Positions 1 to 64,000 of a stretch of DNA of 64,000 nt are shown piece after piece; positions within the stretch are counted from its first letter, which is position 1; each line of letters starts with the position of its first letter. Below the pieces are notes generated by a model. The model searched no databases. It saw only the letters and a program-made list of their open reading frames with translations, and was not told the DNA's origin. Origin of the DNA: Eubacteriales bacterium (GTDB lineage: Bacteria; Bacillota; Clostridia; Oscillospirales; CAG-272); contig JAZORZ010000046.1 in assembly GCA_045656885.1 (NCBI GenBank), forward strand, positions 25-64,024, read 5' to 3'. The position numbers and the translations under genes were made by a program.

Positions 1-1
1 T

Positions 2-295
2 AACGCGCTCCGCAACGTTGAGGTTTTTGCCGCACGCGAGGACCTGCCCGTAGAGGAGGGAAGCTTCTTTATTGCCGACCTTATCGGACTGCCCGTTAAG
101 CACGCCGACACGAATGCACTGCTCGGCAAGCTCGCCACCGTCAACACGAGCAACGCGCGTGACCTTTACGTGGTCAAGAACCAAAAGGGCGAGTTTTACG
201 TTCCCGCGGTACCCGAGTTCATCACCAATATCGACCCCGACGATGCCATTTACGTTCGTCCCATTCCCGGACTGATTGAGGGAGGAGAGGACTGA
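2..295 (+). CDS. rimM: RimM 16S rRNA processing protein, C-terminal part (5' end lies outside the window)
   Basis: Frame 2 is open from the window edge to TGA at 293-295. The translation ...DLPVEEGSFFIADLIGLPVKH...ARDLYVVKNQKGEFYVPAVPEFITNIDPDD... resembles the RimM PRC-barrel C-terminus. It lies directly upstream of trmD, as in the conserved operon. It is absent from the ORF track because no start codon falls in the window. Confidence 0.8.
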   Translation, partial: NALRNVEVFAAREDLPVEEGSFFIADLIGLPVKHADTNALLGKLATVNTSNARDLYVVKNQKGEFYVPAVPEFITNIDPDDAIYVRPIPGLIEGGED

Positions 296-296
296 T

Positions 297-1007
297 ATGC
301 GCTTTGACATTATGACACTTTTCCCGGGACTTGTGGATACCGTGCTTGGCGAAAGCATTATCGGACGTGCGCAAAAGAGCGGCGCGATCACCGTAAAAAC
401 GCACAACATCCGCGACTATTCCGAGGATAAGCACCGCCGTGTGGACGATACGCCCTACGGTGGCGGCAAGGGCATGCTGATGATGGCGCCCCCCATTTAC
501 AACTGCTACACGGCTATTTTGCAAATGCAAGCCGAGGAGGGATTTATTCCCAAGAAGAGACACGTGATTTATCTTTCCCCCACGGGCAAGGTGCTCAACC
601 AAACCCGCGCCGCCGAACTCGCACGCGACTACGACAACCTCATTCTGCTTTGCGGTCACTACGAGGGCGTTGACCGCCGCATCGTTGACGAGATCGTGGA
701 CGAAGAGATCTCCATCGGCGATTTTGTGCTCACGGGTGGTGAGATCCCCGCATGCATTCTCACCGACTGCGTTGCTCGCCTTTGCGATGGTGTGCTCTCC
801 GATGCCGAGTGCTATGAGAAAGAGAGCATTTCCTCAGGGCTTTTGGAATATCCCCAATACACACGCCCTTATGAGTTCCACGGTGTAAAGGTGCCCGACG
901 TGCTCATTTCGGGACACCACAAAAACATCGACGCTTGGCGCGACGAGCAGGCAAAAGAGTTGACCGAAAAATTGCGCCCCGATTTGTTGGAGAAAAACGA
1001 ACAGTAA
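297..1007 (+). CDS. trmD: tRNA (guanine37-N1)-methyltransferase TrmD
   Basis: MRFDIMTLFPGL...DDTPYGGGKGMLM... is a typical TrmD. The ATG at 297 is preceded by GGAGGAGAGG. The track ORF starts earlier, at 276, and overlaps rimM. Confidence 0.93.
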   Translation: MRFDIMTLFPGLVDTVLGESIIGRAQKSGAITVKTHNIRDYSEDKHRRVDDTPYGGGKGMLMMAPPIYNCYTAILQMQAEEGFIPKKRHVIYLSPTGKVLNQTRAAELARDYDNLILLCGHYEGVDRRIVDEIVDEEISIGDFVLTGGEIPACILTDCVARLCDGVLSDAECYEKESISSGLLEYPQYTRPYEFHGVKVPDVLISGHHKNIDAWRDEQAKELTEKLRPDLLEKNEQ

Positions 1008-1012
1008 AAAAT

Positions 1013-1049
1013 CACTCCCCCTTACATATCACACAAGGGGGAGTTTTTT
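1013..1049 (+). terminator. Intrinsic terminator after trmD
   Basis: Stem CACTCCCCCTT / AAGGGGGAGT followed by a T-run. The 3' arm also carries the RBS of the next ORF. Confidence 0.6.
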
Positions 1050-2330
1050 ATGTCTTTTTGGGTACCTGTGTTGCATTTTTTGCGGCAAACGCGCATTTTG
1101 CCAAGGATCGATGCGGCAATCGAATACTATGATTTGCCCGACATGGCTTTTCTCGTTTTGCTTTCTGCATTTCCGCTTTTTGGGCTGTTGGAGCACTCCA
1201 CGTTTTGGCTCTTGCCCATTTGTGTGCTGCTTCTTTTGTGGTTTGTGCGCACCTTGTTTCAGAAGGGAAAAACCAAGCCCGATTTTGCCGATTTTCTCGT
1301 CCTTCTCATCTTGCTTTTGCAAGTCTCGGCGGCATTTACGGGCTACGGCCGCATCGAGGACGCCCTCGCGGCGGCACTCCTGACCTCGGTGTGGTTTCCC
1401 GCACGCCGATTTTTTGAAAGAAGAGGAGATGGTGCCCTCGTATTTCTCTCCTCACTTGCTCTCTTTGCCGTTTCGGCAGTGGGAGTGGGGGAGTACCTTT
1501 TTGGTATGGCGGAGCTTCGATGGGTGGATGCAAAGCGTTTTGGCGACATCGGCGGGCGTGTGACCTCGTTTTTCTCCAACCCCAACATTTTGGCAATCTA
1601 TCTGCTCTTGTATTTTCCTCTCCCCCTTCGGGCAATCTTTTCACCGCAAAACAAGGGACGTATGCGCGTATTCTATGCGGTAACCGCCGCTCTTTCTGCA
1701 ATTTGCATTCTTTTTACGTGGTCACGCGGCGCGTGGCTGGGGCTCGGTTTGGAGTGCTTGCTTTTCCTTTTGCTCCATAGCAAAAAGAGCCGTATTGCCG
1801 CACTTTTTTTGCCGCCGATTGCGCTCTTATCCATTCCGATTTTGCCGCAAAGCTTTCGGGGGAGACTCTTTAGCATTGCCGACCTTGGCGAGAGCTCTGT
1901 TCGTTATCGATTGCAAACTTGGCAGGGGACCTGCAAAATGCTTGGGCATCACCCCGTCGGCATTGGCGTGGGAGAGTGGGCGTGGCGCATCATCTATCCG
2001 CACTACGCCGTCAGCGGAACCAAGACCGTAATGCACGCGCACAACGTCTTTTTACAGGTTGCCACCGAGCTTGGATTTGTAGGGCTTGCGGTGTTTTTGC
2101 TCCTGATCACCGTTTCTCTTCGTCGCGCTCTCCGCACGCGGGAGGCCGCCTTTCTCTGTGCCGTCTCGGGTGTGCTTGTTATGGGAATGTTCGACCACCT
2201 TTGGTACTATCCCGGCATGCTTCTGCCGTTTTGGTCGATGCTTGCCTTTTGTACCCAAAACCGACCAAAAGATGTGCCAAGGCCTCGTTTTGTGGACATT
2301 TTGCACGAAAACCAATGCCGTTGCCTATAA
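1050..2330 (+). CDS. O-antigen ligase/polymerase-like (Wzy_C family) polytopic membrane protein
   Basis: The 426-aa product is multi-TM. It contains the motif ...LFTWSRGAWLGLGLECLLFLLL... typical of the O-antigen ligase family, and GGGGGAG lies upstream of the ATG. Confidence 0.7.
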   Translation: MSFWVPVLHFLRQTRILPRIDAAIEYYDLPDMAFLVLLSAFPLFGLLEHSTFWLLPICVLLLLWFVRTLFQKGKTKPDFADFLVLLILLLQVSAAFTGYGRIEDALAAALLTSVWFPARRFFERRGDGALVFLSSLALFAVSAVGVGEYLFGMAELRWVDAKRFGDIGGRVTSFFSNPNILAIYLLLYFPLPLRAIFSPQNKGRMRVFYAVTAALSAICILFTWSRGAWLGLGLECLLFLLLHSKKSRIAALFLPPIALLSIPILPQSFRGRLFSIADLGESSVRYRLQTWQGTCKMLGHHPVGIGVGEWAWRIIYPHYAVSGTKTVMHAHNVFLQVATELGFVGLAVFLLLITVSLRRALRTREAAFLCAVSGVLVMGMFDHLWYYPGMLLPFWSMLAFCTQNRPKDVPRPRFVDILHENQCRCL

Positions 2331-2456
2331 AAAAACAACAAATTGACATATTGATTTTTTGAAAACATTTTGATATAATATTATTATAATAAACAAACTG
2401 CGCCCGAAACATCGGGCGTAACCATTCATTTACGAGAGTACAGGAGAGATTAACGT

Positions 2457-2723
2457 ATGATTTCACGTCAGGTTACCATTACCAATTCCAGTGGATTACA
2501 CGCGCGTCCCGCCACTTTCTTTATCCAAAAGGCAAACAGCTATAAGGCATCTATTTGGGTAGAGAAGGAGGATCGCAAGGTCAGCGCCAAAAGTCTCTTG
2601 GGCGTTCTTTCGCTGGGCGTTGCAAAGGGTATGACCATTACCTTGATTGCTGACGGTCAGGATGAGAATGCCGCAGTTGCAGGCTTGGTAGAACTGATCG
2701 AAAACGGTTTTGCGGAATATTAA
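2457..2723 (+). CDS. ptsH: Phosphocarrier protein HPr
   Basis: 88 aa. GLHARPA contains the His15 site and KSLLGVLSLG contains the Ser46 regulatory site. Confidence 0.93.
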   Translation: MISRQVTITNSSGLHARPATFFIQKANSYKASIWVEKEDRKVSAKSLLGVLSLGVAKGMTITLIADGQDENAAVAGLVELIENGFAEY

Positions 2724-2740
2724 TCCATCACTTGCATAGG

Positions 2741-2790
2741 CGGCGTGTAGCAGTTAGGGCGTAGACCCTTTGTGCGCACGCCGTTTTTGT
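2741..2790 (+). terminator. Probable terminator after ptsH
   Basis: CGGCGTG...CACGCCG stem with an inner AGGG/CCCT stem, followed by TTTTTGTT. Confidence 0.45.
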
Positions 2791-3017
2791 TCCGCAAGAG
2801 GAATTATGCCGTCTACGGACGGCTCACCTCATCAGTCACTGCCGCAAACGGCAGATGACAGCTTCCCCTCAAGGGGAATCCTTTTGGATGTTTCGCAACG
2901 CCTCAAAGCATTCTCCTTGAGGAGAAGGTGGCGAGCAATGCGAGTCGGATGAGGTGACAGATGCATAGCATCTGCCAATATTGTGTTTTTTGATTTTCCA
3001 ACGAAAGGAGGCCGCGT

Positions 3018-4850
3018 ATGACACGGGACGCCGACAGAATGAGCCGCCTGCTCCAAAAGGCAAACGATCTGCCGCTCTGCCCGGGCGTTTACATTATGCG
3101 CGATGTGCGCGGCAAGGTCATCTACGTGGGTAAGTCGCGCAAGCTCAAATCCCGCGTATCGCAGTATTTTCAAAACAGCGAAAAGAACCTCAAGACCGCG
3201 CGCATGGTCGCATCGGTCGAGGATTTTGACTGCTATGTTTGCGACAATGAGATGGAGGCACTCTCGCTGGAGAACACCCTCATCAAGCAATACAATCCCA
3301 AGTACAACATTCGACTCAAGGATGCAAAATCCTATCCCTATATCAAAATCACCAACGAGGAGTATCCCCGTCTGGTTTTCACGCGCAAAAGGGAAAAGGA
3401 TAAAGCGCGCTATTTCGGCCCCTATTCGGGCTCGGGAACTGCCTATTCGCTCATCGAGCTCTTGTCGCGCACCTTGCGCCTGCCCACCTGCTCGCGCCGT
3501 TTTCCAAAGGATATTGGCCGCGAACGCCCCTGCATTTATTACCAAATGGGGCGTTGCACAGGTCTTTGCACGGGTAACGTAACACCCGAGGAGCATAAAG
3601 CCACTATGCGGCTTGCCGCCGAGCTTTTGGGCGGTAAGGTCAAGGATGTCAAACGCGAGATCGAGACGCAAATGTACGCGCACGCCGAGGCGGAACGCTA
3701 CGAGCAAGCCGCCAAATGTCGCGATACCCTCACGGCTCTTGACCGCATCAGCGAAAAGCAAAAGGTGGTCGCATCTCCCGATACTGATCAGGACGTTATT
3801 GCTTTTTACGCTGACGAGCTTTGTGCTTGCATTTCGGTTTTCTATATCCGTGCAGGTATTCTGCAGGATAAAAACGACTTTTTGTTTGGCGCGGATGCGC
3901 TCCCCGAGCCCGAGGAGATCACTGCATTCCTTTGCCGTCATTACAGTATGCGCGAGGATATTCCGCCGCGTGTGCTTCTGTCCTTTGCCACTGATGAAGA
4001 AGAAATTTCTACTCTGAGCAACTATCTGCACCACATTTCGGGGCACCGGGTATATGTGCGCGTTCCCGAGCGGGGAGAGTTGCACACGCTTTGCGATATG
4101 GCGCAAAAGAATGCCGCCGAGCAAGCACGTCTGTTCGTGGCGCAAACCAACCGCACCGAGGGGACGCTCGTGCGCCTTTCGGAAATGCTCTCCTTGGAGT
4201 GCTATCCCGAACGCATCGAGGCATACGACATTTCCAATATCGGTTCGGAGCACCTGACCGCAGGCATGATCGTTTGCGAGGAAGGAAAATTCAAAAAATC
4301 CGATTACCGCACCTTCCGTATTGGCAGTGTAGAGGGAACGGACGACTATGCCTCTATGCGCGAGGCGCTTGACCGCCGTCTCTCACACCTGAGTGATGCC
4401 GAGGGTTCGTTCTCAAACCTACCCGACCTCATTCTGCTCGATGGCGGACGCGGACATGTTTCCACCGTTCGAGCACTCCTCGAAGAGAAGGGATTGGATA
4501 TTCCCGTGTTCGGTATGGTTAAGGACGATTACCACAAAACACGCGCCCTTTGCACCGAGACCGAGGAGATCTCCATTGCCCGACAGCAGGACGTTTTCAC
4601 ACTGCTTTACCGCATTCAAGAGGAAGTTCACCGCTACACAGTCGGTCGCATGACACAAGCCAAGCGCAAAACGGTGCGCACCTCATCCCTTACCAAAATC
4701 CCCGGCATTGGCGATGCCAAAGCCAAAAAACTCCTCGCTGCCTTCGGCGGACTCGCCGCCCTCAAAAAGGCAACCCGTGAAGAGATTGCTGCCGTGTCAG
4801 GCATTTCGGAGAAAGACGCGGACAATATTGTGGCGTATTTTGAGAAGTAG
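3018..4850 (+). CDS. uvrC: Excinuclease ABC subunit C
   Basis: 610 aa. GIY-YIG N-terminus (PGVYIMRD..GKVIYVGKS), UvrBC-interaction region and C-terminal (HhH)2. AAAGGAGG lies upstream. Confidence 0.95.
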   Translation: MTRDADRMSRLLQKANDLPLCPGVYIMRDVRGKVIYVGKSRKLKSRVSQYFQNSEKNLKTARMVASVEDFDCYVCDNEMEALSLENTLIKQYNPKYNIRLKDAKSYPYIKITNEEYPRLVFTRKREKDKARYFGPYSGSGTAYSLIELLSRTLRLPTCSRRFPKDIGRERPCIYYQMGRCTGLCTGNVTPEEHKATMRLAAELLGGKVKDVKREIETQMYAHAEAERYEQAAKCRDTLTALDRISEKQKVVASPDTDQDVIAFYADELCACISVFYIRAGILQDKNDFLFGADALPEPEEITAFLCRHYSMREDIPPRVLLSFATDEEEISTLSNYLHHISGHRVYVRVPERGELHTLCDMAQKNAAEQARLFVAQTNRTEGTLVRLSEMLSLECYPERIEAYDISNIGSEHLTAGMIVCEEGKFKKSDYRTFRIGSVEGTDDYASMREALDRRLSHLSDAEGSFSNLPDLILLDGGRGHVSTVRALLEEKGLDIPVFGMVKDDYHKTRALCTETEEISIARQQDVFTLLYRIQEEVHRYTVGRMTQAKRKTVRTSSLTKIPGIGDAKAKKLLAAFGGLAALKKATREEIAAVSGISEKDADNIVAYFEK

Positions 4851-4861
4851 GGGAGGCGTTT

Positions 4862-5042
4862 GTGGGGGATCTTTTGGAAAAGTTCCCCCACGCCCCCTCA
4901 AAACTTTTGCACAAAGGGTCAACAAAGATAATTCCAAGCTCACCGACGGACAGTCGACGCGAACACAATGTTCGCTTTGGCTACCGCGAGCTCCCAGGGA
5001 CCACCGAGACCCTGGTCGCTCGGAAAGTAGCTTGCTATCAGG
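4862..5042 (+). repeat. Structured repeat unit, copy 1 (forward), begins 11 nt after the uvrC stop
   Basis: Terminal hairpin GTGGGGGATCTTTTggaAAAGTTCCCCCAC (4862-4891), then the blocks ACAGTCGaCGC, hairpin GCGAACA-caa-TGTTCGC, and CCACCGAGACCC. It aligns with units at 8404, 11861 and, in reverse complement, 5096, 8663 and 31889. Confidence 0.85.
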
Positions 5043-5095
5043 TAATCTATCTAACCTTGTAGGGGACTGGCGTCCTCGACGGTCCGCCCCCACCG

Positions 5096-5274
5096 CAATC
5101 AACTCTCTTAGCGGATAGGGTAGAGGCCCCTAGCCGCTTGCGGCAGCAAAAGCGAGCGTGTCGCTCGCGCCGCCCGTCTATCAGCAAACTAACAAATTCA
5201 TATAAGAAATTTTTGTCAGCAAGTTTTTGGGAAGGGGTGTGGGGAAACCCTTTTCTCAAAAAGGGTTTCCCCAC
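5096..5274 (-). repeat. Structured repeat unit, copy 2 (reverse), ends 20 nt upstream of rsmD
   Basis: This is the reverse complement of the same unit. The terminal hairpin GTGGGGAAACCCTTTTtctcAAAAAGGGTTTCCCCAC lies at 5239-5274. Confidence 0.85.
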
Positions 5275-5293
5275 AAAAAAAGGAGTCAACACT

Positions 5294-5869
5294 ATGATGC
5301 GTATAATAACAGGAAAAGCCAGAGGCACAAAATTGCAAACGCTTGCGGGCGAGGCAACGAGACCGACGGCAGAGAGGACGAAGGAAGCGATCTTCTCGAT
5401 GATCAATTTTGATATTTTGGGTGCGCGAGTGCTCGACTTGTTTGCGGGCTCGGGGCAGCTTGGTCTTGAGGCACTCAGCAGAGGCGCGGAGTACGCGGTG
5501 TTCAACGATTCGTCAAGAGAAGCCGCGGCTATCATTCGCGCGAACGCGGAAAAAACGAGAATGATCGATTCTTGTGAGATCCTTTCTACCGACTGGCAGC
5601 CCGTTCTGCGCCGCTTTGCAGGGCGCGAGAGATTTGAACTCTCCTTCCTTGATCCCCCCTATGCAGGTGGATTTTTGCCCAAGGTGCTTGGCAAAATGAT
5701 TGAGTGGGACTTGCTCTCGGAGGGCGCAGTTATCGTTTGCGAAAGCGCCAACGAAGAAGATGTTTTTGGCGGCAACGAGGAGCTGAAAAATCAATTTACT
5801 GTTCGGCGTGTGGCGCGTTACGGCGCGGCGTGCGTTACCATTTTGGAAAAAGGAGAAAAAGAAGAATGA
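5294..5869 (+). CDS. rsmD: 16S rRNA (guanine966-N2)-methyltransferase RsmD
   Basis: MMRIITGKARGTKLQTLAGEATRPTAERTKEAIFSMI...LDLFAGSGQLGLEALSRGA...FLDPPY. The ATG at 5294 follows AAAGGAG. The longer track ORF from 5138 runs through the repeat element and was not used. Confidence 0.9.
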   Translation: MMRIITGKARGTKLQTLAGEATRPTAERTKEAIFSMINFDILGARVLDLFAGSGQLGLEALSRGAEYAVFNDSSREAAAIIRANAEKTRMIDSCEILSTDWQPVLRRFAGRERFELSFLDPPYAGGFLPKVLGKMIEWDLLSEGAVIVCESANEEDVFGGNEELKNQFTVRRVARYGAACVTILEKGEKEE

Positions 5870-6357
5870 GCATTGCCATTGTACCCGGTAGCTTTGACCC
5901 GATAACACTCGGCCATTTGGAGCTTATCAAAACGGTTGCCAAACGCTACGACGAGGTTGTGGTGGCGGTTATGGTCAACCGTGCAAAAAAATATTTGTTC
6001 GATATGGAAACGCGCGTAGCCATTGCAGAGGAGACGGTAAAGGAACTCCCCAACGTGCGCGTGATTGCCGATAGCGGAATGCTCATTGACCTGTTTGACC
6101 GCCTCGGCGCCGATGCCGTTTGCAAGGGGTGGAGAAACCAACACGATTACGATTACGAATTGCATATGGCAGATTGGAATTCCGCGCACAACCCGCGCTT
6201 CCGTACCGAAATGATCCGCGCCAAAAAGTCGGTCGAGCATATCAGCTCAAGCGAGGTTCGCCGCCGCCTTCTGGCAGGGGAGCCACTCGATGGCATCGTT
6301 CACCCCGATGCCGAGCATTTGATCTTTGCACGATTTATTGAAAACGGAGGTAAGTAA
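5866..6357 (+). CDS. coaD: Phosphopantetheine adenylyltransferase
   Basis: MSIAIVPGSFDPITLGHLELIK... contains the T/HxGH motif. ATGA start/stop overlap with rsmD. Confidence 0.93.
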   Translation: MSIAIVPGSFDPITLGHLELIKTVAKRYDEVVVAVMVNRAKKYLFDMETRVAIAEETVKELPNVRVIADSGMLIDLFDRLGADAVCKGWRNQHDYDYELHMADWNSAHNPRFRTEMIRAKKSVEHISSSEVRRRLLAGEPLDGIVHPDAEHLIFARFIENGGK

Positions 6358-6358
6358 T

Positions 6359-6994
6359 ATGGACTTTAAAAATATACGCAACGCATTTTCGCGCACCTCT
6401 CTTGCAGTAGCGGGGATCGGTGTTTTGATTGGACTCTTACTCATTCTTATTCCCGTTGGCTTTTTGCTTGACGTGGTGTTCTTTATTATGGGTATTGCAA
6501 TCATCGTTGTCAGCTTGCCCGCGCTCATCTCTCTTTTGCCGCTCCACAACACAGGCGTGGGCAAGGTGAGCTTGATCTGCACCGCTCTGACGGTGGTTGC
6601 GGGCTTTTTGATGCTCTTTTGGCATAGCAGTGTCCTGCTCATTGTTGTGGGTGTTGTTATGATCGTGCAGCCCATTCTTTCCATCATCAGCGCAACCGAT
6701 GCCACGGCTCGCCTTAAGGCAGAAGCTCCCAAGCTCATTATCGGTATCGTGTTGGTTGTTCTCGGCCCTGCAAAGGCCATCGACACCCTGTTTGATATTG
6801 CAGGCATTGGGCTCATCATTTTGAGCATCGTTTACTTGATCTCGATGTATCGGATAGTCAGAAAGAGCCAAAATGTCACAGGTGCGCGCGTTTTTGTAGA
6901 TACCGACGGCAACGGAAAAATTGACACCGTTTACGTTGATACCGACGGCAACGGCAAAGCCGACACCGCAACTTATTATCGCGAAAAGAAATGA
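6359..6994 (+). CDS. Polytopic membrane protein with two C-terminal DTDGNGK(I/A)DT loops
   Basis: GGAGG lies 8 nt upstream of the ATG at 6359. There are 4-5 hydrophobic segments, and the C-terminus reads VFVDTDGNGKIDTVYVDTDGNGKADTATYY. Confidence 0.7.
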   Translation: MDFKNIRNAFSRTSLAVAGIGVLIGLLLILIPVGFLLDVVFFIMGIAIIVVSLPALISLLPLHNTGVGKVSLICTALTVVAGFLMLFWHSSVLLIVVGVVMIVQPILSIISATDATARLKAEAPKLIIGIVLVVLGPAKAIDTLFDIAGIGLIILSIVYLISMYRIVRKSQNVTGARVFVDTDGNGKIDTVYVDTDGNGKADTATYYREKK

Positions 6995-8391
6995 ACAAAT
7001 ATAAAAAGTTAGCGTCTAACACCGTTATTCTCGGTATTGGAACGTTTGGTTCAAAATTGCTCGTTTTTCTTTTAATGCCGCTCTACACGGCGTGGTTGAC
7101 CACCGCCGAATTTGGAGCCGCCGAAATGATTGCGGGCATTGCCAACTTTCTCATTCCAATAGCGTGTGTTGGTATTAGCACGGGTATTTTCCGTTTTGCG
7201 GCAGAGCGTGAAGCCGATCAAACGCGCGTCTTTTCTTCGTCTGTCGCCCTTTTGACCTTGGGACTTGGCGGCTTTTTGCTGCTCTCACCGCTTCTTTTCT
7301 TAATTCCGTATTGCAGACCGTATGTGTGGCTTGTTGTTTTTTACGTGCTTTTTGCCGACCTGCAAGCCGTATGTGCACAGTATTTGCGTGCCATTGACCG
7401 CACCGCTCTTTTTGCGGGGCAGGGTATCCTTAACACCGCCCTTACGGTTGCGTGCAACGTGCTGTTTTTGTGCGTCTTTAAAATGGGCGTTGACGGATAT
7501 ATTCTCGCGGTCATTGTTGGTAATCTTTTAACAACGATTTTTATTGTTTGCAGTGCAAAGCTTTGGCGCGTATTCTCTTTTGCAAGCATCGATCGCAAGC
7601 TGATGAAGGATCTTTTGCTGTTCAGCTTGCCCATGATTCCCGCTACGCTTTGCTGGATCATTACCAACCTCTCCGACCGTGCAATGGTCACCTATTTTTG
7701 CGGCGAGAGCATCAACGGTTTGTATGCGGCGGCGTATAAGATTCCCACTATTGTCAACCTTGTTGCAGGCATCTTTTTGCAGGCATGGCAGTTTTCTGCC
7801 GTGAATGAAGAAGAGGATCCCGAAGAGTGTTCTCGCTTTTATTCTCGCGTGTGGGAAGCATTTTTGTCGGTGATTATGATCGGTACGGTAGGGCTCATTC
7901 TTTTTTCCAAATTCTTGACAAAATTGCTCCTCAACGTTACCTTTTATGATGCTTGGGAGTATATGCCCACGCTCCTTTGCGCGGTGGCACTCGAAACGCT
8001 TGTTTCTTTTCTTGCCAGCGTTTACCTTGTACGCAAAAAAAGCGTGCACTCCTTTGTTACCGCCCTTGTGGGAGCCGTTTCAAATATCATTCTCAATTCC
8101 TGCTTTATCCCCATCATGGGTGCACTTGGTGCGGCGGTTGCAACTCTTGCAAGCTTTGCTATCGTGCTCGTCTTGCGCATGATTGATGCAAAACGCATCA
8201 TTCCGTTTGATTTTTGCTTGCCCCGCCTTTGCATCAGCATGGCACTCCTTTTTGGAGCCGCGGCAATTACAACGCTTGACCTCCCCGGCCGCATTTGGTG
8301 GACACTTTTGTGCACCCTCGCCATTTGCGCCCTCAACGCCCCCGCACTCCTGAAAGGTCTGCGCGCGATTGTTGCAAAGAGAATGAAATAA
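6991..8391 (+). CDS. MOP-superfamily oligosaccharide/polysaccharide flippase (Wzx/SpoVB-like)
   Basis: 466 aa with about 12-14 TM segments. The N-terminus MNKYKKLASNTVILGIGTFGSKLLVFLLMPLYT is typical of the Polysacc_synt family. ATGA overlap with the upstream ORF. Confidence 0.75.
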   Translation: MNKYKKLASNTVILGIGTFGSKLLVFLLMPLYTAWLTTAEFGAAEMIAGIANFLIPIACVGISTGIFRFAAEREADQTRVFSSSVALLTLGLGGFLLLSPLLFLIPYCRPYVWLVVFYVLFADLQAVCAQYLRAIDRTALFAGQGILNTALTVACNVLFLCVFKMGVDGYILAVIVGNLLTTIFIVCSAKLWRVFSFASIDRKLMKDLLLFSLPMIPATLCWIITNLSDRAMVTYFCGESINGLYAAAYKIPTIVNLVAGIFLQAWQFSAVNEEEDPEECSRFYSRVWEAFLSVIMIGTVGLILFSKFLTKLLLNVTFYDAWEYMPTLLCAVALETLVSFLASVYLVRKKSVHSFVTALVGAVSNIILNSCFIPIMGALGAAVATLASFAIVLVLRMIDAKRIIPFDFCLPRLCISMALLFGAAAITTLDLPGRIWWTLLCTLAICALNAPALLKGLRAIVAKRMK

Positions 8392-8403
8392 GGACGCGAA
8401 TTT

Positions 8404-8577
8404 GTGGGGGAACTTCTTTCGAGAAGTTCCCCCACACCCCCTCAAGAACTTGCTGACAAAGGGTTAAAAAAACAAATCCGCAATGTACTAACGTACAGTC
8501 GGCGCGAGGATAAACCTCGCTCTTGCTCTCGCAAGCTCACAGGTGCCACCGAGACCCTGCTCGCTAGGAAGTTAGTT
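8404..8577 (+). repeat. Structured repeat unit, copy 3 (forward), begins 12 nt after the flippase stop
   Basis: Hairpin GTGGGGGAACTTCTttcgAGAAGTTCCCCCAC (8404-8435), ACAGTCGGCGC, hairpin GCGAGG-ataaa-CCTCGC, and CCACCGAGACCC. Confidence 0.85.
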
Positions 8578-8585
8578 TTGCATTC

Positions 8586-8653
8586 GGGCGATTCGTGAAT
8601 CACCCCTACAAAATGTTTTCAACTTCAACGTAGGGGCGACCATTGGTCGCCCG
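8586..8653. repeat. Two GTAGGGG-type GC hairpins at the centre of the fold-back element
   Basis: GGGCGATTCGTGAATCACCCCTAC and GTAGGGGCGACCATTGGTCGCCCG. Confidence 0.8.
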
Positions 8654-8662
8654 TTTTTTTGC

Positions 8663-8835
8663 CAATCAACTCTCTTAGCGGATAGGGTCTTGGAGGTGCC
8701 TAGCCGCTCGCGGCAGCAAAAGCGAGCGGTGCGCTCGCGCCGACTGTCCGTCCGAAAACTAACAAATTGATTTCAATATTTGTTGTGTGAAAGTTTTGAG
8801 GGGGCGTGGGGGAACTTTTTCAAAAGTTCCCCCGC
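8663..8835 (-). repeat. Structured repeat unit, copy 4 (reverse), ends 18 nt upstream of the valS promoter
   Basis: Reverse complement of the unit. The terminal hairpin lies at 8806-8835, with internal hairpins GCGAGCG-cac-CGCTCGC and GCCGC-ga-GCGGC. Confidence 0.85.
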
Positions 8836-8853
8836 AAATATTTTCATTATATA

Positions 8854-8882
8854 TTGACAATCTCCATTTTTTGTGATACAAT
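8854..8882 (+). promoter_or_regulatory. Sigma-A type promoter of the valS leader
   Basis: TTGACA, 17 nt spacer, TACAAT. Confidence 0.6.
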
Positions 8883-8884
8883 AA

Positions 8885-9151
8885 CTTGAAACACGATGAA
8901 AAAGAGGAGTACGCTTTTTTGCGATCTGCAGAGAGAGGGCGGTTGGTGCAAGCTCTTGGTCAAGGGAGCGGAAGTAGCTTTGGAGTGGTGTCGGGGAAGG
9001 GGAGCGATTTTCGTTCCTTGTGTAGTCGGCAACGGTTGCCACCGTTATAGGATTTGAGTGTGCATCTTTGCGCTTTTTTGGTGTAGATGCAAAATCAGGT
9101 GGTACCGCGTGCTTCCACGTCCTGATGATGGACGAGGGAGCTTTTTCTTTT
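8885..9151 (+). promoter_or_regulatory. T-box riboswitch leader (Val specifier GUA) with terminator
   Basis: AGAGAG..GGTTGGTGCAA stem I elements. Candidate specifier GAA-GTA-G at 8974-8976. T-box sequence AATCAGGTGGTACCGCG at 9093-9109. Terminator GCTTCCACGTCC/GGACGAGGGAGC plus TTTTTCTTTT at 9111-9151. Confidence 0.85.
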
Positions 9152-9195
9152 GTCAAAAAATAATTTGCACATATATTTTCAGGAGGTCTGTTAAA

Positions 9196-11850
9196 ATGGA
9201 TCAGTACAACGAACTGCCCAAAACATACGCGCCGTCGGAGTTTGAGGACAGAATTTATCAAGAATGGTGCGACAAGGGCTACTTTACGCCCGACGTTAAA
9301 AACGATGCGGAGCACTTCTCCGTAGTTATTCCGCCCCCCAACGTAACGGGTCAGTTGCACATGGGTCACGCACTCGACGAGACCCTGCAAGACATTCTCG
9401 TTCGTTACAAGAGAATGCAGGGCTTCAACACCCTTTGGATTCCCGGCACCGACCACGCAGGAATTGCCACGCAGATCAAGGTTGAAGAGCGTCTTCGCGT
9501 AGAAGAGGGCCTTTCCCGTTACGATCTCGGCCGCGAAAAGTTTTTGGAAAGAGTTTGGGATTGGAAGGATAAATACGAAGCGCGCATCACAGGACAGCTG
9601 AAAAAGCTGGGCGCATCCTGCGACTGGACACGTCAACGCTTCACCTTTGACGAGGGCTGCTCGCGCGCCGTTCGCGACGTATTTGTAAATCTTTACGAAA
9701 AAGGACTTATCTATCGCGGTTACCGCATTATCAACTGGTGCCCGCGTTGCCTCACGGCTCTCTCCGATGCCGAGGTAGAATATAAGGATCAACCCGGCCA
9801 CTTCTGGCACATCAAATATCCCATCAAGGGTGAGGACGGCTACGTTGAGGTTGCCACCACCCGTCCCGAGACCATGTTCGGTGACACCGCCGTTGCAGTT
9901 AACCCCGAGGACGAGGATATGAAGCACCTCATCGGCAAGACCCTCATTCTGCCCGTAGTTGGCAGAGAGATTCCCGTTATTGCCGACGATTACGTTGAAA
10001 TCGGCTTTGGTACCGGTTGCGTAAAGATCACCCCCGCACACGACCCCAACGATTTCCTTGTTGGTCAACGCCACAACCTCGAGCAGATCAAGGTTATGAA
10101 CGATGATGCTACCATGAACGCAGGTGCAGGTAAATACGAGGGCATGGATCGCTACGAATGCCGCAAGGCACTTGTTGCACAGCTTGAGGCAGAGGGATAT
10201 CTTGTTAAGACCGTTCCGCACGATCACAACGTTGGCGTTTGCTACCGTTGCGGCACCACCGTTGAGCCCATGACGTCCGACCAATGGTTCGTTAAAATGA
10301 AGCCCTTGGCACAGCCCGCTATCGAGGCGGTTGAAACAGGCGACATTCGCTTTGTTCCCGAGCGCTTCTCCAAGAACTACTTTAACTGGATGAACAACAT
10401 CCTCGACTGGTGCATCTCCCGTCAGCTTTGGTGGGGACACCGCATTCCCGCATTCTACTGCGATGATTGCGGCGAGATGACCGTTTCCCGTGAGGATATC
10501 ACCACCTGCCCCAAGTGCGGCGCTCCTGTTCATCAGGATGAGGACGTACTTGACACTTGGTTCTCGTCCGCACTCTGGCCCTTCTCCACAATGGGTTGGC
10601 CCGAAATGACCGAGGATCTCAAAAAATACTATCCCACAAGCGTTCTTGTTACCGGATATGACATCATTACCTTCTGGGTATCGCGTATGATTTTCTCGGG
10701 TCTTGAGCATATGGGCGAAAAGCCGTTTGATACCGTATTCATTCACGGTCTCGTTCGTGACGCGCAGGGTAGAAAAATGTCCAAGTCGCTCGGCAACGGC
10801 ATCGATCCTCTCGAAATCATCGACAAATACGGTGCCGACGCACTCCGCTTTGCACTCTCTACGGGCAACTCTCCCGGAAACGATATGCGCTTCTCGGATG
10901 AAAAGATGGAAGCCGCACGTAACTTTGCAAACAAGCTGTGGAACGCATCTCGCTTTGTTCGTATGAACCTGACAATCGACAAGGTTGAGCTTCCCGAAAT
11001 CGGTGCTCTCAGTGCCGAGGATAAGTGGATTCTGACCGAATACAACAAGACCGTAGCAAGTGTTACAAGTGCGCTCGATCACTTTGAAATCGGCGTAGCC
11101 CTCAGCGCAATCTACGACTTCATTTGGGATATTTTCTGCGACTGGTACATTGAACTGACCAAGAGCCGCCTCTCCGAAAAGGATACCGAGGGCAATATTG
11201 TTGCTCAAAACGTACTTTGCTACGTTCTCACGGGCACGCTCAAGCTCCTGCATCCCTTTATGCCCTTCATCACCGAGGAAATTTACGGTGCACTGCCTCA
11301 CGCAGGTGATGCCGAGAGCATCATGATCTCCGCATATCCCAAGGCAAACGATGCACTGAGTTTCCCCGAGGAATCCCTGCAGCTCTCTCGCGTAATTGCC
11401 GCAATCAAGGCAATTCGTAACCGCCGCAATGAAATGAACGTTGTTCCTTCTCGCAAGGCAAAGGTTTATATTGCAACCGCATATCCCGAGTCCTTTGGCG
11501 AGAACACCTATCCCTTCTTTGCACGTCTTGCATCTGCCGCCGACGTAGCAGTTGCCGCATCCTTTGATGACGATGCCGTCAGTGCCGATAATGCAGTTCA
11601 AATCATTACCGATTCTGCAACCATCTATCTGCCGCTGGCTGACCTCGTTGACACCGAAAAGGAACGCGCACGTCTTGAGGGCGAAGCAAAGAAGCTCGAA
11701 GGCGAAATCGCACGTCTTGTTGGCAAGCTTTCCAACGAGGGCTTCGTTGCCAAAGCACCTGCCGCCGTTGTTGATGCCGAACGCGCCAAGCTCGCTAAAT
11801 ACCAAGAAAACCTCGAGGGCGTTAAAAACGCACTTGAAAAGTTGAAATAA
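9196..11850 (+). CDS. valS: Valine--tRNA ligase
   Basis: [24 protein letters not shown]...[15 protein letters not shown] (HIGH motif)...KMSKSLGN (KMSKS motif), with a C-terminal coiled coil. AGGAGG lies 9 nt upstream of the ATG at 9196. Confidence 0.96.
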
Positions 11851-11860
11851 GGATTTTTAC

Positions 11861-12038
11861 GTGGGGAAAACTTCTTGCAAGAAGTTTTCCCCACACCCCT
11901 TTCAAGAACTCTCGCACAAAAAGTCAAAAAGAAAAGTCCTTGCTTCACTCACGGACAGTCGGCGCAAGTCGCATGACTTGCTTTTGCTGCCGCTAACGGT
12001 CAGCCACCACCGAGACCCTGCCCGTTAAGAGAGTAGAT
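11861..12038 (+). repeat. Structured repeat unit, copy 5 (forward, solo), begins 10 nt after the valS stop
   Basis: Hairpin GTGGGGAAAACTTCTTgcAAGAAGTTTTCCCCAC (11861-11894), ACAGTCGGCGC, hairpin GCAAGTC-gca-tGACTTGC, TTTTGCTGCCGC, and CCACCGAGACCC. Confidence 0.85.
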
Positions 12039-12058
12039 AGCATATGGAAAACTAAATT

Positions 12059-12280
12059 TGTAGGGGGCGACGTCCTCGACGCCCCGTTTTTGCGAAATTA
12101 TATAAGAATTAAAAATCAACCGGTAGGGGAGCGCCTTGGTGCTCCCGAAAAGAAACGATTATCGTGCGTAAAAACGGGCGATTCGTGAATCGCCCCTACA
12201 AGGATATATAGAAAAAACGGGGGCGAAGAGATTGCTTGCAATCTCGTGGCGGCTTGCCGCCTTCCATCAGGTCGCCGTTT
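12059..12280. repeat. Train of GTAGGGG-type GC hairpins
   Basis: GTAGGGGGCGACGTCCTCGACGCCCC (12059-), GGTAGGGGAGCGCCTTGGTGCTCCCG (12122-), GGGCGATTCGTGAATCGCCCCTAC (12176-) and GGGGGCGAAGAGATTGCTTGCAATCTCGTGGCGGCTTGCCGCC... (12219-). The same units recur at 57624-57875. Confidence 0.8.
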
Positions 12281-12355
12281 TTGCTCTCTGCAAAATCTCC
12301 AAAAAACAGCTTGATAAAATTTCCTCTTTCTGCTAAATTGACATAGCATTTTCTA

Positions 12356-12385
12356 TTGACAAAAAGGGAATATATATGATATAAT
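12356..12385 (+). promoter_or_regulatory. Sigma-A type promoter for the guaA-like gene
   Basis: TTGACA, 18 nt spacer, TGa-TATAAT (extended -10). Confidence 0.55.
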
Positions 12386-12431
12386 TTTTTTATTAGAGAG
12401 CCCCATTTTCAATATACGGAGGAAAACGGTT

Positions 12432-13415
12432 ATGAATTTGCCTAACAAACGCCCCGAAAGCATGGAACGCATCACCACAAAAGCGCTGGCAGATGCCTTT
12501 ATTGCCGAGCAAGTGGCAGAGATCCGCGCACAGGTAGGTGACAAAAAGGTGCTTTTGGCACTTTCGGGCGGCGTTGATTCGTCTGTTGTTGCCGCGCTTC
12601 TTATCAAGGCAATCGGTCGTCAACTCGTTTGCGTGCACGTCAACCACGGGCTGATGCGCAAGGGCGAGAGCGAGCAGGTCATCGAGGTGTTTGGCAAGGA
12701 GCTCGACGCCAACCTGATTTACGTTGATGCGACCGACCGTTTCCTCGATCTTTTGGCAGGCGTTGCTGAGCCCGAAAAGAAGAGAAAGATCATTGGCGGC
12801 GAATTCATCAAGGTGTTTGACGAAGAGGCCTCCAAACTCGAGGGCATTTCCTTCCTCGCGCAGGGAACCATCTATCCCGATATTCTCGAGTCCGACGGTG
12901 TTAAAGCGCACCACAACGTGGGCGGACTCCCCGAGGATATGGAATTCGAGCTGGTTGAGCCCGTCCGTCTGCTCTACAAAGACGAGGTTCGTGTAGTCGG
13001 CGAGGCACTCGGACTGCCGCACGCAATGGTCTACCGTCAGCCGTTCCCGGGTCCCGGACTTGGTGTTCGTTGCTTGGGCGCGATCACGCGCGACCGTCTG
13101 CACGCTTTGCGCGAGGCAGATGCCATTTTGCGCGAGGAGTTTGACAAAAACGGACTTGCAGGCAAGGTTTGGCAATACTTTATCGCCGTACCCGATTTCA
13201 AGAGCGTTGGCGTGCGCGACGGCAAAAGATACGAGGGTTGGCCTGCCATCATTCGTGCCGTAAATACCACCGACGCCATGAGTGCCACCATCGAGGAAAT
13301 TCCGTACGCACTTCTGCACCACATCACAAATCGAATCACCACCGAGGTAGAGGGAATTAACAGAGTGCTTCTTGATTTGACGCCGAAGCCGGTGGGTACA
13401 ATAGAGTGGGAATGA
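12432..13415 (+). CDS. guaA: GMP synthase ATP-pyrophosphatase plus dimerisation module only (GuaA subunit-B-like, no GATase domain)
   Basis: 327 aa. PP-loop LALSGGVDSSVVAALL, and a C-terminus ...YRQPFPGPGLGVRCLG...PVGTIEWE typical of the GuaA C-terminal half. GGAGG lies 9 nt upstream of the ATG. Confidence 0.85.
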   Translation: MNLPNKRPESMERITTKALADAFIAEQVAEIRAQVGDKKVLLALSGGVDSSVVAALLIKAIGRQLVCVHVNHGLMRKGESEQVIEVFGKELDANLIYVDATDRFLDLLAGVAEPEKKRKIIGGEFIKVFDEEASKLEGISFLAQGTIYPDILESDGVKAHHNVGGLPEDMEFELVEPVRLLYKDEVRVVGEALGLPHAMVYRQPFPGPGLGVRCLGAITRDRLHALREADAILREEFDKNGLAGKVWQYFIAVPDFKSVGVRDGKRYEGWPAIIRAVNTTDAMSATIEEIPYALLHHITNRITTEVEGINRVLLDLTPKPVGTIEWE

Positions 13416-13417
13416 CA

Positions 13418-14419
13418 ATGCTCCACCAAATGAAACTCCGCGCCGCGCCGTTTGATATGATCGCGCGCGGCATCAAAACAATTGAATTGCGCCTTTGGGA
13501 CGAAAGACGCCGACAGATCAAGGTAGGCGACGAGATCGTATTTACACACGCTGATGATGCAACTCTAACCTTGCGCGCACGTGTGCTGGCTATGCATGTT
13601 TTTCCGTCCTTTGCCGAGCTCTATGCAAATTTGCCGCTCCTCAAATGCGGCTACACCGAGGCCGACATCGCCACTGCTGATCCTGCGGATATGGACATCT
13701 ATTACTCCAAGGAAAAGCAGGCGCAGTATGGTGCCCTCGGCATTGAAATAGAGCTTGTTACCAAGCTCTGCATTTTCGATCTTGACGGCACCGTCCTTGA
13801 TACCGCCCCCAGCATTGCGCATTATGGCAATCTCGCCCTTAAGGCGCACGGCATTGAGCCGATTGACGAAAAGGAATACAAATATTTTGCAGGTGACGGT
13901 GCAAAAATTCTCATCAAACGAATGTTGAACCATCGCGCCTGTTACAGCGACGAGCTTCACGCCTCGGTATTCAAAATTTATAATGAAATGTATGACGCCG
14001 ACGTGACCTGCAAGACCGTTATTTTTGACGGTCTGAAAGAAGTTCTCGACCGCCTTAAGGCCGAGGACTACCGCTTTGTCATTGTTTCCAACAAGCCCGA
14101 TTTTGCCGCAAAAACGGTTGCAAATGCGCTTTACGGCGAAGGGTATTTCGATCGCGTGATTGGACAAAAAGAGGGAAGTGCCCTCAAGCCCAACCCGGGC
14201 GAGGTGTTTGCTGTTATGCAAGAGCTTGGTGCAAAAGCCGAGGATTGCGTTTACGTAGGCGACACCGACACCGATATGCGTACGGGCAAAAACGCAGGAC
14301 TTTATACCATTGGCGTTCTTTGGGGCTTCCGTCCAAGAGAAGAGCTCGAATCAAGCGGCGCCGATGCCATTGCGGCTACCCCAGCGGAGCTATATCAAAT
14401 CATTGCAAAACAACTGTAA
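13418..14419 (+). CDS. ASCH (PUA-like) domain fused to a HAD-superfamily phosphatase (phosphoglycolate-phosphatase-like)
   Basis: N-terminus MLHQMKLRAAPFDMIARGIKTIELRLWDERRRQIKVGDEIVF is ASCH-like. It is followed by the HAD motifs FDLDGTVLDT, VSNKP and GDTDTDMRTGKNAG. The start is ambiguous: GTG 13406, or ATG at 13412, 13418 or 13430. Confidence 0.8.
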   Translation: MLHQMKLRAAPFDMIARGIKTIELRLWDERRRQIKVGDEIVFTHADDATLTLRARVLAMHVFPSFAELYANLPLLKCGYTEADIATADPADMDIYYSKEKQAQYGALGIEIELVTKLCIFDLDGTVLDTAPSIAHYGNLALKAHGIEPIDEKEYKYFAGDGAKILIKRMLNHRACYSDELHASVFKIYNEMYDADVTCKTVIFDGLKEVLDRLKAEDYRFVIVSNKPDFAAKTVANALYGEGYFDRVIGQKEGSALKPNPGEVFAVMQELGAKAEDCVYVGDTDTDMRTGKNAGLYTIGVLWGFRPREELESSGADAIAATPAELYQIIAKQL

Positions 14420-14421
14420 AA

Positions 14422-14549
14422 ACAAAAACCGCCCCACTCCCATCAACAGGAGTGGGGCGGTGCCGTTATACCGCTTTCCATCGAAAACTTGCCAATGGAC
14501 TTGCATTTTTGAAAAATCAACGCTCGGTTGTTTTTTCTTTTTTGCACAA
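14422..14549 (+). repeat. Direct repeat DR1 (about 128 bp), left flank of the lipoprotein cassette
   Basis: ACAAAAACCGCCCCACTCC..GGAGTGGGGCGGTGCCGTTATACCGCTTTCCATCGAAAACTTGCC...TTGCACAA. The first ~66 nt are near-identical to 18690-18821, and the remainder is diverged. Confidence 0.85.
14429..14460. terminator. GC hairpin inside DR1 (terminator-like; the U-tract is on the minus strand)
   Basis: CCGCCCCACTCC-catcaaca-GGAGTGGGGCGG. An A-run lies 5' on the plus strand, which is a T-run 3' on the minus strand. Confidence 0.6.
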
Positions 14550-14635
14550 AAGATGATCGCTTTGTTTTTTTGAAAAAACATGCAAAAACAAAACGATTTG
14601 CAAAAAGCGAGAAAGAATGAAATTTCCCCTTTTGA

Positions 14636-14664
14636 TTGACATTTCCGCTTTCGTATGCTATAAT
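14636..14664 (+). promoter_or_regulatory. Sigma-A type promoter of the large lipoprotein gene
   Basis: TTGACA, 17 nt spacer, TGc-TATAAT (extended -10). Confidence 0.65.
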
Positions 14665-14730
14665 ATGGTTACGAAAGAAAATATTTTAGATAAACTCTAT
14701 GACCGAAACTCAGAAAAGGAGAATTGATCT

Positions 14731-17700
14731 ATGAAAAAAATGAGACTCTTTCTTGCGCTTGCTCTGGTGCTTGCGTTGCTTGTGTCGTCTCTTTCGGCTT
14801 GTAATTTGCTTGGTGGCGGTTCCGATAATAAGCCCGGCGAAGGCACGACTGACAATGGGCAGAATAGCGGCAACTTAAACGGAGGTAGCGACATTCCGAG
14901 TGGCGAAGATCCCGATCAACCGGGCGGTAGTACCCCCGGCGGCGAAGATCCCGGTCAACCGGACATTAGCACCCCCGATGGTGAAGATCCCGATCAACCG
15001 GGCGAAAATACTCCCGGCGACGTTATCGGTTGGGGCCCCGACTTTGGCGGTGGCGAAATGCTTGAGTACCTGGCTATTGATGTTCAGAAAGGTAGCGGCT
15101 CGTTCATACTGAATGCTACCGGCAAGCTTGAATCCCCCGAGGTCGTCATTGCCTCGCTTGGAAAAACCTATTCCTATACCACGGAGATAGATTGCGGTGA
15201 TCACTTTGAATATCTCTTTGTAATCAGCGCCGACGGAATGAAGGTTGGTGATGGATATTCGGCATACGTTCAGTTCAACGGTGGTGACAGATACGGCTTT
15301 AATATTTCGCTTTATGACAGCAAGCCCGGCCCCGATGAGGAAAAGATCGGTAGCTTCTTGGGATTCAATACAGACGGAAGTAAGTCGATCGACGGAAAAT
15401 CTTTGGAGCTGAAATATGGCGACGAAAACGCCGTCATTTATCTTGTTTTCGACGGTGTTGCTCCCATGCTTCACATAACAGATCAAAAGCTTGACAAAAC
15501 TTATTCCGTTGATTCGGTTGAAGAGATTGACGGTTACAGGATCTACAAGTTTATTCTTTACACCGTATTTATGGCGGATGGCGATGAAATCAGATTTACC
15601 GGTGAATACAGCACCGCGTCCGAACACTTTGATTTTCAGTTTAGTCTGAGTGTGAGTGTTATCGGCGCGCCCATCGAGCATAAGCACGTATTCATTGATG
15701 GAAAATGTGAATGTGGCGAGGTCGATCCCAATTATGGTTATGAAGAGGAAAACCGTTCGGAGTTCTTTGGCTTCTACGATCCTGAAAGCAAGTTGGTTAT
15801 TGCAGACCTTACTGTAAACCGTGGTGAGGGTTTCTCTGTTTATGCACTCTTTAGGCACAATGCACCTCTGCGTGCTTACATCAATGGCTTCAACATTCCC
15901 GTTGAGCAGCCCGGTTTTATTGAGAGTGGGGCTGTTGAAACGATGGAGATAGACGGCGAAAGCTACTATGCAGTGCACTTTGAAGTTCCCCCTCTGCTTG
16001 CAGTAGGAAGGTATAATGTCGAACTTCTTTATTTGGCATCGCTCGATGACGAGGAATGTGCATGGATTACGGTTAGAGTGACAGAGGTTTATGAACCTAT
16101 GGGAAACTATCTTGGCGTAAATGCCGAGCCGGTAGAGGAATACTCCGATTCGGCTACTCTTTATGTTGAGGGGGATACCGTATATCTCTATGTTATCTTT
16201 GACGGTTCTGTTGAAAATCTTTCCCTCTACTGTACCGATCTTTACATACCTTATCTCGTCCACGAAACAGTGGATATCTACAACGGATGTTTTTACTATG
16301 CATTTTCTCTGCCTACTTCAAATATGAGTTATGGTGAGGAATACTATTTCAACGGTAGTTGCGGTACTACCGGAGAAAATCAGACCAACTTTTATTTTTC
16401 TATTCGGGTGCTTGACCCTAATGGCGGGGGAGGAGAAATCCCCGATGATCACGAGCACTTCTTCAGTGACGGAAAGTGCTATTGTGGTGCGATCGATCCA
16501 GACTACGTGCCCACAGTAGACATTACCGATCTACTCTTGGGTGCCATGACTCCGGAGATGGTGGGACCTAGCTGGGATATCGGCATTTCCCTCGAAAAGG
16601 AGATAGAGCTCTACTTTGTGTTCAAGAGCAAGGTAGATGTGACCTCTATCAGCTTTTTGGGCGACGAGCTGAACTTCTACGAGGTATCGTCCTATGGTGA
16701 CTATTATGTAGTCGCAGCAATCATTTATCCCTATGAAAAGTATGAAAGCGGTCTCATCACGGTTACCTATAACGTGGAGCATGGTTTCGCGTCCTGCGAC
16801 ATTTTGCTTACTATCGGCTCAGCCGACGGGGGTGACGATGAAATACCTCCTCGCTTCCTTGGTGTCATGACCTCCGAGGACGAGGGCTACTCAGAGAGTG
16901 TGTCGGTCACCGTTGGTCGCGAGTCCGTGATCTACCTGGTATTCGACCGCGAGATCTCCTGTGAACGGATTATCTTCTATGATGCCGAAATATGGGCAGA
17001 GGGCGGTTATTGGATGAATGAGTACTACTTAATACCGGTCAGACTTCCCGTATTTACTACCATTGAAAATGCACCGTCATACTTCTTCAGCTATGGAAAT
17101 AACGAGGAGGGCGGTTGTATCATCGTTAACGTCCTTCCTGAGGATATTGAGCCACCTGTGTTTATTGGTGCTCAGTCCGACTCCGTCAGCGAGATGAACG
17201 AAGCAACGGTAACCGTTCACCCCTCTATGAATGGGCTTGGCAAGATATATGTTCACTTCAGTGACGTCTTTCGTATTGACGCCATCATGCTTAGCGGAAT
17301 GGAGCTGGACAACGGATCCTACGGTTGGAACGGTAATACCATCTGCATTGATCTTGACTGTGTTCCGTTTGTCGGTATGATTGGCGAATATGATATTTTG
17401 ATTATCGGGTCCTTTGGTAATTACGAGCCGTATTTACCTATTTATCAGAATCTTGTTTTGAAGATTGAGATTGGCGAGGAGCCCTCCTTCCTTGGTATTA
17501 AGACCGAGTACGGTGAGCTTTCTGACGGAATTGTAATCAAACCCGGTGAATACGTAAACGCCTACCTTATTTTCGATACACCCGTGTACGTACAAGGACT
17601 TTACGTTGATTCCTATTCCAGTATCTCGGTTGATAGCACAGGATACGAGCTTTCACCCGGTCAGTATGCATATAACGTTTGGTTAAGTACGGAGCAGCTT

Positions 17701-18516
17701 GGCTATTTTGGAGAGCGTGAGGCAGAAATAATCTATTTGTACTACGGCATCGAGCACAAGGCAACCGTGAAAATAGAGGTTGATGTGCCCAGACTCGTCG
17801 GAATCTTTGATGGCAATACCGGTATGAACCTAACCGAGCCGGATTACGATGGCTATCATGCGTATATGACAAAAGATGCTCCCTTGGTGCTTGACTTCGT
17901 ATATACCGCAGAGCCCTCAAGCGTACGTATGGATAAGGGCAACGGCGATTTTGAGTATGACTACACTTCGGCCGATCTTCTCGGTTATGACGAAAAGCTT
18001 GGCGGATACGTTGCCAGATTCACGCTCACTCATATGGACGTAGAACAGTATTTCGGCGAAAAGCTCTCTGTTGCTATGTACGACTTCAACTATTCGTTCA
18101 ATTTCCATGAAGGCGGCTATGACGAGCATTCCGTTATTCTAGTTAAGTTTCCTGAACTCGAGCCCAAAACTTATGGTATAAACATAGACGGCTATTCTAC
18201 CGAGGGCACACACATTCAGGCGTATAACGATGATTGGTGTACCTTTTACATTATGCTCGAGGGCGTAAGCGACGGCTCGATTTTGTGTGTGGAGCTTTTT
18301 GCTGACGGTGACTACGCAGAAACCCTTTATTGCGAGGACCTCACCTACAACGGTATGTATAACGTAGCGCGATTCACCTTCCGCCCCGGTTATCCCGCGG
18401 ACGCTACCGAAGATTATTGCCTTATATACAAGGTAAGAGTCGTTTATAACGGACAGGATGTTCCGGATTCAAGAGGAAACGTCGTTACCATTTTTATAAT
18501 AGATGTTGCACGTTGA
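14731..18516 (+). CDS. Large (1261 aa) modular cell-surface lipoprotein of unknown function
   Basis: Signal peptide plus lipobox MKKMRLFLALALVLALLVSSLSAC. A GEDPDQPG.. repeat linker is followed by about 9-10 diverged ~100-aa modules that each open with P.F(L/I)G. AAAAGGAG lies upstream of the ATG. Confidence 0.9.
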   Translation: MKKMRLFLALALVLALLVSSLSACNLLGGGSDNKPGEGTTDNGQNSGNLNGGSDIPSGEDPDQPGGSTPGGEDPGQPDISTPDGEDPDQPGENTPGDVIGWGPDFGGGEMLEYLAIDVQKGSGSFILNATGKLESPEVVIASLGKTYSYTTEIDCGDHFEYLFVISADGMKVGDGYSAYVQFNGGDRYGFNISLYDSKPGPDEEKIGSFLGFNTDGSKSIDGKSLELKYGDENAVIYLVFDGVAPMLHITDQKLDKTYSVDSVEEIDGYRIYKFILYTVFMADGDEIRFTGEYSTASEHFDFQFSLSVSVIGAPIEHKHVFIDGKCECGEVDPNYGYEEENRSEFFGFYDPESKLVIADLTVNRGEGFSVYALFRHNAPLRAYINGFNIPVEQPGFIESGAVETMEIDGESYYAVHFEVPPLLAVGRYNVELLYLASLDDEECAWITVRVTEVYEPMGNYLGVNAEPVEEYSDSATLYVEGDTVYLYVIFDGSVENLSLYCTDLYIPYLVHETVDIYNGCFYYAFSLPTSNMSYGEEYYFNGSCGTTGENQTNFYFSIRVLDPNGGGGEIPDDHEHFFSDGKCYCGAIDPDYVPTVDITDLLLGAMTPEMVGPSWDIGISLEKEIELYFVFKSKVDVTSISFLGDELNFYEVSSYGDYYVVAAIIYPYEKYESGLITVTYNVEHGFASCDILLTIGSADGGDDEIPPRFLGVMTSEDEGYSESVSVTVGRESVIYLVFDREISCERIIFYDAEIWAEGGYWMNEYYLIPVRLPVFTTIENAPSYFFSYGNNEEGGCIIVNVLPEDIEPPVFIGAQSDSVSEMNEATVTVHPSMNGLGKIYVHFSDVFRIDAIMLSGMELDNGSYGWNGNTICIDLDCVPFVGMIGEYDILIIGSFGNYEPYLPIYQNLVLKIEIGEEPSFLGIKTEYGELSDGIVIKPGEYVNAYLIFDTPVYVQGLYVDSYSSISVDSTGYELSPGQYAYNVWLSTEQLGYFGEREAEIIYLYYGIEHKATVKIEVDVPRLVGIFDGNTGMNLTEPDYDGYHAYMTKDAPLVLDFVYTAEPSSVRMDKGNGDFEYDYTSADLLGYDEKLGGYVARFTLTHMDVEQYFGEKLSVAMYDFNYSFNFHEGGYDEHSVILVKFPELEPKTYGINIDGYSTEGTHIQAYNDDWCTFYIMLEGVSDGSILCVELFADGDYAETLYCEDLTYNGMYNVARFTFRPGYPADATEDYCLIYKVRVVYNGQDVPDSRGNVVTIFIIDVAR
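14902..15018 (+). repeat. 3 x 39-bp in-frame tandem repeat (GEDPDQPGGSTPG-type linker)
   Basis: Units at 14902-14940, 14941-14979 and 14980-15018 are nearly identical at the 5' 22 nt. Confidence 0.9.
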
Positions 18517-18558
18517 CTCTTTGGTCAAATGAAAGTGAATAGCAATAACAACTGTAAC

Positions 18559-18600
18559 ACGGCCGGGTTGAGCATTTGACCCGGCCGTAGTTGGGCTTTT
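18559..18600 (+). terminator. Probable terminator after the lipoprotein gene
   Basis: ACGGCCGGGT-tgagcattt-GACCCGGCCGT. The downstream T-tract is weak. Confidence 0.5.
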
Positions 18601-18689
18601 AAGTAAAAAAATGTAATAATTTGATTTGTAGAGTGAGTCTATTCGAGAGGGGAAACGTTTTTAAGAAGTTTTCTTCACAACAAAGTTCA

Positions 18690-18728
18690 AACAAAACCGC
18701 CCCACTCCAATCAGCAGGAGTGGGGCGG
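18690..18728 (-). terminator. Intrinsic terminator of the SASP gene
   Basis: On the minus strand: CCGCCCCACTCC-tgctgatt-GGAGTGGGGCGG followed by TTTTGTTT. Confidence 0.75.
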
Positions 18729-18821
18729 TGCCGTTATACCGCTTTCCATCGAAAGCTTGTCAACGGGCTTACATTTGTTGAAAAAAGCAACACGTGGTTG
18801 TTTTTCTCACTTCTTGCACAA
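18690..18821 (+). repeat. Direct repeat DR2 (about 132 bp), right flank of the lipoprotein cassette
   Basis: Aligns with 14422-14549. It contains the ssp terminator hairpin. Confidence 0.85.
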
Positions 18822-18862
18822 GGAAAACTCAATTTTCCATGTGCCGACTATAAGGGCAATCC

Positions 18863-19060
18863 TTATTTCGTCTTGAGGGAGTTCTCATAGGATTCGATCA
18901 TCTTCTTAACCATCTGACCGCCTACGGAACCGGCTTGACGTGCAGTGATGTCGCCGTTGTAACCTTGCTTAAGGTTAACGCCAACCTCGTTTGCAGCCTC
19001 CATCTTGAATCTCTCGAGTGCTTCCTTTGCCTCGGGAACAAGAGTCTTGTTGCTTGCCAT
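18863..19060 (-). CDS. Small acid-soluble spore protein, alpha/beta type
   Basis: The 65-aa product MASNKTLVPEAKEALERFKMEAANEVGVNLKQGYNGDITARQAGSVGGQMVKKMIE matches the two conserved SASP blocks. GAGGAG lies upstream. Confidence 0.92.
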   Translation of the reverse strand: MASNKTLVPEAKEALERFKMEAANEVGVNLKQGYNGDITARQAGSVGGQMVKKMIESYENSLKTK

Positions 19061-19089
19061 GTTTTTCTCCTCTTCTGAACGGTTGTGAG

Positions 19090-19118
19090 TTTTATGTACC
19101 GTTCATTCGGGAGAATGC
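19090..19118 (-). promoter_or_regulatory. Candidate forespore (SigG/SigF-type) promoter of the SASP gene
   Basis: Minus strand reads GCATT, 17 nt spacer, CATAAAA. This resembles the G(C/T)AT(A/G)-N17/18-CAT..TA consensus as I recall it. Confidence 0.4.
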
Positions 19119-19279
19119 GCAATACACAAAACCTTTTGCCGCTCGTTTATCTATATCATTGAGTCGCTCTGTCGCGGCTCTGTCATTATTGTTCACCGCC
19201 AAAATCAATTTATGAATGGAAATGTTTGCAGATTTTTTTGCATTTTTCGAGCGATATGCAAACGAAAAATGACGAGCTA

Positions 19280-19308
19280 TTGACTTTTTCCTTGTTTTAT
19301 GATATACT
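19280..19308 (+). promoter_or_regulatory. Sigma-A type promoter of gatCAB
   Basis: TTGACT, 17 nt spacer, TGa-TATACT. Confidence 0.6.
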
Positions 19309-19318
19309 TTTTGCAGGA

Positions 19319-19360
19319 GCTTCCGTCCCATCACGGGGCGCGGAGCAGTTTTTCTTTTTT
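19319..19360 (+). terminator. Terminator-like hairpin plus U-tract inside the gatC 5' leader
   Basis: GCTTCCGTCCC-atcac-GGGGCG(c)GGAGC gives 11 bp with one bulge, followed by AGTTTTTCTTTTTT. It lies between the -10 box and the RBS. Confidence 0.5.
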
Positions 19361-19369
19361 GGAGGGGCT

Positions 19370-19651
19370 ATGAACAAAGAGGCACTTGCGCGTTTGGAAC
19401 TGCTTAATCAAATAAAACTCGACGGCGAACAAAAAAATAATGTTCTTTCCTTTTTTGCAAAAAGGGAAGAGGACATTTTGGTGCTTGATGCCATCGATAC
19501 CGCAACCGCAGAGCCAATGGTGCACGCAATGCCTGCCGCCCTTTCTCTGCGCGAGGATGTCATCGACCAACCCTTTGCGCCCCAAGACTTGTTGGCGCAA
19601 GCTCCCAAAACCGATGCGGGATACTTTTGCGTTCCTCGCGTAATAGAATGA
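19370..19651 (+). CDS. gatC: Asp/Glu-tRNA amidotransferase subunit C
   Basis: 93 aa, with ...EPMVHAM...LREDV... typical of GatC. GGAGGGG lies upstream of the ATG at 19370. Confidence 0.85.
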   Translation: MNKEALARLELLNQIKLDGEQKNNVLSFFAKREEDILVLDAIDTATAEPMVHAMPAALSLREDVIDQPFAPQDLLAQAPKTDAGYFCVPRVIE

Positions 19652-19664
19652 TGGGAGGGGCAAT

Positions 19665-20798
19665 ATGAACGAACAAAACAGAAACAGAATTATTGTTGAC
19701 GATATGTTTTTGACCGTTGATGCTCCCACCACTGCCGGCTCCAAAATGCTGGAGGGGTATCAAAGTCCCATTGGTGCAACAGCGATTGCAAAAGCACAAG
19801 CGGCAGGATATGTGCTTGCTATGAAAACGCCCGTTGGCGAGTTTGGCATCGATCTGTTGGGTGAAACCGCTGTCAGCGGTGCTTGGGTGCGAGACGGCAT
19901 TCTCAAAAACGCCACCGCAGAAATGCTTTGGTGGGAGAATGATGCCGGGGGAGCATTCTGTCTTGACGTCAACGGCTATCCCCGTCGCGCCGCGGCACAA
20001 ATGGGGCTTGTTTGCCTCAAGCCAACCTACGGTGTAGTTTCGCGTGAGGGGGTTGTTTCGGTTGCTGCATCGGGTGAGGCGGTTGATGTTCTTGCAAAAA
20101 CGACCGAGGACTGCCGCGCGTTGTTTGATGCCGTAAAAGAGCAAAATCAAACAGAGTGCACTCCTATCACCCGTGTGGCTATCCTGACCTCGCTTGATAC
20201 GGATATGAACAGTGAAATCAAAAAGAAGATTGACCTTGCCATTTCCCATTTTGAAAAGAGCGGAATTGCCACCACGTATATCGAAAACGGCACTTTTTGC
20301 GCGGCAGGTGCGGCTTGGAACATTCTTTTGTGTGCCGAGCTTTGCAAAAACACCGCACGCTACGACGGCATTCGCTACGGTCACCGCGCCGAGAATTTCT
20401 CCAATCTTGACGAGCTTTACACAAATAGCCGTACAGAGGGGCTTGGAGAACTTGTAAAAGCCGCTATTCTTTACGGCTCCGAAACGCTTTCACCCGAAAA
20501 CTATCAAAGGGTGTACCAAAAAGCACTCCGTGTTCGCCGCGTCATTGCCAATGAATTTGCAAAGCTGTTTCAAAATTTTGATGCCGTTCTTTTGCCCACG
20601 TGCTCTCAAATGGTATATACCGAGGAGCAGATCAAGGCAAATAAATATCTCGCCTTTGAGGAAAACCGCTATACCGCTCCCGCAACGCTTGCAGGACTCC
20701 CAGCAGTTGTGGCAGGCGGTGTGCAGCTGATCGGCAAAGCAAACAGTGAGCACGCACTCCTCGACGTTGCGAGCATTCTTGCAGGGGAGGACAGATGA
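19665..20798 (+). CDS. gatA: GatA-like subunit, N-terminally short, with the amidase-signature catalytic triad apparently substituted
   Basis: 377 aa, against roughly 485 aa for typical GatA. GatA blocks are retained (TTAGSKMLEGY, LKPTYGVVSREG, ARYDGIRYGH, LYTNSRTEGLGELVK, LAGLPAV). However, IKDNI is replaced by VDDMF, GGSSGGSAAAV by NDAGGAFCLDV, and GSDTGGSIRQPA by LDVNGYPRRAAA. Confidence 0.8.
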   Translation: MNEQNRNRIIVDDMFLTVDAPTTAGSKMLEGYQSPIGATAIAKAQAAGYVLAMKTPVGEFGIDLLGETAVSGAWVRDGILKNATAEMLWWENDAGGAFCLDVNGYPRRAAAQMGLVCLKPTYGVVSREGVVSVAASGEAVDVLAKTTEDCRALFDAVKEQNQTECTPITRVAILTSLDTDMNSEIKKKIDLAISHFEKSGIATTYIENGTFCAAGAAWNILLCAELCKNTARYDGIRYGHRAENFSNLDELYTNSRTEGLGELVKAAILYGSETLSPENYQRVYQKALRVRRVIANEFAKLFQNFDAVLLPTCSQMVYTEEQIKANKYLAFEENRYTAPATLAGLPAVVAGGVQLIGKANSEHALLDVASILAGEDR

Positions 20799-20799
20799 T

Positions 20800-22245
20800 A
20801 TGAAATACGAAACCGTCATCGGTCTTGAGGTGCACGTTGAGCTTGCAACCGATACCAAGATCTTTTGCTCCTGCTCGGCACACTCCTTTGGAGCCGCCCC
20901 CAATACGCATATTTGCCCTGCCTGCACAGGCATGCCGGGAGCACTCCCCAAGCTCAACAAAAAGGTTGTTGACTACGCCATCAAAGCAGGATTAATGCTT
21001 GGTTGCCACATCAATCAAACCTCAACCTTCGACCGCAAAAGCTACTTTTACCCCGACCTGCCAAACGCCTATCAAATCACGCAATATTTCTCTCCCATCG
21101 CCACCGACGGTGTGGTGGAAATCGAAACCGCAAGCGGCAAAAAGCAGATCGGTATTGGAGAGATCCACATGGAAGAGGATGCGGGAAAGCTCATTCACGA
21201 TATCAAAGAAGGCTTTTCGCATATCGACTTCAACCGCGCGGGTGTGCCGCTGCTTGAAATCGTCAGCCGCCCCGACCTCAGGAGTGCCGCGGAGGTGGAA
21301 GCATACCTTGAGCGTCTCAAAACGCTTTTGCGTTACGCGCGTGTTGCCGAGTGCGAAATGGCACACGGAACCATGCGCTGCGACGTCAATCTTTCGGTAC
21401 GTCCAAAGGGAAGTGAAACCTTTGGCGTTAGAACCGAAATGAAGAATATGAACTCCATCGAGGCGATCAAGCGCGCCATTGAATATGAAACCGCACGACA
21501 TATTGACATTCTTGAAAATCAAAACGGAGAGATTTTGCAAGAAACACGCCGTTTTGATGAAGCGAGCGGCAAAACTGTACCGATGCGCCAAAAGGAGACG
21601 GCAGGGGACTATCGCTATGCCCCCGATCCGAATCTGATGCCGCTTGTTGTCAGTGAAGAATGGATTGAAAATATCCAATCCACGCTTCCCGAATTTCCCG
21701 AGGTCAAGCGCGAGCGCTATGTGCAAGAATTTGGGCTTTCTCGTTACGATGCCGAGCAGCTGACAAAAAGCATTGCTCTTTGCGAGTGCTTTGAGGATGC
21801 CGTTCTTGCTTGCAACTCCCCAAAGGATGCCGCAAATTGGATGACGGGTGAGGTCTTGAGCTTGCTCAACGCACAAAAAATGACACCCGAAATGCTTGCC
21901 GTCAATGGCAAAAAGCTCGGCGAGCTCGTCCTGCTTGTAAAAAACGGTCAGGTCGGCAGAGCCAATGCAAAAATCATTCTTGCTGCTCTGTTTGAGGATG
22001 CTACGATCGATCCTGCCGCATACGCAAAAGAGAAGGGATTTCTCATTTCCAACGATGAGGAGCAGATCGCAAACGTAGTCAAATCCGTTGTCGATGCCGA
22101 TGCAAAGTCGGTTGCCGATTATAAGAGCGGCAAAGAGAAAGCCCTGATGTTCCTTTTTGGCAAATGCATGAAGGAACTGAAAGGGAACTGCAATCCGCAA
22201 CTGCTCCGCACAATTCTTTGTGATTATATCGAAAAACGCCCCTGA
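20800..22245 (+). CDS. gatB: Asp/Glu-tRNA amidotransferase subunit B
   Basis: MKYETVIGLEVHVELATDTKIFCSC...GEIHMEEDAGKLIH.... The start lies 1 nt after the gatA stop. Confidence 0.95.
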   Translation: MKYETVIGLEVHVELATDTKIFCSCSAHSFGAAPNTHICPACTGMPGALPKLNKKVVDYAIKAGLMLGCHINQTSTFDRKSYFYPDLPNAYQITQYFSPIATDGVVEIETASGKKQIGIGEIHMEEDAGKLIHDIKEGFSHIDFNRAGVPLLEIVSRPDLRSAAEVEAYLERLKTLLRYARVAECEMAHGTMRCDVNLSVRPKGSETFGVRTEMKNMNSIEAIKRAIEYETARHIDILENQNGEILQETRRFDEASGKTVPMRQKETAGDYRYAPDPNLMPLVVSEEWIENIQSTLPEFPEVKRERYVQEFGLSRYDAEQLTKSIALCECFEDAVLACNSPKDAANWMTGEVLSLLNAQKMTPEMLAVNGKKLGELVLLVKNGQVGRANAKIILAALFEDATIDPAAYAKEKGFLISNDEEQIANVVKSVVDADAKSVADYKSGKEKALMFLFGKCMKELKGNCNPQLLRTILCDYIEKRP

Positions 22246-22247
22246 AA

Positions 22248-22276
22248 CTTGACAAAAAGTGTCAACTGTGTTATAC
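22248..22276 (+). promoter_or_regulatory. Promoter of zinc-ribbon membrane protein gene 1
   Basis: TTGACA, 17 nt spacer, TGt-TATACT. About 85 percent identical by eye over ~32 nt to the promoter at 23003-23031. Confidence 0.6.
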
Positions 22277-22311
22277 TTGCATTGGTAATTCACTTTAAGG
22301 AGATTTGAAGA

Positions 22312-22818
22312 ATGATTCACGGAAAGAAAATCAGTTTTAACTCTGCAGATGCTGCATATTTGCGCAAAAAGCATTATTGTCCGAATTGTAATGCTAAGAT
22401 GAAAAGGACTAAATTTACAAGGGTAGTCAATTCAAACTCTCCTGAAGCAAGTCAATATAATTTCAAGATAATTAAAAATCGTGTCTTAACTCTGGGACGC
22501 AGACCCGACCCGCTTACTTTGTATGGAAACGTTGAGTTTATCATAAAAGGGCTCGAGTGCCCCAACTGTGGACTCCAATTAACATCTCAAGAAATGCGAC
22601 AATACGAAGGTGAGGGTGGAGGATTCAGTGCTTTTGTAAATAAATTAGGGCGTATTTTGATTGCAGCGGTTTTGATTATATTGATTCCGGCCATTATTTT
22701 AGCTATGCTATACAATGCACACAAGGTAGGCGTTCTTCCTCAAAACGTATGGGATGTTATCCAATCCATTCTCCCCAACTTTGTTATGGATTTTTTAGAA
22801 AACAACGTCAAAATGTAA
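22312..22818 (+). CDS. Zinc-ribbon (CxxC...CxxC) single-pass membrane protein, paralog 1
   Basis: 168 aa. CPNC...CPNC, a TM helix ILIAAVLIILIPAIILAML, and a tail ..FVMDFLENN. AAGGAG lies upstream. Confidence 0.8.
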   Translation: MIHGKKISFNSADAAYLRKKHYCPNCNAKMKRTKFTRVVNSNSPEASQYNFKIIKNRVLTLGRRPDPLTLYGNVEFIIKGLECPNCGLQLTSQEMRQYEGEGGGFSAFVNKLGRILIAAVLIILIPAIILAMLYNAHKVGVLPQNVWDVIQSILPNFVMDFLENNVKM

Positions 22819-22823
22819 ATTTC

Positions 22824-22853
22824 AGCCGCACCCACAGGTGCGGCTTTTTTTCT
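22824..22853 (+). terminator. Intrinsic terminator
   Basis: AGCCGCACC-caca-GGTGCGGCT followed by TTTTTTTC. Confidence 0.8.
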
Positions 22854-22863
22854 TTCTTTCTAT

Positions 22864-22886
22864 GTAGGGGCGACCATTGGTCGTCT
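22864..22886. repeat. Solo GTAGGGG-type GC hairpin
   Basis: GTAGGGGCGACCATTGGTCGTC. Confidence 0.7.
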
Positions 22887-22957
22887 GCTTTTTACTTTCA
22901 TCGTTAAAGCGCGTAGTTTTGTAATTACATAGAAAAACTCTAAAAAAACAGAAAAAA

Positions 22958-22993
22958 CCTCCCAAGGAAGAAATATCTTGGGGAGGTTTTTTT
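22958..22993. terminator. Orphan bidirectional terminator-like hairpin between the two zinc-ribbon genes
   Basis: A-run, then CCTCCCAAG-gaagaaatat-CTTGGGGAGG, then a T-run. No ORF lies between 22853 and 22958. Confidence 0.55.
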
Positions 22994-23002
22994 CATAAAG
23001 TC

Positions 23003-23031
23003 TTGACAAAAACCGCCAACTCTGTTATACT
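23003..23031 (+). promoter_or_regulatory. Promoter of zinc-ribbon membrane protein gene 2
   Basis: TTGACA, 17 nt spacer, TGt-TATACT. Confidence 0.6.
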
Positions 23032-23066
23032 TATGGTGACAAGTTATTTTTGGGAGGAGTTCAAAA

Positions 23067-23495
23067 ATGAAAAAAATGAAATTTTGCCCCGGCTGCAATC
23101 TCAAAATGAGAAAGGTTACCATCAAAAAGGCAACCAGCTACACCACTCCTGATGGCAGCAGCTTCGGTATGTTTACTAACTTTACACCTGTTAAGCTGGG
23201 AGGCAACGTTGTAACCTCTCAAAAGGTATTGCAGTGCCCCAGATGCCACCGTCAATATCCCCTTGAAACCGCCATCGTGGCAAAATCTTTTGTTGCAAAC
23301 GCAGCTGCATGTGAAGATGCAAAAAAGCAAAAGAAGGCAAATAAGAGAGCAAAGACCAAGGGCTTTAGAATTTTCTTGGGTATTTTGATCATTCTGATGA
23401 TTCTTGCATTGATTGCAGGTCCCGCACTCTACCTCTGGCACGCATCCGGCTTTATGCCCCAAGCAGTTATTGATTTTTTGACAAAGCTGTTCTAA
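23067..23495 (+). CDS. Zinc-ribbon (CxxC...CxxC) single-pass membrane protein, paralog 2
   Basis: 142 aa. CPGC...CPRC, a lysine-rich linker, a TM helix IFLGILIILMILALIAGPAL, and a tail ..AVIDFLTKLF. GGGAGGAG lies upstream. Confidence 0.8.
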   Translation: MKKMKFCPGCNLKMRKVTIKKATSYTTPDGSSFGMFTNFTPVKLGGNVVTSQKVLQCPRCHRQYPLETAIVAKSFVANAAACEDAKKQKKANKRAKTKGFRIFLGILIILMILALIAGPALYLWHASGFMPQAVIDFLTKLF

Positions 23496-23505
23496 TTACC
23501 TATTC

Positions 23506-23540
23506 AGCCGCACCTTTTTGGTGCGGCTTCTTTATTGTTT
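23506..23540 (+). terminator. Intrinsic terminator (same stem as 22824)
   Basis: AGCCGCACC-tttttg-GGTGCGGCT followed by a T-rich tract. Confidence 0.75.
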
Positions 23541-23637
23541 ACACTCTTTTTTATTTTTTTACTATTGCAATTTACAAAATGTGGGTGTATAATAAAAACA
23601 TGATATTTTTCAAGACTGCTTCAGGGAGGAAAAACGA

Positions 23638-25398
23638 ATGAAAAAACTGAGTTTTTTGTTAGCAATCATTCTGCTGTTATCTGTACCGCTAATGACGGCA
23701 TGCAAGCGTCAAGTCCCACCACAAGAGACACCGCAGGTACAAACAACAACCGAAGCCACTACACCGCCCGTTATCGATCAACCCGTGGTGCATGCAAGCA
23801 TTTCGGCGGAGCAGTTGGCAAGCTATGAGATCATCTATGCAAAAGACTCCTCAAAGGAAGTCAAAACGGCTCTGCAAGCCATTCCGAATATTCTTTTTGA
23901 TGCCTACGGAGTCATTCTCAATCAACGCTCCGACCTCTTTTACGAGGGCGTTGCATCCTTGGCAAAGGGGCAGTATGAAATTCTCATCGGCCAAACCAAC
24001 CGCGAGGAGAGTGCAACCTTCCTTTCCAATCTGAAATGGGACGATTACGGTTACGGCATTGTTGGCGATAAGCTCGTCATCGCAGGCAAAAACGAGGACG
24101 GCACGCTCAAGGCACTGCGTGCATTCCTTGCGCACATCGAAGGGAATACGGATGAAGTGTTCTTCACCAACCAAAATCAACTGCTTGTGCAAAAGCAATA
24201 CCCCTATCAAAACATCACGATCAACGGCATTGCGGCAACCGATCTTGCTATTCTTTGTAACGAGGAGGAGCTTGGCGGTTTGGCGCAAATTATCCGCGAT
24301 GCTATCATCGAGTCATGCGGCATTGCCGTGCCGATCGTAACCGATAGCCCCGAGGATAGCGTGCAAAATAAAATCGTCATCGGGCACACCAATATGATCT
24401 TCATTGATCCCGCACCCGAAGACATTATCTATCCCACAGGCAAGGAGTTTTACATCAGTCAGTTTGCAGGCGGCATTTTTGTTGATGCCAACACATCAGC
24501 GGGATATTATTCTGCCGCTTCGTACATAGTCACATCGATTTCTCCCGATTGCAAGGGCAGTGACGTTGTTGTGCTCGAGCAAGGAAAACACATGGGCAAG
24601 GATGCACTCCCCGTAATGAGCTTTAACCTGATGGCGGGCTCGCAAAGCAATCCTGAGTCCAAGCGTCTTGACGCCGTTGTAGAGATCATTCTCAAATACC
24701 GTCCTGCAGTCGTTGGTGTGCAAGAGGCGACCGACACTTGGATCGCTCTTTTGAATCAACGCCTTGGTGACATTTACACCATCGTAGGTGACGGCAGAAA
24801 TGAAACAAGGGGAGACGAGCACAGTGCCATTCTGTATATCACCGCAGAGTTTGATTGCATCGAGAGCGGAACAAAGTGGCTCTCCGATACCCCCGACGTT
24901 CCGGGTTCTAAATTTGCAGAATCCGATTACACGCGCATCATGACCTACGTGCACCTCTCTCGCAAGAGTGACGGCCGAGAATTTTTGCACGTCAATACAC
25001 ATCTTGATTACGGCACGACCGATGCAAAAGAAGCCGTAAAGGTCGAACAAATGGAGGTGCTTTTCCGCGAGATCGGAAAATTCTCTTACCTTCCCACCGT
25101 TATCACGGGTGACTTTAACGCTACGGTTGATTCTCCTGTATACAACCGAATTCAGCAAGAAGGATACCACAATTTCGGCGCCGAATTTCTCGAAACGTCC
25201 CCCACCTATCACGGCCTTATGGGTACCACGGGCGAGCCCAGCCACATTGATTTCATTCTTTACAACGGTCGAATATACAATGATTACTACTTGATGGATA
25301 TGTATTACCGCATTTGCAACGAGCGTGTAGATAACGAAAACGTATCTGACCACTATCCCATTTTAACCGTTTTGTATTTCTCCCCCACAGGGAAATAA
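23638..25398 (+). CDS. Lipoprotein with an N-terminal duplicated alpha/beta region and a C-terminal EEP domain, paralog 1
   Basis: Signal/lipobox MKKLSFLLAIILLLSVPLMTAC. EEP motifs: MSFNL, VGVQE, VNTHLD, TGDFN, SDHYP. Confidence 0.88.
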   Translation: MKKLSFLLAIILLLSVPLMTACKRQVPPQETPQVQTTTEATTPPVIDQPVVHASISAEQLASYEIIYAKDSSKEVKTALQAIPNILFDAYGVILNQRSDLFYEGVASLAKGQYEILIGQTNREESATFLSNLKWDDYGYGIVGDKLVIAGKNEDGTLKALRAFLAHIEGNTDEVFFTNQNQLLVQKQYPYQNITINGIAATDLAILCNEEELGGLAQIIRDAIIESCGIAVPIVTDSPEDSVQNKIVIGHTNMIFIDPAPEDIIYPTGKEFYISQFAGGIFVDANTSAGYYSAASYIVTSISPDCKGSDVVVLEQGKHMGKDALPVMSFNLMAGSQSNPESKRLDAVVEIILKYRPAVVGVQEATDTWIALLNQRLGDIYTIVGDGRNETRGDEHSAILYITAEFDCIESGTKWLSDTPDVPGSKFAESDYTRIMTYVHLSRKSDGREFLHVNTHLDYGTTDAKEAVKVEQMEVLFREIGKFSYLPTVITGDFNATVDSPVYNRIQQEGYHNFGAEFLETSPTYHGLMGTTGEPSHIDFILYNGRIYNDYYLMDMYYRICNERVDNENVSDHYPILTVLYFSPTGK

Positions 25399-25418
25399 CG
25401 TAAAAGGAACTTTGAGGT

Positions 25419-27236
25419 ATGAAAAAAATCAGTTTTTTGATAGTTGTTTTAATGCTTGCGCAATGCTTCCTTTTGGTTGCATGCAATTCGAACGAGCATA
25501 TTCAAAATGAGACTACACCGGATTTGACTACCTCCACCTCAACCACGCCCAACGGAACGGCGCCTCAAGAAACGACGCCTCAAGAAACGACACCTGAAGT
25601 AACGACTCCCGAGCAAATCGATCCTGTTGGCCCCTATGCTGACGCGCAAATTGAGGCAACTGACATTTCCAAATACACGCTCATTTATGCACAACTCAAT
25701 TCTCAATCGGTCGTCGATCAGCTTTTGCAGATTCAAGCGCAAATAGCAGCTATGTATGGCAATGAGCTTAGCGCTCAAACCGATGACTGCTCGGTTAGTG
25801 ATTTTGAAATTCTGATCGGTGATACCAACCGCGAAGAGAGCAAGAGCTTTTTGCAAGGACTTCTTTTTGAAGACTACGGCTATGCGATCATTGGCAACAA
25901 GATCGTCATTGCGGGAAACACCATGCAGGGAACCGTTAATGCGGCAAAGCTGTTTTTGGAGCATTTGAAGGACGGCGACCACAGCGAGGTATTCTTCAGC
26001 AATCAAAACCAATATCTCTATCGCCACCCTTATACGCATGATTCGTTTGTTATTAACGGTATCGATGCATCGCGCGCAAAGCTCGTTGTAAACACAGAGG
26101 GAGCTGATATGCAAATTGCAAAGAGCATTGCCTACAAGTCGCTGGAGCTTTGCGGTCGCACTCCCCAAATCGTTACCGATGCAGAGGTTTCTTCTCAAGA
26201 TACCTTGATCATTGTAGGCGCCTCTCTCCACGTTCCCGCGGCTATGCAAGCCGAGTGGAATACCGCAAAGGCAAGCGGCGGATGGGCGTATTCCTATTAC
26301 ATAGGCAGTAACAATACCGTTGTTTGGATCAACACCGACACGCAGGAGGGATATAACGCTTTGAATTACAATGTTATTTCTTCGATCAATGCGACTGCAG
26401 GTGCAAGCCTGCAGCTTGACACAGGACTTGTTCAAGTACCGCCGACCTTCTCGGTTATGAGCTTTAACGTTTACGTCAGCTCCTTCAATGCGGCGCGTAC
26501 ACAACGAGTTCTCGATACGATTTTGGAGAACGCTCCGTCTGTATTTGGCGTACAAGAAGCAAGCGTTGCATGGATGAACGCATTGAATAGCGGCTTGGGC
26601 GATATTTATGCCACTGTTGGCGTAGGTCGCGATGGCGTTGGCGTAGGCGAGCACAGTGCTATCTTTTACCGCAAGGATCAGTTCACCTTGATTGAAAGCG
26701 GTACAAAATGGCTCTCCTATACGCCTGATGTGGTCGCTTCCAAGCTTTCGCAGGCAAATTACCCCCGTATTATGACGTATGCTGTTTTGGAACGAAATTG
26801 TGATGGCGTTCAATTCCTTTACGTCAACACGCACCTTGATCATGACGGCAAAAACGGCATTGAAGGTGGAGAAAAGGTAAGACAAGAGCAGATCGAAATT
26901 TTGATCGCCGAGATCAACAAGCTTGGTAACTACCCAACGATCGTAACGGGTGACTTCAACGTTACACAAGAGGCATCGGCTTACACAACCATGATAGCCA
27001 ATGGATTTATTGACGCATCCCGCGTTTCCAAGGCGGGTGAGAAAAAGCCCACTTATAACGGCATGAACGATAACTATGAGGGCGTTACCATCGACTATAT
27101 TTTTGTTTCGGGCTCCTTGGCAAACTCTGTAGATGCCTACACCGTTTGCCCCGCAAAGAGAAACGATGAGTGGGTATCCGACCACAATGCCATTGTTGCA
27201 ACAATCACGTTACCGATTCCCACAACCCAAAAATAA
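25419..27236 (+). CDS. Lipoprotein with a C-terminal EEP domain, paralog 2
   Basis: Signal/lipobox ...FLLVAC and a TPQET-repeat linker. EEP motifs: MSFNV, FGVQE, VNTHLDH, TGDFN, SDHNA. Confidence 0.88.
   Translation: MKKISFLIVVLMLAQCFLLVACNSNEHIQNETTPDLTTSTSTTPNGTAPQETTPQETTPEVTTPEQIDPVGPYADAQIEATDISKYTLIYAQLNSQSVVDQLLQIQAQIAAMYGNELSAQTDDCSVSDFEILIGDTNREESKSFLQGLLFEDYGYAIIGNKIVIAGNTMQGTVNAAKLFLEHLKDGDHSEVFFSNQNQYLYRHPYTHDSFVINGIDASRAKLVVNTEGADMQIAKSIAYKSLELCGRTPQIVTDAEVSSQDTLIIVGASLHVPAAMQAEWNTAKASGGWAYSYYIGSNNTVVWINTDTQEGYNALNYNVISSINATAGASLQLDTGLVQVPPTFSVMSFNVYVSSFNAARTQRVLDTILENAPSVFGVQEASVAWMNALNSGLGDIYATVGVGRDGVGVGEHSAIFYRKDQFTLIESGTKWLSYTPDVVASKLSQANYPRIMTYAVLERNCDGVQFLYVNTHLDHDGKNGIEGGEKVRQEQIEILIAEINKLGNYPTIVTGDFNVTQEASAYTTMIANGFIDASRVSKAGEKKPTYNGMNDNYEGVTIDYIFVSGSLANSVDAYTVCPAKRNDEWVSDHNAIVATITLPIPTTQK
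25563..25607 (+). repeat. 3 x 15-bp in-frame tandem repeat (TPQET/TPQET/TPEVT linker)
   Basis: CCTCAAGAAACGACG twice, followed by CCTGAAGTAACGACT. Confidence 0.85.
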
Positions 27237-27315
27237 AACAAGCAGCATACATCAGCATCCGGCTTTTGGAGCTTGCTCTCCAATCCGACAAAATGTAAAA
27301 AAGGAGTAAACGGAT

Positions 27316-29103
27316 ATGAAAAAAGTGAGTTTACTGTTGGCAGTTTTAATGCTTATGCAATGCTTCTTTTTAGTAGCTTGCAACTCCAATAAAAACCAGG
27401 AAACCACTCCCGAGGTAACCTCTTTCGAGGCGACCACCCCTGCCGAAGCACCGGTAGAGCCCGATAACAGCATTAAAATTTTGGCGGCTGATATTTCCAA
27501 ATACAATCTCATTTGTGCACAGCGCACCCCTGCCAACATCATGAGCCAGTTCTGGCAGCTGCAGTCGCAGATCAAAAAGATGTATGGCACAGAACCTCTT
27601 GCCGAAACCGATTATTTGGAAGAGATCGAGTTTGAGATCCTCGTTGGTGCTACCAACCGTAAAGAGAGCCAAGATTTTTTATCGGGGCTTCTTTGGGACG
27701 ACTACGGCTACACCATTGTGGGCAACAAAATCGTTATCGCGGGTCACACCGCCGAAGGTACGCTCTCTGCTATTAAGCTTTTCTTGGAGCACATTAAGGC
27801 GGGGGACCACACCGAGGTATTCTTCAGCAACAAAAATCAGTATTTGTTCTGTTACCCTTACGTTTCCGATACCTTCCTTATCAACGGCATTGACGTTTCT
27901 CGCGCAAAGATCGTTGTTAACGGTGGGGGAAGTGACAAGCAGATCGCACAGATCCTTTCCGATAAATCCCTGGAGCTTTGCGGTCGCCGCCCCGAGATCA
28001 TCACCGATGCCGAGGTGACAGAAGGGGATAAGCTGATCGTCATTGGTTCGTCTGCACACGTTCCTGCTGCAATGCAAACAGAATGGGACGCCGCGCAGGA
28101 AACAATCGAGGGACAGTTCTCTTACTACATCAACAACACAGCGGATATTCTGTGGATTCATACCATCGTTCTTGAGGGTTACAGTGCCATCAACCGTAAT
28201 ATTTTGCCGTTGGTACAATCCAACTCCACGGCAACACTCACACTCGAAACAGGACTTGTCAAGGTTCCTCAGATTTTCTCTGTAATGAGCTTTAATGTTT
28301 TTGTAAGCTATGCAGATGCTGCACGCAAGCAGCGTGTTATCGATACCATTCTCGAAAACACACCGTCTGTATTTGGTGTACAGGAGGCGAGCGTTGACTG
28401 GATGAACACCCTCAAAAAGGGACTTGGCGATGTTTATACCGCTGTTGGTGAAGGCCGCGACGGTGGAAATAACGGTGAATACAGTGCTATCTTTTATCGC
28501 ACCGATAAGTTTACTCTGATTGAAAGCGGTACAAAGTGGCTTTCTGACACTCCCAACACGGTGGCTTCCTACTATACCTATAAGGATCCCGAAACAAACA
28601 TCGTACACCGTGCAAACTTCCCGCGCATTATGACCTATGCTGTTTTGGAACGTAAGAATGACGGTGTGCGTTTCATCTACGTCAACACGCACCTTGACCA
28701 CAACGGTAACAACAGTGTAGAAGTTGCGGAACAAGTGAGACAAGGACAAATCGAAGTTCTGCTTGCCCAAATTGAAGAACTCAGAACCAAGTTTGGCAAC
28801 CTGCCCACTGTTGTAACGGGTGACTTTAACGTTACTCCCGAAGCAACTGCCTACACCACAATGATTGGTGCGGGCTTCCTCGATTCCTCACACGTTGCAA
28901 AAGAGGGGGAAATCAAACCCACCTATAATGATAGGAACGACAGTTATGAAGGTGCTATCATCGACTACATCTTTGTATCTCCCGAGCTTGTAAGCGCAGT
29001 TGATACCTACACCGTTTGCCCGGCAAAGAGAGACGGACAGTGGATCTCCGACCACAACGCAATCATTGCAACCATTACGATGCCCGTTCCCGAAGCCGAA
29101 TAA
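27316..29103 (+). CDS. Lipoprotein with a C-terminal EEP domain, paralog 3
   Basis: Signal/lipobox ...FFLVAC. Roughly 60-65 percent identical by eye to paralog 2 across the EEP domain, with the same catalytic motifs. Confidence 0.88.
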   Translation: MKKVSLLLAVLMLMQCFFLVACNSNKNQETTPEVTSFEATTPAEAPVEPDNSIKILAADISKYNLICAQRTPANIMSQFWQLQSQIKKMYGTEPLAETDYLEEIEFEILVGATNRKESQDFLSGLLWDDYGYTIVGNKIVIAGHTAEGTLSAIKLFLEHIKAGDHTEVFFSNKNQYLFCYPYVSDTFLINGIDVSRAKIVVNGGGSDKQIAQILSDKSLELCGRRPEIITDAEVTEGDKLIVIGSSAHVPAAMQTEWDAAQETIEGQFSYYINNTADILWIHTIVLEGYSAINRNILPLVQSNSTATLTLETGLVKVPQIFSVMSFNVFVSYADAARKQRVIDTILENTPSVFGVQEASVDWMNTLKKGLGDVYTAVGEGRDGGNNGEYSAIFYRTDKFTLIESGTKWLSDTPNTVASYYTYKDPETNIVHRANFPRIMTYAVLERKNDGVRFIYVNTHLDHNGNNSVEVAEQVRQGQIEVLLAQIEELRTKFGNLPTVVTGDFNVTPEATAYTTMIGAGFLDSSHVAKEGEIKPTYNDRNDSYEGAIIDYIFVSPELVSAVDTYTVCPAKRDGQWISDHNAIIATITMPVPEAE

Positions 29104-29116
29104 AATGAACACATTT

Positions 29117-29160
29117 GCGCGTTCCCCAAACCGCTGGGGAACGCGCATTTTTTGTTTTTT
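29117..29160 (+). terminator. Intrinsic terminator after the EEP triplet
   Basis: GCGCGTTCCCC-aaaccgct-GGGGAACGCGC followed by ATTTTTTGTTTTTT. Confidence 0.85.
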
Positions 29161-29277
29161 ATCTTCCCATAAATAAAAATTCTATCGCGCTTTGACGTTT
29201 TTTGTGCAATTTTGCTCTTGTTACGGGTAGAAAAATGTGCTATACTGTTGCCAAAGATCATTTTGGAGGTTTTTGCT

Positions 29278-30363
29278 ATGAAAGTAAAAGAAACTCTCAA
29301 AAAATACGCAAAGCGTTATTTTATCGATGCTATGAGCGCTATGGCACTCGGTTTGTTCGCATCTCTGCTCATTGGTACTATCTTCAACGCCATTGGCATG
29401 ATTCCGGGTCTTTCGGTCATGTCCGACATCGGCAAGGGCGCGCAAGGCGTTGCGGGCGCGGCAATGGCGGTAGCGATTGCACTTTCCCTTAAGGCAGACC
29501 CTCTCGTGGTATTCACCTGCGCGGCAGTCGGGCAGATCGCCAACACAAGCGGCGGGGCAGGGGGCCCTTTGGCAGTTCTCTTTATTGCCATCATCGCCGC
29601 CGAGGTCGGCATGCTCGTGTCGAAAAAGACCAAGGTTGATATTCTCGTCACGCCTTTTGTCACCCTTCTCGTAGGTGGACTTCTCGCGGTTTATTGCGCC
29701 CCTTACATTGGAAAAGTGGTTGGATACGTTAGCGACTTTATCGGCTGGGCGACCACGCAACAGCCCTTCCTCATGGGCATTATCGTCTCGGTCGTTGTTG
29801 GTGTAGCTCTCACACTTCCCATCAGCTCGGCGGCTATCTGTGCGGCAATTTACCTCTCGGGTATGCCTGCATTCAACGCCGCAGGCGAGCTCATCGCGCG
29901 CGACTACGCAGGACTTGCCCTTGCAGGCGGCGCCGCCGTTGCGGGATGCTGTGCACAAATGGTCGGCTTTGCCGTTATGAGCTTTAAGGAGAACAAATGG
30001 GGAGGTCTTGTCTCGCAAGGGCTTGGCACAAGTATGCTGCAGATGCCTAACATCATCAAAAACCCCCGTATCTGGATCCCCGCAACGCTCACAAGCGCCA
30101 TCACAGGCCCACTTGCCACCTGCGTTTTCGGTGTAAAAATGTACGGTGCGGCAATCAATTCCGGTATGGGAACCTGTGGTTTGCTTGGCCCCATCGGCAT
30201 CATTCTCGGCTGGTTCGGTGGCAACTATCCTGCAGAGATCACCGCATTCGATTGGATCGGACTTGTGCTCATCTGCTTCATTCTCCCGGCAATTCTGACA
30301 CTTCTGTTCAGTGAAATCCTTTACAAAATCAAATGGATCAAAGATGGCGACCTAACACTCTAA
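29278..30363 (+). CDS. PTS EIIC-like (PTS_EIIC_2 family) polytopic membrane protein
   Basis: About 361 aa, glycine- and alanine-rich, multi-TM. MKVKETLKKYAKRYFIDAMSAMALGLFASLLIGTIF.... GGAGG lies 8 nt upstream of the ATG at 29278. The family assignment is from memory. Confidence 0.6.
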   Translation: MKVKETLKKYAKRYFIDAMSAMALGLFASLLIGTIFNAIGMIPGLSVMSDIGKGAQGVAGAAMAVAIALSLKADPLVVFTCAAVGQIANTSGGAGGPLAVLFIAIIAAEVGMLVSKKTKVDILVTPFVTLLVGGLLAVYCAPYIGKVVGYVSDFIGWATTQQPFLMGIIVSVVVGVALTLPISSAAICAAIYLSGMPAFNAAGELIARDYAGLALAGGAAVAGCCAQMVGFAVMSFKENKWGGLVSQGLGTSMLQMPNIIKNPRIWIPATLTSAITGPLATCVFGVKMYGAAINSGMGTCGLLGPIGIILGWFGGNYPAEITAFDWIGLVLICFILPAILTLLFSEILYKIKWIKDGDLTL

Positions 30364-30386
30364 TAAAACGTTTCGAGGTGAATAAA

Positions 30387-31526
30387 ATGAATAACAAACA
30401 AGAAAAAAAGAAAAGCAAACTCACAACGTACGCACTCTTGGCGTTTAACATCGCACTCTATTTCATCCCTTGTTGGGTAGCAATTCGCTATATTTCTCCC
30501 TTAGATATCAATCCCATACTTTTCTTTGTGGGCTTCATCGCTGCGGTGTATGCGGCATTTATTTTCCACATTATCATTCACGAGGGCGGACACTTGGTGT
30601 TTGGTCTACTCACGGGCTACCGCTTCAGCTCTTTTCGCATTTTTTCCTTTATGTGGGTAAAAGAAGGGGAGAGTATCAAATTCAAACGCCATAGCATTGT
30701 AGGCACGGGCGGACAATGCCTGATGAGCCCTCCCGACATCAAAAACGGAGAAATGCCGGTTGTTTGGTATAACCTTGGCGGCTCTTTGATGAATATCATC
30801 TTCTCCACAATTTTCCTTGTTTGCTTCTTTCTTTTAAATAGCGTTTCCGTGCTGTCGGGAATTCTCCTCTTGCTCGCGCTTTTCGGCTATTCGCTTGCCA
30901 TCCTCAACGGTGTGCCCATGCGTATGGGTGCTATTGATAACGACGGCTACAACGCCATCTCTCTCACCAAAGATGCCACGGCACGCGAGGCGTTTTGGAT
31001 GCAAATGAAAGTTGTTGAGGAGACCACCAAGGGCGTGCGTCTGCGCGATATGCCTGCCGATTGGTTCACCGTACCCGAGGACGAGGCAATGAAAAACAGT
31101 ATGGTCGCGGCACGCGGTGTGTTTGCTTGTAATCGTCTCATGGACGAAGAACGCTTCGCAGAAGCCGATGAACTGATGGCACATATGCTCGAAATTGAGA
31201 GCGGAATGGTAGGATTGCACCGTAGCATTCTCATCTGCGAGCGCATCTACGTGGAGCTCATCACCCAAAACCGCCGAGAGGTTATTGAAGAAAAGCTCAC
31301 CAAAAACCTGCAAAGCTTTATGAAGGCAATGAAGGATAACCCCTCCATTCTCCGCACGCAGTACGCCATCGCCTTGCTCCACGAGAACGACAAAGCCAAA
31401 GCAGAAACCATCAAAGCGCAGTTTGAAAAGCGCGCCAAAACTTATCCCTATCCCCACGAAATCGCCCCCGAACGCGACCTGATGGCAATTGCGGATGCCA
31501 AGTATCAAGAAGGCGAAAATGCTTAA
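30387..31526 (+). CDS. Membrane zinc metalloprotease (M50/site-2-protease-like) with a C-terminal helical domain
   Basis: HEGGH (HExxH) sits in a TM helix. A second motif LNGVPMRMGAIDNDGYN resembles the M50 NxxPxxxxDG motif. GAGGTG lies upstream of the ATG at 30387. Confidence 0.65.
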   Translation: MNNKQEKKKSKLTTYALLAFNIALYFIPCWVAIRYISPLDINPILFFVGFIAAVYAAFIFHIIIHEGGHLVFGLLTGYRFSSFRIFSFMWVKEGESIKFKRHSIVGTGGQCLMSPPDIKNGEMPVVWYNLGGSLMNIIFSTIFLVCFFLLNSVSVLSGILLLLALFGYSLAILNGVPMRMGAIDNDGYNAISLTKDATAREAFWMQMKVVEETTKGVRLRDMPADWFTVPEDEAMKNSMVAARGVFACNRLMDEERFAEADELMAHMLEIESGMVGLHRSILICERIYVELITQNRREVIEEKLTKNLQSFMKAMKDNPSILRTQYAIALLHENDKAKAETIKAQFEKRAKTYPYPHEIAPERDLMAIADAKYQEGENA

Positions 31527-31541
31527 AAGGAGCGTGACAAC

Positions 31542-31811
31542 ATGGATTTTTTGATTGAACTCGTATTAGAGTTTTATTTGGAATTGATGTTTATGGTTGT
31601 TCCAACAGAAAATGTAACCAAAAAAAGAAAAATATTGGCAAGTGTCATAGCCATTGTAATGGCAATTGGACTCCCTGCATTGTTCTTTTTGGGATTCAAA
31701 TTATCTCTCGATCAGGATAAGCCATGGGGCACGATGCTGATGATATTTTCGGGCGTCCTCATCGTATCGCAAATTATCGCGGGTGTTGTATTGCATGAAA
31801 TAAATGATTAA
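31542..31811 (+). CDS. Small hypothetical membrane protein (89 aa)
   Basis: Three hydrophobic segments, and AAAGGAG upstream. Confidence 0.6.
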   Translation: MDFLIELVLEFYLELMFMVVPTENVTKKRKILASVIAIVMAIGLPALFFLGFKLSLDQDKPWGTMLMIFSGVLIVSQIIAGVVLHEIND

Positions 31812-31826
31812 GTTCTTATAAAACCA

Positions 31827-31858
31827 AGGACGCCACCGCAGTGGCGTCCTTATTTATA
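31827..31858 (+). terminator. Intrinsic terminator
   Basis: AAGGACGCCAC-cgca-GTGGCGTCCTT followed by ATTTAT. Confidence 0.7.
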
Positions 31859-31888
31859 TAAAAAGGGGGAGAGTGACCTTTGCCATCG

Positions 31889-32066
31889 CAAATCAATTTT
31901 CTGAGCGCGCGGGGTCTTGGTGGTGCCCACGCGCTTGCGATAGCAAAAGCGAACCTTGCGTTCGCACCGACTGTCTATTAGTAAAGCAACGACTTATATA
32001 TATGATATATTTGCGAGAAAGTTTTTGAAGGGGTGTGGGGGAACTTTTCTCAAAAAGTTCCCCCAC
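31889..32066 (-). repeat. Structured repeat unit, copy 6 (reverse, solo), upstream of recA
   Basis: Terminal hairpin GTGGGGGAACTTTTtctcAAAAAGTTCCCCCAC at 32035-32066. In reverse complement, the internal features read ACAGTCGGTGC, GCGAAC-gcaag-GTTCGC, TTTTGCTATCGC and CACCACCAAGACCCC. Confidence 0.85.
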
Positions 32067-32175
32067 ATCTTTTTGCCAACTCTCTTTTTGGAAAATTGAC
32101 TCCTTAAAATGCCAACAAAAACCGAAAAATGCAAAATAAAATGCCAAAAACGGAAAAATATATTCCAAAAAGGTA

Positions 32176-32204
32176 TTGACAAGCGTCCCAAAATGGAGTA
32201 TAAT
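32176..32204 (+). promoter_or_regulatory. Sigma-A type promoter of recA
   Basis: TTGACA, 17 nt spacer, TATAAT. Confidence 0.65.
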
Positions 32205-32265
32205 AGGGACAGAAAAAATAAAAGGGAAAGCGGTGGCACTATCCACCGCGTGAAAGGATCATATT

Positions 32266-33378
32266 ATGGCATCTACGAAGAAAACAAAATTGGCAGTCCC
32301 CGCAGGACTTGACGCAGCAGGCAAGGCGCAGGCACTCAAAACCGCAATGACACAAATTGAGCGCGACTTTGGCGCGGGCTCTATTATGAAATTGGGAGAG
32401 AACTCCCACATGGAGGTGCAAGCCATTCACACTGGCTCTCTCTCCCTTGACCTCGCCCTGGGTATTGGCGGCGTTCCGCGCGGACGTATCGTTGAAATCT
32501 TTGGCCCCGAATCCTCGGGTAAAACCACCGTTGCTTTGCACATTTTGGCAGAGGTGCAAAAGTCGGGCGGCACGGCAGCGTTCATCGATGCCGAGCACGC
32601 ACTTGACCCCGTATATGCAAAGGCACTTGGCGTTGACATCAACGAGCTGCTCGTATCCCAACCCGACTGCGGTGAGGATGCACTCGAAATTTGCGAAGCT
32701 TTGGCCCGTTCGGGTGCGGTAGATGCAATTGTTATCGACTCGGTAGCCGCTCTCGTACCCCGTCAGGAAATTGAAGGCGATATGGGACAATCCATGGTCG
32801 GTGTTCAAGCAAGAATGATGTCGCAGGCAATGCGCAAGCTCTCGGGCGTTATCTCCAAGAGCAACTGCGTTGTTGTTTTCATTAACCAGATTCGTGAAAA
32901 GGTTGGCGTTATTTACGGCAATCCCGAAACCACGCCCGGCGGCCGCGCGCTCAAGTTCTTCGCATCGGTTCGTATCGACATTCGCAAGACCGAGCAGCTC
33001 AAGGACGGTAACGACGTTTACGGCAACCACGTCAAGTGCAAGATCGTTAAAAACAAGGTCGCACCGCCTTTCCGCGTAGCAGAATTTGATATTCTTTATG
33101 GCAAGGGCATCTCTCTTTCGGGCGAGATCATCGACTTTGCCATCGCTCTCGACGTCATTCAAAAGAGCGGCTCTTGGTTCTCCTACAACGGCGAGAGAAT
33201 CGGTCAGGGCAAGGACAACGTTCGCAAGCTCATCGAAAACACTCCCGATTTGATGAAGGAGATCGAAAACAAGGTTCGCGCGCTCAGCGAGCAAGCAAAA
33301 ATGACAATGGATCAGGATTTTGAGGTTGACGATGACGACGATGAAGATTTCGATCTTCGCCTCTCCGATGAAGAATAA
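32266..33378 (+). CDS. recA: Recombinase RecA
   Basis: ...[36 protein letters not shown]... contains the Walker A motif. The C-terminal tail is acidic. Confidence 0.97.
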
Positions 33379-34049
33379 TGACGTTTGAGCAAATTTCTTA
33401 CGGTACGGCGAGTCCGTTAACCATCACGATCCGCGCCTTGCGTGCTCAGCACGAGGGAGCAGAGATGCTGGTGCAGTTGCTTTTGGAAAATGGGGAACAC
33501 CAAGAGCAAAAAAGTCTTGTTATTACAACCGAGCAATACTGTGAATTCAACCTTACGCGAGGATCGATTACCGAGGAGACCTATGAGAAGATCGAAGAAG
33601 CCGCCGAGCTTTGCCGTGCCTTGCGCAGTGGGGAAAGTCTCTTATCCTACGGCGCAAACTCGGTGCAGGCACTCACGCGCAAGCTGGTCGGCAAAGGGTA
33701 TAACCGTGAGGTTGCCGCACAGGCGGCAGAACGACTTGCCGGTTATGGACTTATCGACGAGGAACGCGATATGAAGCGCGAGGTAGAAAAGTGCCTACGT
33801 AAGCTGTGGGGAAGCAAACGTATCAGTGCCCACCTTTGGAGCAAGGGATACGCCGCCGAAACCATGCGGGGGCTTTCTGATCTGCTTGCAGATATCGACT
33901 TTTCAGAGAACTGTGCGGCACTCATCAAAAAGCACTACGGCGAAGTACCGCGCGATGCCGACGAGCACCGCCGTATGATTGCAAGTCTTTCCCGCTACGG
34001 TTATTCCATCGGGGAAATCCGCGAAGCGATCCACCTTTTGCAATCCTAA
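33378..34049 (+). CDS. recX: RecX-like regulatory protein
   Basis: 223 aa. Repeated helical RecX-type segments (LTRKLVGKGYNREVAAQAAERLAGYGLIDEE..; ..ISAHLWSKGYAAE..). TAATG overlap with recA. Confidence 0.75.
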   Translation: MTFEQISYGTASPLTITIRALRAQHEGAEMLVQLLLENGEHQEQKSLVITTEQYCEFNLTRGSITEETYEKIEEAAELCRALRSGESLLSYGANSVQALTRKLVGKGYNREVAAQAAERLAGYGLIDEERDMKREVEKCLRKLWGSKRISAHLWSKGYAAETMRGLSDLLADIDFSENCAALIKKHYGEVPRDADEHRRMIASLSRYGYSIGEIREAIHLLQS

Positions 34050-34066
34050 AAAAAAATAAAAAATCA

Positions 34067-34101
34067 GTACCCACGCGAAATTCGCGTGGGTACCTTTTTT
34101 A
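34067..34101. terminator. Bidirectional terminator shared by recX (+) and the phage-like module (-)
   Basis: A-run, then GTACCCACGCGAA-a-TTCGCGTGGGTAC, then a T-run. The module's last stop codon (34107) lies only a few nt away. Confidence 0.85.
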
Positions 34102-34106
34102 TTTGG

Positions 34107-34505
34107 TCAGGTCAAGCCGTAGCGGTCAACGATCGCGCCAACCGAGGCGGGGAGCGTTTTGCGAATGTCAAGAATGGCACTGATGTAGCGGTCAAAGAAT
34201 TTATCGCTCATCTCCTCGTTCTCGTCTATCACAAGTCCGGATGCGAGGTGATAGATCGCCGCAGGGGCAAACACATTGCAGAGTGGAAACTCATCATTGG
34301 GGTTCAGCGTGACGGCATCGGTAGAGATGACCTTGCTTTCCATACCGTTTGCTTTGCGGTAGTCGCCGTCAAGCTTAGCATATTGGGTTACAAAGGCGGC
34401 AAGCAAATAGGGAGCACGCGAATTGTAATCTTCATTGCCAAAGGTGATGGTGGTATTTTCGCAAACAATCGATATAGCGCTCTTGATCAAGTCTTGGCAG
34501 ATCAT
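34107..34505 (-). CDS. Phage-module hypothetical protein (possible head-tail adaptor/connector by position)
   Basis: 132 aa, immediately downstream of the capsid gene. The function call rests on position only. Confidence 0.6.
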   Translation of the reverse strand: MICQDLIKSAISIVCENTTITFGNEDYNSRAPYLLAAFVTQYAKLDGDYRKANGMESKVISTDAVTLNPNDEFPLCNVFAPAAIYHLASGLVIDENEEMSDKFFDRYISAILDIRKTLPASVGAIVDRYGLT

Positions 34506-34518
34506 TTTCTACCTCAAA

Positions 34519-35355
34519 TTATGCGTCGAGAACGTTGAGGTCGAGCAGTACCATTTCGTTGGGGTAAACGACCTTTGCGCCATAGAGGTGCAAGCCCTTA
34601 ACGGCATCGGCAAAGCGGAGCTCGGGGCGGTATGCATCGATCTCGGAGAGCTGCTCTGCAAAGGCGATTGCACGCTTGGTGCGAGCCAGGCACTTGTGTT
34701 CATAACCGGTGTCGCCTTCCATCTTCACCACGTTGTTGGAAACAAAGATCTTGCAGCCACCAATTGCGCCAATGCAACCGGTCTCCATAACGTCGGTGTT
34801 GTCGGTGGAAAGGGTAACCTTTGCCTTCATAATCAAGCCCGCGATCTCGGGAGTTACCTCAATAACGATATCCTCGGGGTCAGCTACGTTCTTGGTAAAG
34901 AGCTTTGTTCTGGCATCGATGATGAGGTTTACGATATTCTCGGTAGTAACGTCATCGCACTTGATGCTGCTGCCTGCCTGACCGTAAAGACGGTAAATAT
35001 ACTCGTCCGCATCGTTTGCAAGCGCGCTTGCCGCATTCTTCATAGCGAGCTCCATCAGTTTGGGAGAGGACTGTGCACGGTCGATGTCATCAATTTGGAA
35101 GTTAAAGTACTTTGCTTGGTCGATCTTAAGCTCGCGAGCGTTGTCGGAGAGCGTGGAAGGGGAGTTCATGTTTGCGTTTTTAACATATTCGGAGACGACA
35201 ACGTCACCAACGCCGCAAATGCGAACGGTGTTGCCTTTTTCGCGAATTTCGCCTTCGTAATCGCGATTGCAGTTTGCAACGCCGATGTACTTTTTGTCAA
35301 GCTCCTGATAGAGGTTTTCGCTCCAGATGGTGGGAATGAAATTGGTAATAGCCAT
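34519..35355 (-). CDS. Phage major capsid protein
   Basis: 278 aa. The N-terminus MAITNFIPTIWSENLYQEL..NRDYEGEIREKGNTVRI is the FIPxIWS-type signature I associate with P22-coat-like/HK97-fold capsid families. It follows the scaffold gene. Confidence 0.8.
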   Translation of the reverse strand: MAITNFIPTIWSENLYQELDKKYIGVANCNRDYEGEIREKGNTVRICGVGDVVVSEYVKNANMNSPSTLSDNARELKIDQAKYFNFQIDDIDRAQSSPKLMELAMKNAASALANDADEYIYRLYGQAGSSIKCDDVTTENIVNLIIDARTKLFTKNVADPEDIVIEVTPEIAGLIMKAKVTLSTDNTDVMETGCIGAIGGCKIFVSNNVVKMEGDTGYEHKCLARTKRAIAFAEQLSEIDAYRPELRFADAVKGLHLYGAKVVYPNEMVLLDLNVLDA

Positions 35356-35387
35356 AATGTTTTTTTCCTTTCTTTATTCAAAAAATG

Positions 35388-36017
35388 TTAGTGCCATTTT
35401 TGCATCGAGCGCATAATCTTGGGCAGATTTGCGCGTACCTCCGCCGGGGTCATGGCACGCACCTCGGCAGGGGAAAATTCAACGCTCTCGGCGTTTTTTG
35501 CAGCGCCCGCAGAGCGAGCACGGTTTTCGGCATTCCTCTCGACTGCCATTTTTTGCAAGAGCGTACGGCGATGCTCGGCAAGAGCAAATGCCGCGGCAAG
35601 CGAGTTGCCATCTTGAACGCCTTGCCACACCTCTTTTGAAAGCGAGGCGATGGGCGTCTCGGGGTAGAGAACCGAAAACTCGTTATACTGACGCTCAATA
35701 TGCTCCATTTGGGCAAGTTGCGCGTTTTTGGCATCAAGCTCTTGTCGGAGGCGGTTCAGCTGACCTCGCAGCTCGTCCAATTCGCTTTTTTGATGCGTGG
35801 AATCAGGATCTTCGCAATCAAAATCAGGATCTGCGCAGGTATCTGCAAAAATGCCAAGAGCAGCTTCATTTGGTTCTCCGAGAGGTGTTTTTGTTCCTTC
35901 GGTTGTGAGGGGCTTTGCTGTCTGCGGCGCAGGCGGCGTCTCCACAAAATCGTGCGTCGCGCTCGCATCTTCATTTTGATCTTCGAGAACAGTGCATTCT
36001 TCATTCATCAGTTGCAA
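35388..36017 (-). CDS. Phage scaffolding protein
   Basis: 209 aa, acidic, with a coiled-coil segment ELDELRGQLNRLRQELDAKNAQLAQMEHIERQ. It lies between portal and capsid, and its start overlaps the portal 3' end by 17 nt. Confidence 0.7.
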   Translation of the reverse strand: MQLMNEECTVLEDQNEDASATHDFVETPPAPQTAKPLTTEGTKTPLGEPNEAALGIFADTCADPDFDCEDPDSTHQKSELDELRGQLNRLRQELDAKNAQLAQMEHIERQYNEFSVLYPETPIASLSKEVWQGVQDGNSLAAAFALAEHRRTLLQKMAVERNAENRARSAGAAKNAESVEFSPAEVRAMTPAEVRANLPKIMRSMQKWH

Positions 36018-37551
36018 CTCCTTTCTCTTTGAGTTTTTCGAGCAATACCTCGCGGTTGACGAGCATGCCCGTGGGGAGCAGTTCTACGTATTCACTCACG
36101 CTCAAGTGACCGTCGTCCAACAGCTTGTTCAGTGTAGAAACGGTAGCGGCGGGGGAATAACGGTCGATGCTTCCTGCGTGAACGGTAGCATTGATGAGTG
36201 CGTTTTTGAGGAGCGCGTAATCAAGTGCTTCGGCACTTACTTCGCCACTCTTTTCCAAAACCGAAAGCATACGCTCGGTGGGGCAGTAGGTGCAAAGCAT
36301 ATCTGCCCAAATGGCGGCAAGCTCGCCAATACAACGGCAAAAGTGAACGCGAACGTGCTCCAAGGATACCGAAGCGGCAGATTGCAGCGTGAGAATTGCA
36401 CTGGTGTTGTGTGCACGTTCGTCACCCAAAGCCGAGTCGGTTGCACCCATCATCGATTTGGTGTTTTCGATGACATCGGTGATGAGATCGAGATATCCGT
36501 CCTGCATCTGTCCTACACCGACTACCGAAACGGCATCTGCCATGTTGCCGCCGCCAACGGCGCCAATGGCTTCGCCAACCTCATTGGACCACTCGGGAAT
36601 ACGTGTTTTGTCGTAAACAACCTTTGAAAAGGCAGTATTCTGCATATGCTTGAGTGCCATTGCGTAGGCGGTGTTGATGCATTTTTGGTTGGCGACCATA
36701 TCGCTTACCGATGCCGTGCCGTGAAAACAGTTTTTGGCATTGTGCCAATGAAAATAGGCAATGGGGTAGAGTCGCAAGCCGGTGTTCGCACGGCGTATCA
36801 GGCAATTTTTTGTGGTCTTTTCAAAAATGACCTCGCCGTTCTCGCGGAAAAAGCGAATGAGAAAGGTTGCCTTTTCTTCTCCCTTCAGCTCTGCTTTGCC
36901 AAGGTCGGCGGTGTAGGTACCCATGTTTTCGTCGTCGCTGACGATGCGGGCGACGTCTTTTTCACTCACGCCTGCAAGCAGTGCTTCGCGGCGCAAGCTT
37001 TCCACAGTTGCGCGACCTGCCAGCATTACGTACTTTTGACTTTGAATGTCGGAAGAGTTGACGTCTGCAACAAACAAGTTGGTCGAATCCACAACGTCGG
37101 TGTGAATGTCACCGTCAAAGGCGTGACCGTTGCGACGGTCGGGATCCCACCAAGCGTAAAAAACGCCGTCGCCCGAAATGGCGGCATCTAAGAGTGCCTG
37201 ATAGGAAAGTGACTCCATATGCCCATGCTTCCAACGCCAAGCCGCGTTGCGGTTGAGCACGTCAATACCGCGGGCAACGGCAGCTCTCGCCTCGTCGGAG
37301 GCAACAAAGGGCAGGGCTTCATCGGAGTAGGAGATGGAAATATCTCCGCCGATAACGGATGCGACCTGGTGGTCGGTAATCCGTCGAATAAAGTTAAAAA
37401 CGGGGCGTGGGAGGTCGGCATTTACGCCATACCAATGGTCTCCGCGATAAAAGCGCTCATTGCGTCTTACCGTTTCATAAAGACCGATGCGTTGTTTGTA
37501 GGCCTTGCCTGCCTCATAAGCACGCCACGCCAGTTCGTGTGCTTGAGAAAT
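36001..37551 (-). CDS. Phage portal protein; the ORF extends 97 codons upstream of the first GTG and has no canonical start (candidate ATT at 37551)
   Basis: The track ORF is 36001-37260. The frame stays open up to TAG at 37569-37567. The upstream extension translates as ISQAHELAWRAYEAGKAYKQRIGLYETVRRNERFYRGDHWYGVNADLPRPVFNF..., a portal-like N-terminus. AAAGGAGG (37566-37559) lies 7 nt before the ATT. Confidence 0.75.
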   Translation of the reverse strand: MSQAHELAWRAYEAGKAYKQRIGLYETVRRNERFYRGDHWYGVNADLPRPVFNFIRRITDHQVASVIGGDISISYSDEALPFVASDEARAAVARGIDVLNRNAAWRWKHGHMESLSYQALLDAAISGDGVFYAWWDPDRRNGHAFDGDIHTDVVDSTNLFVADVNSSDIQSQKYVMLAGRATVESLRREALLAGVSEKDVARIVSDDENMGTYTADLGKAELKGEEKATFLIRFFRENGEVIFEKTTKNCLIRRANTGLRLYPIAYFHWHNAKNCFHGTASVSDMVANQKCINTAYAMALKHMQNTAFSKVVYDKTRIPEWSNEVGEAIGAVGGGNMADAVSVVGVGQMQDGYLDLITDVIENTKSMMGATDSALGDERAHNTSAILTLQSAASVSLEHVRVHFCRCIGELAAIWADMLCTYCPTERMLSVLEKSGEVSAEALDYALLKNALINATVHAGSIDRYSPAATVSTLNKLLDDGHLSVSEYVELLPTGMLVNREVLLEKLKEKGVATDE

Positions 37552-37577
37552 AACGATTCCTCCTTTCTAAAAGATGA

Positions 37578-39314
37578 TTAAGGCATGGTATGAATGTCAA
37601 GTCGGTAGAACTCGACGGGGTTTGATGCGTATACAAAGATGGTAAAACGCAAAAAGCGGTAGCGGTGGGAGCCAAAGCGCATTCCTTGTACGTGTGTGTT
37701 GGCATTGGAATCGGGGGGAATCAAGTCGAAACTTTTGCTGTTGCGTTCGGTTTCAAACAACACGCTTCCTTCCTCTTCATTTCCTCCAAAATACAAATAT
37801 GCGCGCGTTGAACGACGGGGAACGTCGGGGGTTCCAAAGTCGAGGTAGCTGCTCCTGTAAAAAGCGGATATAGGCGTATCGGAATCCTTGTTATGGGAGC
37901 TGTCAAATACAAAAATATCGTTGTTTTGTGCAAAGCCGAAGCCCTCCGAATTTTTGAAAAAGAAGCTTGCGGGAATATTACTAAAACGATACCATTCCTC
38001 GCTTTCCGTGTTCCAAACAAGCACGTCACCGGCTTGATTTTCGGGGTCTCGCATCCAAATCTCACCGTCGCCAACGTTCCAAAAGAGCTCTGCACGCTTT
38101 GCAAAATCGGAAGAGATTTTTCCTCTTAAGCCCACCGAAAGTCGTTCAAAGGAGAGCTGCTCGGGGCGGGCTACCGATGCCGTGATGCGGTAAATATCAT
38201 TCCCCATCACCGCCAATATGCTGTTTTGGTAGGAGATCGCGCCGCGTGGGGAGACACACCCAATATCCTTTGCCGCAAGTGTTGTCAACACCTCGCCTTT
38301 TTCAAAGGTCAAGCTCCAAATACGGTCAGGGGCAAAGGCGAGAACAGTGTCATACAAGGGGCACATAGCGGTTACGGGATTTGCACTGTCACCCAAAAAG
38401 AGCACGTCGTCCGCACAAAAATAAAGGGAAGATGCCTCAGGGTAGAGCGCGTGGCAGGAGGAGAGCATGTAGTCGGTTACGGGACGAGTGCAAAATACGC
38501 GAGCATCGTTGCCCCAAAGCAAAAGCTTGTTTTCGTTCCCACGGGAGTAAATAAAGGAAAGCTGTGCCGCAAGGATCTTTTGACGAATCTCCTCGTTCAG
38601 TCCAACAGTAAAGCCGACCTCCAAAACGGCAGGCGGAGTTGCCGTATTGAGGGTGATCTTGTCGGTTTTGGGCGTGAAGGTGTAGTTGACGATGGGCTTT
38701 CCGTCGGCCTTGACGACGTCTACCGTATCGGCGTAATAGGGCAAACGAAAAACGGTTGATGCATTCGAGTTGTAATAGTGCACACGCAAACGGGGGGTGA
38801 GCAGATTGATATCCTCATTGACGTCGCCATAGGAAGTAGGGTTCCATTGGTATCCGTAAAGCGGAACGTAAGCTTCTACAATGTCAAATCTGTTCGGCCA
38901 GGGGAAGTAACGGTAAATGTTTTTTCCGTCAAGCAGATACAAATCGTCCATGTAGATGCAAAAATGCACAAGCCCTTCCGAGGTAGAGAGGGTTCCCGCA
39001 ACGCTTTCGGTCATCGACTCCCCGTCCAATCGGTAGACCGTGTTGCCCACCACAGCAAAAAAGAGCGAGTTCCCTTGAAACGTTCCTTGCCAAATGCCAC
39101 GCACCTTTTGATCACTCGAAAAGTGTTTTTCGAGCTTGTAGCCCATACGTGCTTTGAGGATGCCACCGGGCAGAATTTGAAAATTGCACATATCCTCGGC
39201 CCCTTCGGGGGAGAGCGGTGCGTGTTTTCCAAGACCGCCAAATTTGCAAGAGAGAATTTTCAGGGCAGAATGCCTTGAATTGAGTCTTGCCATAAGTTGA
39301 AAAACTCCTTTCAT
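37578..39314 (-). CDS. 578-aa phage-module protein with repeated beta-propeller-like blade motifs, function unknown
   Basis: Recurrent motifs GNTVYRLDG, GKNIYRYF, DRIWSLTF, GNDIYRIT, GDGEIWMRD and NNDIFVFD. It lies between terL and portal. An alternative start at 39293 is preceded by AAAGGAG. Confidence 0.75.
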   Translation of the reverse strand: MKGVFQLMARLNSRHSALKILSCKFGGLGKHAPLSPEGAEDMCNFQILPGGILKARMGYKLEKHFSSDQKVRGIWQGTFQGNSLFFAVVGNTVYRLDGESMTESVAGTLSTSEGLVHFCIYMDDLYLLDGKNIYRYFPWPNRFDIVEAYVPLYGYQWNPTSYGDVNEDINLLTPRLRVHYYNSNASTVFRLPYYADTVDVVKADGKPIVNYTFTPKTDKITLNTATPPAVLEVGFTVGLNEEIRQKILAAQLSFIYSRGNENKLLLWGNDARVFCTRPVTDYMLSSCHALYPEASSLYFCADDVLFLGDSANPVTAMCPLYDTVLAFAPDRIWSLTFEKGEVLTTLAAKDIGCVSPRGAISYQNSILAVMGNDIYRITASVARPEQLSFERLSVGLRGKISSDFAKRAELFWNVGDGEIWMRDPENQAGDVLVWNTESEEWYRFSNIPASFFFKNSEGFGFAQNNDIFVFDSSHNKDSDTPISAFYRSSYLDFGTPDVPRRSTRAYLYFGGNEEEGSVLFETERNSKSFDLIPPDSNANTHVQGMRFGSHRYRFLRFTIFVYASNPVEFYRLDIHTMP

Positions 39315-39355
39315 TTTGAACTGTCACAAAGAAAACCCATGTCCTTCGCTCGCTC

Positions 39356-40675
39356 TTAAAAGAGCGAGCGCTCTTTTTTAGCAAAACGAAAGGTGTTGTT
39401 GGCGGCCGGTTGTGTGGGAAGATTGGTGCGACTCATTACGGCGTAGCGCAAGGCCTCCGGCGCATGTGTTACGGCGTGGGGCTCGTCCGAGGCATCCTCG
39501 GGGCGCACTGCGTCGCAAAGCAGAGCCGGCATCGAGCGGATCAGCTCGGTACAAGCCGACGATATCCGAAGCGCAGGCGCACCGTCCGAGGGGCTTAAAT
39601 ATTCGCGAAGAACACGCCAACCCGGAACGCGGCGGTTATCGGCGGCGCACATCGGTGGCATACATGGGGCCGATTGCATCACCTCAAATCCGCTTTTTCC
39701 GCTGTCCTGACGGCGGTTCCAAAGGTCGGGGGAAGCAACCGCATAGCGCACCTCTACTCCTTGACACAAAAGCGCCACCTGCCGTGCCGCCTCACTCAAA
39801 GTAAGATTGGGGCGGCAAACTTCCTTTACCGCAAACAAATTGCCCTTGGCATCGTATCCCATCAAAAGGGCGGCAAGCATATCAAAGCCGTAGTCAAACG
39901 CCACAAAATAATGCAGTCCGTCGGGGATCTTCTCGGGGGAACAGATGTGTACGTCGGGGTCGAATTCCGAAAAGAACTGTCCCTCAAATACGTCCCAGCT
40001 TCCATGCAACCACGCATCACGCAATTTTTGCGGCAAGCTTTCCAACTGCCGAACATAGTCGGGGTCAGCTCGCAGCAAAATCGGATTGTCATACACCTGC
40101 GCCGAGATGAAGAGATAATCGTCGGGATCTTCATCTTCTCGAAATTTTCGCTCCACAAAGAGTCGCTTCACCCAAGCGTGACCAATGCCACCGGGATTGC
40201 AGGTCAGGTACATTCTGCGCGGTGCAACAGAAGTGCCACGAAGACAGGCCTTAAAAATAGAAAACTGATATTCGCTCAGCTGCGTTGCCTCGTCGATAGC
40301 AATAATGTCGTACTCTTGTCCTTGATAACGCAAAACATCCCGTGTGGACGCGCAATAGCCAAGAGCTATGCTGCTGCCGTTTGGGAGCGTGAGGAGTTTG
40401 TCCCCCTCACTGTAAGAGAGGAGCGTGCCGTACTCATCCAAAAGCGGGCGCACGTGGTTGGCTTTGAGCTCCGCATAGGAACGCCGCACCAATAGGCACC
40501 GAATGCCGGGGTAGCAGAGACAAAGCCCGATCAGCTTGCGCCGCAGAGCCCAGGATTTTCCGCCGCCGCGAGCACCACCGTAAGCTGTGTAACGGGCACG
40601 GGATGCAAAAAACAGCTTTTGCCGCTCGTTGGGTACGCCGCGGATGTGCAGGATTCCCTCGTTATCTTCTCTCAC
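39356..40675 (-). CDS. terL: Phage terminase large subunit
   Basis: Walker A YGGARGGGKSWAL, Walker B-like DIIAIDEATQ, and a C-terminal nuclease region. The GTG start overlaps the terS stop (GTGA), with GGAGGA upstream. Confidence 0.9.
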   Translation of the reverse strand: MREDNEGILHIRGVPNERQKLFFASRARYTAYGGARGGGKSWALRRKLIGLCLCYPGIRCLLVRRSYAELKANHVRPLLDEYGTLLSYSEGDKLLTLPNGSSIALGYCASTRDVLRYQGQEYDIIAIDEATQLSEYQFSIFKACLRGTSVAPRRMYLTCNPGGIGHAWVKRLFVERKFREDEDPDDYLFISAQVYDNPILLRADPDYVRQLESLPQKLRDAWLHGSWDVFEGQFFSEFDPDVHICSPEKIPDGLHYFVAFDYGFDMLAALLMGYDAKGNLFAVKEVCRPNLTLSEAARQVALLCQGVEVRYAVASPDLWNRRQDSGKSGFEVMQSAPCMPPMCAADNRRVPGWRVLREYLSPSDGAPALRISSACTELIRSMPALLCDAVRPEDASDEPHAVTHAPEALRYAVMSRTNLPTQPAANNTFRFAKKERSLF

Positions 40676-41064
40676 GTACCGTCCTCCAAAATGTCGTGCT
40701 CAAACACAAGCCGCATTTGTCCGCAGGACGCCGCCGAGCTTTCTTCCTTTTCATCGTACCCCAATCGCTTTTTGAGATAATAGGAAAGCAGGGACGGCGA
40801 GGGCGATGAGATCAGAAGCTCATCTTCAAGCGTGGTACAAATGAGATCGTAAAGCCGCGGGGCATCGGTGCAGAGCTTTTGCAGGTATGCAATGCCGCAA
40901 CCAAGAAAGCGACAAAAGCCCGCAAGGTTGGCAAACTGCCCCCCTGACTTTTTGCTGTCTGCCTCAGGCGGCGGACGACAAGCGCCTACGTATTCTTCAA
41001 GCAGAGCCAAAAGCCGCTTTTGCCGCGCGGGAGTATCAAGCGTTTTTGGCAATTTCTTTGCCAT
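40672..41064 (-). CDS. terS: Phage terminase small subunit (HTH-type)
   Basis: 130 aa. ..ANLAGFCRFLGCGIAYLQKL.. is a typical TerS HTH region. It lies immediately upstream of terL, with GGAGGTG upstream. Confidence 0.7.
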   Translation of the reverse strand: MAKKLPKTLDTPARQKRLLALLEEYVGACRPPPEADSKKSGGQFANLAGFCRFLGCGIAYLQKLCTDAPRLYDLICTTLEDELLISSPSPSLLSYYLKKRLGYDEKEESSAASCGQMRLVFEHDILEDGT

Positions 41065-41130
41065 ACAAATAGCATCACCTCCAATGGTTCGGTTTTCTTT
41101 GTGACGCCCTTATTGTACCGCCCTTTTTTG

Positions 41131-41170
41131 TGCCAAAAGATGCCAATGTGTGCCACTTTGTGCCAAATAA
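41131..41170 (-). promoter_or_regulatory. Four TGCCA (minus strand TGGCA) motifs phased at exactly 10 bp, upstream of terS
   Basis: TGCCAAAAGA TGCCAATGTG TGCCACTTTG TGCCAAATAA, with TGCCA at 41131, 41141, 41151 and 41161. Confidence 0.7.
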
Positions 41171-41193
41171 AAAGCCCCGCGATTTTCGCGAGG
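41163..41193 (-). terminator. Terminator-like hairpin in the leader of the phage-like module
   Basis: Minus strand reads CCTCGCG-aaaat-CGCGGGG followed by CTTTTTATTT. Confidence 0.55.
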
Positions 41194-41288
41194 AAAGAGA
41201 AGAGTTATGGTTTTGTGCTGATAAACCCAAACACAACCAAAAGTTGTAAAAGGCGCCCATAAACAAACTTTGCAGTTCTTGAAATGAC

Positions 41289-41325
41289 AATAAACATGTG
41301 CTATAATATAGTCAAGATAAGCGCT
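41289..41325. promoter_or_regulatory. Overlapping divergent promoters (XRE gene rightward, phage-module leader leftward)
   Basis: Plus strand: TTGAAA (41289-94), 17 nt spacer, TGc-TATAAT (41312-17). Minus strand: TTGACT (41325-20), 17 nt spacer, TATTGT (41302-297). Confidence 0.55.
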
Positions 41326-41355
41326 TATCAATCTAAACAAAGGTGGATTGAATAT

Positions 41356-42435
41356 ATGGAAATTAACTTAAAAGAAAAATTACGCTCATTGAGACAGCAG
41401 AAAAGCATTACCCAAGAAGCTCTTGCCAACCATCTTGGAATTACACCGCAATCCGTTGGAAAGTGGGAGCGCGGCGAAGGTTTTCCGGATATTACTTTGT
41501 TACCTAAAATCGCGTTTTATTTTGATGTAACCGTTGATGAATTACTTTGTGTAGATAAAGTAAGAATGGAAGAAGCAATATGCGAATATCAGCGACAAAG
41601 TAAAATTTGTTGTCAGAATGGTGAAAATCAAAAGAACCTTGAAATTTGGGAAAAGGCATATTCCGAATTCCCGACGGATTGCCGCGTTATCGAAGGACTT
41701 ATGTATGCTATCAAACGAAAGTCAGAATATCCTTGTCCAAAGGATGAAGCCGAACGCATTATTGCTCTTGGCGAAACGCTTTTGGAAAAGTCAACCGATG
41801 CAATGCAAAGGGAACACGCTGTTCAATGTTTATGCTATACTTATCATGGCATTGATAGCGAAAAAGCTTTATATTACGCAAATATGGGCGGAGGCATCCA
41901 TGAAACAAGGGAGGGGCTAAAAGCCACGATTCTGAAAGGTGAAGAAGGCGTTGTTGCTTGCCAAAAATATATTGAAACTCTAATTCACAGTGTATCAATG
42001 TCTGCTGTAAATATGACCTCAAAAACAAATTTTTCACCTGAAGAAAAGATTGAAGCATATACTTTTGCCATTGATATACTAAAACGCTTGTTTTCTGATG
42101 ATAATGTCGGCTTTTATGCCAACGATCTTTCGCTTTATTATCGTTACATCGCACTTCAATATACCCAATTAAACGATAAAGAAAATGTCTTAAAAAACCT
42201 TAAAGAAAGTTGTCGCTATGCAGTTATTGAAGCAAATCTGAATGATATGGATTACACTGCGCCAATGGTAAACCGCTTGAAACACAAAAAACAAAACATT
42301 TCAAAAAATTACAAAGGAAATGCTTGCAATTTGAGAATTGAAGGTTTGAAAGATAAAAGGTTTGATTTTGTGCGAGAGGAAGATGCATTCAAACAAATCA
42401 TCGCAGATCTCGAAAAACACGCTGAAAAAGAATAA
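41356..42435 (+). CDS. XRE-family HTH regulator with a long helical-repeat (TPR-like) C-terminal domain, paralog 1
   Basis: 359 aa. LRQQKSITQEALANHLGITPQSVGKWERGEGFPDITLLPKIAFYFDVTVDELL. The gene looks AT-rich by eye. AAAGGTGG lies upstream of the ATG at 41356. Confidence 0.85.
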   Translation: MEINLKEKLRSLRQQKSITQEALANHLGITPQSVGKWERGEGFPDITLLPKIAFYFDVTVDELLCVDKVRMEEAICEYQRQSKICCQNGENQKNLEIWEKAYSEFPTDCRVIEGLMYAIKRKSEYPCPKDEAERIIALGETLLEKSTDAMQREHAVQCLCYTYHGIDSEKALYYANMGGGIHETREGLKATILKGEEGVVACQKYIETLIHSVSMSAVNMTSKTNFSPEEKIEAYTFAIDILKRLFSDDNVGFYANDLSLYYRYIALQYTQLNDKENVLKNLKESCRYAVIEANLNDMDYTAPMVNRLKHKKQNISKNYKGNACNLRIEGLKDKRFDFVREEDAFKQIIADLEKHAEKE

Positions 42436-42442
42436 TAAGAAG

Positions 42443-42480
42443 CCCCCGACAAGTGTTACCACTTGTCGGGGGTATATACT
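42443..42480 (+). terminator. Terminator after the XRE gene
   Basis: CCCCCGACAAGTG-ttac-CACTTGTCGGGGG. Confidence 0.6.
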
Positions 42481-42495
42481 TTTGAACAAGAAAAA

Positions 42496-42530
42496 AGCGC
42501 CTACGAAATCTCGTAAGCGCTTATTTTTAT
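42496..42530. terminator. Terminator of ppa (bidirectional hairpin)
   Basis: A-run, then GCGCCTACGA-aatc-TCGTAAGCGC, then a T-run. Confidence 0.6.
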
Positions 42531-42533
42531 CTG

Positions 42534-43067
42534 TTATTCTTTTTCAAATGTTTCCTTATAACATTCAATTGCCTCGGCAATGATCTGTTCTGCCTTCTCT
42601 TTCCCAAAGAGCGACTTGACTGCGGTCTCCTTGTTCTCCAGCTGCTTGTAAACGCTAAAGAAGTGCATAATTTCGTCAAAAATATGCGGGGGGAGATGGT
42701 CGATGGAGTCAATCCCGAGATAGGTCGGGTCGGAGATAGGAACGGCGATGATCTTGTCATCCATTTTTCCACCGTCCAACATACGCATCACACCAATGGG
42801 ATAAACCTGCATCAAGGTCATAGGGTAAATGGACTCGGCACAAAGTACCAAAACGTCCAACGGGTCGCCGTCATCGGCGTATGTGCGCGGAATAAAGCCG
42901 TAGTTGGCAGGGTAGTGCGTAGAGGTGTAAAGCACGCGGTCAAGCTTTAAGAGACCCGTGTACTTGTCGAGCTCATACTTGCACTTGCTCCCCTTGGGAA
43001 TTTCAATAACGGCAGTAAAATCATTGGGCTTGATATATGCGGGGTTGATATCGTGCCAAATGTTCAT
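42534..43067 (-). CDS. ppa: Inorganic pyrophosphatase (family I)
   Basis: ...FTAVIEIPKGSKCKYELDK..LKLDRVLYTSTHYPANYGFIPRTYADDGDPLDVLVL... Confidence 0.95.
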   Translation of the reverse strand: MNIWHDINPAYIKPNDFTAVIEIPKGSKCKYELDKYTGLLKLDRVLYTSTHYPANYGFIPRTYADDGDPLDVLVLCAESIYPMTLMQVYPIGVMRMLDGGKMDDKIIAVPISDPTYLGIDSIDHLPPHIFDEIMHFFSVYKQLENKETAVKSLFGKEKAEQIIAEAIECYKETFEKE

Positions 43068-43083
43068 AGGTTTCTCCTTAAAA

Positions 43084-44367
<1,284 letters not shown>

Positions 44368-44397
44368 TTAACCTCCTTGCAGGGGTGTTGGACGCGC

Positions 44398-45732
44398 TTA
44401 TTTATCCGCCTCGTCGCCCTTCATGCGAATGATCAGCTTGATGGGCGTGCCCATAAAGCCAAAGGTCTCGCGCAGGCAGTTCTCGATATAGCGCTGATAA
44501 GAGAAGTGGAAGAGCTCCACGTTATTGCAAAAGATGACGAACGTGGGGGGAGCAGTCGCGATCTGCGTCATATAGTAGATCTTGAGACGGCGACCCTTGT
44601 CGGACGGGGGCTGAACGCGGATCATTGCATCGCCGAGAACGTCATTGAGCATACCCGTGGTAACGCGCATTACCGACTGACCGTAAACGTAAACAATGCG
44701 CTCAAACAGATTGGTCACTCTCTGACCGGTCTTTGCCGAAATGTAAAGGATGGGCGCGTAGGGCATATATGCCAGCTCGGTGCGAATGCGGTTGTTAAAT
44801 TCGTTTACCGTGCTGTTGTCCTTTTCAATCAAATCCCACTTGTTGACCACAATAATAACTGCTTTGCCTGCCTCGTGTGCAATACCGGCAATCTTGGTAT
44901 CCTGATCGGTAATGCCGGTTGAAGCATCGATCATCAAAAGGCATACCTGTGCGCGTTCTACCGCCATGTGGGCGCGCAAAACACTGAAGTGCTCGATCTT
45001 ATCGTCAATTTTCGATTGGCGGCGAATACCCGCGGTATCAATAAAGGTGAATTTGCCGTATTCGTTTTCGAGTTGTGTATCAACCGCATCGCGCGTTGTG
45101 CCCGCAATGTTGGAAACGATAAGACGCTCCTCACCGATGAGACGGTTGATAATAGAGGATTTGCCCGCATTCGGCTTACCGATAACGGCAACCTTAATGC
45201 TGTCGTCCTCTTCCATGGTGTCCTGCCAATCGTCAAGATAGCGCAGGCAGGCATCGAGAAGATCACCCGAGCCACTGCCGTGAATAGAGGAAACACCAAT
45301 GGGTTCTTCCTCAAAGCCAAGCTCGTAGAACTCGTAAAACTCCATCGGGAGCGCACCAATGCTATCGCACTTGTTGATGCAGGGAACAATGGGCTTGCCA
45401 CTCTTCTTCAGCATAACGGCAATGTCGCGGTCGTTGGCGGTGAGCCCCGTGCGCACGTCACACATAAAGATGATAACGTCGGCGGTGTCAATAGCCATTT
45501 GCGCCTGCTGACGCATTTGCTTGAGGATAAGGTTGTCGGTCTTGGGCTCAATTCCGCCCGTGTCAATGAGGATCATACGCTTGCCGCGCCACTCGGTCTC
45601 GCCGTAAATGCGGTCGCGCGTAACACCGGGAGTGTCCTCTACAATCGAGCGACGCTCACCGATGAGCTTGTTAAACAAAGTGCTTTTGCCAACGTTGGGA
45701 CGTCCGACAATCGCAATAATCGGTTTTGCCAT
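44398..45732 (-). CDS. der: Ribosome-biogenesis GTPase Der (EngA)
   Basis: Two G domains (GRPNVGKSTLFN and GKPNAGKSSIIN) plus a KH-like C-terminus. Confidence 0.96.
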   Translation of the reverse strand: MAKPIIAIVGRPNVGKSTLFNKLIGERRSIVEDTPGVTRDRIYGETEWRGKRMILIDTGGIEPKTDNLILKQMRQQAQMAIDTADVIIFMCDVRTGLTANDRDIAVMLKKSGKPIVPCINKCDSIGALPMEFYEFYELGFEEEPIGVSSIHGSGSGDLLDACLRYLDDWQDTMEEDDSIKVAVIGKPNAGKSSIINRLIGEERLIVSNIAGTTRDAVDTQLENEYGKFTFIDTAGIRRQSKIDDKIEHFSVLRAHMAVERAQVCLLMIDASTGITDQDTKIAGIAHEAGKAVIIVVNKWDLIEKDNSTVNEFNNRIRTELAYMPYAPILYISAKTGQRVTNLFERIVYVYGQSVMRVTTGMLNDVLGDAMIRVQPPSDKGRRLKIYYMTQIATAPPTFVIFCNNVELFHFSYQRYIENCLRETFGFMGTPIKLIIRMKGDEADK

Positions 45733-45783
45733 AAAATCTATGTCCTTTCCACTAAAAAACAGTTTGTCCGCTTTTTCTTCCCG

Positions 45784-47109
45784 TCATTCGCCAATGCCGA
45801 GCACAGCAGAGATGAATTTTGCTCCGTCACTTTCCACGGCGCGAACGGGCACGCCAAGCTTTTCTCCAAGCTCGTCGGGCGTCATATCGTCAAGAAATAC
45901 GTCGCCATCTGCACGAAGCATAACAGAGGGGAAGAGAAGCTCATCGCCAAGATGCTTGCCTTTGAGTTGCTCCACTACGTCACCGCCCGTGATGAGTCCC
46001 GCAACCGTGACGCTTTCACCAAAGAAATTGTTTACTATGGGGTAAACGTTCACCGTCAACCCCTCAACGCGCTCTGAAAGCGCCTTTGCAAGAGAGAAAA
46101 TATGCGCGTGCGCCGCCATGCCGGTAATGAGTGAAACGGTACGCGGTGCGCAAAAATCGGCGAGCAGCTCGTCAAGGTAGTCAAGCTCCATATCAAATTC
46201 TGCCCGCATTGATGTCAGCATACCAACGCCGTTTTCAATTTGGGAGTAGTCCTCGTAAAATTCCTCGGGGGGCAGGGGGAGTCCTGCACGAATGTAAAAC
46301 TCATCCGAGCAGTAAAAAATGCGCGTGCCGTATTCTTTGAGACACCAATTTCCATAGGCGTTGACCTGCTTAATAACCGCCGCACACTCCTCGGGGGAGA
46401 ATGCTTCAAGAGGATACAATTTTTCGCGGTATTTGGTCAGTCCTACGGGAACGATCGCACAAGAACGGAGCGAGGGATGATATTTGATCAGATCATGCAA
46501 CGTGCGGTCAAGCTCGGCACCGTCATTCAGCCCCTTGCAAAGCACGATCTGCGTGCAAAGTGCAATGCCTGCATCCGCCATGCGGTCAAGGTAGGAGAGC
46601 ACCTCTCCTGCGTGCTTGTTTTTCATCATTTTTACACGCAATTCGGGGTTGGTGGTGTGAACAGACACGTTGACGGGAGAAATATGCATCTTAATGATGC
46701 GGTCAATGTCCTCATCTTTAAGGTTCGTCAGGGTAACGTAGTTGCCGTGTAAGAAGGAAAGACGGTCGTCGTCGTCCTTAAAATAGAGAGACTCGCGCAT
46801 ACCGGGGGGCAGTTGGTCAATAAAGCAGAACACGCAACGGTTTGTGCAGGAGTGCTTTTTATCCATCAAGGGCGTCTCAAAGGAGAGCCCGATGTCATCG
46901 TACTCACCCTTGTTGATGTGTACGGTATAGGGCTTACCGCCGCGCGATAGCGTAACGGATACGTTTGTATCGGTGAGATAAAAACGGTAGTCGAGCACGT
47001 CTCGTATTTCATTTTGATTGATCGAGATCAGCATGTCACCGCCGTGAATTCCGGCTTTCTCTGCAATGCTGTGCGGCAAAACCGCCAACACCTTTACCAT
47101 TTTTATCAC
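45784..47109 (-). CDS. PDZ plus radical-SAM-like DUF512 family protein
   Basis: CTNRCVFC (CX3CX2C) and an N-terminal PDZ-like segment ..SIAEKAGIHGGDMLISING... It sits upstream of der, an arrangement I recall as common in Clostridia. Confidence 0.75.
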   Translation of the reverse strand: MIKMVKVLAVLPHSIAEKAGIHGGDMLISINQNEIRDVLDYRFYLTDTNVSVTLSRGGKPYTVHINKGEYDDIGLSFETPLMDKKHSCTNRCVFCFIDQLPPGMRESLYFKDDDDRLSFLHGNYVTLTNLKDEDIDRIIKMHISPVNVSVHTTNPELRVKMMKNKHAGEVLSYLDRMADAGIALCTQIVLCKGLNDGAELDRTLHDLIKYHPSLRSCAIVPVGLTKYREKLYPLEAFSPEECAAVIKQVNAYGNWCLKEYGTRIFYCSDEFYIRAGLPLPPEEFYEDYSQIENGVGMLTSMRAEFDMELDYLDELLADFCAPRTVSLITGMAAHAHIFSLAKALSERVEGLTVNVYPIVNNFFGESVTVAGLITGGDVVEQLKGKHLGDELLFPSVMLRADGDVFLDDMTPDELGEKLGVPVRAVESDGAKFISAVLGIGE

Positions 47110-47227
47110 TCCTTTCGCATAAATCTCATTATCGCATAGTTTAACATCTTATTATATCATAAAAGAAATGAAAAGTCAATATTTTATAAAAGCTTTTTCA
47201 AAAAATGAAAGCACACATAAAAAGAGG

Positions 47228-47252
47228 GAGCGGCCATTGGTCATCCGCTCCC
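47228..47252 (-). terminator. Terminator after the prfB / 92-aa ORF unit
   Basis: Minus strand reads GGGAGCGG-atgaccaatgg-CCGCTCCC followed by TCTTTTTA. Confidence 0.55.
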
Positions 47253-47261
47253 ACATTCTCT

Positions 47262-47540
47262 TTATTTTTCTTCCTTAGAAGTCACAAGCTCGGTCAGCTT
47301 GTCATCTGCCTTTTGCAGCGCTTCGGCGCGCTCGGGATGCTTGGTTTCGTCAAGCTGGTTTGCAATGTGAGCAAGAAAAGCACCGCTCGCTGCAGCAGCA
47401 AAGGTGAACAAAAGCTCACCTACACGGGGCTCTGCAATTTGTCTGCAATCTGTGCGACGCTTATAGTCGACGAGAGCCATAGCGGAAGCGGCAACTGCGG
47501 TTGCGCCTGCGAGAGAAAAAATGATCTTGTTGATATTCAT
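47262..47540 (-). CDS. Small hypothetical protein (92 aa) with an Ala-rich hydrophobic N-terminal half
   Basis: AGGAGAAGG lies upstream. No recognisable family. Confidence 0.5.
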   Translation of the reverse strand: MNINKIIFSLAGATAVAASAMALVDYKRRTDCRQIAEPRVGELLFTFAAAASGAFLAHIANQLDETKHPERAEALQKADDKLTELVTSKEEK

Positions 47541-47555
47541 AATCCTTCTCCTTTT

Positions 47556-48665
47556 TTATTTTCCTGCGGTGTGCTTGAGATATGCGTTGATAAATCCGTC
47601 AAGGTCACCGTCCATAACGGCTTGAATGTTACCGGTCTCAAAACCTGTGCGCTTGTCGGTAACAAGCGTGTAGGGCATAAATACGTAGGAACGAATCTGC
47701 GCACCCCACTCGATGTTTGTTTTAATACCTTGAATATCCACAATGGTGTCAAGACGCTCTTGAATTTTGATCTCCATCAGCTTGGATTTCAGCATACGCA
47801 TTGCGGTTTCCTTGTTTTGCAGCTGCGAACGCTCGGTTTGGCAGCCAACAACAATGCCGGTGGGCTTGTGAACGATGCGGATAGCCGAGTCGGTCTTGTT
47901 GATGTGCTGACCACCTGCACCACTGGAGCGGTGAGCGGTTACTTCAATGTCTTCTTCGCGAATGACAACGGCATCAAGGTTTTCAAACTCGGGCATGACC
48001 TCGATAGATGCAAAAGACGTTTGGCGGCGTCCGTTTGCGTCAAAAGGAGAAACGCGCACCAAGCGGTGAACGCCGTTCTCGCTCTTGAGGTAGCCGTAAG
48101 CATTCAGGCCCGAGATCATTACAGTTGCGCTCTTAATGCCCGCACCGTCGCCGTCGAGCCAGTCGGTGAGCTTAACGTTAAATCCGCGCTTTTCTGCCCA
48201 ACGGGTGATCATGCGGTAGAGCATTTGTGCCCAGTCCTGCGCCTCGGTGCCACCTGCACCGGGGTGGAAGGATACAATGGCATTGCTCTTGTCGTACTCG
48301 CCCGAAAGGAGCACCTCAATGCGGCGGCTTTCTTCCTCGGCAACAATGGCATCGAGCTCGCTTTGCACTTCTTCAACGTAGCCCTCGTCGTTTTCTTCAA
48401 TTGCCATCTCTGCCAAAGCGATGGCGTCTTCAAGACGCGCACAAAGCTTTTCATAGCCGGCAACCTTATCCTGACCTTGCTTAATGGTCTGCAGTACCTT
48501 GCTCGATTTTTCGGCACTGTTCCAAAAATCGGGAGCTTGTGTTTGCGCCTCAAGGTCAAAAAGCAATTCTTTGGTTTCTTCAATTCGCAAAGCGGAGCCA
48601 AGCTCCGCAATGCTTTCTCTCATACCAAGCAATTTATACTTGGCATCTTCCAATGCAACGATCAA
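47556..48665 (-). CDS. prfB: Peptide chain release factor 2 (uninterrupted, no programmed frameshift)
   Basis: SPF motif (VSPFDA) and GGQ motif (SGAGGQHINK). The N-terminal region is continuous in one frame. Confidence 0.95.
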   Translation of the reverse strand: MIVALEDAKYKLLGMRESIAELGSALRIEETKELLFDLEAQTQAPDFWNSAEKSSKVLQTIKQGQDKVAGYEKLCARLEDAIALAEMAIEENDEGYVEEVQSELDAIVAEEESRRIEVLLSGEYDKSNAIVSFHPGAGGTEAQDWAQMLYRMITRWAEKRGFNVKLTDWLDGDGAGIKSATVMISGLNAYGYLKSENGVHRLVRVSPFDANGRRQTSFASIEVMPEFENLDAVVIREEDIEVTAHRSSGAGGQHINKTDSAIRIVHKPTGIVVGCQTERSQLQNKETAMRMLKSKLMEIKIQERLDTIVDIQGIKTNIEWGAQIRSYVFMPYTLVTDKRTGFETGNIQAVMDGDLDGFINAYLKHTAGK

Positions 48666-48778
48666 TTTTTACCTCCATGCCACACGGGCAGTCTGTTACA
48701 AAATTTCTATATCTGTACTATTATATCACAAAAGTAGGGAAGGTTTCAAGAGGTTTTTGAAAAAAGCGGGTAATTTTA

Positions 48779-50041
48779 TCAATCTTTCCTCTCCACACCC
48801 AGCGTCGCAAGTCCGCCCTCGGAGGTTTCCTTGTAAAGATCGGACATGTCGCGGCCTGTTTCCATCATCGCACGAACGACCTTGTCAAACGAGATCATTC
48901 GCGTATCAGATAGGAAGTCTGAAAGCGTTACCGCGTTGATGGCGCGCATCGCGGCGACTGCGTTTCTTTCAATACAGGGGATCTGCACAAGACCGCAAAT
49001 GGGGTCGCAGGTCAGTCCCAAGTGGTGCTCGATCGCAATTTCAGCAGCATATTCGATCTTATCGAGCGAGAGCTGGAACAACTCGCCAAGCGCCGCCGCA
49101 GCCATGGCGCACGCCGTACCGATCTCGGCTTGGCATCCGCACTCCGCACCCGAAATAGATGCGTTCGTCTTAATTAGGTTGCCGATGATGCCGCCTGCGG
49201 CAAGCGCGCGAACGACCTCCCAATCGGCAAATCCGTTTTTGTGTTGCTCGTAGTAAAGGACAGCAGGGAGTACACCCGAGGCACCGCAAGTCGGAGCGGT
49301 AACGATCTTTTCACCTGCCGCATTCTGCTCGCTGACAGCGAAGGCGTAGGAGCAAACCAAGCGATCCTCGCGCGTTTCGGTGCTCTCACCAATCGAGCGA
49401 CGGTAGTAAAGAAACTTCGCTTTTTTCTGTACGTGAAGTCCGCCGGGGAGCTCGCCTTCGTCCTCAAGACCGCGACGGATCGACGCCTTCATCGCCTCCC
49501 ACATATCGGTCATATAGAGCCAGAACTCGGGCCCCTCGTTCTCCTCGGCAAACTGCCACAGGCGAATGTTCTTCTCCTCGCAATATTCGCGGATATCTTT
49601 CCATGTTTTGAGTGTGTAATGGATCTTCGGCGCTTCTGCTGCCTCACCGTCCACCTGAATGCGGCCGCCACCCACGCTGAGAATACGCAAGCGACCAAAT
49701 TCGTGCCCCTTGGAAAGAGCCGCCACATCCATGGTGTTGGGGTGGGGAATGTCCTCGCTTTCGGGATCAAAAATAATCTCACAGGTGAGGGGAGCAAAGG
49801 TTTTTTGAATGATGGTATCGGTGCCGTGCCCCTTACCGGTTTTGGCAAGAGAGCCGTAAAGCGTTACGCAAAATGCATCAGCCGCGGGAAACTTTTTAAG
49901 GGCTAACAAGCACGCGCGCTCGGGGCCGATGGTATGCGAACTCGAAGGGCCGGGGCCGATTTTATAAAGCTCGGTCAAGGACTCCATACCGGGCAGACGC
50001 GAGCCGTGATGCTGTGTATTGTTTTTGAAGATCTGTTTCAT
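48779..50041 (-). CDS. sdaA: L-serine ammonia-lyase (iron-sulfur type, single-chain beta+alpha)
   Basis: KIGPGPSSSHTIGP near the N-terminus, and an alpha-domain segment ..APTCGASGVLPAVL... Confidence 0.85.
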   Translation of the reverse strand: MKQIFKNNTQHHGSRLPGMESLTELYKIGPGPSSSHTIGPERACLLALKKFPAADAFCVTLYGSLAKTGKGHGTDTIIQKTFAPLTCEIIFDPESEDIPHPNTMDVAALSKGHEFGRLRILSVGGGRIQVDGEAAEAPKIHYTLKTWKDIREYCEEKNIRLWQFAEENEGPEFWLYMTDMWEAMKASIRRGLEDEGELPGGLHVQKKAKFLYYRRSIGESTETREDRLVCSYAFAVSEQNAAGEKIVTAPTCGASGVLPAVLYYEQHKNGFADWEVVRALAAGGIIGNLIKTNASISGAECGCQAEIGTACAMAAAALGELFQLSLDKIEYAAEIAIEHHLGLTCDPICGLVQIPCIERNAVAAMRAINAVTLSDFLSDTRMISFDKVVRAMMETGRDMSDLYKETSEGGLATLGVERKD

Positions 50042-50062
50042 AAAAAAACTCCTAACAGGTTG

Positions 50063-50554
50063 TCATTTATGATATTTTGTGCCCTTGAGAATGCCAAAGC
50101 AACGGTAGAGCATTTCAAAAAGCACGACGCGCATCATTTGATGCGGAAAGGTCAATTTGGAAACCGATAAGCGTAAGTCACACGCCCCTTTGACCTCGTC
50201 GGCAAGGCCAAAGGAAGAGCCGATAATGAGGCAAAGAGAGCCCGTGTTGGCAAGCACGCCGTCAAGCTTTGCTGCAAGCTCCTCCGAGGAGAATTGCTTG
50301 CCCTCCACGCACATCGCAATTTTGTAGGAGCGAGGGGGAATAGCTGCCAAGATTCGCTTGCCCTCGTCGGCAAGGGCGGCTTTTATTTCGCCGTCGCTTG
50401 GGCTTTCGGCTAGCTTTGCTTCCTTAAGCTGAATAATCTCGGGCTTGCAGAACGCGCAAAGGCGTTTTTCGTATTCGGCAATGGCATCGCGCCAATATGC
50501 CTCTTTTAGATTACCAACGGTAATTACGGTAACTTGAACCATAACTGTCTCCAA
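50063..50554 (-). CDS. rlmH: 23S rRNA (pseudouridine1915-N3)-methyltransferase RlmH
   Basis: SPOUT family. ...LIIGSSFGLADEV....LSVSKLTFPHQMMRVVLFEMLYR. The start may instead be at 50542. Confidence 0.9.
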   Translation of the reverse strand: METVMVQVTVITVGNLKEAYWRDAIAEYEKRLCAFCKPEIIQLKEAKLAESPSDGEIKAALADEGKRILAAIPPRSYKIAMCVEGKQFSSEELAAKLDGVLANTGSLCLIIGSSFGLADEVKGACDLRLSVSKLTFPHQMMRVVLFEMLYRCFGILKGTKYHK

Positions 50555-51337
50555 TCAAAGCATTTCAACGGGAATTTCGGGATGTGCGACAAACACCTCT
50601 ACGTCGGCATCTCCCACGGCGCTTACGCACTCGTCATAAGCAATGTCGGGGAGGTTATTCTCCTGACTTAAGTGTGCCAGCATCAGCTTTTTTGTGCCGC
50701 TTGCACACAAACGTGCGGCAAGTGCGGCAGACTCGGGATTGGAAAGATGCCCGCGCCGCGAGGCAATGCGCTTCTTAAGGTCATAAGGATAAGGCCCCGT
50801 CATCAGCATATCGTAATCGTGGTTGCTCTCAAGAATCACGGCATCGCAGCCCGTCAGCGCCTCTTCAATTTCGGGGGAGACGTAGCCAATATCGGTGGCA
50901 TATCCGATGCGATAGGTGCTGCCGTTCTCGCAGGGGATCTCAATTCGATATCCCACCGAGGCGCGACTGTCGTGCGGAGTGGGGAAGGACGTCACGCGCA
51001 TGCCGCAAATGCATTCCTCATAAATCGGGGGATGCATATTGAGCAGCGGCTCGACCGATGGATGCGGCAACAGCTTGTAGGCCGAGCCGTTTGCGATATG
51101 TACGGGAAGGGGGTGCTTTTTGAGAAATACGGGCAGGGCACTGATGTGGTCGGTGTGCTCGTGCGTCACAAGGATCGCGCCAATGCTGTCGGCATCAACT
51201 CCAACCTCTGCGAGCGCGGCAGAGAGGCGCTTTGCGTTCTTACCCGCATCAATAAGAAGTGTTCCGCAGGGGGCAGATATGACAAAGCAGTTGCCTGTTG
51301 AGCCCGAATAAAGGGAAATGATGCGAACGGAACTCAT
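50555..51337 (-). CDS. MBL-fold metallo-hydrolase (YycJ/WalJ-like)
   Basis: THEHTDH motif. The ATG at 51337 overlaps the upstream stop (ATGA). Confidence 0.85.
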   Translation of the reverse strand: MSSVRIISLYSGSTGNCFVISAPCGTLLIDAGKNAKRLSAALAEVGVDADSIGAILVTHEHTDHISALPVFLKKHPLPVHIANGSAYKLLPHPSVEPLLNMHPPIYEECICGMRVTSFPTPHDSRASVGYRIEIPCENGSTYRIGYATDIGYVSPEIEEALTGCDAVILESNHDYDMLMTGPYPYDLKKRIASRRGHLSNPESAALAARLCASGTKKLMLAHLSQENNLPDIAYDECVSAVGDADVEVFVAHPEIPVEML

Positions 51338-51708
51338 TGGAACATTCCCTCCAGCATCGGCAAAAGGAAGAGATACATCATATCCAGACAAAACGCTAAA
51401 ATGATAGGGAAGATGACGGTGATCATCCAACGCGAGCGGTGCAGGCGAGCGGCACAGTCATTAATAAACTTTTGCTTTTCTTCAAGCGTCATCGAGTCAC
51501 TCATTTGGTCGGGTGTGAGATTTTTGCCCACAAAGCCGCGGTTGTAAATTACAAAAATCAGCGTCATTACCGCACCGACTGCAAGGTAGACGATGTAAAT
51601 GGGGAAGTATGCCGCCAGCACAAAATAGGCGACAGAAAAAAGAATCGAATTGCCCAAAAGGAGCAGGGCAAGCCATTTGTTTTCGGGTTTCATAAAAATC
51701 CTTTTCAA
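51334..51708 (-). CDS. Hypothetical integral membrane protein (124 aa)
   Basis: Three to four TM segments, translationally coupled to the MBL hydrolase gene. Confidence 0.6.
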   Translation of the reverse strand: MKRIFMKPENKWLALLLLGNSILFSVAYFVLAAYFPIYIVYLAVGAVMTLIFVIYNRGFVGKNLTPDQMSDSMTLEEKQKFINDCAARLHRSRWMITVIFPIILAFCLDMMYLFLLPMLEGMFQ

Positions 51709-51718
51709 ATAAAAATCA

Positions 51719-52999
51719 TCAAAGCTTAATAGCGCCTACGGGTCGAATACGCAAAACCATGCAAGAGCCCGCGCCAAATGCGGCGTCCATTGCCTCGCGG
51801 TAAGCTACCACGTCAAGGGTGGGAACAAAAGCTTGGATCGTTCCCGCAAATCCGCCGCCGTGCACACGCCAAGCTGCCTTTTTGCCGGCAAGCAGACGCT
51901 CGGAGAGGCAGAGCGCGAGGGAAAGACCTTGCTCCTCTACGTTTTTGGTGGTATATACGTTTTGTAAATAGCAATAGGAGGAGCGTCCGGACGCGATCAC
52001 GTTTGCAAAGAAAGTATCAAGGTCACCACTTGCCAGTGCCTCTGTTTGCAGGGCTACGCGGCGGTTTTCCGCGAAGAAGTGCAGAGCACGCAAAATAGCA
52101 CGGTCGCTGTATTTGCCGCGCAGGAGAGGAATGCTTGCCACAAAGCTTTCTTCCTCGAGGTCACGCAAAACCGATTTGCCAAAATAAGCGGCAATGCTCT
52201 TCATTTCAGCGGGAACAGATGCATAATCGTCGGTCAGGTCGGCGTGGTTGCCGCCCGTGTTGGTAATGCAAAGATGATAGCCCGCGCCCGAAATATCCAC
52301 GTCGAGCTTGTTGATGATGGGGGACTTAGGATCTTCAAAATCGATCGCCACAATGCCGCCAACGGCACAGGCGACCTGATCCATCAGTCCGCAGGGCTTG
52401 CCAAAAAATACGTTTTCGGCATACTGTGCAATCTTTGCAATCTCTACGTTGTCGATAGCCCCATCGTTGTAGATGTGGTTGAGAATGTTGCCGATCATAT
52501 CCTCAAACGCCGCAGAGGAAGAAATACCCGAGCCCTTGAGCACGTTAGAGGTGGTGTAGGCGTCAAAGCCGCCAACGCGGTAGCCGTTCTCGCGGAAGCC
52601 GGCAACCATTCCTGCAATCAACTCGTCAGAATTGCCTTCGGGATTTTCGCGAGGAGTGGTGAAAACGTTAATGTCGATAATATCCTCGTGGAATCCCTCG
52701 CTTTTGACGCGAATGAGATCCTCGCCGTTGGGAGAGGCAACTGCAATGATATCGAGATCGATCGAAGCGGCGATCACACGTCCGTGGTTGTGGTCGGTGT
52801 GATTGCCCGAAAGCTCGCTTCTGCCCGCAACCGAGTAGAGTGCGGCATCGCGGTCTGCACCGTAAAGGGCAATAAAGGAATCGATGGCAGCGGCATAGCG
52901 TTCTCTTTGAGTGGCTACTGCAGCTTCGCCGTAAATGTATCCCAAACGGCTATCGTATTCACCGCCGATCAGAGCGGACTTAAGCGCATTGATTTTCAT
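51719..52999 (-). CDS. GHMP-family sugar kinase (galactokinase-like)
   Basis: GRSELSGNHTDHNHG and GHMP motif LKGSGISSSAAFE. 426 aa. Confidence 0.75.
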   Translation of the reverse strand: MKINALKSALIGGEYDSRLGYIYGEAAVATQRERYAAAIDSFIALYGADRDAALYSVAGRSELSGNHTDHNHGRVIAASIDLDIIAVASPNGEDLIRVKSEGFHEDIIDINVFTTPRENPEGNSDELIAGMVAGFRENGYRVGGFDAYTTSNVLKGSGISSSAAFEDMIGNILNHIYNDGAIDNVEIAKIAQYAENVFFGKPCGLMDQVACAVGGIVAIDFEDPKSPIINKLDVDISGAGYHLCITNTGGNHADLTDDYASVPAEMKSIAAYFGKSVLRDLEEESFVASIPLLRGKYSDRAILRALHFFAENRRVALQTEALASGDLDTFFANVIASGRSSYCYLQNVYTTKNVEEQGLSLALCLSERLLAGKKAAWRVHGGGFAGTIQAFVPTLDVVAYREAMDAAFGAGSCMVLRIRPVGAIKL

Positions 53000-53346
53000 A
53001 ACAGTATCTTCCTTTCAAGCTTTTATTCTCACGCGCCTCGCGCGCATACATACTATTTCAATTTAACATTATATCATAGAAAAGGGCACTTGTCAATCCC
53101 CCTAAAAAGGGAAGAAACAGCCGCAAATGCAGTTGCCTTTTTTGTCTTTTTGGCATAAAATGAAAAGAGAGTAAAAAAGTTTGAAAAAAGGAAAAGAAAT
53201 TTCCAAAAAACTCTTGACAAATGCTATATAATATACTATAATATATATAGTATCTATATAGCGCGCGCGAGAAATGAATTTTTTAGAATAAAACTTAGTC
53301 TTATTATAGAAAGGAGCGGGGCTTTCGGGCCTTTCGTGTAATTGAT

Positions 53347-54648
53347 ATGTCAACCAAATTTGTCATTCGCGGAAACCGTCCGCTTTACGGTGAAATTGCT
53401 GTCAGCGGCATGAAAAACGCGGCTTTGCCCATTCTCTTTGCTACCATTCTCACAGGGGATGTTTGCACACTCGATAACATTCCTATGGTCAGTGACATTA
53501 CCAACTCGCTCTTGTTGATTCAACAAATGGGAGCGCAGATTAAATATCTTTCCCCTACACAGGTCCTCATCAACACCGCAGGTGTCCGTCAGGGAACCTC
53601 GCCCGATGAGCTCGTTCGCAAAATGCGCGGCTCCTCCTATTTGCTCGGCGCCGAGCTTGGTCGTTTTGGCAAAACGCGCATTGCGTGGCCCGGCGGTTGC
53701 GATTTTGGCGGCAACCGTCCTCTCGACCAACACATCAAGGGCTTCCGTGCGCTCGGTGCCAAGACCGATACCGAGGGTGGCTACATTTACGCCGAGGCAG
53801 ACGAAGGCCTCAAGGGCAATAGCGTTTACTTTGACGTAGCATCGGTAGGGGCTACCGTCAACGTTATTTTGGCATCTGTTTTTGCCGAGGGTACAACCGT
53901 TATCGAAAACGCCGCAAGAGAGCCCCACATCGTCGACCTGGCAAACTTCCTCAACGCATGCGGCGCCGACATTGTTGGCGCAGGTACGTCTGTGATCAAG
54001 GTTCGCGGAGTCACCGAGCTTCACGGCTGCAGCTACACCATTATTCCCGATATGATCGAGGCGGGCACCTACATGGTTGCCGCGGCTGCCGCGGGCGGAT
54101 GTGTGCGCGTTACGTCCGTCATTCCCAAGCACGTAGAGTCCATCACCAGCAAGCTCTGCGAAATGGGCGTCAGAGTGGAGGAAGAGGATGACGCAGTTGT
54201 TGTTATCAGCGACGGCAACCTGCAAAACATCAACATTCAAACCGTTTACTATCCCGGTTTTCCCACCGATATGCACCCGCAGTTTGCGGTGCTGCTTTGC
54301 ATTGCCAACGGTATTGGTAACATTCATGAGGGCGTATGGCAAAACCGCTTCCGTTACACCGAGGAGCTGACCAAAATGGGCGCAAAGATCATGGTAGACT
54401 CGCAAAACGCGACCATCATCGGCGTTGAGCAGCTCACGGGCGCGGTTGTAAAATCGACCGACCTCAGGGCAGGCGCGGCACTCGTCATTGCGGGACTCGT
54501 AGCGCAGGGCGTTACCGAGGTTCGCGGCGTGCATTATATTAAGCGTGGATATGAAAACCTTGTCGAAAAACTCCGCGGTATCGGCGCTGATATCGAAGAG
54601 ATCCCTCTTGAGGATTCCACCGCCGAAACCATCGCAAAAGCGAATTGA
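53347..54648 (+). CDS. murA: UDP-N-acetylglucosamine 1-carboxyvinyltransferase
   Basis: ...GEIAVSGMKNAALPILFATIL.., with an active-site Cys in WPGGCDFGGNRPLDQH. Confidence 0.95.
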   Translation: MSTKFVIRGNRPLYGEIAVSGMKNAALPILFATILTGDVCTLDNIPMVSDITNSLLLIQQMGAQIKYLSPTQVLINTAGVRQGTSPDELVRKMRGSSYLLGAELGRFGKTRIAWPGGCDFGGNRPLDQHIKGFRALGAKTDTEGGYIYAEADEGLKGNSVYFDVASVGATVNVILASVFAEGTTVIENAAREPHIVDLANFLNACGADIVGAGTSVIKVRGVTELHGCSYTIIPDMIEAGTYMVAAAAAGGCVRVTSVIPKHVESITSKLCEMGVRVEEEDDAVVVISDGNLQNINIQTVYYPGFPTDMHPQFAVLLCIANGIGNIHEGVWQNRFRYTEELTKMGAKIMVDSQNATIIGVEQLTGAVVKSTDLRAGAALVIAGLVAQGVTEVRGVHYIKRGYENLVEKLRGIGADIEEIPLEDSTAETIAKAN

Positions 54649-54699
54649 AATAGAATAAAAAAACAGCGAGCCGCACCGCGGCTCGCTTCTTTCATTTTC

Positions 54700-55674
54700 T
54701 TATTTTTTCATAATTTCCTTATACAAATTCTCCGCATAGAGCGAAAATCCCTGGTCGTTGGGGTGCAGAATTTGATCGTGGAAGAACGCAGAGAGGTGAG
54801 GTATGAGATTCCAACCGTCTACAACGGTGAAGTGGTCGTAATCCTTGGTGTATTCGCAAAACAGCTTGTAAACGTCACTGATGGGGCGCGCCATAGCGGT
54901 CTCGCGCTCGGAGTCACCACGCCAAATGGGGGCAATGACAATCACACGCGCATTGGGGAACCTCTCGTGCATCACCTCAAAAAATCCGCGGCAGTTTGCC
55001 TCAAATTTTTCCATGGGGCACATGCTCCAGTCATTGGTGCCGTAGGCAACGGTTACAAAGTCGGGGTTTTGCAGGTTGTCTCTTTTTGCTAGTTCCGGCG
55101 AGAAGGTGTCACCGCCAATGCCGCGGTTGTGCACGTCGGCATCAAGCAGATTTCCAAGACGGTTAACGTAGGAAAGGGAAGGGTAAATGGCATCGTAGCC
55201 GTGGGTAATGGAGTCGCCGTAAGCAACCAGCTTTTTAGAACGGATATGGGGCTTGACCGTGGCACCGTCGTCGAGCTCAAACGAGGTCATCACAACGCCC
55301 TTGGACCAAGGGAAATAGATCTCCACAAGACTCTCGTCCGAGGTGAGCTTGACTTCCATTTGTGCCTCGTTTTCCTTGTCGCTGCCGCCGTGGGCAATCA
55401 TCGCACCGTTTTCGTAAATATCAAAATACGCATACGCACGGCTCGAGCCCTCGGTAAATCTTGCCGAAAATTTCAAGCTCTCGCTGTCTGTATAAAATGC
55501 CAAACGAACACCCGAGGTCGAATCGGTCTTGTTTGCTTTTTCAATATTGTTGTAGTGCATGTAATAGGCCTTTTGTGCCTCGGTCATGCGAAAGAACTGC
55601 ACGCCGTCCGCTACTTCTTCCAAGCGGTCAGTGCCGCGCGCAATGCTCTTGAGTTGTTCAAACGATAATTTCAT
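54700..55674 (-). CDS. SGNH/GDSL-family hydrolase with an N-terminal beta-sandwich domain
   Basis: VAYGDSITHGY (block I), GTNDW, and ..DQILHPND (block V). The ATG at 55674 is preceded by GGAGGA. The longer track ORF was not used. Confidence 0.8.
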   Translation of the reverse strand: MKLSFEQLKSIARGTDRLEEVADGVQFFRMTEAQKAYYMHYNNIEKANKTDSTSGVRLAFYTDSESLKFSARFTEGSSRAYAYFDIYENGAMIAHGGSDKENEAQMEVKLTSDESLVEIYFPWSKGVVMTSFELDDGATVKPHIRSKKLVAYGDSITHGYDAIYPSLSYVNRLGNLLDADVHNRGIGGDTFSPELAKRDNLQNPDFVTVAYGTNDWSMCPMEKFEANCRGFFEVMHERFPNARVIVIAPIWRGDSERETAMARPISDVYKLFCEYTKDYDHFTVVDGWNLIPHLSAFFHDQILHPNDQGFSLYAENLYKEIMKK

Positions 55675-55794
55675 AGCATCCTCCATAATGGGGCAAATTC
55701 GCCCAACAATATCAATGCCATTATACCACACCATACACACGTTTGCAAGCCCAATTTTACAATTTTTTTCGGGTGTGTTCCCATATTCTGCCTT

Positions 55795-55823
55795 GAATAC
55801 CACCCCTACCTCTCGGCAATACT
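55795..55823 (+). promoter_or_regulatory. Weak candidate forespore-type promoter upstream of sigG
   Basis: GAATA, 17 nt spacer, CAATACT. This is only a loose match to the SigF/SigG consensus. Confidence 0.25.
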
Positions 55824-55858
55824 TTTTTTGGAACAAAAAACAGGGATTGGTGGCAAGG

Positions 55859-56632
55859 ATGTACTACAACAAAGTGGAAATTTGCGGGGTGAATACCTCA
55901 AACCTCAAGGTGCTCTCGGACGAGGAAAAAAGAGAACTGCTCCTGCGCATGAAAAAGGGAGACGAGGAAGCGCGCGCCGAGCTCATCAACGGCAATTTGC
56001 GCTTGGTGCTATCTATTATTCAGCGCTTTACAAGCAGAAAAGAAAACCTCGATGACCTCTTTCAAGTCGGTTGTATCGGACTTGTCAAGGCGGTGGATAA
56101 CTTTAATACCGACCTCGACGTTAAATTTTCGACCTACGCAGTTCCTATGATCATTGGAGAAATTCGTCGCTACCTGCGCGATAACAATGCCATTCGCATC
56201 AGCCGCTCGGTCAGGGACCTTGCCTACCGTGCTCTGCAAGCGCGCGAGGAGCTGATTGCTTTGCACGAAAGCGAGCCGACAGTGGAGCAGATTGCCGCAC
56301 ATTTGGGAGAAAAGAAAGAAGCAGTCGTGCACGCCCTCGATGCCATTGCCGAGCCAATCTCGCTCTACGAGCCCGTGTTCAACGATAACGGAGACGCGCT
56401 TTATTTGATGGATCAGCTTTCCGACTCCTCGTCAGGCGACGAGCTTTGGCTGGAGAACATCGTTCTCCGCGAGGCGATGATGCGTCTGAACGAGCGCGAG
56501 CGCAAGATCATCAACCTGCGCTTTTACAAAAACAAAACGCAAATGGAAATCGCCGAGGAGATCGGCATCTCGCAAGCCCAGGTCTCCCGCCTTGAAAAAG
56601 GCGCGCTCCTCAAAATGAGAAAGGAATTGTAA
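55859..56632 (+). CDS. sigG: Sporulation sigma factor SigG
   Basis: MYYNKVEICGVNTSNLKVLSDEE...NGNLRLVLSIIQRF...DDLFQVGCIGLVKAVDNF..KFSTYAVPMIIGEIRRYLRDNN..GISQAQVSRLEK closely tracks B. subtilis SigG as I recall it. Confidence 0.9.
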   Translation: MYYNKVEICGVNTSNLKVLSDEEKRELLLRMKKGDEEARAELINGNLRLVLSIIQRFTSRKENLDDLFQVGCIGLVKAVDNFNTDLDVKFSTYAVPMIIGEIRRYLRDNNAIRISRSVRDLAYRALQAREELIALHESEPTVEQIAAHLGEKKEAVVHALDAIAEPISLYEPVFNDNGDALYLMDQLSDSSSGDELWLENIVLREAMMRLNERERKIINLRFYKNKTQMEIAEEIGISQAQVSRLEKGALLKMRKEL

Positions 56633-56806
56633 ACAAAAGGCAGTTTTATATGGAAAGACATAGCTGATTTCGGCTATGTCTTTTTTGAATAGAAAAATAC
56701 TACGATTGGTAGAATTGAGTCTATGTTGCGGTTATTGATTTATAATTCAAAACGCTGTATAATATACTCAGACGCGTCGGAAAAACTTAATTTGGAGGTT
56801 AATACT

Positions 56807-57592
56807 ATGGAACTTATGATTGGTGAAAAGCTGAAAAAACTGCGCAGAAGCAGGGATTTGACGCAAGAAGAGGTTGCAACGCATATAGGCATTTCCTATC
56901 AGTCGATCAGTAAATGGGAACGAGGTGACGGATATCCGGACATTACGATGCTCCCCACACTTGCAAATTATTTTGGAGTGTCTGTTGACGAGTTGATCGG
57001 TATGGATGAAATATCTTCTGCCCAAAGACTTGACGATATCAATCAAAAATGGCAAGAAAACAGATCGAAGGGAGCCCACAAAGAAAATGTCGAGCTCATG
57101 CGAAGCGCGTTGAAAACCTACCCTAATAATGCGTTGTTGCTGATGCAATTATCGTGTTCACTCGAACGACTTGACGGTAGCGAAAAGGAGAAAAAGGGGT
57201 ATTTAAAAGAATCTATTATGCTTCACGAGCAGATTCTAAAATACTGTGACGATTCGGAAATCAGAGGTGCCGCGCTTTGTAATCTTTCCGATGCATATTA
57301 CAGATACGGAGATTATGAGAAAGCAGTAGAATACGCTACCAAACTTCCCAATCTGTATAAGACAAGAGAAACCGCGTTGGTTCGTATTTTGAATGACCAT
57401 GCTGAGAAAAACAAAGTGGCAAAGTCTGCAATAGAACCGTTAACTTGGCTTCTGTCCTATCATTTAACTGCTATTGCAGAAACCGAAAACGATCCCCAAT
57501 ATAAAGAAAAAATAATCAAAATATTGGATGTGCTTTTTGAGGGAAATGAAAGTGATTTTATTGTCGGTATTCGAAATAAAGCATTTAAGTAA
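56807..57592 (+). CDS. XRE-family HTH regulator with a TPR-like C-terminal domain, paralog 2
   Basis: 261 aa. LRRSRDLTQEEVATHIGISYQSISKWERGDGYPDITMLPTLANYFGVSVDELIG. GGAGGT lies upstream, and a TTGATT-17-TATAAT promoter lies at about 56737-56765. Confidence 0.85.
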   Translation: MELMIGEKLKKLRRSRDLTQEEVATHIGISYQSISKWERGDGYPDITMLPTLANYFGVSVDELIGMDEISSAQRLDDINQKWQENRSKGAHKENVELMRSALKTYPNNALLLMQLSCSLERLDGSEKEKKGYLKESIMLHEQILKYCDDSEIRGAALCNLSDAYYRYGDYEKAVEYATKLPNLYKTRETALVRILNDHAEKNKVAKSAIEPLTWLLSYHLTAIAETENDPQYKEKIIKILDVLFEGNESDFIVGIRNKAFK

Positions 57593-57623
57593 CGATTTGC
57601 TTATAATATAAATCACGTTTACC

Positions 57624-57875
57624 TTGTAGGGGCCACGAGATTGCTTGCAATCTCTTGGCAGCTTACCGCCTTCCATTAGGTCGCCCGCCTTTCGTTTGCT
57701 TGTGATTTTTGGTGCGGGGCGTCGAGGACGTCGCCCCCTACAAAAGTTGTTTTGGAATCCCTCGCGTAAATGGATTTACAATTTTCGCAAAGCAAAAACG
57801 TGTGAAATGATTGATTCTCCGTAGGGGCGATTCACGAATCGCCCGAAACAAACGATTATCTTGCATAAAAAAGCC
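57624..57875. repeat. Train of GTAGGGG-type GC hairpins between convergent XRE genes
   Basis: GTAGGGGCCACGAGATTGCTTGCAATCTCTTGGCAGCTTACCGCC.., GGGGCGTCGAGGACGTCGCCCCCTAC, and GTAGGGGCGATTCACGAATCGCCCGAAACAAACGATTATCTTGCATAAAAAA. All three have counterparts in 12059-12280. Confidence 0.8.
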
Positions 57876-57898
57876 CCGCACTCGGCGGGGCAAATTGT

Positions 57899-59005
57899 TT
57901 AATTGGCGTATTGCTTTAATTTATCAACAATCTCAACGAAACGAGGGTCTTGACGAATGCAATCATATCGTTTGTTTTGCAATCTTTCAAGCATATAATC
58001 GCAATTGGTGCGCTCCGTAAGCTCATGAAAATCTTTGCTCTTTTCCGGATAAATCAATTTATCTGTGAGAATAGATGTGTAAAATTTTCCGTGGTTATTG
58101 ATATAAGATTTATCATATTCAACTGCGTGATAGCACATTTTTTCAAGAGAATCAAGTGTTTCATCGTTTTTTTCCTGTGCTATTTGATATGTGGAAATCA
58201 ACCAATAATTTTGGGTGAGGCGAGTATGATAAAACATAAGGTTGTCTCCGTATATCATTTTGTATAGTTGATTTGAAATTGTAAGCATCTCGATTTTTTT
58301 ATCCCACGTAGATGGATCGTTGGGAAGCTTATCGTCTACTGCATAACCTGTGATACCCGTTCCCAAGCAATCTGTCAACTTATCAATCTCATCCTGTCTA
58401 TATAGTTCATTGTTCCCATCGCCAATGCCGTTAGAGAGTGTATATTCCCGACAATATTTCATGGGGGTCAGGCGATTTGCCAACTCTTTTGCTTTATCAC
58501 ACTGCTTGGTTTTGCCATACAGTAAGATAAGCGTATTGATTGCATTGTAGCGTGTGTCCTCATCGTTGCATTCGTCAACCACCGATTTAAGGAGCACTTC
58601 TATCTCATTAAAAAGAGATTCATCGTGTTTTTCTTCCCAAACAAAATACAAGCAGGTTGCGAGATTATCACGAATTTCATAATCGTTTGGGTAACGGGCA
58701 TACGCATTTCTGGCATAAGCCACACATTCTTCAATAGAGCCAACCTCTGAAAGACGCTCCATTTCTTTTTTGATGCTTGCAAGTTCTTCTTCTCTTTCCG
58801 AAAGTTTATAGCCAAGCAATTCATCCGTGCTGACAGAAAAGAAATCAGCAAGGGCAGGGAGAAGCTCAATATCGGGATAGCCACCGCCTTGCTCCCAACG
58901 GGAGATGGCTTGGGGCGTTACACCGATAGCTGTAGCAAGCGTGTCTTGGGTAATATTATTTTCTGTGCGAAGCTTTTTAATAATCGCACCGATTTTAATG
59001 TTCAT
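57899..59005 (-). CDS. XRE-family HTH regulator with a long helical-repeat C-terminal domain, paralog 3
   Basis: 368 aa. LRTENNITQDTLATAIGVTPQAISRWEQGGGYPDIELLPALADFFSVSTDELLG. The C-terminus ..RLQNKRYDCIRQDPRFVEIVDKLKQYA parallels that of paralog 1. Confidence 0.85.
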   Translation of the reverse strand: MNIKIGAIIKKLRTENNITQDTLATAIGVTPQAISRWEQGGGYPDIELLPALADFFSVSTDELLGYKLSEREEELASIKKEMERLSEVGSIEECVAYARNAYARYPNDYEIRDNLATCLYFVWEEKHDESLFNEIEVLLKSVVDECNDEDTRYNAINTLILLYGKTKQCDKAKELANRLTPMKYCREYTLSNGIGDGNNELYRQDEIDKLTDCLGTGITGYAVDDKLPNDPSTWDKKIEMLTISNQLYKMIYGDNLMFYHTRLTQNYWLISTYQIAQEKNDETLDSLEKMCYHAVEYDKSYINNHGKFYTSILTDKLIYPEKSKDFHELTERTNCDYMLERLQNKRYDCIRQDPRFVEIVDKLKQYAN

Positions 59006-59100
59006 TTTGTACCTCCAAAAAATGATTTTTGTAAGCTTACACCCTTATTATAGCACTTTTTTGATGATTGTCAATTATCAATTCATTGTTAAGTAAGTAA

Positions 59101-59143
59101 AGCAGTACTTTACACGGTGTGGTGTAAAATACTGCTTTTCCTT
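59101..59143. terminator. Hairpin downstream of the cysteine desulfurase gene
   Basis: AGCAGTACTTTA-cacggtgtggtg-TAAAATACTGCT with T-rich flanks. Confidence 0.4.
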
Positions 59144-59144
59144 T

Positions 59145-60314
59145 TTACCTATGAATTTTCACAAGTCTTTCAATATTCACCGCCAGCGCATGGGCGAGTG
59201 CATCAACATCCTCGGTGGTGTTGTAGTGGCTAAAGCTTACGCGCAGAGCACACTCGGTCTCGTCCTCGGTCGCACCAAAGGCGAGGAGCGCTCGGCTGAG
59301 CTTTTTGGAGTGTGTCGAGCAAGCCGAGCCACCCGACACGCAAATGCCGCTCTCGGAGAGCGCGTGCACCATCGTTTCACTCTTAATGTCGGGGAGAGAG
59401 AGAGAAAGAATGTGCGGCGCGCGTGCGCCCGTGGGAACGTGCAATTTTACGGGGAGAGCCGCAAGCTTTTCCTCGGCATAATTGCGGAGTTGTAGTAGAT
59501 GGGGCAAATGTGTGTTAAGGTTGGCAAAACCGTACTTTGCCGCCGCGCCAAAGGCGACAATGCCAAGCACGTTTTCGGTACCCGAGCGGAATCCACCCTC
59601 TTGACCGCCACCCAGTAGGGTAGGCACGATGTCACGGCGTTTGAGTGCCGCTTGCGAGACGTAAAGCGCACCAACGCCCTTGGGAGCGTGGATCTTGTGA
59701 CCGCTGACGGTTACAAGGTCTGCCTTGATCGCATCGGGGGTAAAGCGGCATTTTAGGTATCCCTGCACTGCATCGGTATGTGTTACAATATCGGGGTTTT
59801 GCGCCTTTGCCAGGGTAAACGCGCGCTTCAGGTCATACATCGCGCCCGTTTCGTTGTTCGTCATCATAATCGAAACAAGAAAGGTGCGCGCATTGAGCGC
59901 ATCTGCGTAGGCGTTCCAATCCAACTCACCGCCGCGCGTGGGAATGCGAACGACCTCAAAGCCGTCCTGTTCCAAAGCAAGCATTGCTTTTTCTACGCCC
60001 GAGTGTTCGGAGTCGGTGGTAATAATGCGACCGCCTTTTCGACGTTCCTTTGCATACGCCGTGCCAAAAATGGCCAAATTGTCGGCTTCGCTACCGCAAG
60101 AAGTGAAAATAATTTGTCCGGGAGCAAGTGTGCCGCGCAAACCAAGGGTTGCGGCAATTTCACGGCGGGCATCCTCCACAAGCTTGCGCGCTGCTTGACC
60201 GGCAGGGTGCAGAGAGGATGGGTTGCCAAAGGTCTCCATCGCCTCGGCAAGTTTTGCTTTTGCGACATCACACAGGGGAGTGGTAGCTCCGTTGTCAAGA
60301 TAAATTTGTTTCAT
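59145..60314 (-). CDS. Cysteine desulfurase (NifS/IscS-like, class V aminotransferase)
   Basis: MKQIYLDNGATTP.., PLP-lysine motif SGHKIHAPKGVGALYV, and active-site SGGSACS. Confidence 0.9.
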   Translation of the reverse strand: MKQIYLDNGATTPLCDVAKAKLAEAMETFGNPSSLHPAGQAARKLVEDARREIAATLGLRGTLAPGQIIFTSCGSEADNLAIFGTAYAKERRKGGRIITTDSEHSGVEKAMLALEQDGFEVVRIPTRGGELDWNAYADALNARTFLVSIMMTNNETGAMYDLKRAFTLAKAQNPDIVTHTDAVQGYLKCRFTPDAIKADLVTVSGHKIHAPKGVGALYVSQAALKRRDIVPTLLGGGQEGGFRSGTENVLGIVAFGAAAKYGFANLNTHLPHLLQLRNYAEEKLAALPVKLHVPTGARAPHILSLSLPDIKSETMVHALSESGICVSGGSACSTHSKKLSRALLAFGATEDETECALRVSFSHYNTTEDVDALAHALAVNIERLVKIHR

Positions 60315-60322
60315 AAAACCTT

Positions 60323-61396
60323 TCAGCGGAAGGTGAAAGCAGCAATGATCGCATCCACGTCCGCACGATTCGTGTCAAAATTTTGGGGCAGAGAGGTATA
60401 GGTCAGGTTGTAGATCGTGCTCTTGTAGCCAACAACAACCTGCAAATAGCGGTAAGTCACACCGCCAACGGTGTATTCGTATTCATACTGCAGCGCTTTG
60501 CCGCCGCCAATGGTAATTTCTGTTTCCGAGAGACGGGTATAGTGACCGCCCGAGGTAGATTGCATCAGCTCCTCGCTTTTTTCAAAATAGCCCTTTACGC
60601 TGATACCCTCACCCGAGGGGAGATAGGGAACAACGCTGATGTAAGAGCCGTCGGGAGCGGTAGCGCCGTAAACGTTGCCCACTTCGGTAACCGCCCAAGC
60701 AGTGGGAACGTACAGCTTATATTCCACCTCGTCGCCCGAGGCGATCTTCATGCCGTTGGGAGCATTTTGGTCGGTGGGGAAGGTTTTGATAGCATCGGTG
60801 GGGGTGTATTCATCGCCAAAGGCAAAGTTCTCAAGCATCTTTTGCACGTCGCTCATACAGTGTGTGTAAAGATCCTCTGTAGCGGTAAAGGAGAAAACGT
60901 AAAATTTGTTGTCCTGTTGTGCAATCACGTGCAAAAAGTGTGTAACCTCACCCGCAACGGTAGCAGAAGCGTGATACTGATAGGCATTTGCACCGCCAAG
61001 CGTGGTTGCAATGCAGTCCTCTTCATAAAGATGAACCTCGCCCGTAGAAAGGAGCTTGATCTGTGTCAAAAGATTTTCTTCAAAAAAGTAATCGGTAAGC
61101 GACTTATTTCCCACGGGGGGGGCGGGCATATCCCCACCTGATTTATCAATGGGGTATTCCGCAACGCTCACGGCAGATTGTTGAACTGCGTTGTAATACG
61201 CACCCGAGATACCGGGCAAAATTTTGGGGCTCCAGGTAGTAGGAATGTAAAGGCGATAGGTCGCCCCGTAAGCGGTGGCGGGCTGCATGCCCTCGGGAAT
61301 AAGCGTGTCCTCTTCTGCCACGCAGGAGACTGCAAAAAGCATTGTTCCAAGCAGCAAAAGAGACGCCAAGAGACGTAACAAAATTCGTTTTTTCAT
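60323..61396 (-). CDS. Lipoprotein with two tandem PsbP/DcrB-like domains, function unknown
   Basis: Signal/lipobox ..LFAVSC. Internal duplication is seen in YRLYIPTTWSPK.. and YKLYVPTAWAVTE... Confidence 0.75.
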   Translation of the reverse strand: MKKRILLRLLASLLLLGTMLFAVSCVAEEDTLIPEGMQPATAYGATYRLYIPTTWSPKILPGISGAYYNAVQQSAVSVAEYPIDKSGGDMPAPPVGNKSLTDYFFEENLLTQIKLLSTGEVHLYEEDCIATTLGGANAYQYHASATVAGEVTHFLHVIAQQDNKFYVFSFTATEDLYTHCMSDVQKMLENFAFGDEYTPTDAIKTFPTDQNAPNGMKIASGDEVEYKLYVPTAWAVTEVGNVYGATAPDGSYISVVPYLPSGEGISVKGYFEKSEELMQSTSGGHYTRLSETEITIGGGKALQYEYEYTVGGVTYRYLQVVVGYKSTIYNLTYTSLPQNFDTNRADVDAIIAAFTFR

Positions 61397-61420
61397 TTTT
61401 TAAGACCTTTCAAAAGGGGG

Positions 61421-62347
61421 TTAGCCCTCAATTCTTGCAATCATTTGCTCACCGATTGCAGCTACGTGGCGCAAGGACTCGAAAACGAGCTCATCGGGGA
61501 AGCGGTTGTAGTAGTAGCCGCCAATTTCAAAGTTGAGCGTGCCCTCGTAATTGATGTCACGCAAAGCATCTGCAATGCCGTTCCAATCCATCGGCTTTTC
61601 AAAATCGTAGGGGGCGGAGTGGTTGTCGCGTTTGCCGTCAACCTCGTGTGCGTGAATCAATTTTACTTGACTGCCAAGCTTGCGAATCGCACCTGCGGGG
61701 GTGTCGCCCGTATCGTTGCCCGTCAAAACAAAGTGACCGAGGTCGGGGCAAGCACAGAAGCAGTCGGCATCTACAAGCTCGATGTATTCGAGAATCTCCT
61801 CGGGGCGCGAGCAAACGCAGGGGCGAATAATGCCTTCCTTGTCCATGCCCCACATGTTCTCCATGCCAACCTTTACGTTGTACTTTTTGAGGTAGGGAAC
61901 AAGCTCAGCGAAGAATGCTCTGTTGAGCTCGCGGCATTCCTCAAGCTGCTCGTCAAAGAGTCTGCCAAGAATGTTCAAGGGGTGAATCACGATATAGGGA
62001 GCGCCGAGAACGCTCGTTGCAATGATGGCGTTAACGGTGGCTTTGATCATCTCTGCGCGCAATTCCCCTGTATAAACGCCAACAGGACCGAATGCGGCAT
62101 GGGTTTGACCGATCACAACTCCTGCCTCATCGGCATATTTGCGAATTTGGGAGTAGTAGGCAACAACCTCTTCCTCACTTCTCTTGGAGTTGGGGCGCGC
62201 GTCCATTTGAGCGCGATTGCCAATCCAGTCGTCAATATTGTAGTCTGCGGCGCGAATACCCGCGTCACGCAGCATTTCAAACATTTTTTTAGTACCAAAA
62301 CGTGCCTCAAGAGACCAAGTACTTACACTGATTAACATAATTTGCAT
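61421..62347 (-). CDS. Sugar phosphate isomerase/epimerase (xylose-isomerase-like TIM barrel)
   Basis: 308 aa with typical AP_endonuc_2-like segments (..IVIHP.., ..VKVGMENM.., ..CPDLGHF.., ..IHAHEVDG..). Confidence 0.75.
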   Translation of the reverse strand: MQIMLISVSTWSLEARFGTKKMFEMLRDAGIRAADYNIDDWIGNRAQMDARPNSKRSEEEVVAYYSQIRKYADEAGVVIGQTHAAFGPVGVYTGELRAEMIKATVNAIIATSVLGAPYIVIHPLNILGRLFDEQLEECRELNRAFFAELVPYLKKYNVKVGMENMWGMDKEGIIRPCVCSRPEEILEYIELVDADCFCACPDLGHFVLTGNDTGDTPAGAIRKLGSQVKLIHAHEVDGKRDNHSAPYDFEKPMDWNGIADALRDINYEGTLNFEIGGYYYNRFPDELVFESLRHVAAIGEQMIARIEG

Positions 62348-62439
62348 CCTCCTGTGCTTTTTTGTTCATTATAACACTTTTCGGGGGGAGTGTCAATAGA
62401 GTAAAGATATAAATAAAATAAAAAACTTTTCAAACACAG

Positions 62440-62468
62440 TTGACAAACGCCCAAAAATATGATATACT
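62440..62468 (+). promoter_or_regulatory. Sigma-A type promoter of the ileS leader
   Basis: TTGACA, 17 nt spacer, TATACT. Confidence 0.6.
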
Positions 62469-62474
62469 ACACAG

Positions 62475-62736
62475 GAATGACGGTGAGAAAGAGCTCCGTA
62501 GCAAAAAGTCTTGCAGAGAGTGCGCGGTTGGTGCGAGCGCATAGGGAGTATGCTACAGGGGATCACTTTTGAGTCGGTGCGGCGAAGGGGAGAACCTCTC
62601 TGTGTAGCTGCATCCGTCTGCCCGCGTTAAGGGCTTGGGGATAACGTTTGTGTCCCAAGAGGTGCGCCTATGGCGAAGGTGAGTGGTACCGCGGAGCTTT
62701 CCGTCTCACAGCAGGTTGCTGTGGGGCGTTTTTTGT
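62475..62736 (+). promoter_or_regulatory. T-box riboswitch leader (Ile specifier AUC) with terminator
   Basis: AGAGAGTGCGCGGTTGGTGCGAG. Candidate specifier GGGG-ATC-A at 62572-62574. T-box sequence AAGGTGAGTGGTACCGCGG at about 62686-62704. Terminator CGTCTCACAGC-aggtt-GCTGTGGGGCG plus TTTTTTG. Confidence 0.85.
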
Positions 62737-62785
62737 TTTCCATGGCAAAGTCAAACAGTAAAACAATCCGTAAGGATAGAAAATA

Positions 62786-64000
62786 ATGGAGTTTAAGAAA
62801 ATGGCAAAGGATTACACAAGCACATTAAACCTGCCCACAACCGAATTTCCCATGCGTGCGGGACTGCCGCAACGCGAGCCCGAAACGGTAAAGTATTGGG
62901 CAGATATTGACCTGTATAACAAAATGCAGGAAAACGCAAAGGATAAGCCGCTCTATATTCTGCACGACGGCCCTCCTTTCTCCAACGGCAATATCCACAT
63001 GGGTCACGCGCTCAACAAGATCCTCAAGGACTTTATCAACAAGTCCCACGCAATGTCGGGCTATCGCGTACCCTTTACCCCCGGTTGGGATAACCACGGC
63101 ATGCCCATCGAGTCTGCTATCATCAAGCAGAACAAGCTCAACCGCAAGAGCATGTCCATTCCAGAGTTCCGCAACGCTTGCCACAAGTTCGCACAGGATT
63201 TTGTTGACAAGCAAATGGAGCAGTTCATTCGTCTTGGTATCGTTGCCGATTGGGAACGCCCCTATCTGACCATGAACAAATCCTTCGAGGCACGCGAAAT
63301 CCGCGTTTTCGGAGAAATGTATAAAAAGGGCTACATCTACAAGGGACTCAAGCCCGTTTATTGGTGCCCCAACGATGAGACCGCACTGGCAGAGGCAGAG
63401 ATCGAGTATCAAACCGACCCCTGCACCTCTATCTATGTCAAGTTCCAAGTAAAGGATGATCAAGGCAAATTGGCAGGTCTTTGCGACCTTTCCAAGACCT
63501 ATTTCGTCATTTGGACAACCACCACTTGGACGCTGCCCGGTAACCAAGCAATCGCGCTCAACCCCGAGGAAAGCTACGTGATCGTCAAAGCCGACAACGG
63601 CGAGTGCTACATCGTAGCAGAAGCGCTTTGCGGCAAGACCATGCTTGAGGGTGGCTTTGAAAGCTACGAGGTTCTCGACCGCCGTGCAGGTAAGGAATTC
63701 GAATATATGACCGCACAACATCCTTTCCTTGACCGTGACAGCCTTGTAGTAGTTGCTGATTACGTTACAATGGAAAGCGGTACCGGTTGCGTACACACCG
63801 CAGGCGGATTTGGTGCAGACGATAACATCACCTGCCGTCGCTACGGTCTGCCGCCTCTCGTTCCCGTAGATGACAGAGGTTACCAAACCGAAGAAGCAGG
63901 CAAGTTTGCAGGCCTGCGCTATGACAAATCCAACGAGGCAATTCTTGCCGATATGAAAGAGACCGGCGCACTCTTTGCGTCCGCCGAGATCGAACACGAG
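62786..64000 (+). CDS. ileS: Isoleucine--tRNA ligase, N-terminal part (3' end lies outside the window)
   Basis: MEFKKMAKDYTSTLNLPTTEFPMRAGLPQREPE...PPFSNGNIHMGHALNK (HIGH motif). Open to the window edge. The alternative start at 62801 (MAKDY) is equally plausible. It is absent from the ORF track because no stop codon falls in the window. Confidence 0.93.
   Translation, partial: MEFKKMAKDYTSTLNLPTTEFPMRAGLPQREPETVKYWADIDLYNKMQENAKDKPLYILHDGPPFSNGNIHMGHALNKILKDFINKSHAMSGYRVPFTPGWDNHGMPIESAIIKQNKLNRKSMSIPEFRNACHKFAQDFVDKQMEQFIRLGIVADWERPYLTMNKSFEAREIRVFGEMYKKGYIYKGLKPVYWCPNDETALAEAEIEYQTDPCTSIYVKFQVKDDQGKLAGLCDLSKTYFVIWTTTTWTLPGNQAIALNPEESYVIVKADNGECYIVAEALCGKTMLEGGFESYEVLDRRAGKEFEYMTAQHPFLDRDSLVVVADYVTMESGTGCVHTAGGFGADDNITCRRYGLPPLVPVDDRGYQTEEAGKFAGLRYDKSNEAILADMKETGALFASAEIEHE

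Follow-up and report, generated by a model that had tools for sequence, protein, structure and literature searches.

We report a previously undescribed family of about 70 copies of a folded repeat unit of about 180 bases, which is confined to a small group of uncultured ruminant-gut Clostridia, a subclade of an Oscillospiraceae-like genus. Six copies lie in the 64,000-nucleotide stretch of DNA analysed here (the window). The reading that we favor, and hold at about even confidence, is that of an old, lineage-restricted, BIME-like family of mosaic palindromes in the 3' untranslated regions (UTRs) of genes, in which the first hairpin, H1, serves as a barrier and the stems are maintained at the DNA level. 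A preliminary description had interpreted the repeat as structured and non-coding, with the choice between RNA and single-stranded DNA left undecided, and that interpretation was supported.

Repeat search, alignment, nhmmer and a covariance model together recovered the six copies at the sites and on the strands given in the preliminary description, and the conserved blocks and the H1 and H2 variants listed there were all present. The alignment behind the six copies (A1) had a mean column identity of 71%. The covariance-model matches in the window, which span only the portion 3' of H1, were at 4885-5035 (+) and 5095-5245 (-), at 8429-8580 (+) and 8662-8812 (-), and at 11888-12041 (+) and 31889-32041 (-). 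The copies (c1 to c6), the parts of c1 and the short REP-like units around the copies are as follows.

4861..5042, + strand: copy c1, 3' of the uvrC stop codon TAG (4848-4850); its G-run begins 13 nt past the stop
4861..4892, + strand: H1 of c1, TGT-GGGGGATCTTTT-GG-AAAAGTTCCCCC-ACG, a GC-clamped hairpin whose closing triplets co-vary
4893..4904, + strand: third-strand segment of c1, CCCCCTCAAAAC, which mirrors the 3' arm of H1 and is complementary, in parallel orientation, to its 5' arm
4905..4958, + strand: AT-rich variable spacer of c1, containing AACTYTC, one half of a possible closing helix, with the conserved block GGACAGTCGRCGC at its end
4959..4975, + strand: H2 of c1, GCGAAC-ACAAT-GTTCGC, followed by TTTGGCTACCGC
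4989..5020, + strand: H3 of c1, AGCTCCCAGGG-ACCACCGAGA-CCCTGGTCGCT, a third hairpin that is absent from the preliminary description
5056..5095, no strand assigned: REP-like unit (GTAGGGG and a hairpin) between the convergent copies c1 and c2
5096..5275, - strand: copy c2, antisense to rsmD, its H1 abutting the rsmD ribosome-binding site
8403..8577, + strand: copy c3, 3' of the stop codon of a flippase-like gene
8586..8653, no strand assigned: REP-like hairpins between c3 and c4
8634-8652: bidirectional terminator-like hairpin GGGCGACCATTGGTCGCCC with a T-run, within the REP-like hairpins between c3 and c4
8663..8836, - strand: copy c4, its H1 18 nt upstream of the -35 box (8854) of the valS promoter
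11860..12038, + strand: copy c5, 3' of the valS stop codon TAA (11848-11850)
12059..12280, no strand assigned: four REP-like hairpins in train (GTAGGGG / CCCCTAC type), downstream of c5
31889..32069, - strand: copy c6, located by repeat search, alignment and covariance model

The unit is built, in order, of H1, the third-strand segment, the AT-rich spacer, H2 and H3. All of the parts named in the preliminary description were found, but H3 had been missed and the stem of H1 was 3 bp longer than had been given. The block CCACCGAGACCC is the loop and 3' arm of H3 and not a plain conserved block. H3 had the strongest covariation in the unit, with seven of its ten pairs varying on both sides, and the closing pairs of H1 also co-varied (TGT/ACA, TGC/GCA and GCA/TGC). 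The covariation score of the named structure was 0.289 compared with 0.147 +/- 0.007 for shuffled alignments, none of the 500 shuffles reached the observed value, and controls in which the structure was slid scored 0.05-0.10. Covariation in H2 and H3 thus exceeded both kinds of control, which bears out the claim of a structured, non-coding repeat whose stems are variable yet paired, and it was kept when more copies were aligned, the outcome being unchanged on 54 distinct copies that came mostly from other species. In 12 copies the H3 loop contained a nested, structured insert of 78 nt. A T·C / C·T internal loop recurred in H3 (58 cells); read on the other strand, it would be a tandem G·A pair.

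Several other features of the unit were considered and rejected. Two further helices, a closing one over long range (AACTCTC/GAGAGTT) and one around H2, were conserved or rich in G·U and had no covariation. Neither inspection by eye nor a scan found a consensus-like -35/-10 pair in the AT-rich spacer in either orientation, so a small-RNA gene driven by a promoter of its own was no longer considered. H1 did not qualify as an intrinsic terminator, as it is followed by ACACCCC and neither strand has a T-run or U-tract after it; H2, with TTTTGCT next to it, weakly resembles a terminator.

Covariation also links H1 to the segment downstream of it, which behaves as a third strand. Wherever the 5' arm of H1 contained TTCTT (30 copies), the third segment had AAGAA, and AAGAA was missing in 25 of the 26 copies without TTCTT (Fisher's test of the association, 5e-15). 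The middle C-runs were correlated in length (rho 0.93), as were the A-run and the T-run (rho 0.65), and an extended variant (GGAGAGGGGGAAAA / TTTTCCCCCTCTCC / CCTCTCCCCTTTT) obeyed the same rule. The three blocks GGGGGAA / TTCCCCC / CCCCCTT co-varied in their run lengths and interruptions. Judged by this layout, the purine run and pyrimidine run of H1 and the pyrimidine segment that follows make up a potential intrastrand triplex of the PIT/TMECO type, a class of repeats that includes pairs in inverted orientation (PMC4666352). The element resembles PIT/BoxC/TMECO repeats (Hoyne et al., 2000; Holder et al., 2015, PMC4666352) in having three consecutive blocks of which the third mirrors the second, dozens of intergenic copies, frequent inverted pairs and a tie to local rearrangement. 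It differs from them in that its G/A-rich triplex part is only 6-8 triples long and runs on into an apical stem, in which purines take over as the third strand (AAGAA over TTCTT/AAGAA), in its polarity relative to genes and in its fused tail of 120 nt.

The nhmmer search of the 2.02-Mb source genome showed the family to be far larger than the six copies first described, with 109 matches of which about 63 were near-full copies and at least 16 copies were truncated. At least 10 sister species had 40-50 or more copies apiece. The family was detected in 17 of the 61 sampled genomes of the genus and in none of the 140 other genomes of the order, and the plasmid and phage collections that were searched yielded no match to the element. 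No Rfam 15 model matched the element at either gathering or permissive thresholds (best E of 0.1 or higher); the sole Rfam match in the window was a T-box leader. Such families break metagenome-assembled genomes, and many copies were located at contig ends here.

The placement of the element relative to genes was strongly biased. Fifty-seven of 71 H1 ends lay 7-28 nt past the stop codon of a co-oriented open reading frame of at least 80 codons, compared with 11 of 57 for the tail end and 9.7% for random positions. The orientation noted for the six copies, with the H1 end toward the neighbouring gene, is therefore true genome-wide. For about 79% of the stop-proximal copies, no more than 15 nt separated the stop from the base of H1. 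About 20% of the family, c2, c4 and c6 among them, was antisense to or upstream of genes and was still kept across species. About half of copies had a GC-rich hairpin, and about a quarter a canonical hairpin with a T-run, within 110 nt downstream. REP-like motifs occurred within 110 nt downstream of 46% of copies compared with 3% of controls, and convergent pairs with REP-like units between them were found at c1/c2, at c3/c4 and at a minimum of four further loci. Relatives without the element had a terminator hairpin in the same place 3' of valS. Fold-back of convergent pairs was also considered, and c1/c2 and c3/c4 were 63% alike; this is below the family mean of 70% and indicates no selection for long arm-to-arm pairing.

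The family appears at orthologous sites across species. When the occupancy of such sites in relatives was compared, as the preliminary description had proposed, copies were shared at the same positions: c2 had orthologous copies in at least nine related species, c3 was 95% identical to its orthologue in genome G003, and of the 28 copies in G003, most had flanks that mapped next to a copy in the source genome (G000). No pair of copies within the source genome was more than 82% identical. Between orthologous copies, the 78-nt insert and REP units were present or absent as precise indels, c4 had its 3' third exchanged wholesale between G000 and G003, and H1-only and 5'-half-only forms occurred at orthologous sites; at the c5 site, genomes G003, G006 and G002 had only H1 and the third-strand module. 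Truncated copies lost the 3' end and kept H1, and at several orthologous sites the tail was lost without replacement. Copies that shared an H3 arm were 69.7% identical elsewhere compared with 69.3% for all pairs, and the hairpin variants behave as cassettes that are shuffled among copies independently of the backbone. Paired variation is for that reason not clean evidence of selection on each copy.

The identity of orthologues was bimodal, at about 77-85% or 93-100%. Some orthologous copies were 95-100% identical whereas third codon positions of valS, whose promoter near c4 precedes a T-box leader, were 78% identical, and some were 95-98% identical compared with 87% for the neighbouring T-box leader. 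A sequence-specific function or recent recombination would fit identities of 95-100% better than would a plain hairpin barrier. At some loci the high identity reaches into the flanking promoter or gene, which may reflect recombination between lineages and confounds a reading as purifying selection, of which orthologue identity is a suggestive sign.

The stems of H2 and H3 changed almost entirely by Watson-Crick substitution. They contained 5 G·T and 6 A·C cells compared with about 760 Watson-Crick cells (less than 1% G·T), and 118 double-change cells compared with the 5 G·T among about 770. The near absence of G·T pairs fits complementarity at the DNA level better than it fits a typical selected RNA helix. 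The G·T and A·C counts were symmetric and very low, and they speak to the mode of change and not to the strand.

These counts bear on the explanation that survives best beside our own, a cis-acting structured RNA selected as RNA. Such an RNA would be a multicopy 3'-UTR domain in which the hairpins, the conserved loops (CCACCGAGA and GACAGTCGGCGC) and a triple helix (U·A-U / C+·G-C) adopt a defined fold that serves as a protein-binding site or shields the mRNA at its 3' end; we regard it as possible but rather doubtful. Loops and linkers are conserved while stems vary, as would be expected, yet G·U is almost missing from the co-varying stems (5 in about 770 cells) and the hairpin variants are shuffled as cassettes, with no in-place evolution. 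Eighty percent of the copies are in sense orientation past a stop codon, but one fifth are antisense to the neighbouring gene. Optional structured expansions at the tips of H1 and H3, which are common in large RNAs, the greater identity of some orthologous copies than of the neighbouring T-box leader, and the presence of the 78-nt insert inside a tRNA-like sequence, behind a consensus-like promoter match and upstream of a real tRNA gene, are consistent with a selected RNA. However, the long-range closing helix did not co-vary, Rfam had no match, and the tail was dispensed with at several orthologous sites. The pyrimidine-pyrimidine internal loops of H3 lie on the sense strand, and it is the antisense that would have tandem G·A. 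Together with the potential purine-motif triplex of the opposite strand, which is the stabler one at neutral pH, these loops suggest that the structured species may be something other than the sense RNA.

A non-autonomous transposable element, either a MITE or an IS200/IS605- or RAYT-type derivative in which H1 and H3 would be subterminal hairpins for a trans-acting transposase, is unlikely. Its copy number is high, its architecture is strand-specific with unlike hairpins at the two ends, its complementarity is of the DNA-level kind, with Watson-Crick pairs only, and it is accompanied by REP-like, GTAG-type units. Searches for a partner, however, were negative in the source genome, which is 98.5% complete: there was no match to Y1 transposase (PF01797, RAYT), for which control genomes matched, to TnpB (PF07282) or to the IS110 DEDD recombinase (PF01548), and nhmmer detected no ORF-bearing long form between 5' and 3' ends. 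The ends of the element (TTTGT-GGGGG... / ...AGAGAGTTGWTT) are not inverted repeats, and alignments that included the flanks revealed no target-site duplication. Neither the transposase nor the terminal inverted repeat of a known IS or MITE, an identity raised in the preliminary description, was thus found. Species differ by precise indels of nested modules, as a mobile element might, but the sites are orthologous across species, no two copies are above 82% in identity, and the plasmid and phage searches were empty. Among specific candidates, an IS200/IS605-derived element (PATE) or the omega-RNA end of TnpB was rejected with no match to PF01797, PF07282 or Rfam, and an IS110 bridge or seek RNA was rejected with no PF01548 match in the genome. 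A link to DUF559 was also rejected on the basis of the stronger of two DUF559 matches in the genome (C53, the weaker one being on C1), which was not bracketed by H1 modules and had different purine/pyrimidine hairpins at its 3' end.

Another reading, which we consider very unlikely, makes the H1 module an RNA triple-helix cap (C+·G-C and U·A-U) at a fixed distance past stop codons, which would protect 3' ends with an effect like that of ENE/MALAT1 elements. Ribosomes would unwind the cap and so couple translation to mRNA lifetime, and the H2/H3 tail would dock a lineage-specific protein. Least credible of all, and highly improbable, is a tRNA-derived, SINE-like retroelement with an H3 that came from a T-arm and spread by reverse transcription: apical H3 (CAGGG-ACCACCGAGA-CCCTG) does resemble the tRNA T-arm GCAGG-TTCGAGT-CCTGT, the same 78-nt insert lies at AGG|T junctions in H3 and in two tRNA-like pseudogenes, and the genome has one reverse transcriptase, but that sole enzyme (about 310 aa, with a VTG motif and a structured region upstream) looks retron-type, the Rfam tRNA model matched no copy in the window, truncations lack the 3' and not the 5' end, opposite to target-primed reverse transcription, and copies have no poly-A or other 3' tail.

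The comparisons show that the family reached about 50-70 sites in the subclade's ancestor and then stayed at orthologous sites. Present change consists of cassette exchange between copies, strictly Watson-Crick double changes in stems, precise gain and loss of nested palindromes and 3' truncation that spares H1. Under the favored reading of a BIME-like family, the complementarity of stems would be kept at the DNA level, likely via hairpin-templated correction and ectopic gene conversion. Because about 80% of copies follow a gene in the same orientation, 7-28 nt past its stop, and about half have a GC-rich hairpin downstream, transcription of such copies in the 3' UTR of the gene is expected; this transcription, the 3' ends and the effects on mRNA and translation are predicted from sequence and position. 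Within the mRNA, H1 may act as a barrier to 3'-to-5' exonucleases and mark the end of the transcript. An H1 base no more than 15 nt from the stop codon could also obstruct the terminating ribosome, at a ribosome-collision distance, as with stop-proximal REPs of Escherichia coli; in work cited in PMC12306157, ribosomes stall at REPs that lie less than 16 nt from a stop codon, and translation is lowered. Selection would keep H1, and the remainder of the element would be dispensable.

By analogy, the element resembles a variant of the REP/BIME- and triplex-type repeats of E. coli and would introduce no new principle. Gene conversion has been proposed for REP/BIME (Higgins et al., 1988, and Liang et al., 2015, as cited in PMC12306157; PMC2817692), and we propose that the element evolves by gene conversion too. 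As with REP/BIME of E. coli and other Proteobacteria, the element is a high-copy extragenic palindrome in mosaic clusters with other motifs, often in convergent pairs and in clusters of alternating orientation; it lies in 3' regions that are predicted to be transcribed, in many cases within about 15 nt of a stop, and its stems stay paired through double changes. Unlike the REP palindrome of 20-40 nt, the element is about 180 nt long with three different hairpins and a fixed polarity. It also lacks the GTAG head, as GTAGGGG with a hairpin forms a separate short family near 46% of copies, and it differs in that no RAYT gene was found, in its Clostridia host and in its restriction to part of one genus. 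Other structured intergenic repeats of Firmicutes, BOX, RUP and SPRITE of Streptococcus pneumoniae and bcr1 of the Bacillus cereus group, are likewise modular and gene-adjacent, measure 100-200 nt, have predicted stable folds and are co-transcribed with their genes; terminal inverted repeats or target duplications occur in them, and for some an IS partner is known. No sequence similarity to these families was found for the element, no Rfam family matched it, and neither terminal inverted repeats, target duplications nor an IS partner were seen.

If this reading is right, the biology of REP/BIME- and triplex-type repeats moves from Proteobacteria into uncultured gut Clostridia. The element is informative in its fixed polarity, its tight placement at stop codons, its co-varying third strand and its nested palindromes that come and go as precise indels. 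It provides material for testing whether hairpins close to stop codons adjust translation termination and mRNA decay in bacteria other than E. coli, whether intrastrand triplex motifs have a function, and whether correction at the DNA level and the exchange of cassettes can keep stems paired in the absence of selection on RNA. Such families also mimic covariation-supported RNA motifs in comparative screens.

All six units (c1 to c6) that the preliminary description had placed in the window were found there, and they can be aligned over about 185 nt with a mean column identity of 71%. As the size of the family, six was far too low: a profile made from these units gave 109 matches in G000, the genome to which the window belongs (2.02 Mb, 79 contigs, 98.5% complete), where about 63 near-full copies and at least 16 further copies with the 5' part only are present. 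Rfam gave no family at the element sites in the window. The valS T-box leader at 8887-9127 (RF00230, 136 bits) is the sole curated RNA of the window; it is preceded, upstream of valS, by a near-consensus promoter at 8854-8882.

The anatomy of the unit was read from an alignment of 50 copies with flanks and from a cleaner 44-copy alignment (A2). From the 5' to the 3' end, the parts are:
1, T-rich lead-in
2, H1, a GC-clamped hairpin of 12-16 bp, plus three further closing pairs
3, pyrimidine-then-purine segment (the third strand), e.g., CCCCTTTC-AAGAAC
4, variable AT-rich spacer
5, conserved block GACAGTCGGCGC
6, H2, stem of 6-7 bp
7, block TTTTGCTGCCGC
8, H3, a 10-11-bp hairpin with the conserved loop CCACCGAGA
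9, tail AAGAGAGTTGWTT

H1, H2 and the blocks had been recognized from the outset, but H3 had been overlooked as a hairpin. The unit may be expanded at the tip of H1 by additional stem-loops and in the loop of H3 by a 78-nt structured insert (12 copies).

All three hairpins and the third strand co-vary. The closing triplets of H1 do so as TGT/ACA (29 copies), TGC/GCA (10) and GCA/TGC (5), and mutual information picks out precisely the pairs of H2 and H3. In A2, the covariation score of the named structure was 0.289 compared with 0.147 ± 0.007 for shuffled alignments, none of 500 shuffles attained the observed score, and slid controls scored 0.05-0.10; the paired stem variation proposed earlier thus holds for H2 and H3. 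Both-sided changes occurred at four of six H2 pairs and seven of ten H3 pairs, and the covariation was repeated on 54 distinct copies, mostly from other species, aligned to a covariance model. Two further candidate helices, one long-range (AACTCTC/GAGAGTT) and one around H2, had compatible sequences but no covariation and are not claimed.

The segment that follows H1 mirrors the 3' arm of H1 and is therefore parallel-complementary to the 5' arm. Among 56 parsable copies, AAGAA was present in the third segment of all 30 copies with TTCTT in the 5' arm and absent from 25 of the 26 without it (Fisher's test, 5e-15), although these counts exaggerate the number of independent events because the copies are mutually related. 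In the same 56 copies, arm and third segment agreed in the length of the middle C-run (rho 0.93), and A-run length followed the T-run length of the third segment (rho 0.65). In one variant the purine run is longer (GGAGAGGGGGAAAA), and the third segment, CCTCTCCCCTTTT, corresponds to it. Judged from sequence, H1 and the third segment are arranged in a way that might allow an intrastrand triplex, for which the candidate structure would be of the pyrimidine motif (C+·G-C, T·A-T) on the sense strand and of the purine motif on the opposite strand. The PIT/BoxC/TMECO repeats of Escherichia coli have the same plan, and inverted pairs of them also occur (PMC4666352).

The polarity of the element and its position bias behind stop codons are both strong. 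Fifty-seven of 71 H1 modules lie 7-28 nt (mode 13-15) after the stop of an open frame that has the same orientation and at least 80 codons, as do 47 of 55 full-length copies, compared with 11 of 57 for the tail end of the element and 9.7% for random genome positions. The claim that the H1 end faces the neighboring gene is therefore valid genome-wide. If the hairpin is taken to include the three closing pairs, its base is at most 15 nt from the stop in about 79% of the stop-proximal copies. The fifth of the copies not placed behind a stop are antisense members of convergent pairs or lie immediately upstream of genes; the rsmD ribosome-binding site directly abuts the H1 of c2 in 10 of 10 species examined, and 18 nt separate the end of c4 from the -35 box in the promoter of valS. 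Two further kinds of feature lie in the window:
5056-5095, 8586-8653, 12059-12280 and 57624-57875, second, short repeat family
8634-8652, canonical bidirectional terminator after c3

Units of the short family are variable GC hairpins headed by GTAGGGG/CCCCTAC, as in classical REPs. A REP-like unit (GTAGGG/CCCTAC plus hairpin) occurs within 110 nt downstream of 46% of the copies compared with 3% of control regions. About half of the copies are followed by a perfect GC hairpin, and a quarter by a hairpin and then a T-run.

Three modes of change were seen in the family: cassettes are exchanged, stems undergo Watson-Crick double changes, and nested indels occur. The stem cells of H2 and H3 comprise about 760 Watson-Crick, 5 G·T, 6 A·C and 58 pyrimidine-pyrimidine combinations, the last forming a single recurrent internal loop, and in the 54-copy alignment 118 cells were doubly and 5 singly changed. 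Stem changes are Watson-Crick only. The 44 copies carry 20 distinct H3 arms and 14 distinct H2 arms; copies with the same H3 arm are 69.7% identical elsewhere (69.3% for all pairs) and have H2 arms in common at the background rate only. Between G000 and a second species (G003), c4 is 98% identical outside the 3' third and 73% within it, where another common variant has been exchanged in. The hairpin variants thus behave as cassettes. Three kinds of small palindrome (the REP-like units, the 78-nt insert of H3, and one of 38 nt inserted in a REP loop) are gained or lost as precise indels between orthologous copies or species. Stems that stay paired behind stop codons might also belong to a 3'-UTR domain genuinely selected as RNA, a reading that, set beside change of this kind, we consider rather unlikely.

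The element is a real, large and lineage-restricted family of mosaic structured repeats. Among 61 genomes sampled within the genus, 17 were positive by the covariance model, and about 11 of these have 19 to 50 or more copies apiece, whereas 140 genomes from elsewhere in the order (90 genera, including seven further genera of the same family) were all negative; the plasmid and phage collections contained nothing resembling the element. The closest relatives are uncultured Eubacteriales/Oscillospiraceae MAGs, chiefly from animal gut or fecal samples, including ruminants. Copies within G000 are at most 82% identical (mean 70%). The sites are old and orthologous: the flanks of nearly all of 28 G003 copies examined map beside a G000 copy, and therefore the family spread before the species split and has moved little since. 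Orthologue identity is bimodal (about 77-85% or 93-100%); for the same genome pair, identity is 78% at the third codon positions of valS and 87% in the T-box leader. Constraint could lie behind the high values, which at some loci extend into the next promoter or gene, so that inter-lineage recombination may also be a source.

In element-free relatives, a hairpin occupies the corresponding place behind valS, and the site forms a series among the species:
G011 and G008, ordinary terminator
G005, terminator-like hairpin
G001, different purine/pyrimidine hairpin
G000, full copy
G014, long copy
G009, damaged copy
G004, 5' half
G003, G006 and G002, H1 and third strand only (in G002 a bare module)

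Decay of the element thus runs from the 3' end. In the G003 orthologue of window 4850-5290 (L004, contig C38), the convergent copies c1 and c2 have merged at the H2 palindrome to give a single large palindrome, and both H3 hairpins and the spacer are gone; deletions of inverted TMECO pairs are described likewise in E. coli strains. In G009 (L006, C60, about 500-800), a small ORF (about 100 aa; MKLSKEEKKALLQAYNEKQNKKYLL...) lies between c2 and a truncated c1, where G000 has a REP-like hairpin only.

Aligned flanks of the copies contained neither terminal inverted repeats nor target-site duplications, and G000 contained no long, ORF-bearing form of the element and no Y1/RAYT, TnpB or IS110 gene, whereas control genomes gave matches. 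The unit thus showed no sign in G000 of being the end of a known IS or MITE with a transposase. H1 modules do not bracket the DUF559 gene of G000 (best match, on contig C53) either. A non-autonomous transposon with its enzyme absent from the present assembly is improbable beside such old sites.

Within the genus, the 78-nt module is distributed separately and more widely, occurring in multiple copies in species without the 180-nt element (e.g., at least six in G034). It also occurs, with identical junctions (AGG|T...GAGAC|C), in two tRNA-like pseudogenes of G000:
C8:12614-12799 (L136, 215-400), decayed Pro-like tRNA sequence
C63:21060-21230, minus strand (L135), decayed Met-like tRNA sequence

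These adjoin real tRNA-Pro and tRNA-Met genes, and Rfam gave no match for them. Their module (about 78-130 nt) is the structured module that makes the long H3, inserted after AGGT in the T-loop or variable region; a TTGACT-17-TATAAT match resembling a promoter, read by eye, lies upstream of the Pro-like sequence. The single reverse transcriptase of G000 (C36:8445-9440, minus strand; about 310 aa, YCDD and VTG motifs) has a structured non-coding stretch upstream and no adjoining repeat element, and looks like a retron enzyme. Despite the tRNA-like hosts, a retroelement derived from tRNA is very improbable.

Other repeats in the window include three tandem paralogous genes at 24814-29087 (spacing about 1.83 kb, DNA identity 66-80%; families D1-D7, D11 and D15), at least two of which start with a lipoprotein-like signal, MKKISFLIVVLMLAQCFLLVACNS. 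Three head-to-tail 39-nt repeats at 14901-15022 (D10) would, if coding, give a 13-residue repeated motif. A 92-nt direct repeat (14425-14516 and 18693-18784; 89% identity; D9) includes a strong hairpin, AAAACCGCCCCACTCC...GGAGTGGGGCGGT.

In build and working, the element is like BIME/REP clusters and PIT/TMECO repeats. It differs from REPs in having no GTAG head and no RAYT, and it was assignable neither to MITEs nor to IS200/IS605 derivatives. Our preferred reading, held with middling confidence, is a mosaic repeat maintained as DNA and transcribed as 3' UTR, with H1 as an obstacle to exonucleases and ribosomes. Stem complementarity would be maintained at the DNA level by hairpin-templated correction and ectopic gene conversion, a process that Higgins and colleagues, as cited in PMC12306157, put forward for REPs. 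Because of their location, most copies are probably transcribed within the 3' UTR, where H1 would be the functionally important and persistent part. It may serve there as an exonuclease barrier and, where the stop codon is no more than 15 nt away, may also hinder the terminating ribosome, as stop-proximal REPs do in E. coli according to work cited in PMC12306157.

Follow-up and report, generated by a model that had tools for sequence, protein, structure and literature searches.

A conserved seven-gene operon of P22-like capsid, packaging, and tail-core genes in uncultured gut Clostridia, probably a domesticated GTA-like element

The window, i.e., the whole 64-kb stretch of DNA analyzed here, contains a compact block of seven open reading frames on the minus strand in the order terS, terL, nozzle, portal, scaffold, coat, and adaptor. 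All seven were found where the initial annotation had placed them, and none has an internal stop codon. The features of the locus in the direction of transcription are:

41175-41193, minus strand: terminator-like hairpin followed by a T run, upstream of the hexamer array
41130-41165, minus strand: four hexamers with exact 10-bp spacing (TGGCAC 41165-41160, TGGCAC 41155-41150, TGGCAT 41145-41140, TGGCAC 41135-41130)
41112-41117, minus strand: -10-like hexamer TACAAT, exactly 12 nt past the fourth hexamer
40672-41064, minus strand: small terminase-like protein (TerS), 130 aa; Shine-Dalgarno GGAGG at 41082-41078
39356-40675, minus strand: large terminase (TerL), 439 aa; Pfam Terminase_6N and Terminase_3, phrog_979 at 1e-44
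37578-39293, minus strand: predicted podovirus tail nozzle/hub protein, 571 aa; AlphaFold2 model and Foldseek matches
36001-37551, minus strand: portal protein, 516 aa; Pfam P22_portal at 1e-10, phrog_156
35388-36017, minus strand: scaffolding-like protein, 209 aa if started at TTG, 206 aa if started at the ATG at 36008; located, like its P22 counterpart, between the portal and coat genes
34519-35355, minus strand: major capsid (coat) protein, 278 aa, P22-gp5-like, HK97 fold; phrog_267 at 2e-46
34107-34505, minus strand: tail adaptor-like protein, 132 aa; predicted four-helix bundle of the P22 gp4/Sf6 gp7 type
34066-34094, no strand: bidirectional terminator with a 13-bp stem, between the recX stop and the adaptor-gene stop

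The module is flanked by recA-recX on one side and by an XRE regulator gene, ppa, obg, and der on the other; recX and the genes from XRE to der had been annotated as such. The terminal hairpin, described earlier as common to the module and recX, is indeed shared by both. At the opposite end, the hairpin at 41175-41193 may shield the module promoter from transcription arriving from the ppa side; the same hairpin-then-array layout was also present in relatives without the XRE gene. Among the genome and metagenome loci compared, the XRE gene adjoins the block only in the closest two relatives (L008 and L017), and it was also found beside the block on a near-identical metagenome contig (L108). Judged by gene neighborhood, it lies outside the conserved module. 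The GC content and codon usage of the module are host-like, while the XRE gene is AT-rich (GC3 0.31), which agrees with the first impression by eye. No tRNA, integrase, att-like flanking repeats, replication genes, or lysis genes were found in the window, and for the last four this bears out the initial annotation.

Profile searches supported the proposed identities of coat, portal, and TerL. The TerS of the window gave no direct profile match; however, 4 of 40 homologues matched phrog_606 "terminase small subunit", and the last 4 nt of terS (40672-40675) are also the first 4 nt of terL, so that the two genes are translationally coupled. The identity of TerS is thus indirectly supported, by its homologues and by its coupling to terL. 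An HTH-like motif, recognized by eye and conserved as PNLAGFCR.LG, was noted in TerS, with a putative recognition helix of acidic and hydrophobic character. All 67 homologues of TerL kept the Walker A and B motifs. The portal gene has an anomalous beginning, as had been pointed out: its start codon is ATT at 37551, located 7 nt past the GGAGG of the Shine-Dalgarno sequence AAAGGAGG (37566-37559), and no ATG, GTG, or TTG is present in this frame close to the 5' end. The ATT start and its Shine-Dalgarno sequence were conserved in the clade of the window, and more distant relatives use ATG. Read from TTG, as annotated, the scaffold gene shares 17 nt with the 3' end of portal; read from the next ATG, which is how relatives were called, it shares 8 nt. 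No profile matched the scaffold, and its position points to its putative identity. Homologues of the coat carry the name "P22 coat protein - protein 5 domain", and the coat shares 45% identity with the capsid protein of phage D6E; no match to the NCBIfam N4-gp56 family was obtained at E<=1. In the public records consulted, the genes of the module are functionally unannotated or named generically ("hypothetical protein", "P22 coat protein domain").

The open reading frame annotated as a 578-aa protein is real and starts at 39314 as called, but its product is likely shorter: a second ATG at 39293, most likely the true start, gives 571 aa and matches the homologues. The AlphaFold2 model of this protein (pLDDT 90, pTM 0.86) was compared with the PDB using Foldseek. 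The top 27 matches were all nozzle or hub proteins, including those of Pa223 (1e-20), T7 (gp12), P22 (gp10), and Sf6 (gp8); the match to 8eap_D had an E-value of 6e-16 and a TM-score of 0.69 on the target. According to this model, the protein folds as a podovirus tail nozzle of the P22 gp10/T7 gp12 type. At a cutoff of E<=1e-30, its family includes 563 cluster representatives (clusters at 50% identity). The model of the 132-aa protein (pLDDT 86) resembles the tail adaptors P22 gp4 and Sf6 gp7; the E-values were weak (0.1-1.3, with probabilities of 0.72-0.98), but the ranks were consistent, since the top 20 PDB fold matches were all podovirus adaptors. Matches in BFVD included "Tail accessory factor GP4", and the gene lies downstream of the coat gene, as in P22. 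With a predicted nozzle and adaptor, i.e., two tail-core genes, the earlier description of the module as tail-less, with no tail gene in the window, does not hold.

Relatives were collected by scanning a one-genome-per-species collection with a pattern of the major capsid protein; 276 stretches matched, and the best 80 were examined together with contigs from metagenomes and IMG/VR. The carriers of the module were all metagenome-assembled genomes, and companion genes were searched for in the 64-kb window and in the 10-kb flanks of the related loci. The order of the seven genes was kept in essentially every locus with enough DNA among the best 80 of the 276 stretches and the metagenome and IMG/VR contigs; the nozzle was absent from four loci. 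Flanks in the relatives consisted of housekeeping genes (recA/recX, ppa-obg-der, HPr kinase, fumarase). In about 80 loci, no recurrent phage gene family adjoined the block, and no integrase, replication gene, or att site was found. Neither lysis nor fiber genes, nor genes for a receptor-binding protein, needle/plug, or ejection proteins, were detected within 10 kb of the module in these loci or in the window. No relative carried a complete collinear or otherwise fuller prophage at the site, and module-bearing IMG/VR contigs had no terminal repeats.

The genes were intact in nearly all cases: terS in 62/62, terL in 65/65, nozzle in 65/65, portal in 73/73, coat in 81/81, adaptor in 78/79, and scaffold in 74/77. 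The comparison of relatives that the initial annotation had proposed thus showed a conserved block, with dN/dS values of 0.04-0.22 for all genes except scaffold (0.35-0.48). They were 0.04-0.14 for terS, terL, portal, and coat (terS 0.06-0.10; coat 0.04-0.13) and 0.08-0.22 for nozzle and adaptor. The dS of the module was similar to that of the flanking host genes. Pairwise identities of coat and portal correlated with those of recA and recX (Pearson 0.85-0.94), and synteny between the module and recX was held across a deep clade. The module is vertically inherited with its host and is under purifying selection.

The region upstream of terS was conserved as well. No -35 element is present at normal spacing from the TACAAT box. 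The hexamer array occurs once in the window, with 0.01 occurrences expected, and over approximately 1.2 Mb of related loci it was found solely at terS. A strong array was present in 54 of 63 loci, 51 of which kept the 12-nt gap to the -10 box. The hexamer itself varied by clade (TGGCAC, TGAGAC, TGGGAC, TGTCAC, TGGTAC), its types tracking the module phylogeny with few switches, and no change in the TerS helix tracked the hexamer type. An identical TGGCAC array was found in unrelated phages from metagenomes and IMG/VR right after a gene of the DUF1492/sigma-70-region-4 type (ltr) and before terS; in the comparison phages L122, L124, and L131-133, the ltr gene ends immediately upstream of the repeats. 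The TerS of these array-bearing phages belongs to a different family, Terminase_2. For an Ltr protein to activate a terS operon, such direct repeats were reported to be both necessary and sufficient (Quiles-Puchalt et al. 2013, PMC3753634). In late operons dependent on such activators (RinA, ArpU, LtrA, LtrB/DUF1492, LtrC), two to four short repeats in direct orientation precede the terS promoter (PMC3753634), as in the module. We consider the array to be putative binding sites of an Ltr-type late-transcription activator. In Ltr-dependent phages, the ltr gene ends directly before the repeats (PMC3753634), whereas the module keeps the repeats without it: no ltr gene adjoined the module in 79 of 80 loci or was found anywhere in the 64-kb window. 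In one close relative (L014), a chromosomal ltr-like gene lies beside a CI-like repressor gene 2.5 kb from the module.

The closest known system is FpGTA of Faecalibacterium prausnitzii, which forms podovirus-type GTA-like particles in gut Clostridia (Borodovich et al., Nat Commun, January 2026, PMC12946183). Both are chromosomal operons of gut Clostridia with terS, terL, portal, a gene in the scaffold position, coat, and a P22-gp10-like nozzle, both lack replication and integration genes, and both are nearly ubiquitous within their own host clades. FpGTA particles, which are podovirus-like, look tail-less, and contain approximately 8.5 kb of DNA, have been observed, whereas the module is known from its genes alone. 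Operon I of FpGTA has 10 ORFs in 10.5 kb, compared to seven genes in the module, and its order is terS, terL, portal, Prp, coat, and later nozzle (accession order in the supplement of PMC12946183), whereas the nozzle of the module lies between terL and portal. The FpGTA coat is annotated as N4-gp56 family and the module coat is P22-gp5-like, a comparison made at the level of annotation; the FpGTA nozzle is annotated against 8eap, the same entry that was matched by the module nozzle. FpGTA also has a second operon 125 kb away with fibers, a receptor-binding protein, holin, and endolysin, none of which was found in the window or in the 10-kb flanks of about 80 loci. Additional candidate clusters, proposed by sequence criteria, have been described in a preprint for a Coprocola genome.

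More distant systems share only part of this organization. P22 and Sf6 have counterparts of TerS (gp3), TerL (gp2), portal (gp1), scaffold (gp8), coat (gp5), and adaptor (gp4), mostly in the same order, as well as a gp10-like hub; however, the nozzle of the module has moved between terL and portal, its coat is short (278 aa), and the gp26 needle, gp9 tailspike, gp7/gp20/gp16 ejection proteins, and lysis and early genes are lacking. RcGTA-type elements of Rhodobacter and Caulobacter are likewise domesticated head and packaging clusters with vertical inheritance and purifying selection, with accessory functions and the direct activator (GafA) encoded at other loci. These alphaproteobacterial elements are, however, siphovirus-like, with an HK97-type head, tail tube, tape measure, and approximately 15 genes, and are regulated by CtrA and GafA, in contrast to the Ltr-type repeat promoter of the module. 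Capsid-forming satellites (cf-PICI) resemble the module in that they encode terS, terL, portal, coat, and connectors themselves and have no full tail. Satellites also have an integrase, regulators (AlpA, Stl-like), a primase or replicase, att sites, and movement between genomes, none of which applies to the module, and its connector set is of the podovirus type with a nozzle, unlike that of cf-PICI.

Among the readings offered by the initial annotation, the evidence favors a domesticated GTA-like capsid and packaging device, although its novelty is tempered by the published FpGTA, a podovirus-like GTA-like element of gut Clostridia (PMC12946183). As in GTAs, phage structural and packaging genes reside in the chromosome without replication, integration, or excision genes and are maintained by vertical inheritance and purifying selection. 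A GTA, as generally defined, is further produced under cellular regulators, packages host DNA essentially at random in fragments too short for its whole gene set, and delivers this DNA to recipient cells. We think it probable that the module is a domesticated, vertically inherited GTA-like ("viriform") morphogenesis operon derived from a P22-like short-tailed phage. It appears to be present in hundreds of species of a broad clade of uncultured Clostridia from gut and rumen, most likely builds small DNA-filled GTA-like particles, and is best read as dependent on trans-acting factors. A trans-encoded activator of the Ltr superfamily (sigma-70 region 4/DUF1492 type) would bind the four 10-bp-phased TGGCAC hexamers, which would take the place of the -35 element, and the bound activator would turn the promoter on. 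A single transcript would then run between the two terminators seen in the sequence, and the tight translational coupling and the ATT start of portal, both conserved, may set the protein ratios. By homology, portal, scaffold, and coat would assemble into a procapsid, TerS and TerL would load DNA, and the portal would be closed by the gp4-like adaptor and the gp10/gp12-like nozzle. As known GTAs do, the module would rely on other loci for lysis proteins and any receptor-binding fibers, needle, or ejection proteins; failing that, its particle would be a non-injecting DNA container. Because lysis, receptor-binding, needle/plug, and ejection genes and the activator are absent near the module, the particle is possibly incomplete or non-infectious. 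The packaged DNA is expected to be host DNA, with no preference for the module itself.

The same operon could instead be a helper-dependent, immobile module that is triggered in trans when a phage of matching specificity (TGGCAC here, TGAGAC in other clades) infects or is induced and supplies its Ltr late activator. It would borrow the lysis genes and perhaps the fibers of the phage, releasing particles with host DNA, or would hinder the phage through competition over DNA, packaging, or assembly. The phage-type promoter without an adjoining ltr gene, the real phages that have the identical array with its cognate ltr, the difference of hexamers among clades, and the lack of lysis and receptor-binding functions in the operon are consistent with this reading. 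However, the hexamer types follow the module phylogeny, which a co-inherited host regulator would fit equally well, the ltr-like gene of L014 is chromosomal and near the module, and the array-bearing phages were not linked to hosts of the module, so we hold it as a tentative and rather unlikely possibility. In a broader version, which seems to us similarly speculative, the head-and-nozzle operon would be fixed in the host, would no longer have an activator of its own, and would respond either to a phage Ltr or to one SOS-controlled chromosomal ltr (as in L014). Uses other than DNA transfer, such as a particle for DNA storage or eDNA release, a protein nanocompartment, or a PBSX-like killing particle, are improbable. 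The operon has no delivery apparatus (fibers, needle, ejection proteins), and the authors of FpGTA leave DNA delivery by its particles open (PMC12946183); on the other hand, intact TerS, TerL with its Walker motifs, and portal suggest that selection acts on DNA packaging, and no tail sheath or tube able to act as a tailocin is present. Encapsulins combine an HK97-fold shell with a cargo enzyme and have neither portal nor terminase, whereas portal, TerL, and TerS are conserved here; an encapsulin-like compartment is a poor fit because these three intact genes point to DNA packaging.

The array might also be a pac site for the TerS ring. In that case, a self-packaging minimal element similar to capsid-forming satellites would fill a small capsid with the approximately 7.06 kb that extend from the array to the final stop codon. 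Phased repeats near terS are often bound by TerS proteins, TerS has the HTH-like motif, and the length from the array to the end, approximately 7 kb, is near the 4.6-8.9 kb fragments of gut GTA-like particles (PMC12946183). Nevertheless, we consider this very unlikely: the fixed 12-nt gap is needed by a promoter and not by a pac site, the same array follows ltr genes in phages with another TerS family, the putative recognition helix is acidic and hydrophobic and shows no change in step with the hexamer type, and the IMG/VR contigs have no terminal repeats. The lack of an integrase, replication gene, and att site in about 80 loci also speaks against it, as it does against the cf-PICI-like satellite of the initial annotation, and a mobile satellite is further argued against because the module has the dS of its host neighbors and diverges in step with recA/recX. 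The other early suggestion, a deletion remnant of a prophage, explains an isolated structural block with no other phage functions nearby. It is scarcely credible: decay is in effect ruled out because the genes are intact in dozens of species-level genomes, dN/dS is low, and divergence tracks recA/recX; moreover, the promoter, Shine-Dalgarno sites, and non-canonical portal start are conserved, and no relative has the fuller prophage.

With seven genes, the module is near a minimal DNA-packaging particle. Sequencing of virus-like particles indicates that gut Clostridia pack much host DNA into small capsids. Among characterized clusters of gut Clostridia, particle data are those of Faecalibacterium only, and GTA-like packaging was also reported in Ruminococcaceae, Oscillospiraceae, and Christensenellaceae with no locus identified there (PMC12946183). 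For lineages beyond Faecalibacterium, the module now provides a concrete candidate, one that is also very widespread. If phage triggering were true, phage late expression or DNA damage would yield small particles that carry host DNA or sabotage the phage, which would represent a new class of function, intermediate between GTAs, satellites, and defense systems. The still unexplained GTA-like packaging of gut Oscillospiraceae, Ruminococcaceae, and Christensenellaceae would then have a genetic basis. Whether particles of this kind are controlled by the host or triggered by phages can be tested with the module, and its conserved repeat promoter provides a direct handle on the regulator and any companion operons.

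An ORF check of the window confirmed the seven tightly packed ORFs of the initial annotation, located on the minus strand (41064–34107). The terS stop and the terL start overlap by 4 nt, and the 3' end of the portal gene is overlapped by the scaffold ORF. Profile searches identified the large terminase (Pfam Terminase_6N and Terminase_3; phrog_979 at 1e-44), a P22-type portal (PF16510 at 1e-10), and the major capsid (coat) protein (phrog_267 at 2e-46). TerL Walker A and B motifs were present in 67/67 homologues. No direct profile match was obtained for TerS of the window; 4/40 of its homologues matched phrog_606, 'terminase small subunit'. The scaffold was assigned from its position alone.

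The protein encoded after terL was modelled from its likely start at 39293, which gives the 571-aa length of its homologues instead of the 578 aa of the full ORF, using a 50-sequence alignment. The model (pLDDT 90, pTM 0.86) had podovirus tail nozzle or hub proteins as all of its best 27 PDB fold matches, among them Pa223 (E-value 1e-20), T7 gp12 (2e-16), P22 gp10 (6e-16; TM 0.69 on the target), Sf6 gp8, VP1, and SU10. A sequence-profile search of the PDB yielded one weak nozzle-type match for this protein (9vyg_M, E 0.007) and none for the 132-aa protein or TerS. The 132-aa protein was modelled as a four-helix bundle (pLDDT 86). Its top 20 PDB fold matches were all podovirus adaptors (Sf6 gp7, P22 gp4, LME-1, A4), with probabilities of 0.72–0.98 and weak E-values of 0.1–1.3, and predicted viral structures agreed with the adaptor fold. 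Its gene comes after coat, a position matching that of gp4 behind gp5 in P22. Judged by their predicted folds, the two are tail-core proteins, a podovirus tail nozzle/hub and a tail adaptor, respectively. The operon therefore reads terS, terL, nozzle, portal, scaffold, coat, adaptor, i.e., a P22-like head with the core of a short tail. The initial description of a phage head and packaging module was largely correct, but the term 'tail-less' was wrong. The operon lacks a needle, a tailspike or fibre, ejection proteins, and genes for lysis. The terL stop codon is overlapped by a perfect palindrome with a 10-bp stem (39347–39370), situated between this gene and that of the nozzle. Read on the coding (minus) strand it lacks a T run, and so may serve in RNA processing or stability and not as a terminator.

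The portal frame is open to 37566 with no canonical start codon there. Its start is an ATT at 37551, 7 nt past the GGAGG of the Shine-Dalgarno sequence AAAGGAGG (window 37549–37566, minus strand). Both were kept across the clade of the window (coat identity 79–95%), and ATG is the portal start in more distant relatives. The ATT start probably keeps portal translation low. Gene callers truncated the portal in every public record examined (405–489 aa vs. 516 aa).

The coat protein has thousands of relatives, of which the top 120 were 75–93% identical, approximately 278 aa long, and originated from Clostridia metagenome bins. A pattern scan over GTDB species, each represented by a single genome, gave 276 stretches encoding a coat relative. 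The best 80 of these all came from uncultured gut or rumen Clostridia labelled Oscillospiraceae, Eubacteriales, Ruminococcus sp., Christensenellaceae, and Lachnospiraceae. Among these 80, every locus with enough DNA carried the seven genes in identical order, save four that lacked the nozzle gene. These four loci (L073, L078, L083, and L084) are distant relatives that kept terS, terL, portal, scaffold, coat, and adaptor; in L083 and L084, the ORF at the adaptor position is enlarged to 416 aa. An exhaustive profile search with the nozzle returned 563 cluster representatives (50% identity; E<=1e-30), almost all of full length. The commonest neighbour families after the seven genes were recX and recA (about 17 loci); HPr kinase, phosphopantetheinyl transferase, and fumarase were among the others that recurred. 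All recurrent flanking families were housekeeping and were rejected as regulators or tail genes; no tail, lysis, integrase, or replication family recurred next to the block in the loci examined. No complete phage with the module was found in IMG/VR, which returned 4–10-kb fragments of the block, without terminal repeats, and one distant 40-kb contig.

Where the frame was bounded, the genes were intact in nearly all cases: terS 62/62, terL 65/65, nozzle 65/65, portal 73/73, coat 81/81, and adaptor 78/79. The dN/dS ratios were calculated for the window against ten close relatives.

dN/dS of the module genes and of a flanking host gene, window vs. ten close relatives
terS: 0.06–0.10
terL: 0.06–0.10
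portal: 0.05–0.14
coat: 0.04–0.13
nozzle: 0.14–0.22
adaptor: 0.08–0.18
scaffold: 0.35–0.48
recX (host flank): 0.05–0.07

The conserved module genes had dS values of 0.5–1.2, within the range seen for host genes at the flanks. For coat and portal, pairwise identities correlated with those of recA and recX (Pearson 0.85–0.94; 14 genomes, 91 pairs), and in the tree of terL, portal, and coat the recX-adjacent position was spread over a deep clade.

The module also resembles its surroundings in GC content and codon usage, with GC3 of 0.51–0.63 vs. 0.59 ± 0.04 for flanking housekeeping genes. A bidirectional terminator with a 13-bp stem (34066–34094) separates its last gene from recX. Housekeeping genes fill the remainder of the 64 kb, including trmD, uvrC, gatCAB, recA/recX, ppa, obg, der, sdaA, galK, aroA, an aminoacyl-tRNA synthetase gene, and a sporulation-type sigma factor gene. 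No tRNA genes, att-like repeats, integrase, replication, lysis, or fibre genes were found in the window. The sigma factor (55850–56632, plus strand) has sigma-70 regions 2, 3, and 4 and a SigG/SigF-like N-terminus, which suggests a spore-forming Clostridium-like host. A T-box leader (8887–9127, plus strand; Rfam RF00230, 136 bits) is probably followed by a plus-strand gene under its control; the long minus-strand ORF at 8773–11805, a greedy ORF pick, is therefore probably spurious. Three tandem paralogous proteins of about 590 aa with a C-terminal endonuclease/exonuclease/phosphatase domain are encoded at 23638–29103 (plus strand), and relatives hold the same family (f16) at the equivalent position. 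The recA gene has a perfect promoter (TTGACA-N17-TATAAT at ~32177–32205), and about 300 nt upstream of recA a palindrome, CGAAC-CTTGC-GTTCG (31950–31964, plus strand), resembles a Firmicutes LexA (Cheo) box but with a spacer of 5 nt vs. 4 nt.

Upstream of terS, we found the following elements.

Promoter region of the module
41193–41175, minus strand: terminator hairpin upstream of the array
41165–41130, minus strand: hexamer array, TGGCAC aaag TGGCAC acat TGGCAT cttt TGGCAC
41117–41112, minus strand: TACAAT, 12 nt past the array

Further downstream on the same strand are the conserved GCGTCACA, then GGAGGTGAT, and then the terS ATG. The array is unique in the window (chance expectation 0.01). 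Four 10-bp-phased hexamers scored >=19/24 against their own consensus in 54/63 related loci, a threshold reached by ~1% of random windows, and a TAnnnT box lay exactly 12 nt past the array in 51 of these 54. The hexamer varies by clade (TGGCAC, TGAGAC, TGGGAC, TGTCAC, TGGTAC), and the tree shows few changes of type. All 52 strict arrays in ~1.2 Mb of related loci were at terS, and no second operon with the same array was detected there or in the window. That the array serves as the pac site of TerS is unlikely: its distance to the −10 box is fixed, which points to a promoter, it accompanies another TerS family in phages, and a search for TerS residue changes tracking the hexamer type found none. 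A sigma-54 promoter or a PhoP/PhoB-type box was rejected because the hexamer is clade-variable and the array accompanies phage ltr genes.

Scanning metagenomes and IMG/VR with the strict TGGCAC pattern returned module promoters, late promoters of real phages, and unrelated 10-bp tandem repeats. In these phages, the array is immediately preceded by a small gene and followed by an unrelated terS of the Terminase_2 type, terL, and portal. The small gene encodes DUF1492 and Sigma70_r4 domains in phage locus L122, is present in L124 only as a C-terminal fragment resembling the L122 protein at the contig start, and gave a weak Sigma70_r4_2 match in L131–133. The same arrangement has been reported for late activators of the Ltr superfamily (RinA, ArpU, LtrA, LtrB/DUF1492, LtrC), where the terS operon is activated through two to four direct repeats located just distal to ltr, which are both necessary and sufficient for this (PMC3753634). 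In locus L117 (273–1272), the gene after another TGGCAC array of this kind encodes a 193-aa protein which, on visual inspection, resembles a fragment of a MuF-like head protein joined to a barnase-like RNase. The next gene is barstar-like, and the whole may be a polymorphic-toxin cassette of a phage, driven by a late promoter.

Unlike in Ltr-type phages, where the ltr gene adjoins the repeats, the module keeps the repeats with no ltr gene alongside. Searches with the phage DUF1492 protein (tblastn and jackhmmer) found no ltr gene in the window and, among all loci, only one Ltr-like gene, in the close relative L014 (13319–14611). Located 2.5 kb from the module and immediately ahead of recA, this 136-aa gene encodes a sigma-70 region-4-type HTH related to the phage DUF1492 activator and stands next to a divergent gene for a CI-like repressor (HTH and S24 peptidase). 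The pair could act as an SOS-responsive switch of the module; it was absent at the equivalent position in the window and the other relatives. The XRE gene adjacent to the module was rejected as its regulator, being AT-rich (GC3 0.31) and rarely beside the block: among the genome and metagenome loci compared, only the two closest relatives, L008 and L017, have it there, and the near-identical metagenome contig L108 is also flanked by it. The window contains three AT-rich (GC3 0.31–0.39), paralogue-like regulators (41284–42435, plus; 56723–57592, plus; 57899–59005, minus), each combining an XRE HTH at the N-terminus with a long C-terminal domain; a TPR match was obtained for the 56723–57592 protein alone and scored below Pfam's own cut-off. 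The three appear to be recent acquisitions and are not conserved with the module.

The initial annotation left open a prophage remnant, a satellite, or a domesticated device. Gene order, intactness, dN/dS, dS, and host-tracking identities exclude a decaying remnant and argue against a mobile satellite; a cf-PICI-type satellite was rejected because integrase, replication genes, and an att site are lacking. The module is not an encapsulin, because a portal and a terminase are present, nor an RcGTA-type element, because the tail is of the podovirus type. The nearest published system is FpGTA, the GTA-like element of Faecalibacterium. Its operon I comprises 10 ORFs, among them terS, terL, portal, a Prp-like gene, coat, and a nozzle. 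Genes for fibres and lysis are found in operon II, at a distance of 125 kb, and the particles are ~40 nm, tail-less in appearance, and contain ~8.5 kb of DNA (PMC12946183). On paper the module would work in a similar way. However, by family names and accession order from the supplement of that study, the gene order differs, and the FpGTA coat is annotated as N4-gp56 family, which the coat of the window did not match. GTA-like packaging without an identified locus has been reported in other Ruminococcaceae, Oscillospiraceae, and Christensenellaceae (PMC12946183), and a later preprint described similar unexplained packaging patterns.

We conclude that the module is very probably under selection and particle-forming. 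We lean, at somewhat better than even confidence, towards a domesticated GTA-like podovirus particle operon reliant on trans-acting factors; a variant of this idea in which a phage triggers the operon is a rather unlikely but still credible alternative. In the GTA-like operon we favour, a trans-encoded Ltr-type activator would bind the hexamers centred near −27, −37, −47, and −57 and turn on a promoter without a −35 element. As read from the sequence, a single transcript bounded by two terminators covers the seven genes; translational coupling together with the weak ATT start would hold portal below coat levels. Portal, scaffold, and coat would form a procapsid, filled with DNA by TerS and TerL, and the portal would be sealed by adaptor and nozzle. 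Functions for release, and for attachment or injection if any, must be supplied from outside the operon or may be lacking.

No account of this module turned up in literature searches. The kind to which it belongs has been recognised recently, and the module is a variant not described before in the literature found, noteworthy for its breadth, its minimal gene set, and its orphan Ltr-type promoter.
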